Part shown: one piece after another, positions 1-34,728 of the stretch
How the letters are laid out: each line of letters opens with the position of its first letter
How positions within the stretch are numbered: position 1 is the first letter of the stretch
Origin: Stramenopiles sp. TOSAG23-6
Taxonomy: Eukaryota
NCBI GenBank assembly: GCA_900128565.1
Contig: LT635950.1
Coordinates: forward strand, 1-34,728
Direction of reading: 5' to 3'
Length of the DNA: 34,728 bases
Position numbers and translations under genes: made by a program
The notes under the pieces: model-generated
Databases searched by the model: none
Told to the model about the DNA's origin: nothing
The model's input: the letters and a program-made list of their open reading frames with translations, nothing else

Positions 1-143
1 ACGTTTACGCACCATCAATTTCGAATGTTTTTTTCTAGATAATCCAAATCCGATGTATTTTTTTGTTTGGTTTTTGTACGTATTTTTTTATTATAAAAAT
101 TTGTACCTAACAAAAAAAAATGACATATTTTTTTACAAAACAT

Positions 144-2735
144 TGGAGCATTGCAAGTAAGACCACCAATTGATGTATCCGTGTGTACTCAAGAATATTT
201 ACATGACCTTTATAAAAAAGATGTTAAAGTGATGTATGTTTTCATAATGAATTTTAAATTTATTTTTTTTGGTACGAAATTTTGTACCTAAACAAAGAAT
301 TTTTTTTTTGGAATATATTTTCATAATGAATTTCAATTTTTTTTTTCCGTACAATTTTTTTTTGTACTTTATGAATTTCAAAATGTAAAACATATTTTTT
401 CAAAATACATGCAATGGTTGTCTTTTGGTACAAACACTTTTCTGCCTGTTCAATTAATTGATTTGGAGTTACCACTTAAATCTCTAGATGAAAAAGACTG
501 TTCTACTACGACTACTACTAATAATAATAATAAGAAGAAGAATACAAATGATTCTACTACTATTACTACTAATAATAATACTATTACTACTACTACTAAT
601 AATAATACAAATGATTCTACTACTATTACTAATAATAATAATAATAATACAAATGATTCTACTACTACTACTACTAATAATAATAATAATACAAAGGATA
701 ATATTTTCTTAACTAAGCAATTGAATTGCAACTTAAGCGTATCATGGGACAGTGCGACTGCATCATTATTACGATTTCTGGGAATAGCAAATAGTGATAA
801 AGAGCATGGTATTATTGATGATATAGTAAACAAAACTGTTGATCAAAACAAATTTCATAATTATTATTCTGAAAATCGGTATGAAAATATCTGGTCTAAA
901 AAGCTTCGTACCATTTTAGTACAGATAGCTTGTGAAGGATCAGTAACACATACTACAAAAGTAAATGCAGCTGTTCAAGCATCAGAATTATTAGCAGGTT
1001 TATGCCCTCCACTGATGGAACGTCAACACAATATAGGTGAAAAGAATACAAACCCTAACCCCAATCATTTATCATCAAATATACGAAATACTCCAAATAA
1101 TATTTCCATAAATTATTCACCAAGTACAGATTTTACTACAAATTCAACAAAATCTTTATTATTAACACCTTTTCCACAAGTTCGTATTGGTTCTCCATTA
1201 ACTAATAAAACGAATCGAAGACGATCAAAATCTTTAAATTCAGAAAATGATCATATTAAAAAAGAAAAAACAGTTACAAAATTTGATGATGATGATTTTT
1301 CATTATCGGATAGTGGTAACAAAACTAACCATCACGAAACACCTGTTCAGTTTAGTTTATTCACTAATGATAATAATGATAATTCTACCATGAATGATAA
1401 AAGTCGGAAACGGTTTAGCAGTGCAATGTCGAATATCTCAAATATGTCAATGGAAAGTGATGTAGTTCAAATTGCTAGAGAGCAGTACGTTTTCATCATA
1501 ANTATTTTTTTTNAGAGTCTCTATGCTTTTTCATCATTAATTTTAAATGTATTTATTCATTTTTTTATAACATGAACTTTGGAATGTAACATATTTTTTC
1601 ACAATACATATACAGTAAAGGTATCATCAATGAAGAGGAACTTGACCAAGTTGTAGAGGCAGACCGTCGATGTAGTATTAATGACAACATAGATGGAATG
1701 AAACCAATACACTTATTACATGAATCAGACCAATTAAATGAGTCTTTAGAAGTGAATAATAAATTTCAAAAAAACAATTTAAAATATGAAAAACAAATTG
1801 TACCACCGACTCCACCGCCAACAACAACACGTCCACCACCACCAAGACTTCAAAAAAATGGTATTTCTTTTTCTGGTATCACAATTCGATGGCCTGATGT
1901 TTTAGGTGCAACACAATATGAAGTTCAAATTGGTCATCGATATATGTACGTTTTTCATCATTTAATTTCAAATTTATTATTTTTGTACTGAATCCAAAAG
2001 AATTCAAAAGTTACAAAAACTAACAAATGTTCAATTTGACATTTTTTTCCATAGTTCATTGGGGGTTGGCGTACAGCTGGTGGGGTAAGTAGTATAACAG
2101 CTGCAGCATTTGATAAAGATGATGCAATGAATAATACAGAATTCGATACGAAGGATGATGATAATATATCGAATTCTTTAGTACATTCGCATACCACTCC
2201 AACACGAAATACAGAAAACATACAAAACACACAAAAAACTCTAAAAAACTCTAAAAAAAAAAGTTCGATTACAAGAGCAACCAGTATAACAATAAATACA
2301 TTTTTAATACGTGGTCACTTATTAGAACGAGGGCGTAAGTACATTTGTCGCGTACGAGCTTTTTCAGTATTAGGTGGTTGGAGTGATTATAGCCGAGCAA
2401 GTGACGTCATTGCTTATGAAGGTTTTCCAATACCTGCACCACCAGCTAAAACAATTATTATTCCAGTTTCTCCAAAGGATGACACTGAAAAAATTCAGAT
2501 TTCATTAGGTACGAAACTTCGTACATATCAGCCCAAGTCTAAAGATCAAACAGAAAATAAGAAAAATAATAAAGTAACAACTTCATCTGAAGAACAGGAT
2601 AGCAAAACCCTAACCATAAGACAAACAAATAATAACAGCCCGAATAAAGATGATTCAAATAGTATCAATATTTCAGGTGACGTAAGTGATAGCGGATATA
2701 GCGAATTTGATGAAGATGCAATTCTTGATTTTTAA
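144..2735 (+). CDS. PDZ/FN3 protein, 3' part (copy 1). Exons 144-233, 411-1484, 1610-1945, 2060-2735
   Basis: ORFs 409..1575, 1698..1991 and 2127..2735 are joined in frame by GT-AT introns. FN3 motif spans the last two exons. Thr/Asn low-complexity tract present. Confidence 0.72.
234..410 (+). other. Putative GT-AT intron (177 nt, phase 2)
   Basis: gtg at|GTATGTTTTCATAATG...CATATTTTTTCAAAATACAT|g caa. The next downstream AG (468) is out of phase. Confidence 0.78.
503..692 (+). repeat. Coding (ACT)n/(AAT)n trinucleotide minisatellite encoding Thr/Asn runs
   Basis: Repeated aatacaaatgattctactactattactaataat units encoding NTNDSTTITNNN. Confidence 0.9.
1485..1609 (+). other. Putative GT-AT intron (125 nt, phase 2)
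   Basis: gag ca|GTACGTTTTCATCAT...CATATTTTTTCACAATACAT|a tac carries the 20-nt 3' motif. An in-frame CAG lies 6 nt further (1615), so canonical use is possible here. Confidence 0.65.
1946..2059 (+). other. Putative GT-AT intron (114 nt, phase 2)
   Basis: tat at|GTACGTTTTTCATCAT...ACTAAC...CATTTTTTTCCATAGTTCAT|t ggg. The TAG ending at 2054 would frameshift. The AT ending at 2059 gives FN3-like YEVQIGHRYIGGW. Confidence 0.8.
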
Positions 2736-2925
2736 TACGCTTCTTAATAAAACAATATTATCAATATCATATGTATTTTATTAGTTTTATTATGGCTGCC
2801 CAATCAAAGGTATATATTACCTATGACCCACTCAATATATAACGTATATAACTCAAAATATAATAGTGAAAACTTTCTGTATAGAAATAAGTTTCTATGG
2901 AACCCTGTGTAAAATTGATAGTCAT

Positions 2926-3126
2926 TCAATAAGTGCTAAAGTTACGAAAGCGAAAGCTTGGCATTAAACTCTTTGGTTGTTGAGGCTCACTTTCATGAGC
3001 TTCTAATTTCTTTGTTTTAATTAATGTTTTCGTTTTGGAAGGTGTTTCCATCGAAACAATACCAAAATAAAGACCAATTCCTATTAAAACAACAATACTA
3101 AATACTAGTGTTTTAAGACCAAACAT
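2926..3126 (-). CDS. Small putative single-pass membrane or secreted protein (66 aa from ATG)
   Basis: ATG in an A-rich context followed by hydrophobic LVFSIVVLIGIGLYFGIV and a polar tail. No recognised family. Copies at 13498-13698 +, 20679-20879 -, 31603-31803 +. Confidence 0.35.
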   Translation of the reverse strand: MFGLKTLVFSIVVLIGIGLYFGIVSMETPSKTKTLIKTKKLEAHESEPQQPKSLMPSFRFRNFSTY

Positions 3127-3457
3127 TTTTTTGACACTATTCGTCAAGAAATTATTAGATGAATCTCTCTATTAGTAAAATTATTGTAGTATAGTAGTGT
3201 ATCAATATGTAATACAGTGTATAGTCGTATATATAGTAGTACTGAATAGTAGTATATAGGATGAGGTAGTCTTTAATTTAACGCCGAGAGAAAAAAGAAA
3301 ATCACCGGATCTGAAAAAATACTTTTTTAAATACGGACTAGGGTTAGGGCTGGCATTTCCACGAAAAAAGTTTCAAAAAACATCACGAGTGGGTACCCCG
3401 AAGTATACTGCAAATTGTGTACTAGCACTAAGTTTTCTAAAGTATTCGTTTACACAA

Positions 3458-4620
3458 ATGGCATTACAATCAAATAAAATCTCAAAAGAGAATGATTCAT
3501 TACAATCAAATAAAATCTCAAAAGAGAATGATTCAAGTTTCCCACGTCCTCCTCTGCCACATGTAAAGTTACAAACTTCGTCTGCTACAGTCATAGTTTG
3601 CTTACATGGGGGTCATATTACCTCTTGGACGCTAAATGGCAGTGAAATTCTCTTTCTTAGTGAAAAAGCGGTGTTCAAACCTCCAAAAGCAATTCGTGGT
3701 GGAATACCTATATGCTTCCCTCAATTTAGTGATTGTGGACCAATGAAGAAAAGTCATGGGTTTGCACGGACGTTGACATGGACTCATGATAGTGACATCA
3801 TACAACATAGAAATGATAAAGACGAAATAACTTCATGTTCAACTTCGTTGTCTCTTTCCACATTTGTAAAAAGTTGGCCTTACAAGTATAACTTAAAAAT
3901 GCATATTTCAATTACTGAAAACACTTTACAACAAGATTTAATTGTAACAAACAATGGAAAACAAAAATTTGAGTTTACTGCTGTAATTTTACCTTCAATG
4001 ATTTTTTAATTTTTAATTTAAGATTTTCCAAATCTAATATTTCATATATTTTATTGGATACATCATTATCATACAGGCTCTTCATACATATTTTCGTCTA
4101 AACACCAATGCTACAAAGGTTAATGGATTACTTGGATGTACATATTTGGATTCCTTGGATAATCGAACACGAAAAACAGAAAGTGAAAAAGAAATTACAA
4201 TTGAAAATGAGATGGATCGGATTTATCTAAATGCACCTTCAAATATTATTTTACAAGACGATACAACTTGTATCAATGTGTTTTCGGATCATTCATCGAA
4301 TACAAATAATACACAAGGATTTCGTGATGGTGTATTGTGGAATCCTTGGATTGAAAAATCAAAACGCATGTTGGTTTTTCTTACATTTAAAATTATGGTT
4401 AGGGTTAGGGGTTACCCCTCATTTTTTTTTCTACGAAATTTTTACCTAACAAATTTTAAACTTTAAACATATTTTTGTACAAAACATGACTGATTTAAAT
4501 GATGATGAATATCATAATATGATATGTTACGAAGTCGCTCAAATAAATAATAAAATTGTGCTTGACGTTGGCGAAGAGTGGAAAGGATCACAAAAAATTG
4601 TTGTTTCGAAAGTGAAATAA
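3458..4620 (+). CDS. Glucose-6-phosphate 1-epimerase (D-hexose-6-phosphate mutarotase, aldose 1-epimerase family), 316 aa. Exons 3458-3982, 4077-4369, 4488-4620
   Basis: Family motifs LHGGHITSW, LFLSEKAVFKPPKAIRGGIPICFPQF, HGFAR, FTA|ALHTYF, EMDRIY, WNPWIEKSKRM|TDLNDDEYHNMICYE and GEEWKG. Confidence 0.93.
3464..3535 (+). repeat. Perfect 36-bp tandem duplication (LQSNKISKENDS x2)
   Basis: ttacaatcaaataaaatctcaaaagagaatgattca occurs twice in tandem. Confidence 0.95.
3983..4076 (+). other. Canonical GT-AG intron (94 nt, phase 0) in epimerase
   Basis: gct|GTAATT...CTAAT...TACAG|gct restores the conserved FTAALHTYF. Confidence 0.9.
4370..4487 (+). other. Non-canonical GT-AT intron (118 nt, phase 2) in epimerase
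   Basis: cgc at|GTTGGTTTTT...CCTAAC...CATATTTTTGTACAAAACAT|g act gat restores KRMTDLNDDEY. No usable AG acceptor. Confidence 0.87.
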
Positions 4621-4703
4621 ATTTATAATTTTTAAAGTCATAATATTGTGTTTTTTGAAAATATTTCATCCATTGGGAGGGTTACGTAGGGTTTTATAAT
4701 TTT

Positions 4704-7263
4704 TTAATCATTATATTGTGTTTTTTGAAAATATTTCATCCATTGAGTTGAACAGCCTCGAGCATTATTGATAATTTTTGTCTTTTGTTTCGTTCTTTGA
4801 CGTTTATGTTTTGCATTTGCTAGTTTGATCTTTGCTAAATTATCATCAAATTTGCTTTTTTTATTTCGTGTTTTTTTACTTTGTCGTGGTACTGCCGGAT
4901 GTCGACTTTTTAAATTATGTGGTACTAAAATTACCTTTTTGTTTTTTTTCTCTTTTCCATTTTGATTTGATGTACTATTTAATGTACTATTTAATTCTCT
5001 ACGAATTGAAGTCTTGGTGTCGTATTTCGTTTTTTCTTCATCGCTCTCATCGTCTGTGACTAATACTTCTTTCAAACCTCGATCAAATAATTCCGATTTC
5101 CTTTCAAATTCTTTTTGTCGTGCAACTCGACGAGGATGCGGTGCTAACTTAGATCCAAGTTGATTTGCTAATAAATAAACATCACCACGCTCCCCACTGC
5201 CAAATGTACAACTTGGTGCTCTTTTAAATCGGGAGTCAAAATGTGAAACAACTTTATCAGGAAAATTTGCAGTTGTTGTTTCAGAATATGATGTAGACAC
5301 ACATATTTTGTGAAAAAATATGCCAAAAAAAAACAAAAATTCGTTAGGTATATAAAATTTGATACAAAAAAAATAATTTCGAAATTCATAATAAAAACAT
5401 ACCCATAGAATTATGAATTACTCGATATAAATCGTCTCTATCTGCAGCACCAAAATCATGATCACATGAAGATTTTCGACGTTTTGCTGCTGCATTATCA
5501 AAAGTTGATGTTACAATTGTAGAGTCGTGCTGATCACTTTTATCTATAAACTGAACAGTATTTAAAACATTTGACAATTTCTCACAATCTTCTCGACTTG
5601 ATTTTCCAAAATCAACACGAGAGGGTGTTCGAAAGCGTGAGTTATGTGTAGTGTAAAATACTTTATGGTAATCAATACTATCATTCACTTGAGACATATC
5701 CTGTGGTAATAAAGCACCTAAATCATTGTGTCGTTTATAAATATCAGATCGTTTTGATTTTCCAAAATCAACAGACGGTGGATTAGGTACACGTGAATTA
5801 TGTTTGGTATAGAATACCTTATTATAATCAACAGAATCACCAAACTCTGACATATCACGAGGTCGAAGTCCACCAAGCAGATTTGCTTGTTTTAACATAT
5901 CATCTCTTGTTGAAGCACCAAAATCAACAGACGGTGGATTAGGTACACGTGAATTATGTTTGGTATAGAATACCTTATTATAATCAACAGAATCACCAAA
6001 CTCTGACATATCACGAGGTCGAAGTCCACCAAGTAGATTTGCATGTTTTAACATCTCTTCTCGGCTTGAAGCACCAAAATCAACACGTGAGGGTGTTCGA
6101 AAACGTGAGTTATGTTCCGTTGTAAACGCTTTATTATAATCTATGGAGTCATTGAACTCTGACATATCTCTAGGTAGTAATGCTCCTAAATCATTATTAC
6201 GAAATTTTATGTCGTCTCGTTGTGAAACACCAAAATCAACACGAGAGGGTGTTCGAAAGCGTGAGTTATGTGTAGTGTAAAATACTTTATGGTAATCAAC
6301 ACTATCATTCACTTGAGACTTATCCTGTGGTAATAAAGCACCTAAATCATTGTGTCGTTTATAAATATCAGATCTTTTTGATTTTCCAAAATCAACAGAT
6401 GGTGGATTAGGTACACGTGAATTATGTTTTGTGTAGAATACCTTATTATAGTCAACTGAATCAATTTCGTCGGATTTATCAATCACACGAGCACCAGGCA
6501 TGCCTGTGGCTAATTTCGCTGCAGAAATTCTTGAAGATGCTCCAAAATCAACACGTGATGGTGTTCGAAAACGTGAGTTATGTTCCGTTGTAAACGCTTT
6601 ATTATAATCTATGGAATCCCCGAATTCTGACATATCTCTAGGTAATGTTTGTTCTAATTCATTGTGTCGTTTATAAATATCAGATCGTTTTGATTTTCCA
6701 AAATCAACAGACGGTGGATTAGGTACACGTGAATTATGTTTGGTATAGAATACCTTATTATAATCAACAGAATCACCAAACTCTGACATATCACGAGGTC
6801 GAAGTCCACCAAGCAGATTTGCTTGTTTTAACATATCATCTCTTGTTGAAGCACCAAAATCAACAGACGGTGGATTAGGTACACGTGAATTATGTTTGGT
6901 ATAGAATACCTTATTATAATCAACAGAATCACCAAACTCTGACATATCACGAGGTCGAAGTCCACCAAGCAGATTTGCATGTTTTAACATATCATCTCGA
7001 CTAGAGGCACCAAAATCCACAGAAGGGGCATTCGGTGTTCGAGATTCTGAATATGTCACTCGTTTTTTGGTGTTTTTGGAAGAAGAGGCTTGTTCTGAAA
7101 AAAAATGTTTTAACTTTTCATCTGCCAACTGTCCTTTTCGTGTTCTTTCATCCAGAGATTTTTTGTAATTGGTTTGTGCAGACTTTGTACGCCTTGCTAT
7201 TGACTCTCTTTCATGCCTTGGGAATGTTTTGTTTGTATCTGGTGACGAATTTGGGCGATTCAT
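4704..7263 (-). CDS. 52-aa tandem-repeat protein (819 aa). Exons 7263-5403, 5302-4704. Function unknown, possibly cytoskeletal or ciliary
   Basis: 625-aa ORF with DFG motifs every 156 bp, joined to the 210-aa ORF by a GT-AT intron. An 11th degenerate repeat spans the junction. Confidence 0.82.
5303..5402 (-). other. Putative GT-AT intron (100 nt, phase 1) in repeat-protein gene (11222-11321 + in copy 2)
   Basis: atg g|GTATGTTTTTATTATG...CCTAAC...CATATTTTTTCACAAAATAT|gt gtg gives a 50-aa DFG-to-TFG unit, against 33 aa with the first in-frame AAG. Confidence 0.78.
5449..7017 (-). repeat. Coding tandem array, 10 x 156 bp
   Basis: In copy 2 the GAT of DFG falls at 9607, 9763, 9919, 10075, 10231, 10387, 10543, 10699, 10855, 11011 and 11167, an exact 156-nt period. 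Confidence 0.95.
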
Positions 7264-7549
7264 TTCGTACTTTTTCCGTGAACACAGAGGGAAATAATAG
7301 CACTTGGTGCCAGCAGAAGTAATTTTTTTTTTGAAACGTTATCCTTATTTTTTAACGTACGATACAATTTTTAGATTTCGATTGATTTCGTGTTTTCAAA
7401 CATCATTTTTGTGACTGAGTCTTTCTTTGACGTGTCCGGTGGTGGCCAAACACAAAACAATGTCTACTTTTTAGTCCACAATATCATGATCATACTACGT
7501 TGTACATTGTTCAAAGGTAATTAACATAATTGTATTTAACACAACAATT

Positions 7550-8284
7550 ATGTTGGATATCCGTTTGTATAGTAAAAAAAAGAAAAAAAAGAAACGTGGA
7601 GCAAGAGGAAAGAAGAAAAAAACAGGTCCAAAGTCAAAAAGTCAACAAAACTCTCAAATTGTATCCCAGCAACATCCTGCAAACAAAACAGCATTAATTT
7701 CAGATCACATTTTACCATTACATAATTTATATGATGATAAACATGTGTGTTCTAAACCCAATTCAAATATATATTTGGTTGATAAAAACAAAATCGTGTC
7801 CAAAGCAGTAAAAAAAGAGAGTTTTTCAAAGAATCAAACCTCTGTAAAAAAAGAGAGTTTTTCAAAGAATCAAACCTCAGTAAAAAAAGAGAGTTTTTCA
7901 AAGAATCAAACCTCCTTGACTGAAAAAAAAACATATATTGTCTAGAGAGGAACCTTCTTATTCTACTTCATCATATTCTCTCGACTGGAAAACAACACAT
8001 AGTATATCTCAAAAACATCACTATAACTGGGCATCCAAACACAAGATATTACATACTATTGACACTATTGACAACAAAACTGTAGATTTGTTGAACGAGA
8101 ATAAATGGCATTACGAAAGTAATGCACCTAAAAATACAATTGTAATTGAAAAGCCTAACCCTATCGATGTTGATGTATTTGATACTGATTTAGAAGTAAT
8201 TGGTGATACACTACGTACATTAACACAACAAGATTCATATTGTTTGCCTTCTTTGTTATTACAAGATTGTTCGTTAGGTACAAA
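7550..8284 (+). CDS. Lys-rich hypothetical protein, frameshifted near 7931-7945 and 3'-truncated by the unit end (may be a pseudogene or sequencing error)
   Basis: ORFs 7550..7945 and 7938..8339 overlap in adjacent frames next to an A9 run. Basic NLS-like N-terminus and 3x VKKESFSKNQTS. Copies at 8340-9074 -, 25303-26092 +, 26390-27179 -. Confidence 0.45.
7808..7915 (+). repeat. 3 x 36-bp coding tandem repeat (VKKESFSKNQTS)
   Basis: gtaaaaaaagagagtttttcaaagaatcaaacctcN three times. Confidence 0.95.
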
Positions 8285-8298
8285 ATTTGGTACAGATT

Positions 8299-8299
<1 letters not shown>

Positions 8300-8334
<35 letters not shown>
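8300..8334 (+). repeat. Poly(A) tract at unit end
   Basis: About 35 consecutive A, adjacent to both inversion junctions. Confidence 0.95.
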
Positions 8335-8337
<3 letters not shown>

Positions 8338-9360
8338 AATTTGTACCTAACGAACAATCTTGTAATAACAAAGAAGGCAAACAATATGAATCTTGTTGTG
8401 TTAATGTACGTAGTGTATCACCAATTACTTCTAAATCAGTATCAAATACATCAACATCGATAGGGTTAGGCTTTTCAATTACAATTGTATTTTTAGGTGC
8501 ATTACTTTCGTAATGCCATTTATTCTCGTTCAACAAATCTACAGTTTTGTTGTCAATAGTGTCAATAGTATGTAATATCTTGTGTTTGGATGCCCAGTTA
8601 TAGTGATGTTTTTGAGATATACTATGTGTTGTTTTCCAGTCGAGAGAATATGATGAAGTAGAATAAGAAGGTTCCTCTCTAGACAATATATGTTTTTTTT
8701 TCAGTCAAGGAGGTTTGATTCTTTGAAAAACTCTCTTTTTTTACTGAGGTTTGATTCTTTGAAAAACTCTCTTTTTTTACAGAGGTTTGATTCTTTGAAA
8801 AACTCTCTTTTTTTACTGCTTTGGACACGATTTTGTTTTTATCAACCAAATATATATTTGAATTGGGTTTAGAACACACATGTTTATCATCATATAAATT
8901 ATGTAATGGTAAAATGTGATCTGAAATTAATGCTGTTTTGTTTGCAGGATGTTGCTGGGATACAATTTGAGAGTTTTGTTGACTTTTTGACTTTGGACCT
9001 GTTTTTTTCTTCTTTCCTCTTGCTCCACGTTTCTTTTTTTTCTTTTTTTTACTATACAAACGGATATCCAACATAATTGTTGTGTTAAATACAATTATGT
9101 TAATTACCTTTGAACAATGTACAACGTAGTATGATCATGATATTGTGGACTAAAAAGTAGACATTGTTTTGTGTTTGGCCACCACCGGACACGTCAAAGA
9201 AAGACTCAGTCACAAAAATGATGTTTGAAAACACGAAATCAATCGAAATCTAAAAATTGTATCGTACGTTAAAAAATAAGGATAACGTTTCAAAAAAAAA
9301 ATTACTTCTGCTGGCACCAAGTGCTATTATTTCCCTCTGTGTTCACGGAAAAAGTACGAA

Positions 9361-11920
9361 ATGAATCGCCCAAATTCGTCACCAGATACAAACAAAACAT
9401 TCCCAAGGCATGAAAGAGAGTCAATAGCAAGGCGTACAAAGTCTGCACAAACCAATTACAAAAAATCTCTGGATGAAAGAACACGAAAAGGACAGTTGGC
9501 AGATGAAAAGTTAAAACATTTTTTTTCAGAACAAGCCTCTTCTTCCAAAAACACCAAAAAACGAGTGACATATTCAGAATCTCGAACACCGAATGCCCCT
9601 TCTGTGGATTTTGGTGCCTCTAGTCGAGATGATATGTTAAAACATGCAAATCTGCTTGGTGGACTTCGACCTCGTGATATGTCAGAGTTTGGTGATTCTG
9701 TTGATTATAATAAGGTATTCTATACCAAACATAATTCACGTGTACCTAATCCACCGTCTGTTGATTTTGGTGCTTCAACAAGAGATGATATGTTAAAACA
9801 AGCAAATCTGCTTGGTGGACTTCGACCTCGTGATATGTCAGAGTTTGGTGATTCTGTTGATTATAATAAGGTATTCTATACCAAACATAATTCACGTGTA
9901 CCTAATCCACCGTCTGTTGATTTTGGAAAATCAAAACGATCTGATATTTATAAACGACACAATGAATTAGAACAAACATTACCTAGAGATATGTCAGAAT
10001 TCGGGGATTCCATAGATTATAATAAAGCGTTTACAACGGAACATAACTCACGTTTTCGAACACCATCACGTGTTGATTTTGGAGCATCTTCAAGAATTTC
10101 TGCAGCGAAATTAGCCACAGGCATGCCTGGTGCTCGTGTGATTGATAAATCCGACGAAATTGATTCAGTTGACTATAATAAGGTATTCTACACAAAACAT
10201 AATTCACGTGTACCTAATCCACCATCTGTTGATTTTGGAAAATCAAAAAGATCTGATATTTATAAACGACACAATGATTTAGGTGCTTTATTACCACAGG
10301 ATAAGTCTCAAGTGAATGATAGTGTTGATTACCATAAAGTATTTTACACTACACATAACTCACGCTTTCGAACACCCTCTCGTGTTGATTTTGGTGTTTC
10401 ACAACGAGACGACATAAAATTTCGTAATAATGATTTAGGAGCATTACTACCTAGAGATATGTCAGAGTTCAATGACTCCATAGATTATAATAAAGCGTTT
10501 ACAACGGAACATAACTCACGTTTTCGAACACCCTCACGTGTTGATTTTGGTGCTTCAAGCCGAGAAGAGATGTTAAAACATGCAAATCTACTTGGTGGAC
10601 TTCGACCTCGTGATATGTCAGAGTTTGGTGATTCTGTTGATTATAATAAGGTATTCTATACCAAACATAATTCACGTGTACCTAATCCACCGTCTGTTGA
10701 TTTTGGTGCTTCAACAAGAGATGATATGTTAAAACAAGCAAATCTGCTTGGTGGACTTCGACCTCGTGATATGTCAGAGTTTGGTGATTCTGTTGATTAT
10801 AATAAGGTATTCTATACCAAACATAATTCACGTGTACCTAATCCACCGTCTGTTGATTTTGGAAAATCAAAACGATCTGATATTTATAAACGACACAATG
10901 ATTTAGGTGCTTTATTACCACAGGATATGTCTCAAGTGAATGATAGTATTGATTACCATAAAGTATTTTACACTACACATAACTCACGCTTTCGAACACC
11001 CTCTCGTGTTGATTTTGGAAAATCAAGTCGAGAAGATTGTGAGAAATTGTCAAATGTTTTAAATACTGTTCAGTTTATAGATAAAAGTGATCAGCACGAC
11101 TCTACAATTGTAACATCAACTTTTGATAATGCAGCAGCAAAACGTCGAAAATCTTCATGTGATCATGATTTTGGTGCTGCAGATAGAGACGATTTATATC
11201 GAGTAATTCATAATTCTATGGGTATGTTTTTATTATGAATTTCGAAATTATTTTTTTTGTATCAAATTTTATATACCTAACGAATTTTTGTTTTTTTTTG
11301 GCATATTTTTTCACAAAATATGTGTGTCTACATCATATTCTGAAACAACAACTGCAAATTTTCCTGATAAAGTTGTTTCACATTTTGACTCCCGATTTAA
11401 AAGAGCACCAAGTTGTACATTTGGCAGTGGGGAGCGTGGTGATGTTTATTTATTAGCAAATCAACTTGGATCTAAGTTAGCACCGCATCCTCGTCGAGTT
11501 GCACGACAAAAAGAATTTGAAAGGAAATCGGAATTATTTGATCGAGGTTTGAAAGAAGTATTAGTCACAGACGATGAGAGCGATGAAGAAAAAACGAAAT
11601 ACGACACCAAGACTTCAATTCGTAGAGAATTAAATAGTACATTAAATAGTACATCAAATCAAAATGGAAAAGAGAAAAAAAACAAAAAGGTAATTTTAGT
11701 ACCACATAATTTAAAAAGTCGACATCCGGCAGTACCACGACAAAGTAAAAAAACACGAAATAAAAAAAGCAAATTTGATGATAATTTAGCAAAGATCAAA
11801 CTAGCAAATGCAAAACATAAACGTCAAAGAACGAAACAAAAGACAAAAATTATCAATAATGCTCGAGGCTGTTCAACTCAATGGATGAAATATTTTCAAA
11901 AAACACAATATAATGATTAA
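9361..11920 (+). CDS. 52-aa tandem-repeat protein (copy 2). Exons 9361-11221, 11322-11920
   Basis: Inverted copy of 4704-7263. Confidence 0.8.
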
Positions 11921-12003
11921 AAAATTATAAAACCCTACGTAACCCTCCCAATGGATGAAATATTTTCAAAAAACACAATATTATGACTTTAAAAATTATA
12001 AAT

Positions 12004-13166
12004 TTATTTCACTTTCGAAACAACAATTTTTTGTGATCCTTTCCACTCTTCGCCAACGTCAAGCACAATTTTATTATTTATTTGAGCGACTTCGTAACAT
12101 ATCATATTATGATATTCATCATCATTTAAATCAGTCATGTTTTGTACAAAAATATGTTTAAAGTTTAAAATTTGTTAGGTAAAAATTTCGTAGAAAAAAA
12201 AATGAGGGGTAACCCCTAACCCTAACCATAATTTTAAATGTAAGAAAAACCAACATGCGTTTTGATTTTTCAATCCAAGGATTCCACAATACACCATCAC
12301 GAAATCCTTGTGTATTATTTGTATTCGATGAATGATCCGAAAACACATTGATACAAGTTGTATCGTCTTGTAAAATAATATTTGAAGGTGCATTTAGATA
12401 AATCCGATCCATCTCATTTTCAATTGTAATTTCTTTTTCACTTTCTGTTTTTCGTGTTCGATTATCCAAGGAATCCAAATATGTACATCCAAGTAATCCA
12501 TTAACCTTTGTAGCATTGGTGTTTAGACGAAAATATGTATGAAGAGCCTGTATGATAATGATGTATCCAATAAAATATATGAAATATTAGATTTGGAAAA
12601 TCTTAAATTAAAAATTAAAAAATCATTGAAGGTAAAATTACAGCAGTAAACTCAAATTTTTGTTTTCCATTGTTTGTTACAATTAAATCTTGTTGTAAAG
12701 TGTTTTCAGTAATTGAAATATGCATTTTTAAGTTATACTTGTAAGGCCAACTTTTTACAAATGTGGAAAGAGACAACGAAGTTGAACATGAAGTTATTTC
12801 GTCTTTATCATTTCTATGTTGTATGATGTCACTATCATGAGTCCATGTCAACGTCCGTGCAAACCCATGACTTTTCTTCATTGGTCCACAATCACTAAAT
12901 TGAGGGAAGCATATAGGTATTCCACCACGAATTGCTTTTGGAGGTTTGAACACCGCTTTTTCACTAAGAAAGAGAATTTCACTGCCATTTAGCGTCCAAG
13001 AGGTAATATGACCCCCATGTAAGCAAACTATGACTGTAGCAGACGAAGTTTGTAACTTTACATGTGGCAGAGGAGGACGTGGGAAACTTGAATCATTCTC
13101 TTTTGAGATTTTATTTGATTGTAATGAATCATTCTCTTTTGAGATTTTATTTGATTGTAATGCCAT
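12004..13166 (-). CDS. Glucose-6-phosphate 1-epimerase (copy 2)
   Basis: Inverted copy of 3458-4620. Confidence 0.88.
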
Positions 13167-13888
13167 TTGTGTAAACGAATACTTTAGAAAACTTAGTGCT
13201 AGTACACAATTTGCAGTATACTTCGGGGTACCCACTCGTGATGTTTTTTGAAACTTTTTTCGTGGAAATGCCAGCCCTAACCCTAGTCCGTATTTAAAAA
13301 AGTATTTTTTCAGATCCGGTGATTTTCTTTTTTCTCTCGGCGTTAAATTAAAGACTACCTCATCCTATATACTACTATTCAGTACTACTATATATACGAC
13401 TATACACTGTATTACATATTGATACACTACTATACTACAATAATTTTACTAATAGAGAGATTCATCTAATAATTTCTTGACGAATAGTGTCAAAAAAATG
13501 TTTGGTCTTAAAACACTAGTATTTAGTATTGTTGTTTTAATAGGAATTGGTCTTTATTTTGGTATTGTTTCGATGGAAACACCTTCCAAAACGAAAACAT
13601 TAATTAAAACAAAGAAATTAGAAGCTCATGAAAGTGAGCCTCAACAACCAAAGAGTTTAATGCCAAGCTTTCGCTTTCGTAACTTTAGCACTTATTGAAT
13701 GACTATCAATTTTACACAGGGTTCCATAGAAACTTATTTCTATACAGAAAGTTTTCACTATTATATTTTGAGTTATATACGTTATATATTGAGTGGGTCA
13801 TAGGTAATATATACCTTTGATTGGGCAGCCATAATAAAACTAATAAAATACATATGATATTGATAATATTGTTTTATTAAGAAGCGTA

Positions 13889-16800
13889 TTAAAAATCAAG
13901 AATTGCATCTTCATCAAATTCGCTATATCCGCTATCACTTACGTCACCTGAAATATTGATACTATTTGAATCATCTTTATTCGGGCTGTTATTATTTGTT
14001 TGTCTTATGGTTAGGGTTTTGCTATCCTGTTCTTCAGATGAAGTTGTTACTTTATTATTTTTCTTATTTTCTGTTTGATCTTTAGACTTGGGCTGATATG
14101 TACGAAGTTTCGTACCTAATGAAATCTGAATTTTTTCAGTGTCATCCTTTGGAGAAACTGGAATAATAATTGTTTTAGCTGGTGGTGCAGGTATTGGAAA
14201 ACCTTCATAAGCAATGACGTCACTTGCTCGGCTATAATCACTCCAACCACCTAATACTGAAAAAGCTCGTACGCGACAAATGTACTTACGCCCTCGTTCT
14301 AATAAGTGACCACGTATTAAAAATGTATTTATTGTTATACTGGTTGCTCTTGTAATCGAACTTTTTTTTTTAGAGTTTTTTAGAGTTTTTTGTGTGTTTT
14401 GTATGTTTTCTGTATTTCGTGTTGGAGTGGTATGCGAATGTACTAAAGAATTCGATATATTATCATCATCCTTCGTATCGAATTCTGTATTATTCATTGC
14501 ATCATCTTTATCAAATGCTGCAGCTGTTATACTACTTACCCCACCAGCTGTACGCCAACCCCCAATGAACTATGGAAAAAAATGTCAAATTGAACATTTG
14601 TTAGTTTTTGTAACTTTTGAATTCTTTTGGATTCAGTACAAAAATAATAAATTTGAAATTAAATGATGAAAAACGTACATATATCGATGACCAATTTGAA
14701 CTTCATATTGTGTTGCACCTAAAACATCAGGCCATCGAATTGTGATACCAGAAAAAGAAATACCATTTTTTTGAAGTCTTGGTGGTGGTGGACGTGTTGT
14801 TGTTGGCGGTGGAGTCGGTGGTACAATTTGTTTTTCATATTTTAAATTGTTTTTTTGAAATTTATTATTCACTTCTAAAGACTCATTTAATTGGTCTGAT
14901 TCATGTAATAAGTGTATTGGTTTCATTCCATCTATGTTGTCATTAATACTACATCGACGGTCTGCCTCTACAACTTGGTCAAGTTCCTCTTCATTGATGA
15001 TACCTTTACTGTATATGTATTGTGAAAAAATATGTTACATTCCAAAGTTCATGTTATAAAAAAATGAATAAATACATTTAAAATTAATGATGAAAAAGCA
15101 TAGAGACTCTNAAAAAAAATANTTATGATGAAAACGTACTGCTCTCTAGCAATTTGAACTACATCACTTTCCATTGACATATTTGAGATATTCGACATTG
15201 CACTGCTAAACCGTTTCCGACTTTTATCATTCATGGTAGAATTATCATTATTATCATTAGTGAATAAACTAAACTGAACAGGTGTTTCGTGATGGTTAGT
15301 TTTGTTACCACTATCCGATAATGAAAAATCATCATCATCAAATTTTGTAACTGTTTTTTCTTTTTTAATATGATCATTTTCTGAATTTAAAGATTTTGAT
15401 CGTCTTCGATTCGTTTTATTAGTTAATGGAGAACCAATACGAACTTGTGGAAAAGGTGTTAATAATAAAGATTTTGTTGAATTTGTAGTAAAATCTGTAC
15501 TTGGTGAATAATTTATGGAAATATTATTTGGAGTATTTCGTATATTTGATGATAAATGATTGGGGTTAGGGTTTGTATTCTTTTCACCTATATTGTGTTG
15601 ACGTTCCATCAGTGGAGGGCATAAACCTGCTAATAATTCTGATGCTTGAACAGCTGCATTTACTTTTGTAGTATGTGTTACTGATCCTTCACAAGCTATC
15701 TGTACTAAAATGGTACGAAGCTTTTTAGACCAGATATTTTCATACCGATTTTCAGAATAATAATTATGAAATTTGTTTTGATCAACAGTTTTGTTTACTA
15801 TATCATCAATAATACCATGCTCTTTATCACTATTTGCTATTCCCAGAAATCGTAATAATGATGCAGTCGCACTGTCCCATGATACGCTTAAGTTGCAATT
15901 CAATTGCTTAGTTAAGAAAATATTATCCTTTGTATTATTATTATTATTAGTAGTAGTAGTAGTAGAATCATTTGTATTATTATTATTATTATTAGTAATA
16001 GTAGTAGAATCATTTGTATTATTATTAGTAGTAGTAGTAATAGTATTATTATTAGTAGTAATAGTAGTAGAATCATTTGTATTCTTCTTCTTATTATTAT
16101 TATTAGTAGTAGTCGTAGTAGAACAGTCTTTTTCATCTAGAGATTTAAGTGGTAACTCCAAATCAATTAATTGAACAGGCAGAAAAGTGTTTGTACCAAA
16201 AGACAACCATTGCATGTATTTTGAAAAAATATGTTTTACATTTTGAAATTCATAAAGTACAAAAAAAAATTGTACGGAAAAAAAAAATTGAAATTCATTA
16301 TGAAAATATATTCCAAAAAAAAAATTCTTTGTTTAGGTACAAAATTTCGTACCAAAAAAAATAAATTTAAAATTCATTATGAAAACATACATCACTTTAA
16401 CATCTTTTTTATAAAGGTCATGTAAATATTCTTGAGTACACACGGATACATCAATTGGTGGTCTTACTTGCAATGCTCCAATGTTTTGTAAAAAAATATG
16501 TCATTTTTTTTTGTTAGGTACAAATTTTTATAATAAAAAAATACGTACAAAAACCAAACAAAAAAATACATCGGATTTGGATTATCTAGAAAAAAACATT
16601 CGAAATTGATGGTGCGTAAACGTACATAGATGCTAATGCTATGGCTGTAGGTAATGTAATTGGAATACATCCAGTGATATTCATCATAGTTGAACTATTT
16701 GTTTTTGAATGTATCGTTTTAGATGTAGATCCCAAATTCAACATGCTTGAACGTCTTAATTTTGGTGTTGTATTCTTACTTGTATTTAACATACTTGAAC

Positions 16801-17753
16801 TTCTTGGTTTTGGTGTTGTAGTATTAGTATTAGTATAATGTGAAAATGTATCATCATTGGTATGCAAATTCGATATTAAGTCACTATTGAATTTTGTAAC
16901 TAAAGATTTTTTTGTACCTAATGAATTTCGAATTTGTTGTGACTCTTCACTTAAACCTGCTCGTCGCATTGCTAACATCTCCATAGCATCTCGCATTTGT
17001 TTAAGCTCAATCTCTTGTGCAGCAATTCGATTTTCTTGAGCAATAATGCGCAATTGTAAAGCTTTTTGCATTTGACACGTGTCATTACTATTAGGGTTAT
17101 CGATGTTTGAGTCAGGAGAATGAAATGAAAGTTGAGAATTTCGAGAGTACCGTGGTGATATTGGTGGTGTTGTTGGTGGTGATGGCATTTGTTTCATTAT
17201 CTCTTGTGGTGACTTATTTAGTGTATTTCGTGTTTTATACGACATCGTAGAATCATTGTCCATCATTAAAGTAGTAAATTCAATAGTCCGTTGATACATA
17301 TTTCGTTCATGTATTGTGGAAAAATATGTTGTATTTGAAAATTGTCAATAAAAAATCCTTAGGTACAAAATGTGGCGCAAAAATATAAATAAAAATTGTT
17401 ACGTACGAAATTTACGAAATTTCATACGAAAAATACATAAATTTAAAATTCATGATGAAAACGTACATGTAAATACTCCACAATATCTGCAAATTTCCAA
17501 TGTAAAACTTTTGTACTATCAATTGTTTGTATCCACATTCCAGGTGATACACCCTTTTTCTTTAACTCATTAATTCTATTGAGTACAGTAGTCACTGTGT
17601 TATTTCGTGTTTTATTACTAGGGTTAGGATTTCCCACAATTTTTGTAGGCGTTTTTTTGCCTTCATTAAAATTTTCAATCTGCGCTCCTCTTCTATGCAA
17701 ACCACACTTTAATTGCAAACCCAATGCACCAGAAGGGACATTAACAATAACAG
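13889..17753 (-). CDS. PDZ-domain and fibronectin type III domain protein, 5'-partial. Exons 17753-17467, 17308-16626, 16480-16391, 16213-15140, 15014-14679, 14564-13889 (most complete copy)
   Basis: N-terminal VIVNVPSGALGLQL...GVSPGMWIQTIDSTKVLHWKFADIVEYLH|ERNMYQRTIEF resembles a PDZ fold (GLGL-type loop, alphaB, betaF). C-terminal ITIRWPDVLGATQYEVQ...GGW...LERGRKYICRVRAFSVLGGWSDYS matches the FN3 pattern. Five GT-AT introns join all ORF segments in frame to TAA. Domain calls are by eye. Confidence 0.75.
16481..16625 (-). other. Putative GT-AT intron (145 nt, phase 2); positions 1-143 are this intron minus its first GT
   Basis: tct at|GTACGTTTAC...CCTAAC...CATATTTTTTTACAAAACAT|t gga gives ALAS-I-GALQ. 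An in-frame AAG 18 nt downstream is an alternative acceptor. Confidence 0.72.
17309..17466 (-). other. Putative non-canonical GT-AT intron (158 nt, phase 0)
   Basis: Minus strand cat|GTACGTTTTCATCATG...CATATTTTTCCACAATACAT|gaa joins EYLH to ERNMYQ within the PDZ-like domain. The internal AAG (17358) is out of frame. Confidence 0.8.
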
Positions 17754-17896
17754 ACGTTTACGCACCATCAATTTCGAATGTTTTTTTCTAGATAATCCAA
17801 ATCCGATGTATTTTTTTGTTTGGTTTTTGTACGTATTTTTTTATTATAAAAATTTGTACCTAACAAAAAAAAATGACATATTTTTTTACAAAACAT

Positions 17897-20488
17897 TGGA
17901 GCATTGCAAGTAAGACCACCAATTGATGTATCCGTGTGTACTCAAGAATATTTACATGACCTTTATAAAAAAGATGTTAAAGTGATGTATGTTTTCATAA
18001 TGAATTTTAAATTTATTTTTTTTGGTACGAAATTTTGTACCTAAACAAAGAATTTTTTTTTTGGAATATATTTTCATAATGAATTTCAATTTTTTTTTTC
18101 CGTACAATTTTTTTTTGTACTTTATGAATTTCAAAATGTAAAACATATTTTTTCAAAATACATGCAATGGTTGTCTTTTGGTACAAACACTTTTCTGCCT
18201 GTTCAATTAATTGATTTGGAGTTACCACTTAAATCTCTAGATGAAAAAGACTGTTCTACTACGACTACTACTAATAATAATAATAAGAAGAAGAATACAA
18301 ATGATTCTACTACTATTACTACTAATAATAATACTATTACTACTACTACTAATAATAATACAAATGATTCTACTACTATTACTAATAATAATAATAATAA
18401 TACAAATGATTCTACTACTACTACTACTAATAATAATAATAATACAAAGGATAATATTTTCTTAACTAAGCAATTGAATTGCAACTTAAGCGTATCATGG
18501 GACAGTGCGACTGCATCATTATTACGATTTCTGGGAATAGCAAATAGTGATAAAGAGCATGGTATTATTGATGATATAGTAAACAAAACTGTTGATCAAA
18601 ACAAATTTCATAATTATTATTCTGAAAATCGGTATGAAAATATCTGGTCTAAAAAGCTTCGTACCATTTTAGTACAGATAGCTTGTGAAGGATCAGTAAC
18701 ACATACTACAAAAGTAAATGCAGCTGTTCAAGCATCAGAATTATTAGCAGGTTTATGCCCTCCACTGATGGAACGTCAACACAATATAGGTGAAAAGAAT
18801 ACAAACCCTAACCCCAATCATTTATCATCAAATATACGAAATACTCCAAATAATATTTCCATAAATTATTCACCAAGTACAGATTTTACTACAAATTCAA
18901 CAAAATCTTTATTATTAACACCTTTTCCACAAGTTCGTATTGGTTCTCCATTAACTAATAAAACGAATCGAAGACGATCAAAATCTTTAAATTCAGAAAA
19001 TGATCATATTAAAAAAGAAAAAACAGTTACAAAATTTGATGATGATGATTTTTCATTATCGGATAGTGGTAACAAAACTAACCATCACGAAACACCTGTT
19101 CAGTTTAGTTTATTCACTAATGATAATAATGATAATTCTACCATGAATGATAAAAGTCGGAAACGGTTTAGCAGTGCAATGTCGAATATCTCAAATATGT
19201 CAATGGAAAGTGATGTAGTTCAAATTGCTAGAGAGCAGTACGTTTTCATCATAANTATTTTTTTTNAGAGTCTCTATGCTTTTTCATCATTAATTTTAAA
19301 TGTATTTATTCATTTTTTTATAACATGAACTTTGGAATGTAACATATTTTTTCACAATACATATACAGTAAAGGTATCATCAATGAAGAGGAACTTGACC
19401 AAGTTGTAGAGGCAGACCGTCGATGTAGTATTAATGACAACATAGATGGAATGAAACCAATACACTTATTACATGAATCAGACCAATTAAATGAGTCTTT
19501 AGAAGTGAATAATAAATTTCAAAAAAACAATTTAAAATATGAAAAACAAATTGTACCACCGACTCCACCGCCAACAACAACACGTCCACCACCACCAAGA
19601 CTTCAAAAAAATGGTATTTCTTTTTCTGGTATCACAATTCGATGGCCTGATGTTTTAGGTGCAACACAATATGAAGTTCAAATTGGTCATCGATATATGT
19701 ACGTTTTTCATCATTTAATTTCAAATTTATTATTTTTGTACTGAATCCAAAAGAATTCAAAAGTTACAAAAACTAACAAATGTTCAATTTGACATTTTTT
19801 TCCATAGTTCATTGGGGGTTGGCGTACAGCTGGTGGGGTAAGTAGTATAACAGCTGCAGCATTTGATAAAGATGATGCAATGAATAATACAGAATTCGAT
19901 ACGAAGGATGATGATAATATATCGAATTCTTTAGTACATTCGCATACCACTCCAACACGAAATACAGAAAACATACAAAACACACAAAAAACTCTAAAAA
20001 ACTCTAAAAAAAAAAGTTCGATTACAAGAGCAACCAGTATAACAATAAATACATTTTTAATACGTGGTCACTTATTAGAACGAGGGCGTAAGTACATTTG
20101 TCGCGTACGAGCTTTTTCAGTATTAGGTGGTTGGAGTGATTATAGCCGAGCAAGTGACGTCATTGCTTATGAAGGTTTTCCAATACCTGCACCACCAGCT
20201 AAAACAATTATTATTCCAGTTTCTCCAAAGGATGACACTGAAAAAATTCAGATTTCATTAGGTACGAAACTTCGTACATATCAGCCCAAGTCTAAAGATC
20301 AAACAGAAAATAAGAAAAATAATAAAGTAACAACTTCATCTGAAGAACAGGATAGCAAAACCCTAACCATAAGACAAACAAATAATAACAGCCCGAATAA
20401 AGATGATTCAAATAGTATCAATATTTCAGGTGACGTAAGTGATAGCGGATATAGCGAATTTGATGAAGATGCAATTCTTGATTTTTAA
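17897..20488 (+). CDS. PDZ/FN3 protein, 3' part (copy 3)
   Basis: Copy of 144-2735. Confidence 0.65.
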
Positions 20489-21210
20489 TACGCTTCTTAA
20501 TAAAACAATATTATCAATATCATATGTATTTTATTAGTTTTATTATGGCTGCCCAATCAAAGGTATATATTACCTATGACCCACTCAATATATAACGTAT
20601 ATAACTCAAAATATAATAGTGAAAACTTTCTGTATAGAAATAAGTTTCTATGGAACCCTGTGTAAAATTGATAGTCATTCAATAAGTGCTAAAGTTACGA
20701 AAGCGAAAGCTTGGCATTAAACTCTTTGGTTGTTGAGGCTCACTTTCATGAGCTTCTAATTTCTTTGTTTTAATTAATGTTTTCGTTTTGGAAGGTGTTT
20801 CCATCGAAACAATACCAAAATAAAGACCAATTCCTATTAAAACAACAATACTAAATACTAGTGTTTTAAGACCAAACATTTTTTTGACACTATTCGTCAA
20901 GAAATTATTAGATGAATCTCTCTATTAGTAAAATTATTGTAGTATAGTAGTGTATCAATATGTAATACAGTGTATAGTCGTATATATAGTAGTACTGAAT
21001 AGTAGTATATAGGATGAGGTAGTCTTTAATTTAACGCCGAGAGAAAAAAGAAAATCACCGGATCTGAAAAAATACTTTTTTAAATACGGACTAGGGTTAG
21101 GGCTGGCATTTCCACGAAAAAAGTTTCAAAAAACATCACGAGTGGGTACCCCGAAGTATACTGCAAATTGTGTACTAGCACTAAGTTTTCTAAAGTATTC
21201 GTTTACACAA

Positions 21211-22373
21211 ATGGCATTACAATCAAATAAAATCTCAAAAGAGAATGATTCATTACAATCAAATAAAATCTCAAAAGAGAATGATTCAAGTTTCCCACGT
21301 CCTCCTCTGCCACATGTAAAGTTACAAACTTCGTCTGCTACAGTCATAGTTTGCTTACATGGGGGTCATATTACCTCTTGGACGCTAAATGGCAGTGAAA
21401 TTCTCTTTCTTAGTGAAAAAGCGGTGTTCAAACCTCCAAAAGCAATTCGTGGTGGAATACCTATATGCTTCCCTCAATTTAGTGATTGTGGACCAATGAA
21501 GAAAAGTCATGGGTTTGCACGGACGTTGACATGGACTCATGATAGTGACATCATACAACATAGAAATGATAAAGACGAAATAACTTCATGTTCAACTTCG
21601 TTGTCTCTTTCCACATTTGTAAAAAGTTGGCCTTACAAGTATAACTTAAAAATGCATATTTCAATTACTGAAAACACTTTACAACAAGATTTAATTGTAA
21701 CAAACAATGGAAAACAAAAATTTGAGTTTACTGCTGTAATTTTACCTTCAATGATTTTTTAATTTTTAATTTAAGATTTTCCAAATCTAATATTTCATAT
21801 ATTTTATTGGATACATCATTATCATACAGGCTCTTCATACATATTTTCGTCTAAACACCAATGCTACAAAGGTTAATGGATTACTTGGATGTACATATTT
21901 GGATTCCTTGGATAATCGAACACGAAAAACAGAAAGTGAAAAAGAAATTACAATTGAAAATGAGATGGATCGGATTTATCTAAATGCACCTTCAAATATT
22001 ATTTTACAAGACGATACAACTTGTATCAATGTGTTTTCGGATCATTCATCGAATACAAATAATACACAAGGATTTCGTGATGGTGTATTGTGGAATCCTT
22101 GGATTGAAAAATCAAAACGCATGTTGGTTTTTCTTACATTTAAAATTATGGTTAGGGTTAGGGGTTACCCCTCATTTTTTTTTCTACGAAATTTTTACCT
22201 AACAAATTTTAAACTTTAAACATATTTTTGTACAAAACATGACTGATTTAAATGATGATGAATATCATAATATGATATGTTACGAAGTCGCTCAAATAAA
22301 TAATAAAATTGTGCTTGACGTTGGCGAAGAGTGGAAAGGATCACAAAAAATTGTTGTTTCGAAAGTGAAATAA
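21211..22373 (+). CDS. Glucose-6-phosphate 1-epimerase (copy 3)
   Basis: Direct copy of 3458-4620. Confidence 0.88.
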
Positions 22374-22456
22374 ATTTATAATTTTTAAAGTCATAATATT
22401 GTGTTTTTTGAAAATATTTCATCCATTGGGAGGGTTACGTAGGGTTTTATAATTTT

Positions 22457-25016
22457 TTAATCATTATATTGTGTTTTTTGAAAATATTTCATCCATTGAG
22501 TTGAACAGCCTCGAGCATTATTGATAATTTTTGTCTTTTGTTTCGTTCTTTGACGTTTATGTTTTGCATTTGCTAGTTTGATCTTTGCTAAATTATCATC
22601 AAATTTGCTTTTTTTATTTCGTGTTTTTTTACTTTGTCGTGGTACTGCCGGATGTCGACTTTTTAAATTATGTGGTACTAAAATTACCTTTTTGTTTTTT
22701 TTCTCTTTTCCATTTTGATTTGATGTACTATTTAATGTACTATTTAATTCTCTACGAATTGAAGTCTTGGTGTCGTATTTCGTTTTTTCTTCATCGCTCT
22801 CATCGTCTGTGACTAATACTTCTTTCAAACCTCGATCAAATAATTCCGATTTCCTTTCAAATTCTTTTTGTCGTGCAACTCGACGAGGATGCGGTGCTAA
22901 CTTAGATCCAAGTTGATTTGCTAATAAATAAACATCACCACGCTCCCCACTGCCAAATGTACAACTTGGTGCTCTTTTAAATCGGGAGTCAAAATGTGAA
23001 ACAACTTTATCAGGAAAATTTGCAGTTGTTGTTTCAGAATATGATGTAGACACACATATTTTGTGAAAAAATATGCCAAAAAAAAACAAAAATTCGTTAG
23101 GTATATAAAATTTGATACAAAAAAAATAATTTCGAAATTCATAATAAAAACATACCCATAGAATTATGAATTACTCGATATAAATCGTCTCTATCTGCAG
23201 CACCAAAATCATGATCACATGAAGATTTTCGACGTTTTGCTGCTGCATTATCAAAAGTTGATGTTACAATTGTAGAGTCGTGCTGATCACTTTTATCTAT
23301 AAACTGAACAGTATTTAAAACATTTGACAATTTCTCACAATCTTCTCGACTTGATTTTCCAAAATCAACACGAGAGGGTGTTCGAAAGCGTGAGTTATGT
23401 GTAGTGTAAAATACTTTATGGTAATCAATACTATCATTCACTTGAGACATATCCTGTGGTAATAAAGCACCTAAATCATTGTGTCGTTTATAAATATCAG
23501 ATCGTTTTGATTTTCCAAAATCAACAGACGGTGGATTAGGTACACGTGAATTATGTTTGGTATAGAATACCTTATTATAATCAACAGAATCACCAAACTC
23601 TGACATATCACGAGGTCGAAGTCCACCAAGCAGATTTGCTTGTTTTAACATATCATCTCTTGTTGAAGCACCAAAATCAACAGACGGTGGATTAGGTACA
23701 CGTGAATTATGTTTGGTATAGAATACCTTATTATAATCAACAGAATCACCAAACTCTGACATATCACGAGGTCGAAGTCCACCAAGTAGATTTGCATGTT
23801 TTAACATCTCTTCTCGGCTTGAAGCACCAAAATCAACACGTGAGGGTGTTCGAAAACGTGAGTTATGTTCCGTTGTAAACGCTTTATTATAATCTATGGA
23901 GTCATTGAACTCTGACATATCTCTAGGTAGTAATGCTCCTAAATCATTATTACGAAATTTTATGTCGTCTCGTTGTGAAACACCAAAATCAACACGAGAG
24001 GGTGTTCGAAAGCGTGAGTTATGTGTAGTGTAAAATACTTTATGGTAATCAACACTATCATTCACTTGAGACTTATCCTGTGGTAATAAAGCACCTAAAT
24101 CATTGTGTCGTTTATAAATATCAGATCTTTTTGATTTTCCAAAATCAACAGATGGTGGATTAGGTACACGTGAATTATGTTTTGTGTAGAATACCTTATT
24201 ATAGTCAACTGAATCAATTTCGTCGGATTTATCAATCACACGAGCACCAGGCATGCCTGTGGCTAATTTCGCTGCAGAAATTCTTGAAGATGCTCCAAAA
24301 TCAACACGTGATGGTGTTCGAAAACGTGAGTTATGTTCCGTTGTAAACGCTTTATTATAATCTATGGAATCCCCGAATTCTGACATATCTCTAGGTAATG
24401 TTTGTTCTAATTCATTGTGTCGTTTATAAATATCAGATCGTTTTGATTTTCCAAAATCAACAGACGGTGGATTAGGTACACGTGAATTATGTTTGGTATA
24501 GAATACCTTATTATAATCAACAGAATCACCAAACTCTGACATATCACGAGGTCGAAGTCCACCAAGCAGATTTGCTTGTTTTAACATATCATCTCTTGTT
24601 GAAGCACCAAAATCAACAGACGGTGGATTAGGTACACGTGAATTATGTTTGGTATAGAATACCTTATTATAATCAACAGAATCACCAAACTCTGACATAT
24701 CACGAGGTCGAAGTCCACCAAGCAGATTTGCATGTTTTAACATATCATCTCGACTAGAGGCACCAAAATCCACAGAAGGGGCATTCGGTGTTCGAGATTC
24801 TGAATATGTCACTCGTTTTTTGGTGTTTTTGGAAGAAGAGGCTTGTTCTGAAAAAAAATGTTTTAACTTTTCATCTGCCAACTGTCCTTTTCGTGTTCTT
24901 TCATCCAGAGATTTTTTGTAATTGGTTTGTGCAGACTTTGTACGCCTTGCTATTGACTCTCTTTCATGCCTTGGGAATGTTTTGTTTGTATCTGGTGACG
25001 AATTTGGGCGATTCAT
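22457..25016 (-). CDS. 52-aa tandem-repeat protein (copy 3)
   Basis: Direct copy of 4704-7263. Confidence 0.78.
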
Positions 25017-26051
25017 TTCGTACTTTTTCCGTGAACACAGAGGGAAATAATAGCACTTGGTGCCAGCAGAAGTAATTTTTTTTTTGAAACGTTATCCTTA
25101 TTTTTTAACGTACGATACAATTTTTAGATTTCGATTGATTTCGTGTTTTCAAACATCATTTTTGTGACTGAGTCTTTCTTTGACGTGTCCGGTGGTGGCC
25201 AAACACAAAACAATGTCTACTTTTTAGTCCACAATATCATGATCATACTACGTTGTACATTGTTCAAAGGTAATTAACATAATTGTATTTAACACAACAA
25301 TTATGTTGGATATCCGTTTGTATAGTAAAAAAAAGAAAAAAAAGAAACGTGGAGCAAGAGGAAAGAAGAAAAAAACAGGTCCAAAGTCAAAAAGTCAACA
25401 AAACTCTCAAATTGTATCCCAGCAACATCCTGCAAACAAAACAGCATTAATTTCAGATCACATTTTACCATTACATAATTTATATGATGATAAACATGTG
25501 TGTTCTAAACCCAATTCAAATATATATTTGGTTGATAAAAACAAAATCGTGTCCAAAGCAGTAAAAAAAGAGAGTTTTTCAAAGAATCAAACCTCTGTAA
25601 AAAAAGAGAGTTTTTCAAAGAATCAAACCTCAGTAAAAAAAGAGAGTTTTTCAAAGAATCAAACCTCCTTGACTGAAAAAAAAACATATATTGTCTAGAG
25701 AGGAACCTTCTTATTCTACTTCATCATATTCTCTCGACTGGAAAACAACACATAGTATATCTCAAAAACATCACTATAACTGGGCATCCAAACACAAGAT
25801 ATTACATACTATTGACACTATTGACAACAAAACTGTAGATTTGTTGAACGAGAATAAATGGCATTACGAAAGTAATGCACCTAAAAATACAATTGTAATT
25901 GAAAAGCCTAACCCTATCGATGTTGATGTATTTGATACTGATTTAGAAGTAATTGGTGATACACTACGTACATTAACACAACAAGATTCATATTGTTTGC
26001 CTTCTTTGTTATTACAAGATTGTTCGTTAGGTACAAAATTTGGTACAGATT

Positions 26052-26090
<39 letters not shown>

Positions 26091-26092
26091 AA

Positions 26093-26389
26093 NNNNNNNN
26101 NNNNNNNNNNNNNNNNNNNNNNNNNNNNNNNNNNNNNNNNNNNNNNNNNNNNNNNNNNNNNNNNNNNNNNNNNNNNNNNNNNNNNNNNNNNNNNNNNNNN
26201 NNNNNNNNNNNNNNNNNNNNNNNNNNNNNNNNNNNNNNNNNNNNNNNNNNNNNNNNNNNNNNNNNNNNNNNNNNNNNNNNNNNNNNNNNNNNNNNNNNNN
26301 NNNNNNNNNNNNNNNNNNNNNNNNNNNNNNNNNNNNNNNNNNNNNNNNNNNNNNNNNNNNNNNNNNNNNNNNNNNNNNNNNNNNNNNNN
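26093..26389. other. Scaffold gap (N run) between inverted copies 3 and 4
   Basis: Continuous n characters. Confidence 0.99.
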
Positions 26390-26391
26390 TT

Positions 26392-26430
<39 letters not shown>

Positions 26431-27465
26431 AATCTGTACCAAATTTTGTACCTAACGAACAATCTTGTAATAACAAAGAAGGCAAACAATATGAATCTTG
26501 TTGTGTTAATGTACGTAGTGTATCACCAATTACTTCTAAATCAGTATCAAATACATCAACATCGATAGGGTTAGGCTTTTCAATTACAATTGTATTTTTA
26601 GGTGCATTACTTTCGTAATGCCATTTATTCTCGTTCAACAAATCTACAGTTTTGTTGTCAATAGTGTCAATAGTATGTAATATCTTGTGTTTGGATGCCC
26701 AGTTATAGTGATGTTTTTGAGATATACTATGTGTTGTTTTCCAGTCGAGAGAATATGATGAAGTAGAATAAGAAGGTTCCTCTCTAGACAATATATGTTT
26801 TTTTTTCAGTCAAGGAGGTTTGATTCTTTGAAAAACTCTCTTTTTTTACTGAGGTTTGATTCTTTGAAAAACTCTCTTTTTTTACAGAGGTTTGATTCTT
26901 TGAAAAACTCTCTTTTTTTACTGCTTTGGACACGATTTTGTTTTTATCAACCAAATATATATTTGAATTGGGTTTAGAACACACATGTTTATCATCATAT
27001 AAATTATGTAATGGTAAAATGTGATCTGAAATTAATGCTGTTTTGTTTGCAGGATGTTGCTGGGATACAATTTGAGAGTTTTGTTGACTTTTTGACTTTG
27101 GACCTGTTTTTTTCTTCTTTCCTCTTGCTCCACGTTTCTTTTTTTTCTTTTTTTTACTATACAAACGGATATCCAACATAATTGTTGTGTTAAATACAAT
27201 TATGTTAATTACCTTTGAACAATGTACAACGTAGTATGATCATGATATTGTGGACTAAAAAGTAGACATTGTTTTGTGTTTGGCCACCACCGGACACGTC
27301 AAAGAAAGACTCAGTCACAAAAATGATGTTTGAAAACACGAAATCAATCGAAATCTAAAAATTGTATCGTACGTTAAAAAATAAGGATAACGTTTCAAAA
27401 AAAAAATTACTTCTGCTGGCACCAAGTGCTATTATTTCCCTCTGTGTTCACGGAAAAAGTACGAA

Positions 27466-30025
27466 ATGAATCGCCCAAATTCGTCACCAGATACAAACAA
27501 AACATTCCCAAGGCATGAAAGAGAGTCAATAGCAAGGCGTACAAAGTCTGCACAAACCAATTACAAAAAATCTCTGGATGAAAGAACACGAAAAGGACAG
27601 TTGGCAGATGAAAAGTTAAAACATTTTTTTTCAGAACAAGCCTCTTCTTCCAAAAACACCAAAAAACGAGTGACATATTCAGAATCTCGAACACCGAATG
27701 CCCCTTCTGTGGATTTTGGTGCCTCTAGTCGAGATGATATGTTAAAACATGCAAATCTGCTTGGTGGACTTCGACCTCGTGATATGTCAGAGTTTGGTGA
27801 TTCTGTTGATTATAATAAGGTATTCTATACCAAACATAATTCACGTGTACCTAATCCACCGTCTGTTGATTTTGGTGCTTCAACAAGAGATGATATGTTA
27901 AAACAAGCAAATCTGCTTGGTGGACTTCGACCTCGTGATATGTCAGAGTTTGGTGATTCTGTTGATTATAATAAGGTATTCTATACCAAACATAATTCAC
28001 GTGTACCTAATCCACCGTCTGTTGATTTTGGAAAATCAAAACGATCTGATATTTATAAACGACACAATGAATTAGAACAAACATTACCTAGAGATATGTC
28101 AGAATTCGGGGATTCCATAGATTATAATAAAGCGTTTACAACGGAACATAACTCACGTTTTCGAACACCATCACGTGTTGATTTTGGAGCATCTTCAAGA
28201 ATTTCTGCAGCGAAATTAGCCACAGGCATGCCTGGTGCTCGTGTGATTGATAAATCCGACGAAATTGATTCAGTTGACTATAATAAGGTATTCTACACAA
28301 AACATAATTCACGTGTACCTAATCCACCATCTGTTGATTTTGGAAAATCAAAAAGATCTGATATTTATAAACGACACAATGATTTAGGTGCTTTATTACC
28401 ACAGGATAAGTCTCAAGTGAATGATAGTGTTGATTACCATAAAGTATTTTACACTACACATAACTCACGCTTTCGAACACCCTCTCGTGTTGATTTTGGT
28501 GTTTCACAACGAGACGACATAAAATTTCGTAATAATGATTTAGGAGCATTACTACCTAGAGATATGTCAGAGTTCAATGACTCCATAGATTATAATAAAG
28601 CGTTTACAACGGAACATAACTCACGTTTTCGAACACCCTCACGTGTTGATTTTGGTGCTTCAAGCCGAGAAGAGATGTTAAAACATGCAAATCTACTTGG
28701 TGGACTTCGACCTCGTGATATGTCAGAGTTTGGTGATTCTGTTGATTATAATAAGGTATTCTATACCAAACATAATTCACGTGTACCTAATCCACCGTCT
28801 GTTGATTTTGGTGCTTCAACAAGAGATGATATGTTAAAACAAGCAAATCTGCTTGGTGGACTTCGACCTCGTGATATGTCAGAGTTTGGTGATTCTGTTG
28901 ATTATAATAAGGTATTCTATACCAAACATAATTCACGTGTACCTAATCCACCGTCTGTTGATTTTGGAAAATCAAAACGATCTGATATTTATAAACGACA
29001 CAATGATTTAGGTGCTTTATTACCACAGGATATGTCTCAAGTGAATGATAGTATTGATTACCATAAAGTATTTTACACTACACATAACTCACGCTTTCGA
29101 ACACCCTCTCGTGTTGATTTTGGAAAATCAAGTCGAGAAGATTGTGAGAAATTGTCAAATGTTTTAAATACTGTTCAGTTTATAGATAAAAGTGATCAGC
29201 ACGACTCTACAATTGTAACATCAACTTTTGATAATGCAGCAGCAAAACGTCGAAAATCTTCATGTGATCATGATTTTGGTGCTGCAGATAGAGACGATTT
29301 ATATCGAGTAATTCATAATTCTATGGGTATGTTTTTATTATGAATTTCGAAATTATTTTTTTTGTATCAAATTTTATATACCTAACGAATTTTTGTTTTT
29401 TTTTGGCATATTTTTTCACAAAATATGTGTGTCTACATCATATTCTGAAACAACAACTGCAAATTTTCCTGATAAAGTTGTTTCACATTTTGACTCCCGA
29501 TTTAAAAGAGCACCAAGTTGTACATTTGGCAGTGGGGAGCGTGGTGATGTTTATTTATTAGCAAATCAACTTGGATCTAAGTTAGCACCGCATCCTCGTC
29601 GAGTTGCACGACAAAAAGAATTTGAAAGGAAATCGGAATTATTTGATCGAGGTTTGAAAGAAGTATTAGTCACAGACGATGAGAGCGATGAAGAAAAAAC
29701 GAAATACGACACCAAGACTTCAATTCGTAGAGAATTAAATAGTACATTAAATAGTACATCAAATCAAAATGGAAAAGAGAAAAAAAACAAAAAGGTAATT
29801 TTAGTACCACATAATTTAAAAAGTCGACATCCGGCAGTACCACGACAAAGTAAAAAAACACGAAATAAAAAAAGCAAATTTGATGATAATTTAGCAAAGA
29901 TCAAACTAGCAAATGCAAAACATAAACGTCAAAGAACGAAACAAAAGACAAAAATTATCAATAATGCTCGAGGCTGTTCAACTCAATGGATGAAATATTT
30001 TCAAAAAACACAATATAATGATTAA
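27466..30025 (+). CDS. 52-aa tandem-repeat protein (copy 4)
   Basis: Inverted copy of 4704-7263. Confidence 0.78.
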
Positions 30026-30108
30026 AAAATTATAAAACCCTACGTAACCCTCCCAATGGATGAAATATTTTCAAAAAACACAATATTATGACTTTAAAAA
30101 TTATAAAT

Positions 30109-31271
30109 TTATTTCACTTTCGAAACAACAATTTTTTGTGATCCTTTCCACTCTTCGCCAACGTCAAGCACAATTTTATTATTTATTTGAGCGACTTCGT
30201 AACATATCATATTATGATATTCATCATCATTTAAATCAGTCATGTTTTGTACAAAAATATGTTTAAAGTTTAAAATTTGTTAGGTAAAAATTTCGTAGAA
30301 AAAAAAATGAGGGGTAACCCCTAACCCTAACCATAATTTTAAATGTAAGAAAAACCAACATGCGTTTTGATTTTTCAATCCAAGGATTCCACAATACACC
30401 ATCACGAAATCCTTGTGTATTATTTGTATTCGATGAATGATCCGAAAACACATTGATACAAGTTGTATCGTCTTGTAAAATAATATTTGAAGGTGCATTT
30501 AGATAAATCCGATCCATCTCATTTTCAATTGTAATTTCTTTTTCACTTTCTGTTTTTCGTGTTCGATTATCCAAGGAATCCAAATATGTACATCCAAGTA
30601 ATCCATTAACCTTTGTAGCATTGGTGTTTAGACGAAAATATGTATGAAGAGCCTGTATGATAATGATGTATCCAATAAAATATATGAAATATTAGATTTG
30701 GAAAATCTTAAATTAAAAATTAAAAAATCATTGAAGGTAAAATTACAGCAGTAAACTCAAATTTTTGTTTTCCATTGTTTGTTACAATTAAATCTTGTTG
30801 TAAAGTGTTTTCAGTAATTGAAATATGCATTTTTAAGTTATACTTGTAAGGCCAACTTTTTACAAATGTGGAAAGAGACAACGAAGTTGAACATGAAGTT
30901 ATTTCGTCTTTATCATTTCTATGTTGTATGATGTCACTATCATGAGTCCATGTCAACGTCCGTGCAAACCCATGACTTTTCTTCATTGGTCCACAATCAC
31001 TAAATTGAGGGAAGCATATAGGTATTCCACCACGAATTGCTTTTGGAGGTTTGAACACCGCTTTTTCACTAAGAAAGAGAATTTCACTGCCATTTAGCGT
31101 CCAAGAGGTAATATGACCCCCATGTAAGCAAACTATGACTGTAGCAGACGAAGTTTGTAACTTTACATGTGGCAGAGGAGGACGTGGGAAACTTGAATCA
31201 TTCTCTTTTGAGATTTTATTTGATTGTAATGAATCATTCTCTTTTGAGATTTTATTTGATTGTAATGCCAT
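30109..31271 (-). CDS. Glucose-6-phosphate 1-epimerase (copy 4)
   Basis: Inverted copy of 3458-4620. Confidence 0.88.
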
Positions 31272-31993
31272 TTGTGTAAACGAATACTTTAGAAAACTTA
31301 GTGCTAGTACACAATTTGCAGTATACTTCGGGGTACCCACTCGTGATGTTTTTTGAAACTTTTTTCGTGGAAATGCCAGCCCTAACCCTAGTCCGTATTT
31401 AAAAAAGTATTTTTTCAGATCCGGTGATTTTCTTTTTTCTCTCGGCGTTAAATTAAAGACTACCTCATCCTATATACTACTATTCAGTACTACTATATAT
31501 ACGACTATACACTGTATTACATATTGATACACTACTATACTACAATAATTTTACTAATAGAGAGATTCATCTAATAATTTCTTGACGAATAGTGTCAAAA
31601 AAATGTTTGGTCTTAAAACACTAGTATTTAGTATTGTTGTTTTAATAGGAATTGGTCTTTATTTTGGTATTGTTTCGATGGAAACACCTTCCAAAACGAA
31701 AACATTAATTAAAACAAAGAAATTAGAAGCTCATGAAAGTGAGCCTCAACAACCAAAGAGTTTAATGCCAAGCTTTCGCTTTCGTAACTTTAGCACTTAT
31801 TGAATGACTATCAATTTTACACAGGGTTCCATAGAAACTTATTTCTATACAGAAAGTTTTCACTATTATATTTTGAGTTATATACGTTATATATTGAGTG
31901 GGTCATAGGTAATATATACCTTTGATTGGGCAGCCATAATAAAACTAATAAAATACATATGATATTGATAATATTGTTTTATTAAGAAGCGTA

Positions 31994-34585
31994 TTAAAAA
32001 TCAAGAATTGCATCTTCATCAAATTCGCTATATCCGCTATCACTTACGTCACCTGAAATATTGATACTATTTGAATCATCTTTATTCGGGCTGTTATTAT
32101 TTGTTTGTCTTATGGTTAGGGTTTTGCTATCCTGTTCTTCAGATGAAGTTGTTACTTTATTATTTTTCTTATTTTCTGTTTGATCTTTAGACTTGGGCTG
32201 ATATGTACGAAGTTTCGTACCTAATGAAATCTGAATTTTTTCAGTGTCATCCTTTGGAGAAACTGGAATAATAATTGTTTTAGCTGGTGGTGCAGGTATT
32301 GGAAAACCTTCATAAGCAATGACGTCACTTGCTCGGCTATAATCACTCCAACCACCTAATACTGAAAAAGCTCGTACGCGACAAATGTACTTACGCCCTC
32401 GTTCTAATAAGTGACCACGTATTAAAAATGTATTTATTGTTATACTGGTTGCTCTTGTAATCGAACTTTTTTTTTTAGAGTTTTTTAGAGTTTTTTGTGT
32501 GTTTTGTATGTTTTCTGTATTTCGTGTTGGAGTGGTATGCGAATGTACTAAAGAATTCGATATATTATCATCATCCTTCGTATCGAATTCTGTATTATTC
32601 ATTGCATCATCTTTATCAAATGCTGCAGCTGTTATACTACTTACCCCACCAGCTGTACGCCAACCCCCAATGAACTATGGAAAAAAATGTCAAATTGAAC
32701 ATTTGTTAGTTTTTGTAACTTTTGAATTCTTTTGGATTCAGTACAAAAATAATAAATTTGAAATTAAATGATGAAAAACGTACATATATCGATGACCAAT
32801 TTGAACTTCATATTGTGTTGCACCTAAAACATCAGGCCATCGAATTGTGATACCAGAAAAAGAAATACCATTTTTTTGAAGTCTTGGTGGTGGTGGACGT
32901 GTTGTTGTTGGCGGTGGAGTCGGTGGTACAATTTGTTTTTCATATTTTAAATTGTTTTTTTGAAATTTATTATTCACTTCTAAAGACTCATTTAATTGGT
33001 CTGATTCATGTAATAAGTGTATTGGTTTCATTCCATCTATGTTGTCATTAATACTACATCGACGGTCTGCCTCTACAACTTGGTCAAGTTCCTCTTCATT
33101 GATGATACCTTTACTGTATATGTATTGTGAAAAAATATGTTACATTCCAAAGTTCATGTTATAAAAAAATGAATAAATACATTTAAAATTAATGATGAAA
33201 AAGCATAGAGACTCTNAAAAAAAATANTTATGATGAAAACGTACTGCTCTCTAGCAATTTGAACTACATCACTTTCCATTGACATATTTGAGATATTCGA
33301 CATTGCACTGCTAAACCGTTTCCGACTTTTATCATTCATGGTAGAATTATCATTATTATCATTAGTGAATAAACTAAACTGAACAGGTGTTTCGTGATGG
33401 TTAGTTTTGTTACCACTATCCGATAATGAAAAATCATCATCATCAAATTTTGTAACTGTTTTTTCTTTTTTAATATGATCATTTTCTGAATTTAAAGATT
33501 TTGATCGTCTTCGATTCGTTTTATTAGTTAATGGAGAACCAATACGAACTTGTGGAAAAGGTGTTAATAATAAAGATTTTGTTGAATTTGTAGTAAAATC
33601 TGTACTTGGTGAATAATTTATGGAAATATTATTTGGAGTATTTCGTATATTTGATGATAAATGATTGGGGTTAGGGTTTGTATTCTTTTCACCTATATTG
33701 TGTTGACGTTCCATCAGTGGAGGGCATAAACCTGCTAATAATTCTGATGCTTGAACAGCTGCATTTACTTTTGTAGTATGTGTTACTGATCCTTCACAAG
33801 CTATCTGTACTAAAATGGTACGAAGCTTTTTAGACCAGATATTTTCATACCGATTTTCAGAATAATAATTATGAAATTTGTTTTGATCAACAGTTTTGTT
33901 TACTATATCATCAATAATACCATGCTCTTTATCACTATTTGCTATTCCCAGAAATCGTAATAATGATGCAGTCGCACTGTCCCATGATACGCTTAAGTTG
34001 CAATTCAATTGCTTAGTTAAGAAAATATTATCCTTTGTATTATTATTATTATTAGTAGTAGTAGTAGTAGAATCATTTGTATTATTATTATTATTATTAG
34101 TAATAGTAGTAGAATCATTTGTATTATTATTAGTAGTAGTAGTAATAGTATTATTATTAGTAGTAATAGTAGTAGAATCATTTGTATTCTTCTTCTTATT
34201 ATTATTATTAGTAGTAGTCGTAGTAGAACAGTCTTTTTCATCTAGAGATTTAAGTGGTAACTCCAAATCAATTAATTGAACAGGCAGAAAAGTGTTTGTA
34301 CCAAAAGACAACCATTGCATGTATTTTGAAAAAATATGTTTTACATTTTGAAATTCATAAAGTACAAAAAAAAATTGTACGGAAAAAAAAAATTGAAATT
34401 CATTATGAAAATATATTCCAAAAAAAAAATTCTTTGTTTAGGTACAAAATTTCGTACCAAAAAAAATAAATTTAAAATTCATTATGAAAACATACATCAC
34501 TTTAACATCTTTTTTATAAAGGTCATGTAAATATTCTTGAGTACACACGGATACATCAATTGGTGGTCTTACTTGCAATGCTCCA
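31994..34585 (-). CDS. PDZ/FN3 protein, 3' part (copy 4)
   Basis: Inverted copy of 144-2735. Confidence 0.65.
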
Positions 34586-34728
34586 ATGTTTTGTAAAAAA
34601 ATATGTCATTTTTTTTTGTTAGGTACAAATTTTTATAATAAAAAAATACGTACAAAAACCAAACAAAAAAATACATCGGATTTGGATTATCTAGAAAAAA
34701 ACATTCGAAATTGATGGTGCGTAAACGT

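Follow-up and report, generated by a model that had tools for sequence, protein, structure and literature searches.

We have found that seven AT-rich interruptions in three genes of contig LT635950.1 are all copies of one multi-copy element, a relationship missed by the earlier note, and that they are probably transposon-like introns with GT-AT ends. The earlier note had listed seven such interruptions in three genes, and inspection of the sequence located every one of them in the same place. The interpretation that we favour, with moderate confidence, is that an AT-rich multi-copy element of 100–177 nt enters coding exons in the sense orientation and leaves the transcript as an intron, so that the seven segments would constitute an introner-like family. 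The window (the whole stretch of DNA analysed, 34 728 nucleotides) is a fourfold-redundant palindromic scaffold containing approximately 9.4 kb of unique DNA, which was likewise missed previously, and the element copies are described here once each along with their duplicates.

Five of the seven copies lie in gene 1 (13889–17757, minus strand), which encodes an orphan protein of at least 1000 residues and has its 5′ end cut by a scaffold junction. Its exons on the minus strand are 17757–17467, 17308–16626, 16480–16391, 16213–15140, 15014–14679 and 14564–13889, the last four being equivalent to 144–233, 411–1484, 1610–1945 and 2060–2735 of the plus arm. The copies in this gene are I1 (234–410, plus strand, 177 nt, phase 2), a composite element with an internal 33-nt duplication (235–267 and 314–346) and an identical inverted copy at 16214–16390 on the minus strand; I2 (1485–1609, plus strand, 125 nt, phase 2), which contains two N (1502 and 1513); the divergent I3 (1946–2059, plus strand, 114 nt, phase 2); I6 (16481–16625, minus strand, 145 nt, phase 2, GTACGTTT...TACAAAACAT), truncated duplicates of which are found on the plus strand at 1–143 and 17754–17896; and I7 (17309–17466, minus strand, 158 nt, phase 0, GTACGTTT...CCACAATACAT). 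I4 (4370–4487, plus strand, 118 nt, phase 2, GTTGGTTT...TACAAAACAT) interrupts a glucose-6-phosphate 1-epimerase gene (3469–4620, plus strand; exons 3469–3982, 4077–4369 and 4488–4620), the database matches of which carry a precomputed PF01263 assignment. I5 (5303–5402, minus strand, 100 nt, phase 1, GTATGTTT...CACAAAATAT) interrupts gene 3 (4704–7263, minus strand; exons 7263–5403 and 5302–4704, with the start codon inferred as the first ATG), the product of which consists of repeats of approximately 52 residues encoded by 156-nt tandem units. No relatives of gene 1 exon e were returned by a search of 5.8 billion proteins (lengths 61–195 residues) and none of exon d among 1.84 billion representatives, while Pfam searches with nine exon and ORF translations gave nothing above cut-offs and an Rfam search of 8340–17760 gave no match. 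The database name of an identical protein contains ‘MAST3’. This name points to a MAST-3-type stramenopile, in all likelihood marine and uncultured, and a diplonemid origin, considered at first, was dismissed on that basis.

The ends of the segments are strikingly uniform. As had been claimed, GT starts and AT ends are shared by all seven, each start conforming to GT[A/T][C/T/G]GTTT; the initial eight bases are GTATGTTT in I1 and I5, GTACGTTT in I2, I3, I6 and I7, and GTTGGTTT in I4, and the donor hexamer is GTATGT or GTACGT in six copies and GTTGGT in I4. The terminal triplet is CAT in six of the seven and TAT in I5. A shared 20-nt motif was also borne out, CAT(A/T)TTTTT-N9-AT being present in every copy; its CATATTTTT-N9-AT form is exact in six and carries one mismatch in I3. 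This motif matches 37 times in the window against 6.9 expected, a count inflated by the presence of each arm about four times, and counted per unique copy there are six exact matches and one with a single mismatch. A T run is present in all seven copies, and G+C content is 0.17–0.25 in the segments versus 0.335 in exons. The CTAAC pentamer reported for four copies is indeed present in four (I3, I4, I5 and I6), at a distance that we recount as 33–41 nt before the 3′ end rather than 34–42. The proportion of seven non-canonical introns in eight also held, the eighth being a canonical GT-AG intron of 94 nt in the epimerase gene (3983–4076, plus strand) that lies outside the repeat family.

The first line of evidence for removal of the segments is the reading frame. 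With boundaries set from the motif alone, the GT..AT cut joins the flanking frames in all seven cases, as the earlier note had maintained; under random phase the probability of this is (1/3)^7, or approximately 5×10^-4. Reading through past each donor leads to a stop after 14–94 nt. Alternatives of the GT/GC-AG type were tested with the donor displaced from −60 to +21 and the acceptor from −36 to +75. In this range none of these alternatives is in frame for I6 or I7 (the nearest downstream AG of I6, at +5, is out of frame) and I1 has no in-frame AG alternative that uses the conserved donor. In-frame GT-AG alternatives with the same donor are found for I2 (+6), I3 (+30 and +33) and I5 (+51). 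I3 also contains a good CCATAG, whose AG, at −5 from the proposed AT, does not keep the frame when combined with the conserved donor; a spliceosome scanning for AG would be expected to take this site, 5 nt upstream of the AT. Because gene 1 is without homologues, the GT-AG alternatives for I2 and I3 stay viable, and the I1 junction is likewise beyond the reach of homology. The I2 junction sequence itself permits no shift of the boundaries.

The second line of evidence is homology, which anchors I4 and I5. Four epimerase homologues are colinear with exact removal of 4370–4487, with no gap: the last alignment column of exon 2 is 306 and the first of exon 3 is 308, with the split Met codon in column 307 between them. 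The mature I4 junction permits the terminal pairs GT-AT, TG-CA, AT-AC or CA-AA. The database model P0001, which forces canonical sites on this gene, lacks the conserved TDLNDDEYHNMICYE stretch and has unrelated residues added. In gene 3, the codon split by I5, G|GT, encodes the conserved Gly of an N-x-L-G repeat motif; the homologue P0054 is colinear to within one residue, and the gene’s own repeats agree on Gly. The mature I5 junction permits GT-AT, TA-TG or AT-GT. The +51 AG alternative for I5 was rejected, as the residues it would delete are homologous coding sequence. The pairs permitted by I4 and I5 intersect only in GT-AT, and therefore GT-AT alone fits both. Taken across the family, the sequence comparisons support a requirement for exact removal, with GT..AT as the sole terminal pair that would fit all seven copies.

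That the segments form one family is evident from the shared 5′ 30 nt, a GTAC...GTACCTAAC core and the 20-nt tail, all of which align across copies. All seven copies sit within genes, are sense-oriented, keep the donor intact and can be removed exactly. At 1609/1610, the end of I2, similarity breaks off precisely in 13 + 5 contigs of the independent DNA run X3 and in four contigs of X7, and bins with element copies have a summed depth of 28.8–141 against 0–11 elsewhere. The element carries a good U2-type donor (GTAYGTTT), often a branch-like CTAAC site, and a T-rich tract preceded at about −21 by an AAC that could be another branch site; in its conserved tail the distance from the first base of CAT(A/T)TTTTT to the frame-restoring cut is exactly 20 nt. 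Judging from frames and homology, the excised piece would run from GT to the terminal (C/T)AT. An AT precedes the GT in five copies (I1, I3, I4, I6 and I7; exon AT frequency 0.108, P ~2.5×10^-4), and two additional copies, seen as loose ends, also read AT|GTACG; the upstream AT is missing in I2 (CA|GT) and I5 (GG|GT). This pattern suggests that the element may insert at AT with a 2-bp duplication, in which case the 3′ splice dinucleotide would be the duplicated target, comparable to introners that bring a donor and co-opt an acceptor. A 3-bp target duplication was considered and rejected, with matches in two of the seven copies only, as was TA-bounded excision, since TA is lacking at both ends of I4. 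The ends of the seven copies show no clear terminal inverted repeat, the only common feature being GTA(Y)/(R)TAC.

The same upstream AT allows a different placement of the boundaries, in which these elements would be removed with ends that vary by copy: those preceded by AT would be AT-AC introns lying 2 nt to the left, with I2, I3 and possibly I5 using AG or cryptic sites. AT-AC is an established compensating terminal pair, and moving both cuts 2 nt left in the five AT-preceded copies yields the same mRNA, with AT..AC ends in all except I3. The (−2, −2) pair was listed in the frame test for I7, I6 and I1, the listing for I4 being incomplete because the gene stop falls inside the test window. 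An in-frame AG is available to I2 at +6 and to I3 at +30/+33, or at −5 with a +4 donor. We nevertheless consider this placement unlikely. The shifted I3 ends in TC rather than AC, so AT-AC fits at most four copies; I2 (CA|GT) and I5 (GG|GT) cannot be AT-AC, and homology rules out the AG alternative for I5. Shifting the boundary would also leave unexplained why a near-consensus donor hexamer, GTAYGT in six of the seven, should start at intron position +3. Repeat similarity stops exactly at the AT, and the 3′ AT is invariant in all seven copies, against five for the upstream AT, as it should be if the downstream AT were the constrained splice signal.

A second possibility, which we regard as improbable, is that removal is precise and does not involve ordinary spliceosomal 3′ recognition, proceeding instead by a pairing-guided route like that of euglenozoans or Amoebophrya, or by excision at the DNA level. 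The 5′ end, GTATGTTTT, is able to pair with AAAACATAT just upstream of the T tract, and in the fold of I1 each of the first 12 bases finds a partner among the last 30 (z = −3.2). Both Amoebophrya (PMC7789003) and hemistasiid diplonemids (PMC12621601) have repeated non-canonical introns that carry direct as well as inverted repeats. However, folding is no better than that of shuffled sequences in the other six copies (z −0.8 to +1.3), and where donor position +4 varies between C and T, the opposite base does not change to compensate. The element termini are conserved, unlike those of the non-conventional intron classes, and the standard donor, CTAAC site and T tract argue for the spliceosome. 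As to DNA-level excision, the elements are present in two independent DNA data sets, with no sign of DNA elimination.

Contigs from other sequencing runs were compared over 1515–8300, which takes in the whole of I3, I4 and I5 and the 3′ end only of I2. An AG in place of the AT would have spoken against the earlier note’s proposal; X3 contigs show no difference at the AT bases, including record 4, which spans the 3′ end of I2, and assembly error is thereby ruled out as the source of the AT ends. X3 record 5 (1906–2398) carries the whole of I3 with unchanged ends; in this independent run, made in a later year, I3 is at an identical position and shows a single internal difference. Among the RNA runs X6, X7 and X10, no contig joins across I3, I4, I5 or the 3′ end of I2, an absence of cover that is evidence neither for nor against splicing. 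X7 record 20 (1602–1894), from an RNA library, retains the last 8 nt of I2, and another X7 contig contains a whole element copy (40 letters between 1984 and 1584). The RNA libraries that touch elements thus show unspliced forms, at a depth of 2–6, for which DNA carry-over or pre-mRNA are possible sources; splicing at AT is what we infer from frames and homology. Coding differences between the window and contigs of other runs are synonymous in 12 of 14 cases, the remaining two being conservative (D>E and V>I), and the genes are therefore under selection. It is very improbable that the segments are never removed, being recent gene-breaking insertions or retained sequence with frames that reflect the pre-insertion state: removing any insertion plus one target copy does restore the old frame by construction, and the RNA-library contigs touching elements are unspliced, but 12 of the 14 between-strain coding differences are synonymous, the I3 site is shared with the later-year run, approximately 6.5 kb of exons remain open despite highly divergent copies, and all seven copies are sense-oriented with an intact donor.

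Returning to the introner-like family with GT-AT ends, a broader proposal would be that in this marine stramenopile lineage YAT is the regular acceptor of an introner family spread across the genome, with the acceptor defined by a fixed 20-nt distance from CATATTTTT and not by AG, and with the upstream AG of I3 skipped. We advance this only tentatively and with some doubt. The ‘dominant class’ of the earlier note, and its statement that the lineage routinely splices at YAT, are extrapolations from one family in approximately 9.4 kb of unique DNA. A metagenome scan with the degenerate 20-nt motif gave 119 loci, all chance-like and none with family-like sequence; each locus had one match, and the 5′ motif was absent upstream in 117 of the 119. 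Scans of viral contigs with stricter motifs gave no match. If the proposal is true, the elements would provide the first case in which a standard GT donor is joined to an acceptor that is systematically not AG; recognition at the second step, or of the U2AF type, would have to have changed, and gene models restricted to canonical sites, P0001 among them, could owe their faults to it.

Should RNA confirm the cut, one element family would combine a textbook donor with an AT acceptor while a neighbouring intron of the epimerase gene is plain GT-AG, a natural system in which the choice of 3′ splice site could be studied apart from every other splicing signal. Such a result would bear on the reading of the intron’s two final bases in the second catalytic step, on how fixed-target insertion of a transposon can create introns whose acceptor is simply the duplicated target, and on how much a spliceosome can tolerate without changes to its components. 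It also has a practical side, in that gene finders limited to GT/GC-AG mis-model such genes, the epimerase database protein being an example.

Comparison with known intron classes helps to place the family. With respect to canonical U2 GT-AG introns, the donor agrees and the terminal AG is lacking, the frame-restoring end being AT in all seven copies and fixed by homology in I4 and I5. The branch motif of U12 introns is TCCTTAAC, located approximately 10–15 nt from the 3′ end. The earlier note’s statement that U12 motifs are absent proved correct: donor positions +5/+6 are GT, not CC, in all seven copies, and no copy has TCCTTAAC in its last 25 nt, an ACCTAAC sitting 33–41 nt away instead. An assignment as U12-type introns was rejected on the absence of both the RTATCCTT donor and the branch motif. 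Membership of the euglenozoan/Amoebophrya type is contradicted by the invariant termini and by folding that beats shuffles only in I1. A literature search returned no report of GT-AT introns or introners in MAST lineages, and three MAST genome papers (PMC5778133, PMC12614181 and PMC8163842) make no mention of unusual introns in their main text, where the word ‘intron’ occurs twice in PMC5778133, in the methods only, and not at all in the other two.

GT-AT ends are not unheard of, being recorded for rare mammalian introns, and introns with a 3′AT occur in Fritillaria. In mammals, rare U2-type and U12-type GT-AT introns are splice-competent, GT-AT accounting for seven of 66 tabulated non-canonical U12 introns, with a conserved U2-type case in DGCR2 (PMC1557818). 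These share their terminal pair with the elements described here; however, they are isolated singles, the U12 ones with RTATCCTT (PMC1557818), whereas here a whole repeat family has a U2-like donor and no U12 motifs. Amoebophrya offers a likeness in its repeated intron families in a marine protist and in the short direct repeats that overlap the boundaries and make the cut ambiguous, but its introns have no conserved terminal dinucleotide and their ends are paired by inverted repeats of 8–20 nt (PMC7789003). In the present family, by contrast, the termini do not vary and pairing of the ends is no general feature. Introners are also close in architecture, and include a Chrysochromulina type that carries a 5′ splice site and takes its 3′ site from the target duplication (PMC9860276). 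Like them, the present elements are short, AT-rich, multi-copy, sense-oriented in genes and equipped with their own GT donor, with no transposase inside, and the mRNA would, as predicted from sequence, be restored once the element and one short flanking duplicate are taken out. The introners described in that source are GY-AG, with 0–50 % GC and 0–40 % GA donors and no non-AG acceptors, in contrast to the AT of all seven copies here, and the putative duplication here is only 2 bp and absent in two of the seven (PMC9860276). The larvacean Fritillaria borealis processes introns ending in 3′AT or 3′AC in vivo; its non-canonical introns have been linked to introner transposons with weak sites, and the study shows that ends other than AG are within the adaptive range of a spliceosome (PMC13326754). 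In that species both ends are irregular in approximately 95 % of introns, with a part played by duplicated U2AF subunits (PMC13326754), whereas the protist elements described here keep a standard GTAYGT donor and it is the acceptor alone that departs.

The seven AT-ended segments of the earlier note (I1, 234-410, I2, 1485-1609, I3, 1946-2059 and I4, 4370-4487 on the forward strand; I5, 5303-5402, I6, 16481-16625 and I7, 17309-17466 on the reverse strand) held up on checking of their positions, starts and ends. They begin with GTATGTTT, GTACGTTT or GTTGGTTT, end in CAT (six) or TAT (one), and are 100-177 nt long with a G+C fraction of 0.17-0.25, against 0.335 in exons. I4 lies in a glucose-6-phosphate 1-epimerase gene, I5 in a repeat-protein gene (gene 3) and the others in an orphan protein gene (gene 1). 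Their donors are consensus-like, a T tract is present, CTAAC occurs 33-41 nt upstream in 4/7 copies, the spacing from CAT(A/T)TTTTT to the cut is fixed at 20 nt in all seven, and CATATTTTT-N9-AT is exact in six, with one mismatch in I3. When boundaries are set from motifs alone, cutting from GT to AT restores the reading frame as claimed, joining the flanking long open frames in 7/7 cases with exactly one frame open per junction; the random-phase chance of this is (1/3)^7, about 5e-4. An eighth intron (3983-4076, in the epimerase gene) is an ordinary GT-AG intron.

The segments are thus as first described, but their introner-like family nature, visible in shared blocks and in contig break points, had been missed. 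All seven are copies of one repeat, with a common 5' block GTAYGTTTTCATMATGAATTTYAAATTTAT, a core GTACGAAATTTTGTACCTAAC and a 3' tail. Two element copies are combined in I1, where 33 nt are duplicated internally (235-267 against 314-346, 88% identical) and the inner donor has decayed from GTATGT to ATATAT; nesting or duplication of copies, followed by loss of the inner donor, is thereby shown to be possible. In an independent DNA run (X3), similarity breaks off exactly after 1609 in 13 contigs and after 1610 in five, and it does so at 1609 in four contigs of an RNA library (X7); the proposed cut therefore coincides exactly with the 3' edge of the repeat, as is characteristic of an introner-like family. 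The family is abundant outside the window, summed depth being 28.8, 37 and 141 in bins with element copies and 0-11 elsewhere. AT precedes the donor in 5/7 copies against an expected 0.108 (P about 2.5e-4); two additional copies, visible as loose ends, have it as well.

Retention of the segments in transcripts had been named beforehand as an outcome that would count against splicing, and unspliced sequence is what the RNA libraries touching elements show, at depths of 2-6, where DNA carry-over or pre-mRNA is possible, a result as compatible with splicing as with retention. RNA-library contigs span parts of gene 1, the epimerase 5' region and gene 3, yet over the interval compared (1515-8300, depths 2-6) none bridges I3, I4 or I5; X7 record 20 (1602-1894) keeps the last 8 nt of I2, and another X7 contig holds a whole element copy. 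Confidence in GT-AT splicing is lowered by these unspliced sequences. Between gene 1 and the epimerase gene, a small open frame (2926-3168, reverse strand) codes for 80 residues that include a single hydrophobic stretch, and RNA-library contigs (3067-3351) overlap part of it.

Use of nearby AG acceptors was weighed too. If the conserved donor is retained, I2 (+6), I3 (+30, +33) and I5 (+51) have AG alternatives in frame, at the stated offsets from the proposed AT end, and I1, I6 and I7 have none; for I4 the listing is incomplete, the natural stop of the gene lying inside the test window, and homology settles the case. When the protein is aligned with four glucose-6-phosphate 1-epimerases, exon 2 runs to column 306 (…IEKSKR), exon 3 starts at column 308 (TDLNDDEYHNMICYE…) and the split ATG fills column 307 without a gap. 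Over 4370-4560, the database epimerase model P0001 reads into I4 (LVFLTFKIMVRVR) and picks up exon 3 only at an AG within it, thereby losing the conserved TDLNDDEYHNMICYE; it was evidently forced to canonical sites, and this public model is mis-spliced. At I5, the homolog P0054 (35% identity; the C-terminal …QW(V/M)KYFQ… also matches) is colinear, the upstream exon aligning to its residue 524 and the downstream exon from 530 (six residues here, five there), and the split codon G|GT supplies the Gly in the N-x-L-G motif, which recurs. The only GT-AG alternative for I5, at +51, was rejected, since it would remove 17 residues that look like the repeat consensus (YS…PDKV…). Since the exon ends …CGCAT and I4 ends …AACAT, the same mRNA would arise from GT-AT, TG-CA, AT-AC or CA-AA cuts; that of I5 is compatible with GT-AT, TA-TG or AT-GT, and the two sets overlap in GT-AT only. 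The cut in I2 (…GCA|GTA…CAT|ATA…) cannot shift at all. Within gene 3, the stretch 5562-7109 (reverse strand) encodes 52-residue repeats in tandem, about nine of them or more (156-nt period; ...DSRF(R/K)xP...FGxSxRDD...N-x-L-G...); the gene product matched no Pfam family, and its sole relative found was P0054, a 691-residue protein from a public run.

Misassembly of AG as AT was also considered. In X3 record 5 (1906-2398), I3 occupies an identical site and has identical ends, and X3 record 4 carries the I2 3' end, so the AT ends are no assembly error and the insertions are common to samples taken years apart. The window differs from contigs of other runs, some of depth <5 that may carry errors, at 22 positions. 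Fourteen fall in gene 1 exons e and f and the large exon of gene 3, 12 of these being synonymous and two conservative (D>E, V>I); the remaining eight (one in I3, four intergenic, three at 7481-7500) were left out of this classification. Such a third-position silent excess is not what errors or pseudogenes give. The window contains 20 occurrences of a telomere-like octamer, GGTTAGGG (five per unique copy), where 0.16 would be expected; they lie at 1053, 2608, 3342, 4397, 4403 and their copies, which places them in gene 1 exons, within I4 and in an intergenic region.

The window is redundant, only about 9.4 kb (8340-17753) being unique, and I1-I7 are seven different loci inside that sequence. 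It forms a double palindrome of one ~8.3-kb arm in 100% identical copies: 1-8284 is a perfect inverted copy of 8340-16623, a 1.1-kb unique piece follows (16624-17753), and the arm recurs at 17754-26092 and again, inverted, at 26390-34728, the last two separated by 297 N (26093-26389). The arms end in element sequence: one junction lies at ACGT, 2 nt within the I6 5' end, and the palindrome centre (8285-8339) falls in a hairpin-like GGTAC...GTACC piece followed by a run of ~47 A. These look like amplification or assembly chimeras, apparently seeded by palindromic motifs of the element; judging by the sizes and names of the runs, the data set is probably a small one of amplified DNA from seawater. 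On the forward strand at 8262-8300, inside an open frame (7920-8339), there is a reverse-oriented match to the element core (GTACCAAATTTTGTACCTAACGAAC on the reverse strand) that has no family 3' tail and stops at the palindrome centre. A database protein 100% identical to an epimerase exon has the source name GSMAST32.ASY1.ANO1.1479.1, suggesting an assembly from a marine stramenopile of MAST-3 type.

The original interpretation is supported in part: given the frames, two homology anchors and exon selection, GT-AT removal is probably the best reading, the splicing step itself being deduced from sequence, and routine splicing at AT throughout the lineage by a modified spliceosome would be conjecture. 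We hypothesize that insertion of the element takes place at AT, which is duplicated in the process; the element would supply its own donor and the duplicated target the acceptor dinucleotide. The exonic AT would then be free to change (CA at I2, GG at I5), and the intronic AT would be kept by splicing. The fixed 20-nt spacing and the AG skipped in I3 suggest that the acceptor may be placed by distance rather than by AG scanning. End-to-end pairing was rejected as a general mechanism, as folding beats shuffles in I1 alone (z = -3.2; the other six, -0.8 to +1.3). A U12 type was dismissed, its motifs being absent as originally held.

Supplements aside, we found no paper on a family of introners that combines a standard donor with a systematic AT acceptor, or on unusual introns in MAST genomes. 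GT-AT splicing is described for rare mammalian U12-type introns and one conserved U2-type intron (PMC1557818), Fritillaria, where U2AF is duplicated, processes introns with AT or AC at the 3' end (PMC13326754), and repeated non-canonical introns are reported in Amoebophrya (PMC7789003) and hemistasiid diplonemids (PMC12621601). Some introners carry a 5' site and co-opt a 3' site (PMC9860276); like them, the element described here would bring its own donor and take its acceptor from the duplicated target.

Follow-up and report, generated by a model that had tools for sequence, protein, structure and literature searches.

In the 34,728-nt stretch of DNA analysed here (the window), the 3′ end of intron i4 (1946-2059, + strand; 114 nt, GTACGT...TTCAT, phase 2) probably belongs to a multi-copy, introner-like family of GT-AT introns, in which the acceptor lies at YAT and a textbook TAG ending at 2054 is a decoy (probability about 0.7). 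The 3′ AG is among the most constant signals of eukaryotic gene expression, and to our knowledge it would be very unusual for a U2-type spliceosome to join exons at a last base other than G.

The TAG/CAT pair of intron i4 and its host gene

Introns i1 to i4 lie in a gene at 53-2735 (+; stop codon 2733-2735, start codon uncertain), whose exons were placed at 53 (uncertain) to 75, 144-233, 411-1484, 1610-1945 and 2060-2735. Toward its 3′ end, i4 carries a branch-point-like CTAAC (2020-2024, +), seven T (2042-2048), CC, a TAG (2052-2054, +) and finally TTCAT ending at 2059. From the candidate branch A at 2023, the distance is 31 nt to the G of TAG and 36 nt to the T of CAT. The preliminary description had called the site ending at 2054 an ideal acceptor, and the T-run, the CC and the TAG are indeed all present. 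It had further held that this AG would cause a frameshift with the phase-2 donor at 1946 and that a cut at 2059 would keep the frame, and the reading frames bore out both statements. The donor is in phase 2 because GTACGT is preceded by the codon fragment AT. When GT1946 was combined with a cut after 2054, the frame was shifted and only 13 and 12 open codons were left on the left and right sides, respectively; with a cut after 2059, an in-frame joint was made between 118 open codons on the left and 200 on the other side. A weak GT at 1950 is the only donor with which the TAG keeps the frame. This in-phase canonical pair, GT1950..TAG2054, removes 105 nt and stays open, and it had been overlooked in the preliminary description.

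A protein orthologue allowed the competing cuts to be compared, with a single protein supporting each junction. The orthologue P0123 (483 aa) was found by a full HMMER search with exon 5; a word-index search of exon 5 among near-length proteins gave no match. P0123 aligned without gaps over both 1484^1610 and 1945^2060, and the gene model with CAT at the end of i3 and i4 reached a local-alignment score of 377. The score was 364 with GT1950..TAG2054, 13 units lower and at the cost of a three-residue insertion, and GT1946..TAG2054 gave only 206, with 15 stops. Intron i3 (1485-1609, +; 125 nt, GTACGT...ATACAT) offered the reverse situation proposed earlier, since a CAG (1613-1615, +) lies 6 nt downstream of its CAT and, as had been stated, both sites are in frame. 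This comparison favoured CAT 1609, as the score with CAG 1615 fell by 18 units to 359; with both alternatives combined it was 346.

The FN3-like character that had been assigned to the joined sequence stood only in part. Pfam assigned no family to exon 4, to exon 5 or to P0123, with the fn3 model unmatched, whereas residues 78-128 of exon 5 gave a local match to the multi-fn3 protein P0122 (E 1.9e-11), hinting weakly that the host protein might be FN3-like.

The seven-member intron family

Seven look-alike introns were found in four genes within about 9.5 kb (9,454 nt) of unique sequence. Besides i3 and i4, the host gene contains i1 (76-143, +; 68 nt, GTACGT...AAACAT) and i2 (234-410, +; 177 nt, GTATGT...ATACAT). 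Intron i5 (4370-4487, +; 118 nt, GTTGGT...AAACAT) lies in a glucose-6-phosphate 1-epimerase gene and contains two overlapping GGTTAGGG, i6 (5303-5402, -; 100 nt, GTATGT...AAATAT, phase 1) lies in a gene for a 52-aa-repeat protein, and i7 (17309-17466, -; 158 nt, GTACGT...ATACAT, phase 0) lies in an upstream divergent gene. The 5′ ends begin with GT in all seven and with GTAYGT in six (i5 being the exception), and the family 5′ ends run GTAYGTTTT. A CTRAY or CTAAG motif is located 30-42 nt from the cut in five introns, no branch-like motif being found in i2 or i3, and all seven carry a T-run upstream of the 3′ end.

The 20-nt spacing noted earlier for i4 was recovered as a conserved 21-nt module (2039-2059, +), consisting of ACAT, a T-run and YAT at the cut, which aligned without gaps with the other six intron 3′ ends when all were anchored at their last base. 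The module pattern matched only these seven intron ends in the 9,454 nt, plus one palindromic overlap at i6. In this alignment, the TAG of i4 occupies the place of CACAAT in the family consensus, and the AG looks like a substitution within the conserved module.

All seven introns end in AT, where U2-type introns have AG. The GT..AT cut joined long open frames in every case, with left and right open codons numbering 24 and 49 for i1, 36 and 200 for i2, 199 and 127 for i3, 118 and 200 for i4, 110 and 44 for i5, 199 and 199 for i6, and 97 and 200 for i7. Since the cuts were set by motif alignment and not by frame, the chance of agreement in all seven is approximately (1/3)^7. When border shifts that leave the same mRNA were compared, GT..AT was the sole pair common to all seven; AT-AC borders were possible in just three and were rejected.

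From the branch-like motif to the cut, six of the seven introns are devoid of AG. In i2, AG is absent from 70 nt upstream to 40 nt downstream of the cut, and the same interval (-70 to +40) is free of AG in i5; i6 has no AG in reach of its cut, and i7 likewise lacks a usable one nearby. The sole AG near the i1 cut (+5) does not keep the frame. Removal as GT-AT introns would therefore be required in these five regardless of how i3 and i4 are read. Because the seven introns form one family, their AG-free 3′ regions are inherited and do not represent seven independent observations.

Protein comparisons also placed the borders of i5 and i6. For i5, a profile was built from 96 of the 120 epimerase homologues listed, with lengths of 270-310 aa; among the matches listed, the homologues were at most 48% identical and came from mixed sources. 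The profile optimum corresponded to the removal of exactly 118 nt, and the top 17 scores were all 118-nt removals, with GT4370..AT4487 scoring 312.7, 0.6 bits under the top row. The same gene contains an ordinary GT..AG intron outside the family (3983-4076, +; GTAATT...ACAG), and the exons beside it match positions 2-154 and 156-257 of the Pfam family Aldose_epim. For i6, P0121, the one relative found for the 52-aa-repeat protein, aligned gap-free across the junction at residue 621.

Taken with the frames and the P0123 alignment, the family alignment supports the earlier proposal of an acceptor choice other than first-AG scanning, in which either a set position or the AT may be what is preferred. 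The TAG 5 nt upstream of the CAT is most likely a bypassed decoy.

Environmental contigs and alternative explanations

The window is a four-fold palindromic scaffold artefact containing N. Identical copies of i4 occur at 14565-14678 (-), 19699-19812 (+) and 32670-32783 (-), and the four copies of the site agree at 100%, two N included, so that they provide no independent check. The mapping of contigs from environmental runs covered 1515-5557, which takes in i3 from 1515 onward. In an independent DNA run (X3), a 493-nt contig (record 2) spanned 1906-2398 with four substitutions and no gaps, crossing both i4 and the GGGGG run (2061-2065). The summed depth in X3 was 10-258 in intron bins versus approximately 1-5 in exon bins. 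The similarity to other copies ended at 1609 in four X3 contigs and at 1610 in three, and began at or just upstream of GTACG; in one X7 contig, it likewise ended at 1609 or 1610. A scan of metagenome contigs with a 21-nt 5′ motif returned 31 loci, which are chance matches, as none was seen by eye to continue like the family beyond the pattern. An Rfam search of 16600-26300 gave no match. The metatranscriptome contigs of X6 and X7 over 1515-5557 contained no splice joints, with zero depth at 2055-2189, and X10 contained no matching sequence over the same interval. Intron sequence also turns up in contigs of the RNA runs, such as X7 record 17, which starts at 1602; either carried-over DNA or RNA that had not been spliced could account for this.

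Canonical splicing of i4 as GT1950..TAG2054 and of i3 at CAG 1615, with the CATs as by-products of a repeat family, appears unlikely. Neither alternative shifts the frame or introduces stops, T7CC-TAG has the form of a textbook acceptor, and the losses of 13 and 18 units against P0123 are modest. However, each alternative places an indel within a highly conserved block of P0123, the donor GTTTTT at 1950 is unlike the family GTAYGT, and i1, i2, i5, i6 and i7, with missing or out-of-frame AGs, would call for GT-AT removal in any case. It is extremely unlikely that an assembly or sequencing indel, for instance in the GGGGG run, masks an in-frame TAG used with the donor at 1946. One additional G would, by reasoning from the sequence, bring the TAG into frame, and the scaffold is low-quality and chimeric besides being palindromic and N-containing; nevertheless, the gap-free X3 contig crosses that run, and P0123 matches the present sequence residue for residue.

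Two other removal machineries were weighed. Excision by a non-spliceosomal route guided by paired ends, as in euglenids and some diplonemids, seems distinctly unlikely. Non-GT-AG introns are abundant in some marine protists, and in i2, i5 and i7 the terminal TACAT can pair with GTA together with the exon AT. Against this, the end pairing did not exceed that of 100 shuffles in six of the seven introns (the fraction of shuffles reaching the observed pairing was 0.04-0.99, and at most 0.05 in one), folding-energy z-scores ranged from -2.3 to +1.7, and conserved GT/YAT borders together with a spliceosomal-looking 5′ end and branch motif are the opposite of the defining traits of such introns. The minor (U12-type) spliceosome picks its 3′ site by position and not by AG, and its introns have the 5′ consensus RTATCCTT and a branch site TCCTTRAC approximately 10-20 nt from the 3′ end. 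Removal by this machinery, tolerant of a non-AG end and measuring from the branch, is very unlikely for the present family. A fixed-distance module, in which a T-run is followed by CAC about 9 nt from the cut, bears a loose resemblance to such a rule, but within 10-20 nt of the 3′ end there is only this T-run and CAC and no TCCTTRAC, the 5′ end is GTAYGT, and TACCTAAC, the best branch-like motif, is 30-42 nt away from the cut, too far by the distance rule above. U12 introns are moreover rare, ancient and not mobile. In its favour, bioRxiv 10.1101/2022.09.24.509304 lists GT-AT, the same pair of border dinucleotides as in the present family, as one of the rare border subtypes that occur in conserved minor introns of animals. 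Ciliate-type, TA-bounded excision at the DNA level was also considered by hand and rejected; such excision creates stops, TAA being a stop codon in these genes.

Proposed mode of removal and comparison with known introns

In the preferred reading, that of a GT-AT family with its acceptor at YAT, a member consists of a U2-like GTAYGT 5′ end, usually a (TAC)CTAAC 30-42 nt from the end, a T-run and the 21-nt module finishing in YAT. Excision would be exact, from the G of GT through the T of YAT, and the acceptor would be fixed by where it sits in the 3′ module, or else by the YAT, and not by the first AG. A base change in the i4 module would have created the TAG 5 nt before the cut, and this decoy would go unused in productive mRNA. 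Removal would presumably act on RNA, through a spliceosome that is less strict about the last base, and we infer that the family spreads as a mobile element. As a tentative model, these could be transposable introns that bring their own non-AG acceptor code, with an otherwise U2-like spliceosome joining after a YAT at a set point of the 21-nt cis module and ignoring a strong polypyrimidine-AG 5 nt upstream.

Introners, the near-identical mobile introns of Micromonas, Aureococcus, dinoflagellates, some fungi and other organisms, are likewise look-alike introns in unrelated genes, here seven in four genes. The family further resembles introners in being multi-copy in an environmental DNA run and in having repeat-unit ends that coincide with the intron borders. 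The described introners that we know of are removed as GT-AG or GY-AG introns, in which respect the present family, ending in YAT, differs. A literature search for GT-AT introners found none, although a 2016 single-cell diplonemid study may describe similar introns. Among the seven copies, neither terminal inverted repeats nor target-site duplications could be made out clearly; a 5-nt symmetry, ATGTA/TACAT, appears when the exon AT is counted, and AT precedes GT in four of the seven.

Diplonemids provide a second comparison. According to PMC12621601, approximately 97% of the introns of two hemistasiid diplonemids are noncanonical and have ends that pair, and non-GT-AG introns were predicted from genomic sequence in marine diplonemids, including eupelagonemid single-cell genomes. 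The present case is similar to those predictions in that the lack of GT-AG borders in a marine eukaryote was deduced from genomic sequence alone. The same study suggests a transposon-like origin for diplonemid noncanonical introns and describes those of hemistasiids as having highly variable, G/C-rich borders, extensive end pairing and no branch motif (PMC12621601). The family described here has, in contrast, fixed GT/YAT borders, which are AT-rich and unpaired.

A further comparison is offered by Fritillaria borealis, an animal whose non-canonical introns deviate mainly in having a 5′ dinucleotide other than GT. In the present family, the deviation is confined to the last base, and the 5′ end is the canonical one. 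PMC12621601 mentions that in F. borealis many non-GT-AG introns are believed to be handled by a spliceosome of the major type.

If the proposed reading is true, the family would show, in a natural setting, one class of introns for which the second catalytic step obeys a relaxed last-base rule, and it would serve as a test bed for whether 3′ sites are chosen by scanning, distance or identity; the locus offers both tests, since the i4 cut has an AG 5 nt upstream and the i3 cut has one 6 nt downstream that is in frame. It would also mean that introner-type elements can spread without providing an AG, and that AG-requiring gene finders would break most genes of an abundant uncultured marine organism, for whose genomes the annotation rule would be GTAYGT ... 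21-nt module ... YAT. Ordinary GT-AG introns would be processed in the same genes as YAT-ending ones. The source is an AT-rich marine eukaryote in which, within the epimerase gene, a YAT intron stands beside a normal GT-AG intron.

Acceptor choice at the i3 and i4 junctions

The preliminary description held that, in the intron at 1946-2059 (i4), a TAG ending at 2054 is bypassed for a CAT ending at 2059, and the features it described were present in the sequence. The donor GTACGT at 1946 is preceded by the codon fragment AT and is therefore in phase 2; CTAAC occupies 2020-2024, and the 3' end reads seven T, CC, the TAG ending at 2054 and TTCAT ending at 2059. Joining the donor at 1946 to the cut after TAG broke the frame (13 open codons on the left and 12 on the right), whereas the cut after CAT kept it (118 and 200, respectively). 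In the upstream intron (i3, 1485-1609), proposed as a reverse test, both candidate ends, CAT at 1609 and CAG at 1615, kept the frame, as claimed.

Exon 5, used as query in a full HMMER search, matched 13 proteins with E no higher than 0.001. Among them, P0123 (483 aa; best stretch 66% identical) is by sequence a clear orthologue of the host protein and is continuous through both junctions. Computed spliced models were scored against P0123 by local alignment. The model with CAT at both junctions scored 377 and was gapless across both, versus 359 with CAG 1615 at i3, 364 with GT1950..TAG2054 at i4, 346 with these two combined, and 206, with 15 stops, for GT1946..TAG2054. The conserved P0123 block at i4 (IGYRYVGGWRTAGGVSS) could not accommodate three further residues, and at i3 the spacing from IAREQ to VEADRRCSI equals the 15 residues of P0123 only under the CAT cut. 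This comparison favored the CAT at 2059 over the TAG at 2054, and in the reverse test the CAT at 1609 over the CAG at 1615. Bypass of the TAG with cutting after CAT is supported at the sequence level by the frames, the anatomy of the intron family, and the orthologues at both junctions.

The share of sampled words of the stretch was 0.30 in a seawater DNA run (X3), about 0.10 in each of two metatranscriptome runs (X6 and X7), and 0.94-0.95 in two coded organism A runs, probably the source of the stretch; ten runs contained parts of it. Run contigs were aligned to 1515-5557. X3 record 2 spans 1906-2398 with four substitutions and no gap, which removes homopolymer error as an explanation; its exon 5 changes (n = 3, frame read by eye) comprise two synonymous third-position changes and one Val to Ile. 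The intron bins were strongly multi-copy in X3, with summed depths of 24.6, 22.2, 10, and 257.8 versus about 1-5 on exon bins. Some X3 contigs fuse the 5' part of i4 with the 3' part of the intron at 4370-4487 (i5), pointing to additional members of the family. Similarity to other copies stops at 1609 in four X3 contigs and one X7 contig and at 1610 in three X3 contigs, and starts at 1944/1946 or just past a GTACG, indicating that the repeat unit coincides with the intron when its borders are placed at GT and CAT, and not when the CAG at 1615 is taken as its end. No splice joints were seen in RNA-run contigs on 1515-5557, where X6 and X7 had zero depth at 2055-2189 and a further run, X10, had no match.

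A family of introns with a shared 3' module

Reading of the unique sequence and end-anchored alignment revealed seven look-alike introns across four genes, namely i1 (76-143), i2 (234-410), i3, i4, i5, i6 (5303-5402, minus strand), and i7 (17309-17466, minus strand). Their 5' end is GTAYGTTTT(C)AT..., with the exception of i5 (GTTGGT); five of the seven have a (TAC)CTAAC-like motif 30-42 nt before the 3' end, and a 21-nt 3' module comprises ACAT, a T-run, about CACAATACAT, and YAT last. Within 9,454 nt, a loose module pattern matched only the seven intron ends plus one palindromic overlap at i6. Simpler motif searches also exceeded shuffles (37 versus 9.0 expected and 30 versus 16.0 expected), these counts being inflated four-fold by the palindrome. 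The consensus has CACAAT at the position of the i4 AG, which looks like a substitution within the module. In the other six introns, the stretch from the branch-like motif to the cut is free of AG, and the sole AG of i7 sits within that motif itself. AG occupies about 4.3% of positions in the sequence; because the copies share ancestry, the AG-free 3' regions are not seven independent observations.

With cuts set by motif alignment, the GT..YAT cut was in all seven introns the one of three frame classes that connects a long open frame on the left with one on the right. Among border shifts giving the same mRNA, GT..AT was the only pair allowed by all seven, AT..AC being allowed in three and TG..CA in five. 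The epimerase gene bearing i5 also has an ordinary GT..AG intron (3983-4076), whose flanking exons match consecutive Pfam Aldose_epim positions 2-154 and 156-257. An epimerase profile was built from the 96 homologues of 270-310 aa among the 120 listed, and 3,575 donor/acceptor pairs were tried, of which 1,037 were stop-free and scored. The best 17 all remove 118 nt; GT4370..AT4487 scored 312.7, 0.6 bits below the top pair 4372/4489, a gap that is not meaningful. No AG was present from -70 to +40 of the i5 cut. P0121 (35% identical), the only relative found for the i6 host, is gapless over the i6 junction residue, with a one-residue gap six positions upstream.

The i6 host (5404-7263, minus strand) is a repeat gene with tandem 156-nt units at 5562-7109, encoding at least nine 52-residue repeats in tandem, every one of which contains a VDFG.S.R.D / D.VDY.KVF....NSR motif; the gene matched no Pfam family, and P0121 is a distant full-length relative. 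The family's internal TTTCGTACCTAA motif is found as its reverse complement in coding sequence of exon 5 (2490-2523, plus strand) and at 8266-8290, close to where the unique sequence ends. X7 record 22, from an RNA run, matches 2490-2523 and has family 5' and 3' ends on either side of this match, on the opposite strand; coding sequence and the intron family may share fragments. The ATG at 409 (409-411), at the head of the long frame in exon 3, shares bases with the terminal CAT of i2 and would be lost on splicing; the frame instead extends upstream, where two short exons link it to an ATG at 53 (53-55) as a possible start.

Affinities and removal of the introns

The 5' end and branch-like motif of the family resemble those of major-type introns, and the last base departs from them. 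Removal would be spliceosomal, and either the module or YAT would set the 3' site. A U12-type reading would fit the borders, since GT-AT is described as a rare minor-intron subtype (bioRxiv 10.1101/2022.09.24.509304), but neither the 5' splice site nor the branch-site distance fits. Pairing of the two intron ends, which characterises nonconventional introns of the euglenid type, did not exceed shuffles (share of 100 shuffles reaching the observed pairing, i1 to i7: 0.62, 0.13, 0.75, 0.48, 0.04, 0.99, and 0.14). PMC12621601 and PMC6221363 describe noncanonical introns in hemistasiid diplonemids, and their prediction from marine diplonemid single-cell genomes; the ends of those introns, by comparison, are variable, GC-rich, and able to pair. 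Introners are the closest known kind, and from its sequence we rate the family as introner-like with GT-AT borders. A literature search found no pairing of 'GT-AT' with 'introners', and an earlier description of the class is possible.

Structure of the window and additional observations

The arms at 1-8284, 8340-16623, 17754-26240, and 26242-34728 are 100% identical or complementary, and the two N at 1502 and 1514 are repeated in identical arms, so the four copies of the i4 site are not independent. Unique sequence amounts to about 9.5 kb (16639-26092), and the N stretch at the second palindrome centre starts at 26093. The loops are a 55-nt poly(A)/T-rich segment at 8285-8339 and a 1.1-kb single-copy segment at 16639-17738. 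In all likelihood the four-fold palindrome is not biological but an artefact of chimera formation or scaffolding, of a kind that whole-genome amplification can introduce.

A telomere-like octamer, GGTTAGGG, occurs five times per unique copy and 20 times in the window, versus 0.16 expected for the whole window. Its sites, 1053-1060 and 2608-2615 (minus strand), 3342-3349 (plus), and 4397-4410 (plus, two overlapping), are spread over coding exons, the sequence ahead of the epimerase start codon, and i5. At 7490-8339 (plus strand), two long open frames meet at an A9 run near 7925-7935, where the frame changes; possible causes are an error in the homopolymer, a frameshift, or a lysine-rich gene whose intron went unrecognised. 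A small open frame at 2930-3128 (minus strand), whose product has a hydrophobic stretch, lies between two plus-strand genes. Contigs of the RNA run X6 cover the 'intergenic' 2699-3351, which would mean either transcription of this region or DNA in the RNA library.

Follow-up and report, generated by a model that had tools for sequence, protein, structure and literature searches.

The window analysed here, a stretch of 34,728 nt of DNA from an AT-rich marine eukaryote, contains four alternating copies of one unit, 100% identical to each other and laid out as unit (+), unit (-), a 1130-nt spacer, unit (+), a gap of N and unit (-). Its unique DNA amounts to approximately 9.5 kb, namely one 8.3-kb unit and the 1.1-kb spacer, so that the number of independent introns considered below is exactly seven (Table 1). 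They are spread over three genes, of which the epimerase gene was recognized by Pfam, with the Aldose_epim domain running colinearly across its exons; the other exons gave nothing significant against Pfam, and searches of the window against Rfam and for tRNAs returned no match. The DNA of Ib comprises unit positions 1-143 and 2 nt of the spacer, with the donor (GTACGTTT) at the border of spacer and unit; in the first copy, this intron ends at position 143 but starts outside the copy. Ic is a tandem double element, in which a second, donor-dead 5′ block begins near position 313.

Table 1. Coordinates of the seven introns with a 3′ terminal block and of the comparison intron in the window
Intron	Coordinates	Strand	Length (nt)	3′ block	nhmmer E-value	Remarks
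Ia	17309..17466	-	158	17309-17330	7.7e-27	in the 1130-nt spacer
Ib	16481..16625	-	145	16481-16502 (= 122-143 on + in the first copy)	1.5e-21	
Ic	234..410	+	177	389-410, containing the 20-mer 391-410	5e-21	GT..AT model
Id	1485..1609	+	125	1588-1609		length includes two single N
Ie	1946..2059	+	114	2038-2059 (CATTTTTTTCCATAGTTCAT)		block most divergent of the seven
Ig	4370..4487	+	118	4466-4487		glucose-6-phosphate 1-epimerase gene
Ih	5303..5402	-	100	5303-5324		repeat-protein gene; terminal TAT
Comparison intron	3983..4076	+				sole canonical GT-AG intron of the unique DNA; carries neither conserved block

The intron family and its 3′ terminal block

The seven introns were recovered by nhmmer at E-values of 1e-10 to 8e-27, whereas any further hit in the unique 9.5 kb had an E-value of at least 0.028. 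Homology spans their full length and takes in CCTAAC as well as an internal GTAC...GTAC hairpin; judged by sequence, they are one repeated, introner-like family. A sequence-only reading of this DNA had described the last 20 nt of seven introns as a motif of fixed length; all seven 20-mers are present where it placed them, the one at 11302-11321 being that of Ih as found in an inverted copy, and they align without gaps, as had been claimed, the length of the T-run differing by substitution only. When the 20-mer 1590-1609 was used as a query and the whole window was scanned with up to three mismatches, 21 matches were found versus 0.09 expected. These represent six distinct sites, five in the 8.3-kb unit (four times each) and one in the spacer; the seventh 20-mer (2040-2059) is reached from this query only with more than three mismatches. 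The shorter pattern CATWTTTTT has 49 matches in the window versus 7.5 expected.

The 20-mer constitutes most of a 22-nt block with the consensus R-A-CAT-A-TTTTT-Y-C-A-C-A-A-W-A-CAT, and conservation sets in sharply at -22 when the introns are anchored at their 3′ ends. Positions C-20, A-19, T-18, T-16 to T-12, A-9, A-7, A-2 and T-1 are invariant in all seven, and the terminal triplet is CAT in six introns and TAT in one, that is, YAT throughout. The T-run at -16 to -12, likewise found in 7/7, lies 10–11 nt from the cut, farther than the usual polypyrimidine tract. Upstream of the block, CTAAC is found at -37, -40, -42 and -45 in four introns, and is absent or distant in the remaining three. 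We regard the motif and its constant spacing as established, along with the membership of the introns in one family.

Given that the seven introns belong to a common family, the block is partly shared by descent, and with n = 7 and a single family, descent and selection on the block are inseparable. In another and, in our opinion, rather unlikely reading, conservation of the block reflects nothing but the recent origin of the introns as mobile copies (introner or MITE-like, or products of reverse splicing), with termini that either serve mobility or are simply young, and the length of the block would be uninformative on splicing. Compatible with this are the full-length homology, including the hairpin and CCTAAC, the presence of extra copies of the family in contigs from RNA libraries, the tandem double structure of Ic and the TSD-like direct repeats of 2–6 nt at six of the seven junctions (6, 2, 3, 0, 2, 4 and 2 nt, with the 6-nt repeat TACATG flanking Ia). 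However, the interiors of the introns are diverged and rich in indels, whereas a MAFFT alignment contains 0 gaps in its last 24 columns, and an indel affects the T-run at the 5′ end in one of the seven introns but that at the 3′ end in none. Furthermore, the two intron ends do not form inverted repeats, the length of the direct repeats is inconstant (0–6 nt), and all seven copies lie in sense orientation within coding exons, with none in the intergenic DNA of the 9.5 kb.

Frame-exact GT..AT excision in the gene models

The donors read GTACGTT in four introns, GTATGTT in two and GTTGGTT in one, with GT in 7/7, GTAYG in 6/7 and G1, T2, G5, T6, T7 and T8 invariant; the consensus, GTAYGTTT, is an extended U1-type donor conserved to +8. 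At the exon edge before the donor, positions -2 and -1 are AT in 5/7 introns (P = 3e-4), mirroring the AT of the 3′ end, and YAY directly precedes the donor in four (CAT, TAT, TAT and CAT).

Excision from the G of GTAYGTTT to just past the block leaves all seven junctions in frame, for which our own arithmetic, (1/3)^7, gives a chance of approximately 5e-4. No boundary pair other than GT..AT suits all seven introns; AT..AC boundaries fit only four of them, and TA-bounded excision, when checked by hand, breaks the frame. Two further claims of the sequence-only reading, namely, that the introns have a 3′ end other than AG and that the cut falls at a constant distance past the conserved motif, are thereby borne out, with AT in 7/7 under the sole uniform boundary model and with seven frame-consistent models out of seven. 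Under the GT..AT rule, gene A has an open frame of 1048 codons across five introns and gene D, which encodes the repeat protein, one of 820 codons, and the genes terminate at TAA in the standard code. Excision at GT..AT is, in these gene models, frame-exact, and gene finders restricted to GT-AG would consequently break nearly every gene of this locus in annotation.

The junctions were placed by protein homology in one case (4370-4487) and by open reading frames alone in the other six. For the former, splice models were scored against an HMM built from 60 homologues: the GT..AT splice, which aligned across the junction without a gap, obtained 316.7 bits, and the best of 13 in-frame GT-AG alternatives 286.8 bits. 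No AG alternative scores as highly, and the junction is confirmed at the level of protein homology. Most introns also contain CAT and TAT at -20 to -16, yet these are not frame-keeping sites, and in Ie neither the CAT at -10 to -8 nor the AG at -7/-6 keeps the frame. Since these upstream CAT and TAT triplets, and the AG of Ie, are skipped, the block appears to act as a signal, as opposed to a site found by scanning for the first YAT.

Complementarity between the donor and the block

It had also been proposed that the start of the motif pairs with the donor, and here the evidence is divided. The complementarity itself stands, in that 42 of the 49 cells pair in the proposed register, although the donor GTATGTT on which the proposal was based is found in only two of the seven introns. 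Among 44 registers, that at -16 ranks first, the others being 18%–71% paired; slid registers are 24%–59% paired, and permuted donors equal the observed complementarity in 4.2% of trials. In the intron at 234-410, for which an extended pairing had been described, a strong helix is indeed predicted (P 0.77–0.99, folding z -3.25), and the duplex between the donor and the 3′ segment is better than that with interior windows in Ic, Id and Ih.

These observations could be taken to mean that a stem in cis, formed by the donor (+1..+7/9) and (A)ACATAT at -22..-16, fixes the 5′ site 15 nt from the acceptor and in this way defines the cut. We consider this very doubtful. A search for covariation yielded no compensatory changes: the +4:-19 pair is unpaired in 5/7 introns, and one-sided changes, in Ie at -17 and in Ig at +3 and +4, disrupt pairs instead of co-varying. 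Nor did folding reveal the stem as a general device, the helix probability being at most 0.12 in six of the seven introns (z -0.44 to +0.85), and RNAalifold predicted 0 consensus pairs for the introns. For Ia, Ib, Ie and Ig, interior windows give duplex energies at least as favourable as that of the 3′ segment. The stem as a general feature of the seven introns is not supported; in the explanation that we prefer, the complementarity would be a property of two consensus sequences and not a conserved stem.

Recognition of the 3′ site and likeness to other introns

GT-AT ends have been reported among U12-type introns, in particular in Physarum, where they account for 17% of 1,014 non-canonical U12-type introns and where the branch motif, located 10–12 nt from the 3′ site, has co-evolved with U12 (bioRxiv 10.1101/2020.10.12.336362), as well as in human and mouse, with seven GT-AT cases in a class of introns described as being without an obvious tract (PMC1557818). 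As far as these accounts go, the introns described here resemble the U12 type in an accepted terminal pair, rigid extended signals and a 3′ site whose distance from a motif upstream varies little. They could be envisaged as a transformed U12-like class, with the branch inside the block (A-9 or A-7), a cut set by distance and a terminal dinucleotide free to vary, which would account for the coexistence at one locus of two classes, one with a rigid 5′ site, a 3′ block and a non-AG end and the other represented by a single ordinary GT-AG intron. We nevertheless hold such a derivation to be improbable, because the 5′ motif [G/A]TATCCTT and the branch motif TTCCTT[G/A]AC are absent from all seven introns (TATCC in 0/7 donors and CCTTRAC in 0/7), and because a T-run occurs in all of them and four have a good U2-like CTAAC upstream.

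The analogy with nonconventional euglenid introns, drawn in the sequence-only reading, breaks down on the features that define those introns. The likeness to the introns of euglenids and diplonemids (hemistasiids and eupelagonemids), as these are described, consists of a marine protist setting, non-AG ends, TSD-like repeats and some complementarity of the ends, and the 5′ site of Diplonemidae is reported as (G)/GTATG (PMC12621601). By contrast, the descriptions of those introns give variable GC-rich borders, no U1-type donor, strong pairing of the ends and no T-tract, whereas the introns studied here have conserved borders (GTAYGTTT and YAT), a T-run and weak end pairing: positions +4..+6 do not pair with -8..-6 (0–2 of three pairs per intron), and the end-to-end register is 64% paired with no covariation. 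It is exceedingly improbable that the segments are not RNA introns of a spliceosomal kind but either IES-like DNA removed somatically or euglenid-type nonconventional introns removed without a spliceosome. Such an origin would suit the non-AG ends, the short direct repeats at the borders and the finding of nothing but unspliced sequence in RNA libraries, but not the conserved GT within a U1-type donor, the TAA stops under the standard code, the lack of a common TA boundary, the T-run, the failure of the +4..+6/-8..-6 pairing or the lack of a consensus structure.

Closer parallels are found in larvaceans of the family Fritillariidae, in which AT is reported as the commonest 3′ end (44% in F. 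pellucida and 34% in F. borealis), nearly all of the non-canonical introns end in YAY, a YAY is frequent just before the 5′ site and a U-rich tract has been retained; removal is by the U2-type spliceosome, with divergent U2AF paralogues binding the non-AG ends (PMC13326754), and an origin of the introns from transposons with TIR and TSD has been proposed (PMC13326754; PMC11282704). The terminal YAT in 7/7 introns and the YAY before the donor in 4/7 are in line with this pattern. Unlike the main classes described for F. borealis, which start with AG (AG/AC and AG/AT), all seven introns here start with GT, and the text descriptions of Fritillariidae introns mention no fixed 22-nt block, a comparison on which the logos and supplements may also bear. 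The best homologues of the epimerase are 43%–48% identical, and the named ones among the 120 listed come from plants, algae and bacteria, with no animal among them, so that the host is probably not a tunicate. A single homologue was found for the repeat protein, a protein atlas gave nothing beyond the family, and the window contains no marker gene. Introners of Micromonas, Aureococcus, dinoflagellates and fungi, described as near-alike introns at unrelated positions with short direct repeats that render the borders ambiguous (PMC11282704), offer another parallel, the seven highly similar introns occupying unrelated positions in three genes. However, introners are reported to supply or create canonical splice sites (PMC11282704), whereas the 3′ end here is AT, with no evident terminal inverted repeats and direct repeats of 0–6 nt. 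Mirusvirus introns were considered as relatives and discarded; they are GT-AG (PMC12768974) and unrelated. In the accessible text of the literature on GT-AT introns in protists, we found no description of the present motif.

Taken together, we lean towards interpreting the block as a 3′ splice-site signal read in trans, within a multi-copy family of homologous sense introns that have a GTAYGTTT donor and YAT instead of YAG. The signal would consist of the T-run, a 10-nt A/C-rich spacer and the terminal YAT, and would be read by a factor defining the 3′ site, for which a divergent U2AF-like protein and an snRNA are the candidates. CTAAC, the likely branch site, would lie farther upstream at a variable distance, and removal would be spliceosomal. 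A constant block length would follow from joint reading of signal and cut site as a single unit and from the recent common ancestry of the copies. A trans-acting factor was one of the two options offered by the earlier reading and remains the most plausible, its reading of the block being inferred from the features described above. The choice of a 3′ site by a spliceosome when AG is lacking is known only in broad terms, through U12-type introns and, of late, the Fritillaria U2AF paralogues, and a GT..AT family with one rigid 3′ block would offer a clean natural substrate for this question. Should the host prove to be a protist, the family would also represent an independent origin of large-scale non-AG splicing tied to intron proliferation. 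In a bolder and decidedly tentative extension, the host would be a marine protist with a second splicing code that serves to remove most of its introns, the cut being made not at AG but at a fixed distance past the 22-nt block. The block would then be a true molecular ruler, which a lineage-specific factor or a co-evolved snRNA reads, and the introns bearing it would have multiplied as a mobile family.

Contigs from three seawater RNA libraries, each containing 6%–9% of the sampled words, were compared with positions 1514-8339; they are of low depth and lack splice joints, so that splicing is neither shown nor refuted by these libraries. Canonical in-frame alternatives exist for Id, with AG at 1614-1615, and for Ie, from GT 1950 to AG 2054, and further contigs stop matching around the end of Id, at 1609 (two contigs), 1613 and 1615; the two alternatives and the match ending at 1615 count against the explanation that we favour, as do the distance of the T-run from the cut, the three introns in which CTAAC is lacking or far off and a family copy that seems to have no block (see below). 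Pattern scans for more copies gave only chance matches in unrelated and mostly prokaryote-like DNA, with 23 metagenome loci and no viral locus for the 5′ block and two viral and 10 genome loci for the 3′ block. Among the extra family copies in the RNA-library contigs, one seems to be devoid of the block (a loose end at 5325). In one contig, a 5′ portion resembling 1952-1984 is joined through 40 other letters, ACCTAAC among them, to a 3′ portion resembling the sequence from 1584 onward; another carries CATATTTTTTCACAATTTAT.

Layout of the window and the conserved 3' block

Self-comparison resolved the window (G+C ~31%) into four copies of one unit, identical at 100% down to the same single Ns, and one unique spacer (table). 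The true order is the reverse-complemented spacer followed by the unit; since this amounts to ~9.5 kb of unique DNA, any count made over the window is some four times too high, and the independent introns of the type considered here number exactly seven. The alternating four-copy layout resembles an amplification or long-read palindrome artefact and not genome structure; directly before the A run at its first turn, GTTAGGTACAAAATTTGGTAC is the reverse complement of the hairpin/CCTAAC part of the intron family.

Coordinates of the features in the window; the 20-mer is the motif of the sequence-only reading
Feature	Coordinates	Strand	Remark
Unit copy 1	1-8339		8,339 nt
First palindrome turn	8285-8339		run of ~35 A, then TTTAAT
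Unit copy 2	8340-16623		reverse complement of unit positions 8284 to 1
Spacer	16624-17753		1,130 nt, unique
Unit copy 3	17754-26092		
Run of Ns	26093-26389		297 Ns
Unit copy 4	26390-34728		reverse complement
Copy junctions	8339/8340, 16623/16624, 17753/17754		
Intron Ia	17309-17466	-	20-mer 17328-17309, within spacer
Intron Ib	16481-16625	-	20-mer 124-143 in copy 1
Intron Ic	234-410	+	20-mer 391-410
Intron Id	1485-1609	+	20-mer 1590-1609
Intron Ie	1946-2059	+	20-mer 2040-2059
Intron Ig	4370-4487	+	epimerase gene; 20-mer 4468-4487
Intron Ih	5303-5402	-	repeat-protein gene; 20-mer 5303-5322, in the inverted copy 11302-11321
Ordinary intron	3983-4076		GT-AG, without either block
Gene A stop	2733-2735		TAA
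Gene A low-complexity tract	510-700		Thr/Asn-rich, ACT/AAT repeats
Gene D	5404-7263	-	tandem repeats
TTAGGG/CCCTAA repeats	4398-4412		inside Ig
TTAGGG/CCCTAA repeats	3341-3352		upstream of epimerase gene
TTAGGG/CCCTAA repeats	1054-1066		coding exon

The sequence-only reading had described a 20-nt motif of fixed length closing seven introns, and all seven 20-mers were found where it had placed them. The intron ending at 143, however, starts not within the first copy but at the spacer/unit border, with donor GTACGTTT. A search with the 20-mer of Id (≤3 mismatches) returned 21 matches in the window against 0.09 expected, which correspond to six distinct sites; that of Ie, more divergent, is the seventh. 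Alignment with MAFFT left zero gaps in the last 24 columns of the seven introns, as opposed to indel-rich interiors, and between copies the length of the T-run is altered by substitutions alone. Counted from the 3' end, conservation does not leave background until -22, where it climbs steeply, -23 being the last background position: the conserved segment, hereafter the block, is really 22 nt long, not 20, with C-20, A-19, T-18, T-16 to T-12, A-9, A-7, A-2 and T-1 invariant. Both the motif and the constancy of its spacing are genuine.

Intron borders and gene models

A single border rule, by which each intron runs from the G of the conserved GTAYGTTT through the final base of the block, gives gene A one open frame of 1,048 codons across five introns and gene D 820 codons with one intron. 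The three exons of the glucose-6-phosphate 1-epimerase gene are colinear with Pfam Aldose_epim (profile positions 2-154, 156-257 and 263-298). [quoted passage not shown] Short direct repeats leave a border ambiguity of 0-6 nt, within which GT..AT is the sole end pair fitting all seven introns; AT..AC ends fit four of them. In-frame canonical alternatives exist in Id (GT 1485 to AG 1615, 6 nt past the block) and in Ie (GT 1950, at +5, to AG 2054, within the block). Three seawater RNA libraries contain 6%-9% of the words sampled from the DNA, but since the resulting contigs are of low depth and comparison with 1514-8339 yielded no joints, splicing itself is inferred and not shown.

The gene D product carries a recurring SVDYNKVFYT...VDFG motif (DNA copies 91%-97% alike), has no significant Pfam family and retrieved one homologue, 35% identical, at E ≤ 0.001 among 7,999 candidates scored. 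The low-complexity tract of gene A is long and coding, and the TTAGGG/CCCTAA repeats are short and telomere-like.

Proposed donor pairing and probable recognition of the 3' end

According to the sequence-only reading, the donor GTATGTT can pair with (A)ACATAT at the start of the 20-mer, and either a stem of this kind keeps the 5' splice site 15 nt from the acceptor or a factor acting in trans measures the distance. In the proposed pairing register (G+1 opposite -16), 42 of 49 cells hold a standard pair, compared with 24%-59% in slid registers, and it is the best of 44. The consensus sequences are thus complementary, but only weakly beyond chance, as permuted donors equalled the register in 4.2% of trials. 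No pair between donor and block had changed on both sides; one-sided changes break pairs in Ie and Ig, and +4:-19 is unpaired in five of the seven introns, where the invariant A faces a donor C (four introns) or G (one). The helix proposed for Ic is indeed predicted there (probability 0.77-0.99; whole-intron z -3.25), whereas the other six introns gave ≤0.12 (z -0.44 to +0.85), and RNAalifold predicted zero consensus pairs for the seven. Neither an end-to-end register (64% paired) nor the euglenid register (+4..+6/-8..-6) performed better. With no compensatory change and a helix in Ic alone, these results do not support a donor stem as a feature of the introns in general.

The donor itself is an ordinary U1-type site of extended form. 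A good branch-like CTAAC occurs at -37 to -45 in 4/7 introns, and as its distance to the cut varies, the cut is not measured from it. A mechanism that simply scans to the first YAT or AG is disfavoured: CAT and TAT lie within the block at -20 to -16, joined in Ie by CAT and AG at -10 to -6, yet the frame-keeping cut is always the YAT (the last three bases) that ends the block. Given these internal sites and the variable CTAAC distance, we lean slightly, as the best explanation, towards a block that acts as one 3' signal and is read in trans; it would comprise the T-run, a 10-nt A/C-rich spacer and YAT. The exon end preceding the donor is AT in 5/7 introns (P = 3e-4), which mirrors the 3' AT, either as AG|G does the AG of ordinary introns or in the manner of a target-site duplication.

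One intron family and its relatives

A profile of the seven introns recovers all of them at E 1e-10 to 8e-27, with no other match below E 0.028 in the 9.5 kb. All seven are in sense orientation within coding exons of three genes and share three parts: at the 5' end a block (GTAYGTTTTCATCATGAATTT...), in the middle a GTAC...GTAC hairpin with CCTAAC after it, and at the 3' end the block described above. In Ic two elements stand in tandem (235-302 aligns with 313-378), and the donor of the second 5' block is mutated and dead, ATATATTTT. Together the seven form an introner-like family with non-canonical GT..AT ends. As members of one family they owe the block partly to descent, and seven copies are too few to separate descent fully from selection on block length; the indel-free block beside indel-rich interiors nevertheless argues for constraint.

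Among the sources cited here, the nearest described case is that of Fritillariidae, in which AT is reported as the commonest 3' intron end (44% in F. pellucida, 34% in F. borealis), the last triplet is YAY, YAY often precedes the 5' site, a U-rich tract is retained and non-AG ends are bound by duplicated, divergent U2AF subunits (PMC13326754); a transposon origin has been proposed for them (PMC11282704). By contrast, the window's introns retain GT, and their host looks, on weak evidence, like a protist rather than a tunicate; no animal appears among the named matches in 120 listed epimerase homologues. GT-AT is also recognised as a rare U12-type pair, its 3' site narrowly spaced from the branch motif (bioRxiv 10.1101/2020.10.12.336362, PMC1557818), but U12 motifs are missing in 7/7 introns. 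The non-canonical introns of euglenids and hemistasiids, as described in PMC12621601, are unlike these: their borders vary and are GC-rich, and their ends pair strongly.

The family has more copies than the seven. Among the RNA-library contigs, there are matches to the 5' part of Ie alone (1944-1984) followed by unrelated sequence, and matches that end exactly at 1609 (two contigs) or at 1613 and 1615. One contig holds an entire further intron, consisting of a part like 1952-1984, 40 other letters with ACCTAAC and a part like 1584 onward; another has donor GTATGTTTTC and, on its other side, block CATATTTTTTCACAATTTAT. One copy, with a loose end at 5325, seemingly has no block. A coding stretch of gene A, 2490-2523 (GGTACGAAACTTCGTAC), resembles the family's internal hairpin, and a contig of another family copy aligned there.

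Follow-up and report, generated by a model that had tools for sequence, protein, structure and literature searches.

Seven Similar Introns That Probably End in AT Rather Than AG in Three Neighbouring Genes of a Stramenopile Contig

The window, that is, the whole stretch of 34,728 nucleotides analysed here, carries a gene for a glucose-6-phosphate 1-epimerase together with two further genes, hereafter gene A and gene C. Judging solely by the source label of an identical public protein, P0001, the organism seems to be a marine stramenopile of the MAST-3 type. The features of the locus are collected in Table 1. Both exon 1 and exon 2 of the epimerase gene exceed the gathering score of PF01263, which places the product in the aldose 1-epimerase family. 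Against the Pfam profile Aldose_epim (299 positions, cut-off 27 bits), exon 1 scores 70.2 bits over profile positions 2–154 and exon 2 scores 28.6 bits over positions 156–257, and exon 3 alone reaches 15.3 bits over positions 264–298. Among named proteins, the closest relatives are glucose-6-phosphate 1-epimerases of plants and algae. The first intron is an ordinary one, and the residues on its two sides (FEFTA/ALHTYF) are contiguous in homologues such as P0002. Exon 2 corresponds to residues 158–247 of yeast YMR099c (PDB 2ciq) and ends with ...WNPWIEKSKRM, its final ATG lying at 4368–4370, and exon 3 (43 aa) reads TDLNDDEYHNMICYEVAQ... from position 4489 to a stop codon at 4618–4620. A profile of the homologues matched 2ciq with E = 9e-55 and placed the Glu of a conserved C-x-E motif on Glu264, which we take to be the catalytic Glu of that enzyme.

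Table 1. Positions of the epimerase gene, the seven similar introns (i1–i7) and associated elements, numbered from the first letter of the window
Feature	Position	Strand	Evidence or remark
i2 (gene A), 177 nt	234..410	+	frame kept by the GT-AT rule
i3 (gene A), 125 nt	1485..1609	+	no direct repeat; GT-AT the sole pair in register
i6 (gene A), 114 nt	1946..2059	+	3' block 16/21
Epimerase gene (glucose-6-phosphate 1-epimerase)	3458-4620	+	
Epimerase exon 1, 175 codons	3458..3982	+	Pfam Aldose_epim and polyA RNA contigs
Epimerase intron 1, ordinary GT-AG, 94 nt	3983..4076	+	direct sequence reading
Epimerase exon 2	4077..4369 (GT-AT register; 4370 if cut after ATG)	+	Pfam, 2ciq
CATG direct repeat	4367..4370 (5' copy), 4485-4488 (3' copy)	+	direct reading
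i4, 118-nt intron without usable AG	4370..4487 (GT-AT register)	+	homology, frame rule, direct reading
ACCTAAC box, putative branch site	4444..4450	+	37 nt before the 3' end of i4
21-nt conserved 3' block in i4	4467..4487	+	family-wide motif match
Epimerase exon 3 with stop	4488..4620	+	Pfam; Cys-Tyr-Glu codons 4525-4533
i7 (gene C), 100 nt	5303..5402	-	no AG anywhere inside
Identical i4 copy in fold-back arm	12137..12254	-	arms 100% identical
i1 (gene A), 145 nt	16481..16625	-	frame rule
i5 (gene A), 158 nt	17309..17466	-	frame rule
Further identical i4 copies	22123-22240 and 30242-30359	+ and -	fold-back arms

As originally predicted, WNPWIEKSKRM (whose W codon begins at 4338, one base earlier than the start given in that prediction) is separated from the last exon by 118 nt, hereafter i4. 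The i4 copies in the fold-back arms represent one assembled sequence and are not independent of each other. At its 5' end, i4 has a GT at 4370–4371 (GTTGGT), as expected of a U2-type 5' splice site, and it contains a T-run at 4472–4476; its GC content is 0.25, against 0.30–0.35 in the flanking exons. No in-phase AG is found at its 3' end. The only internal AGs, at 4401–4402 and 4407–4408, are both followed by a TAA (4447–4449) in the frame of the last exon, since the open frame 4450–4620 begins directly after this codon. The next AG (4533–4534), which spans the final base of the Glu codon (4531–4533) and the first base of the codon that follows, falls beyond the conserved C-x-E; these two observations, already part of the original prediction, were verified in the sequence. 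A CATG stands at both ends of i4, and the cut can therefore slide 3 nt to the left and 1 nt to the right without changing the mRNA, so that five cut positions, from 4367–4484 through 4371–4488, yield the same product with the terminal pairs CA-AA, AT-AC, TG-CA, GT-AT and TT-TG. The earlier proposal that GT-AT and AT-AC would give one mRNA by virtue of this repeat is borne out by the register analysis.

Removal of i4 gives a 316-aa protein that keeps the catalytic C-x-E and aligns across the junction without interruption. This spliced protein was aligned with P0001–P0060, comprising 60 of the 120 homologous proteins, and in 38 of the 39 foreign homologues among the 40 rows listed no gap occurs at the junction, in agreement with the expectation that the WNPW...C-x-E motif is contiguous throughout the family; in P0011, one residue is absent two positions beyond the junction. 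In addition, 3289 in-frame, stop-free junction candidates were scored with a profile built from 113 of the 119 foreign homologues. The 17 top candidates all remove 118 nt and score 277–281 bits. The best candidate with GT/GC-AG ends reaches 252.7 bits and is the same as the public model P0001, the second-best of that type reaches 232.4 bits, and the unspliced, truncated product 229.6 bits. Thus, the length removed is fixed by homology, the position of the cut being fixed only within about 6 nt. P0001 corresponds to a GT-AG intron at 4411–4534 and is the only GT-AG model near the right length. In this model, TDLNDDEYHNMICYE is swapped for 13 intron-coded residues and the Glu that aligns with Glu264 of YMR099c is lost, the WNPW...C-x-E stretch being contiguous only when the 118 nt are removed. 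These results support the view that no AG-based junction would retain the conserved stretch, and with it the earlier argument that a functional enzyme would need a non-AG junction. When exon 3 was compared with proteins of at least 77 aa in a collection of 5.8 billion, only the mis-modelled P0001 was matched. Read-through or frameshifting over the 118 nt was considered and rejected, as stops are present and 31–39 extra residues would interrupt the conserved motif.

The intron i4 belongs to a family of seven introns spread over the three genes within about 9.4 kb of unique sequence; all seven lie in sense orientation in their host genes, and the family accounts for at least seven of the eight introns definable in these genes, the sample being one locus in one assembly. 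Common to all members are a 5' block (GTAYGTTTTCAT...) and a 3' block of 21 nt (ACATATTTTTNYAMAAWACAT). The U2-type 5' site is embedded in a longer conserved block, GTAYGTTTTCATMAT..., which reads GTTGGTTTTTCTTACAT in i4, and the six other members start with GTAYGT. The 3' block has 21 matches in the window where 0.02 would be expected by chance; these matches represent six distinct sites, and a seventh, diverged copy is found in i6. A CTAAC-type box usually lies 32–49 nt before the end of a member and is followed by a T-run; similar boxes occur in i1, i6 and i7. Excision that begins at the G of the 5' block and ends with the final T of the 3' block leaves the reading frame open in all seven cases, for which the chance probability is about (1/3)^6 to (1/3)^7, and merges gene A into one frame of 1047 codons that ends at a stop. 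According to the register analysis, no terminal pair other than GT-AT is allowed in every member. The introns have a GC content of 0.21 versus 0.335 in the exons, and in five of the seven the length is not divisible by 3; i2, the sole member read through in frame by hand, meets a stop. Direct repeats permit 2–6 positions of slide in six members, and i3 allows no slide. In five of the seven, AT stands at the exon end, an arrangement that an AT-first reading or a target-site duplication would explain as well. In contigs of run X12, the 5' block follows other exons, too. A telomere-like motif, GGGTTAGGG, was considered as the key feature and set aside, as it occurs at about five distinct sites, some of them coding.

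The members differ in how closely their junctions are constrained. Homology anchors only i4 and i7. In the case of i7, the homologues P0122 and P0123 align continuously over the junction, with a spacing of 46 aa versus 45 and 47, and none of the 1049 in-frame candidates has GT/GC-AG ends. For i5 and i2, the evidence is how far a GT-AG junction would alter the product, the nearest alternatives removing 32 aa or more in i5, and shortening the product by 13 aa or more or lengthening it by 34 aa or more in i2. The remaining members, i1, i3 and i6, each have an in-frame GT-AG alternative within 6 aa: that of i1 removes 6 aa, that of i3 lies 6 nt further on, and in i6, GT(1946)-AG(2054) would excise 109 nt and is out of frame, GT(1950)-AG(2054) being in frame. 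A Pfam search with the exons of gene A and gene C gave nothing above the cut-off, so that the junctions of gene A are judged by reading frame; its first exon gives a PDZ-like impression. A comparison of gene A exon Ed with longer proteins found none among 8000 scored candidates, low-complexity words having probably displaced real relatives.

Environmental RNA and DNA were compared with the locus over 1514–5500 using the contigs of four runs, of which X7 and X8 are polyA RNA and X4 is DNA. The polyA metatranscriptome contigs (X7 and X8, two studies) cover only 3478–3781, within exon 1, at 99% identity or more. Within 1514–5500, RNA coverage thus ends at 3781 and reaches no intron junction, which is not evidence against splicing. 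Among the DNA contigs, record 14 of X4, an independent metagenome contig, covers 4168–4431 with one difference and includes the 5' boundary and 61 nt of i4; since it runs from exon 2 into the intron, i4 is not an amplification artefact. Three joints listed in X4 have sides of only 20–24 nt and were taken as spurious. A scan of metagenome contigs for the 3' block gave at least 118 loci; among the 120 motif matches listed, none has a CCTAA box upstream and one (L082) has a GTAYGT-like hexamer. As candidate relatives, these matches were taken as chance occurrences in AT-rich DNA, and no member was gained from them.

The sequence family, the frame rule that holds in seven of seven members, the constraint that homologues set on the junctions of the epimerase gene and of gene C, and the occurrence of i4 in independent DNA stand as observations. 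On balance, we consider it probable that the 118 nt are a spliceosomal intron ending in AT, which belongs to an introner-like family supplying at least seven of the eight definable introns of the locus. RNA would be spliced at the predicted points, presumably by the major (U2-type) spliceosome, and the cut would fall directly after the last T of the 21-nt block. The conserved block, not an AG, would then mark the 3' splice site. A possible aid is pairing of the last four intron bases, ACAU, with AU/GU at the 5' junction, which could form in four of the seven members and with three of the four pairs in a fifth. Ending the intron in U would be at odds with the G-G contact that its first and last bases usually make. 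GT-AT introns are rare and can be spliced; PMC1557818 describes a conserved U2-type GT-AT intron in DGCR2, as well as seven U12-type cases and experimental competence of this pair. A broader proposition, which we put forward tentatively and hold a little short of an even judgement, is that a self-similar AT-ending family, with the 3' site set by the 21-nt terminal block, is the predominant intron class in this lineage, through either a transformed spliceosome that accepts a last U or an introner equipped with a non-AG 3' signal of its own.

The same mRNA would result if the intron were cut as AT-AC (4368–4485) by a minor, U12-like, or by the major spliceosome, the 3' block then being a branch site near the intron end. 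In U12-type introns, the branch site lies near the 3' end, the 3' site is chosen by distance, and non-AG ends are tolerated. The extended conservation at both ends of the present introns resembles this type, and the exon-side AT that precedes the GT in five of the seven members favours an AT-AC cut. A register shift of −2 yields AT-AC in just four of the seven members (i5, i1, i2 and i4); the same shift gives CA-AC in i3, AT-TC in i6 and GG-AT in i7. The U12 branch motif TTCCTTRAC has no exact match, and the ...TTTTYACAA... located in the 3' block 7–15 nt from the end could be a diverged form of it. The U12 5' motif [AG]TATCCTT is unmatched, however, as i4 reads ATGTTGGT or GTTGGTTT and the family GTAYGTTTT, and the GTAYGT core, the CTAAC box at its distance of 32–49 nt and the T-run that follows are U2-type features. 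No genes for U11, U12, U4atac or U6atac were found within the window (an Rfam scan of 1–17800 matched no family). The U12-type machinery has been demonstrated to splice GT-AT and AT-AN (PMC1557818), and Physarum has an expanded minor system with a changed branch motif 9–12 nt from the 3' end (10.1101/2020.10.12.336362). Overall, we regard the AT-AC cut as unlikely.

Somewhat less likely still is that a dispersed repeat has inserted here and the 118 nt are not spliced out, with the epimerase gene being a pseudogene or encoding a truncated or aberrant protein such as P0001. It is in line with this that i4 belongs to a dispersed repeat family, that its CATG repeat resembles a target-site duplication, and that a spliced transcript is absent both from the contigs over 1514–5500 and from the protein search with exon 3. 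Yet the flanking exons are intact, open and conserved and retain all invariant residues of the enzyme family, exon 1 is found in polyA RNA libraries, and removal of the seven elements, all sense in three genes, always restores the frame; three neighbouring genes dead in one identical, precise way would be improbable. The direct repeats at both ends, namely CATG in i4 and the 2–6 positions of slide in six of seven members, and a short terminal palindrome, CATGTT...AACATG, that closes the predicted fold of i4 could instead point to removal without a spliceosome, by excision of DNA, structure-guided endonuclease-ligase splicing of RNA, or translational bypass between two ATG codons. However, the predicted fold is no more stable than that of shuffled sequences (z = 0.0 for i4 and −0.17 for i1; −2.74 for i7), long inverted repeats are absent, with i4 forming only a 6-bp closing helix, and the GTAYGT, CTAAC box and T-run are spliceosomal signals. 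In addition, bulk environmental DNA contains i4, and the joined form was not found there in the contigs over 1514–5500. The translational bypass gaps known to us are far below 100–177 nt, which counts against bypass. Removal without a spliceosome is accordingly judged very improbable. An artefact of single-cell amplification or assembly can be regarded as largely refuted. The whole window is a fold-back concatemer with arms that are 100% identical, and the assembly thus does contain chimeras, but the metagenome contig spans the exon-intron boundary independently, and seven members with coherent intron signals cannot arise from chimeric joins.

The AG of the 3' splice site is among the most constant signals of eukaryotic genes, and the AT-ending habit would represent a splicing pattern overlooked by standard gene prediction. 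If spliceosomal introns ending in AT are indeed present here, they would offer a clean natural system for studying site recognition in the second step of splicing, and would show an intron family spreading while bearing an unorthodox signal. The consequence for annotation can be seen in P0001, a public model of the enzyme on which GT-AG ends were imposed and from which the catalytic glutamate is missing. Were the pattern to extend over the whole genome, the protein sets of these abundant uncultured ocean grazers, their completeness scores and any claims that they have lost genes would need revisiting. Should the AT-ending class be predominant, GT-AG-bound catalogues of these uncultured protists would contain systematic modelling errors, and some of the gene decay or low gene numbers reported could have arisen from annotation.

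The encoded protein is of the same kind as the hexose-6-phosphate mutarotase/glucose-6-phosphate 1-epimerase YMR099c (2ciq), although the counterpart of Glu264 is present only in the product spliced without an AG and is missing from P0001. Yeast-type U2 introns follow the pattern GTATGT ... TACTAAC ... YAG. The present family has in common with them the GTAYGT start, the CTAAC-type box and the short length, whereas its last base is T instead of G and its conserved blocks reach well beyond the core signals. Its non-AG 3' ends are shared with the U12-type introns of human, mouse and Physarum (AT-AC or, rarely, GT-AT) as these are described in PMC1557818 and 10.1101/2020.10.12.336362, and so are extended conserved motifs at both ends and a 3' site set by an element other than AG. 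In contrast to U12-type introns, the 5' motif here is GTAYGT... and not [AG]TATCCTT, a U2-like CTAAC box and T-run are present, and GT-AT, which is a small minority in the known cases, is the rule in all seven members.

Reports of non-canonical introns in MAST lineages were not found in the literature searched; the word 'splice' is absent from the main texts of PMC5778133 and 10.64898/2026.04.17.719054, the supplements of which may hold intron statistics, and 'canonical' and 'GT-AG' are also absent from the main text of PMC5778133. The non-canonical introns and introner elements of Amoebophrya, as presented in PMC7789003, likewise form repeated families in a marine protist, carry direct repeats (3–5 nt) that overlap the exon-intron boundaries and make the cut ambiguous, and are missed by standard gene predictors. 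However, they have no preferred terminal dinucleotides and form hairpins through inverted repeats of 8–20 nt, whereas the present introns have uniform GT...AT ends and palindromes of 4–6 nt, and the fold of i4 is not significant. PMC7789003 also summarises the introners known from Micromonas pusilla and Aureococcus anophagefferens. These are likewise short, similar and sense-oriented, occur in many genes and are associated with direct repeats at the insertion site, and one of the two hosts is a stramenopile. Those of Aureococcus carry terminal inverted repeats of constant length, unlike the present family, which has no real inverted repeat. With seven similar copies, all sense, in three genes, the family resembles introners in its dispersal. 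It differs in the splice sites, which are canonical in Micromonas and Aureococcus, whereas here the 3' site is non-AG and the end in the common register is AT.

The second interruption of the epimerase gene has the features of the original prediction: CATG stands at 4367–4370 and 4485–4488, the only AG dinucleotides within the 118 nt (4401–4402 and 4407–4408) are both followed by a TAA at 4447–4449 in the last-exon frame, and the next AG (4533–4534) lies beyond the Glu codon of the C-x-E motif. Through the homologue profile this Glu aligns with Glu264 of yeast YMR099c (PDB 2ciq), which we take to be the catalytic residue. Exons 1, 2 and 3 match positions 2–154, 156–257 and 264–298, respectively, of the 299 positions of the Pfam Aldose_epim profile, and the closest relatives that carry a name, at ~40–45% identity, come from plants and green algae. 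Of the 39 foreign homologues shown in the alignment, 38 match the spliced 316-aa product across the junction without a gap. When a profile built from 113 homologues was used to score 3289 in-frame, stop-free junction candidates, the best 17 each removed 118 nt and reached 277–281 bits, as against 252.7 bits for the top GT/GC-AG candidate and 229.6 bits for the unspliced product, which supports the earlier reading that a functional enzyme requires a non-AG junction. Homology determines the length removed, and the position of the cut only to within ~6 nt. The top GT/GC-AG candidate is the public 314-aa model P0001, identical to the epimerase over exon 1, in which the choice of a GT-AG intron at 4411–4534 leaves the predicted catalytic C-x-E stretch missing, while 13 intron-coded residues replace conserved TDLNDDEYHNMICYE; the model is a concrete mis-annotation arising from forcing canonical splice sites.

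Exon 1 also carries a 39-nt tandem duplication (3471–3548, SNKISKENDS repeated), which is also present, apart from a single difference at 3532, in polyA RNA contigs of the metatranscriptomes X7 and X8. A telomere-like GGGTTAGGG motif occurs upstream of the start codon (3341–3349) and inside the 118-nt intron (4396–4410), at both places with GGTWACCCC and CYACGAAA boxes alongside, and the three together may form a shared regulatory module. Window-wide, GGGTTAGGG has 25 matches against 1.2 expected; these come from only ~5 distinct sites, of which some lie in coding sequence.

The window is AT-rich (GC ~0.3) and is a fold-back concatemer of one ~8.3–8.5 kb unit, in four arms of alternating orientation and 100% identity, which we read as a chimera produced by amplification or assembly. 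Since the arms are identical, independent sequence amounts to only ~9.4 kb, the four copies of the 118-nt interruption count as one, and repeat counts across the window are inflated fourfold. The source label of P0001 suggests a MAST-3-type marine stramenopile, and the runs containing the stretch are marine. The epimerase and gene C are convergent, with stop codons 84 nt apart, and a ~37-nt direct repeat (4641–4676 and 4709–4747) duplicates the last gene C codons (minus strand) into the intergenic stretch. Gene C, for which no Pfam family was found, belongs to an uncharacterised repeat-protein family with homologues P0121–P0129 and a conserved C-terminal tail, ...W[VM]K[YH]FQ; gene D likewise gave no Pfam match.

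Coordinates of the fold-back arms and of the genes around the 118-nt interruption
Feature	Position	Strand	Remark
Fold-back unit, copy	1–8284	+	
Fold-back unit, copy	8340–16623	-	
Fold-back unit, copy	17754–26240	+	
Fold-back unit, copy	26390–34728	-	
Fold-back centre	8296–8334		A-run
Fold-back centre	26093–26389		run of N
Unique segment outside arms	16639–17738		1100 nt
Epimerase gene	3458–4620	+	encodes glucose-6-phosphate 1-epimerase-like protein, three exons
Epimerase intron 1	3983–4076	+	ordinary GT-AG; homologues contiguous at junction
Gene C	4704–7338	-	at least 9 tandem repeats of 52 aa (156-nt period, 5562–7109)
Gene D	7486–8339	+	starts with probable short GT-AG intron, ~7519–7574

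The 118-nt intron belongs to a family: the 21 nt at its 3' end occur at six distinct sites in unique sequence (≤3 mismatches; 21 matches in the fourfold-inflated window against 0.02 expected), and a seventh, diverged copy (16 of 21 positions) ends intron i6. At their 5' ends the members have GTAYGTTTTCATMAT in common and resemble one another further over ~40 nt; the most diverged 5' end is that of the 118-nt intron itself (GTTGGTTTTTCTTACAT). All seven introns are in sense orientation relative to the gene that contains them: gene A has five (i1, i2, i3, i5 and i6), the epimerase one (i4) and gene C one (i7). Intron GC is 0.21 versus 0.335 in exons. Removing everything between the 5'-block G and the final T of the 3' block, both included, is in frame for 7/7, an outcome with a chance probability of ~1/700 to 1/2000, and under this rule gene A becomes a single open frame of 1047 codons through to its stop. 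Because direct repeats slide most cuts by 2–6 positions, several terminal pairs are possible per intron; no pair other than GT-AT is open to all seven, the AT-AC register being allowed in four, and i3, which has no direct repeat, permits only GT-AT in the register of the rule. In RNA-type contigs of library X12 the 5' block (1946–1984, 5337–5372) stands behind exon sequences unlike this locus, so that it is dispersed elsewhere in the genome of the organism or its relatives.

When GT/GC-AG alternatives were enumerated intron by intron, the sole one of near length at i4 was found to destroy the C-x-E motif. Intron i7 contains no AG, canonical candidates at its junction number 0 of 1049, and the nearest GT/GC-AG alternative removes 17 aa; the homologues P0121–P0130, from an exhaustive search, are continuous in alignment over this junction, and a hand count puts the next conserved FG motif at a spacing of 46 aa, versus 45 and 47 in P0122 and P0123. 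The alternatives cost at least 32 aa at i5, and at i2 they lose at least 13 aa or gain at least 34, intron-coded and phenylalanine-rich. At i1, i3 and i6 in-frame GT-AG alternatives exist within 6 aa, and hence these three are not decisive alone.

In the independent marine metagenome X4, a 264-nt contig corresponds to 4168–4431 with one difference and runs from exon 2 into the intron, which rules out an amplification artefact for the 118 nt; the joined form was not seen in DNA. PolyA metatranscriptome contigs from two studies match exon 1 positions 3478–3781 at ≥99%. Since no RNA contig reaches any junction, and no transcript-derived protein with epimerase exon 3 was found in a large protein collection, we infer splicing from frames, homology and signals.

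By one route or the other, the 118 nt are quite likely excised as an intron whose 3' end is not AG, and we lean, with some reserve, towards a GT-AT intron excised by a U2-type route. The 5' core of the family, GTAYGT, is U2-type, and in most members a CTAAC-type box lies 32–49 nt upstream of the 3' end, followed by a T-run and finally by ...A[CT]AT, where the cut falls; the genuine GT-AG intron of the epimerase ends ...CATACAG. In the simplest reading, the major spliceosome of the organism would accept G or T as the last intron base, with the conserved 3' block positioning the 3' splice site, possibly aided by a 4-bp pairing of the intron-terminal ACAU with AU|GU at the 5' junction, which can form in four of the seven members and with 3/4 pairs in a fifth. 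The main rival is a U12-like (AT-AC or minor) route. Minor introns have extended conserved motifs and a 3' site set by distance; they are also the class with demonstrated GT-AT splicing (PMC1557818), and in Physarum the minor system can expand and alter motifs (10.1101/2020.10.12.336362). The family 5' motif, however, does not fit the U12-type class, and we consider this route improbable.

Single GT-AT introns, repeated intron families (introners) and lineages rich in non-canonical introns are already known. In the literature and the main texts searched, we found neither an intron family that is GT-AT throughout and carries a fixed 3' block of 21 nt nor non-canonical introns in MAST lineages. 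The non-canonical introns of Amoebophrya (PMC7789003) are hairpin-forming, whereas no significant secondary structure links the intron ends in the present family; boundary direct repeats are common to both.

Follow-up and report, generated by a model that had tools for sequence, protein, structure and literature searches.

How can a gene hold introns that begin with GT and end without AG beside an ordinary GT-AG intron, and do such introns descend from one another? This question is raised by a stretch of DNA of 34,728 bases, the whole of which is called the window here, and in particular by an intron at 17309..17466 on its minus strand. A sequence-only reading had proposed that this intron and six others, described as GT-AT introns, form one related family of introner or MITE-like origin, with selection on an extended splice signal named as the alternative cause. 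Bulk gain of introns is best explained by introners, and to our knowledge nearly all described introner families use GT-AG.

Organization of the window

A repeat search revealed that the window is one unit of ~9.4 kb present four times in inverted copies that are 100 % identical. Complementary arms (100 % identity) were found at 1-8339 and 26390-34728, at 8340-16638 and 17739-26037, and at 1-8284 and 8340-16623. The unit is composed of an arm of ~8.3 kb and a unique loop of 1,100 nt (16639-17738), with alternating orientation, and its copies join near 8284-8340, 16638/16639, 17738/17739 and 26093-26389. The last of these junctions is a run of N that forms one centre of the scaffold, while the first hairpin turn is a poly(A) run of ~41 nt. 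The positions of N are identical across all copies of the unit, including both N inside one of the introns (i2). An amplification chimera or an error of scaffolding is the most likely source of the fourfold inverted arrangement, and a natural palindrome is disfavoured. Since the four copies are identical, the window holds only seven distinct family introns and one canonical intron. The biologically continuous order is that of the minus strand over 8340-17760, where one gene runs from the loop into the arm. The GC content of the window is ~31 %. Its sequence is best represented in two very small runs from a single sample, and a seawater DNA run from another study contains one third of the window's words; the source organism is an AT-rich marine microbial eukaryote.

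The unit contains a long gene, which comprises 1,051 codons once its introns are removed and gave no Pfam match, a glucose-6-phosphate 1-epimerase gene (Aldose_epim, E 6e-19), a gene for a protein with 52-aa repeats and two further small frames. The repeat protein gene (5403-7262, minus strand; copy 23157-25016, minus strand) lies on the other strand. It encodes about ten repeats with a 156-nt period, two units of which are 100 % identical; it matched no Pfam family, and its single relative in a large protein collection was P0121 (35 % identity, 691 aa). In the protein search, the relatives of an epimerase exon reached at most 48 % identity, and the exon between introns i2 and i3 had no relative. 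The last gene of the unit (7490-8339, plus strand) shifts frame near 7920-7945, adjoining an A-run, which may reflect a homopolymer error or an additional small intron. The 9.4-kb unit contained no transposase-like frame, and no Rfam family matched it up to an E value of 0.1.

Telomere-like motifs (CCTAACCC / GGGTTAGG) were also observed, with 17 hits compared with 0.23 expected. They correspond to five distinct sites (1054-1061, 3341-3348, 4402-4409, 8154-8161 and 17621-17628) plus copies; three sites are coding (N-P-N-P), one lies ahead of the epimerase start codon and one is located in the second epimerase intron as (TTAGGG)2.

Evidence that the segments are introns

Five of the seven family introns interrupt the long gene: iU, the focal intron (17309..17466, minus strand, 158 nt), i0 (16481..16625, minus strand, 145 nt), i1 (234..410, plus strand, 177 nt; copies 16214-16390, 17987-18163 and 34319-34495), i2 (1485..1609, plus strand, 125 nt) and i3 (1946..2054, plus strand, 108-111 nt). 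The removal of all five yielded a single frame of 1,051 codons, for which the removal of iU is required, whereas the same stretch contained 50-106 stops per frame when left unspliced.

The epimerase gene carries two introns of different kinds, the first (iE1) at 3983..4076 (plus strand, 94 nt, phase 0; copy 21736-21829) and the second (iE2) at 4370..4487 (plus strand, 118 nt; copy 22123-22240). Comparison with eight homologues placed the iE1 junction between FEFTA and ALHTYF, and in seven of the eight the aligned pieces on either side of iE2 met between KRM and TDL. These junctions fixed iE1 as GT..AG and iE2 as 118 nt enclosed by two ATG triplets. In the gene for the 52-aa-repeat protein, the intron iR (5303..5402, minus strand, 100 nt; copy 11222-11321) is flanked on both sides by sequence to which P0121 aligns, with five residues opposite 18 exon bases. 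P0121 has one continuous frame over the iR site, in a contig that may be DNA or RNA.

Contigs of four runs (X3, X6, X7 and X10) were placed on 11000-15109, a region that takes in iR, iE2, i3 and the 3' part of i2. On this region, the RNA-library contigs of X6 and X7 included no joint over any intron, X10 contributed no contig, and one RNA-library contig (record 15) extended 8 nt into i2 and is therefore unspliced RNA or DNA. Besides exons, contigs of X6 and X7 covered intergenic stretches at 13097-13557 and 13775-14188, which lie upstream of the epimerase and over a small antisense frame; either the libraries contain some DNA, or these spacers may be transcribed. By the evidence of the sequence the segments are introns, and they would be spliced out of RNA.

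Splice borders

The description of these introns as GT-AT held for six of the seven introns and failed for i3. GT..AT fits six introns, including iR, where it is in frame, and AT..AC fits four of the seven; i3 fits neither. GT..AT is the only reading compatible with six of seven. Intron i3 is in frame only as GT..TA (equivalent to TA..AG) or as AT..AG, since GT..AG and GT..AT break the frame. A canonical AG end was not recovered for the family, in which only i2 could use one, namely the CAG at 1615, 6 nt beyond its GT..AT end. At the junction of iE2 that the homologues fix, no AG end is possible, and neither iU nor i1 shows an AG where the cut restores the frame or in the next 60 bases. Because AT or ATG is present at both ends of iU (ATG), i0 (AT), i1 and iE2 (ATG), the readings GT..AT and AT..AC are equally possible in these four, and they and the intermediate readings give the same product. 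In view of the alternatives for i3 and i2, the term GT-AT introns serves well as a rough label but does not hold as a rule.

We found end letters repeated in four to five of the seven introns, and these were always AT or ATG, with no variable target duplication. The repeat is absent in i2, where the preceding exon ends in CA, and in iR because the preceding exon ends in GG. As had been noted, the exon before GT ends in AT in five of the seven (iU, i0, i1, i3 and iE2; not i2 or iR), and phase 2 likewise occurs in five (i0, i1, i2, i3 and iE2), with iU in phase 0 and iR in phase 1. Inverted similarity between the ends amounted at most to ATGTAY/RTACAT and a T/A run. When the pairing of the ends was compared with 300 shuffles using RNAduplex, z ranged from -0.98 to +0.62 across all seven introns, and a convincing terminal inverted repeat was found in none of them.

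Shared blocks and family relationship

The seven introns, in three unrelated genes, have three blocks in common: a 5' block of ~30 nt, (AT)GTAYGTTTTCATNATGAATTTYAAATT; a middle block with a T-run, GTAC and usually ACCTAAC; and a 3' block of 21 nt, ACATATTTTTTCAMAAWAYAT. The donor is GTAYGT in six of the seven introns and GTTGGT in iE2. In five of the seven, the branch-like ACCTAAC motif precedes the 3' end by 30-120 nt; i3 has AACTAAC instead. In all six block-bearing introns an A is present at position -9 from the cut, with a T-run ahead of it.

The 5' block profile was matched best by the focal intron, iU, whose exon ends in TTACAT, followed by GTACGTTTTCATCATGAATTTTAAATTTAT, GTACCTAAGG and ACATATTTTTCCACAATACAT in this order, and the next exon begins with GAACG. 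The first 30 bases of iU and i1 are identical at 28 positions, the differences being at positions 4 and 13, and the related 5' ends that had been pointed out at 1485 (i2), 1946 (i3) and 11222 were found again; the last is the inverted copy of 5402 (iR). In i0 and iE2 the 5' ends have diverged, while the middle and 3' blocks are as in the other members. The former consists of a divergent 5' block (GTACGTTTACGCACCATCAATTTCGAATG; profile match E 0.067), then TTTGTACCTAAC and a 3' block (ACATATTTTTTTACAAAACAT; E 7e-05), and the latter of a divergent 5' end (GTTGGTTTTTCTTACATTT) followed by TTTTTACCTAAC and the 3' block ACATATTTTTGTACAAAACAT. The 5' block of i3 contains one extra T, its branch-like motif is AAACTAAC and its 3' block, GACATTTTTTTCCATAG, is degenerate. 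Both i1 (at 313-333) and i2 carry a second 5' block in their interior, in each case with GT lost; i2 also contains two N and is without the ACCTAA motif. In contrast to the family introns, iE1 is an ordinary GTAATT..ACAG intron without family blocks and served as an internal control; its presence in the epimerase gene means that the organism is able to splice without the blocks.

Both terminal patterns occurred far more often in the window than in shuffled sequence, with 17 matches compared with 0.11 expected for the 5' pattern and 21 compared with 0.04 for the 3' pattern; these are raw counts over four unit copies and are therefore inflated about fourfold. In a profile search of the 9.4-kb unit, the blocks were confined to the ends of introns and the interiors of i1 and i2, in the sense orientation of the host gene in all seven cases. 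Intergenic or antisense copies, which the sequence-only reading had suggested looking for, were absent from the 9.4-kb unit at E below 0.1 in the same search.

Pairwise local alignment among the seven introns reached z 14.7 against shuffles. After 12 nt were trimmed from each end, z still reached 9.2, and the interiors thus show similarity beyond splice signals, the lack of which had been named as evidence against a family. The values for iE1 against the family introns were -0.9 to 4.1. A seven-way alignment gave a consensus spanning most of a ~100-nt core, made up of a 5' block (~31 nt), a T-run with GTA, AAATTT, ACnTAAC and a 21-22-nt 3' block; iR, i3 and iE2 are scarcely longer than this core.

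The conserved blocks occupy the positions of splice signals, and some of the likeness could thus be due to selection. The additional 5' blocks inside i1 and i2 are not predicted by a pure splice signal. The alignments, the core and the internal copies, together with the contig pile-ups described below, point to common descent of the family. We regard the proposal that the seven introns form one related family, with likeness beyond splice signals, as supported by comparison of the trimmed introns, their ~100-nt core, the internal 5' blocks and the pile-ups in X3, none of which iE1 shares.

A 12-mer, GTACCTAAYGAA, that includes the branch-like motif of the family was observed nine times in the window compared with 0.02 expected. 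Its distinct sites are at 2501-2512 (minus strand), 8270-8281 (minus strand) and 16914-16925 (plus strand), plus copies. All three are exon sites that are antisense to the coding strand and encode S-L-G-T, and their flanks are otherwise unlike; they may be a peptide motif that recurs, or else remnants of antisense family sequence that exons have taken up.

Copies in environmental contigs and public collections

The seawater DNA run X3 yielded 71 contigs on the region, of which 55 were 90-95 % alike and 42 matched it only in part. Their summed depth was concentrated on the introns, with 208 and 46 at iR, 22 at the 5' end of i3, 24 at the 3' part of i2 and 10 at the 3' part of iE2, compared with 0-5 in the remaining bins. 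The loose ends of these contigs beside the blocks were unrelated to one another. Because the blocks pile up in X3 with unrelated flanks, the family is taken to be multi-copy, with the reservation that the pile-ups were collected at 90 % likeness in a metagenome and that part of them may stem from related organisms. In three contigs, a 5' block was joined to a branch or 3' block over only 8-19 other letters, and an X6 contig of 193 nt represented another complete family member. Four of five further 5' flanks among the environmental contigs have AT ahead of GTAYG. One X3 contig (record 7), from the one other strain encountered, covered this very locus, i3 included, with four substitutions in 493 bases, one of them inside i3.

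Pattern scans of three public collections gave no relatives, and their matches are probably due to chance. In metagenome contigs, an exact-pattern scan found 31 loci, none of which had a 3' block or ACCTAA within 400 nt, and these matches are therefore attributed to chance. The same kind of scan of viral contigs found six loci with the 3' pattern, none with an upstream donor, and one locus with the 5' pattern. In genome contigs, 40 loci fitted a loose three-part pattern; all were prokaryote by title and were also taken as chance. When the donor string was searched in the literature on introns, no relevant title was present among the matches listed.

Discussion

The seven segments are probably real introns of a multi-copy, introner-like, spliceosomal family with a non-AG 3' end in an AT-rich marine microbial eukaryote. 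According to this model, each copy would be an AT-rich element of 100-180 nt that consists of three conserved blocks and brings along its own signals, a classical GTAYGT donor and a CTAAC-type branch site. A classical donor, a branch motif and a 3' block at a fixed distance were all found, and the element would therefore carry its own donor and branch site. The 3' block would set the cut at a fixed distance, with an A 9 nt before the cut, and would thereby replace AG, and the spliceosome would excise the element from RNA. The copies would have arisen when an ancestral element duplicated or transposed into AT or ATG sites, and would later have diverged through substitutions, indels and internal duplication. 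Insertion into AT or ATG sites would explain both the AT or ATG repeated at the ends and the ambiguous cut.

The main rival is a transformed minor-spliceosome-like system, which we consider unlikely. On this reading the blocks would be lineage-specific signals of such a system whose likeness is maintained chiefly by selection, whether or not transposons spread them, as has been proposed for Physarum; the 3' block would serve as a branch site at a fixed short distance from the 3' end, whose final bases would be free. U12-type introns have the donor RTATCCTTT and, some 10-15 nt before the 3' end, the branch sequence TCCTTAAC, and minor-type introns are thought to select their 3' end by distance. 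The two intron classes in the epimerase gene, with iE1 a plain GT-AG intron and iE2 a block-bearing one without AG, are consistent with this reading, as are the fixed distance of the 3' block, with A at -9 in six of six and a preceding T-run, and the fact that six of the seven introns are not in phase 0. At the sequence level, TTTTTTCAC agreed with the U12-type branch consensus, TTCCTTAAC, at six of nine positions, and GTATGTTTT agreed with the U12-type donor RTATCCTTT at seven of nine. However, the donor, GTATGT, lacks CC at +5 and +6 and fits the major type perfectly, and a U12 donor was thus not found. A better branch match is ACCTAAC, placed in five of the seven at 30-120 nt from the 3' end, and 30 conserved 5' bases together with internal block copies exceed what pairing with an snRNA would need.

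A second, hitherto undescribed intron code is a more speculative reading, and we regard it as improbable. Blocks of ~30 nt (5') and 21 nt (3') would define the intron, the cut would follow an invariant A by 9 nt whatever the last two bases, which are AT in most, and a transformed minor spliceosome or a major spliceosome with an altered 3' factor would read the code, which would have spread as a mobile element.

Splicing outside the usual spliceosome, either as in the nonconventional introns of euglenids and diplonemids or by ciliate-like excision at the DNA level, is very unlikely. The non-AG borders and the short direct repeats over both borders would suit it, the source data set is small and marine, and many predicted non-canonical introns are reported in marine diplonemid single-cell genomes (PMC12621601, PMC6221363). 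However, pairing of the ends, the defining trait of nonconventional introns, did not exceed that of shuffles, and all seven introns carry a classical GTAYGT donor and CTAAC motif in the sense orientation. Excision at the DNA level is further disfavoured by X3, in which i3 is present and no contig with an excised segment was found. It is a weaker point that no euglenozoan was present among the named proteins of the 120 best epimerase homologues listed. Two related candidates were rejected: ciliate-type DNA elimination, given the lack of TA ends, the standard code and the sense donor, and a group II intron or another known RNA family, given that Rfam yielded no match. That the segments are not biology at all, but an assembly or amplification artefact of a data set of single-cell size, or pseudogenes, is highly improbable and already largely refuted: the scaffold does consist of four identical inverted copies, including the N positions, with an N gap and a poly(A) hairpin, but the introns lie inside each copy away from the copy junctions, the independent X3 locus has i3 in place, and removal of the introns restores frames and homology exactly.

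We compared the introner-like family with repeated intron families described elsewhere. The introner elements of Amoebophrya are reported to be defined by inverted repeats of 8-20 nt, which fold into a hairpin that brings the exons together, and to have no fixed terminal dinucleotides (Farhat et al. 2021, PMC7789003). They resemble the present family in being a repeated intron family of a marine protist with non-GT-AG borders, no internal transposase and canonical introns alongside. Direct repeats overlap the borders in both, with 3-5 nt in Amoebophrya and 2-3 nt here, and the cut is ambiguous. The present introns differ in the chance-level pairing of their ends, the constant GTAYGT and the long direct blocks (30 and 21 nt).

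The expanded U12-type introns of Physarum polycephalum have been proposed to originate from an element with inverted ends and a 2-nt direct repeat (10.1101/2020.10.12.336362). Their reported features include a GT-AT border pair, conserved extended 5' and near-3' motifs and ordinary introns alongside, all of which are also present here. The motifs themselves differ: Physarum has RTATCYTT and TTTGA 10-12 nt from the end, whereas the present family has GTAYGTTTT and a T-run with YAC and the A at -9. The non-canonical MITE-derived introns of the tunicate Fritillaria borealis, as summarized elsewhere (PMC11282704), share with our introns the AT or AC ends, the absence of AG and the persistence of canonical GT-AG introns, and species specificity and transposon hallmarks may also be in common. 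They have an AG start (AG-AC, AG-AT) after an exonic TAC, in contrast to the GT start after an exonic AT here.

The nonconventional introns of euglenids and the non-canonical introns of hemistasiid and marine diplonemids are reported (PMC12621601, PMC6221363, PMC11282704) to have non-canonical borders likewise, with direct repeats where intron and exon meet. Further points in common are that a MITE origin is suspected and that the context is one of marine single-cell genomes. Those introns, however, lack a U1-type donor and depend on a stable, often G+C-rich pairing of the ends, whereas our introns have a classical donor and pair at chance level. The classical introners of Micromonas, Aureococcus and fungi, also mentioned in two of these papers (PMC7789003, PMC11282704), are short, sense-oriented and confined to genes, as are the introns described here, and come with their own splice signals, as these probably do. 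They are canonical GT-AG introns, while the present family has a non-AG end. Judged against these descriptions, the family differs from known repeated non-canonical introns in its constant GT donor, the lack of end pairing, the long direct blocks and the fixed non-AG end, where the comparison with marine diplonemid introns runs through citing papers only and similar introns may be described.

For uncultured marine protists, assemblies from single cells and metagenomes are annotated under the assumption of GT-AG, and gene callers that require GT-AG would break most genes of an organism with such introns. How new introns come about is an old question, on which a family with a GT donor and a non-AG end beside GT-AG introns bears. 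The family also bears on the extent to which a spliceosome can do without the 3' splice-site rule and on whether the element itself provides the replacement 3' signal. If the second intron code were true, this organism would offer a natural case of a transposon family carrying a complete non-AG splicing code.
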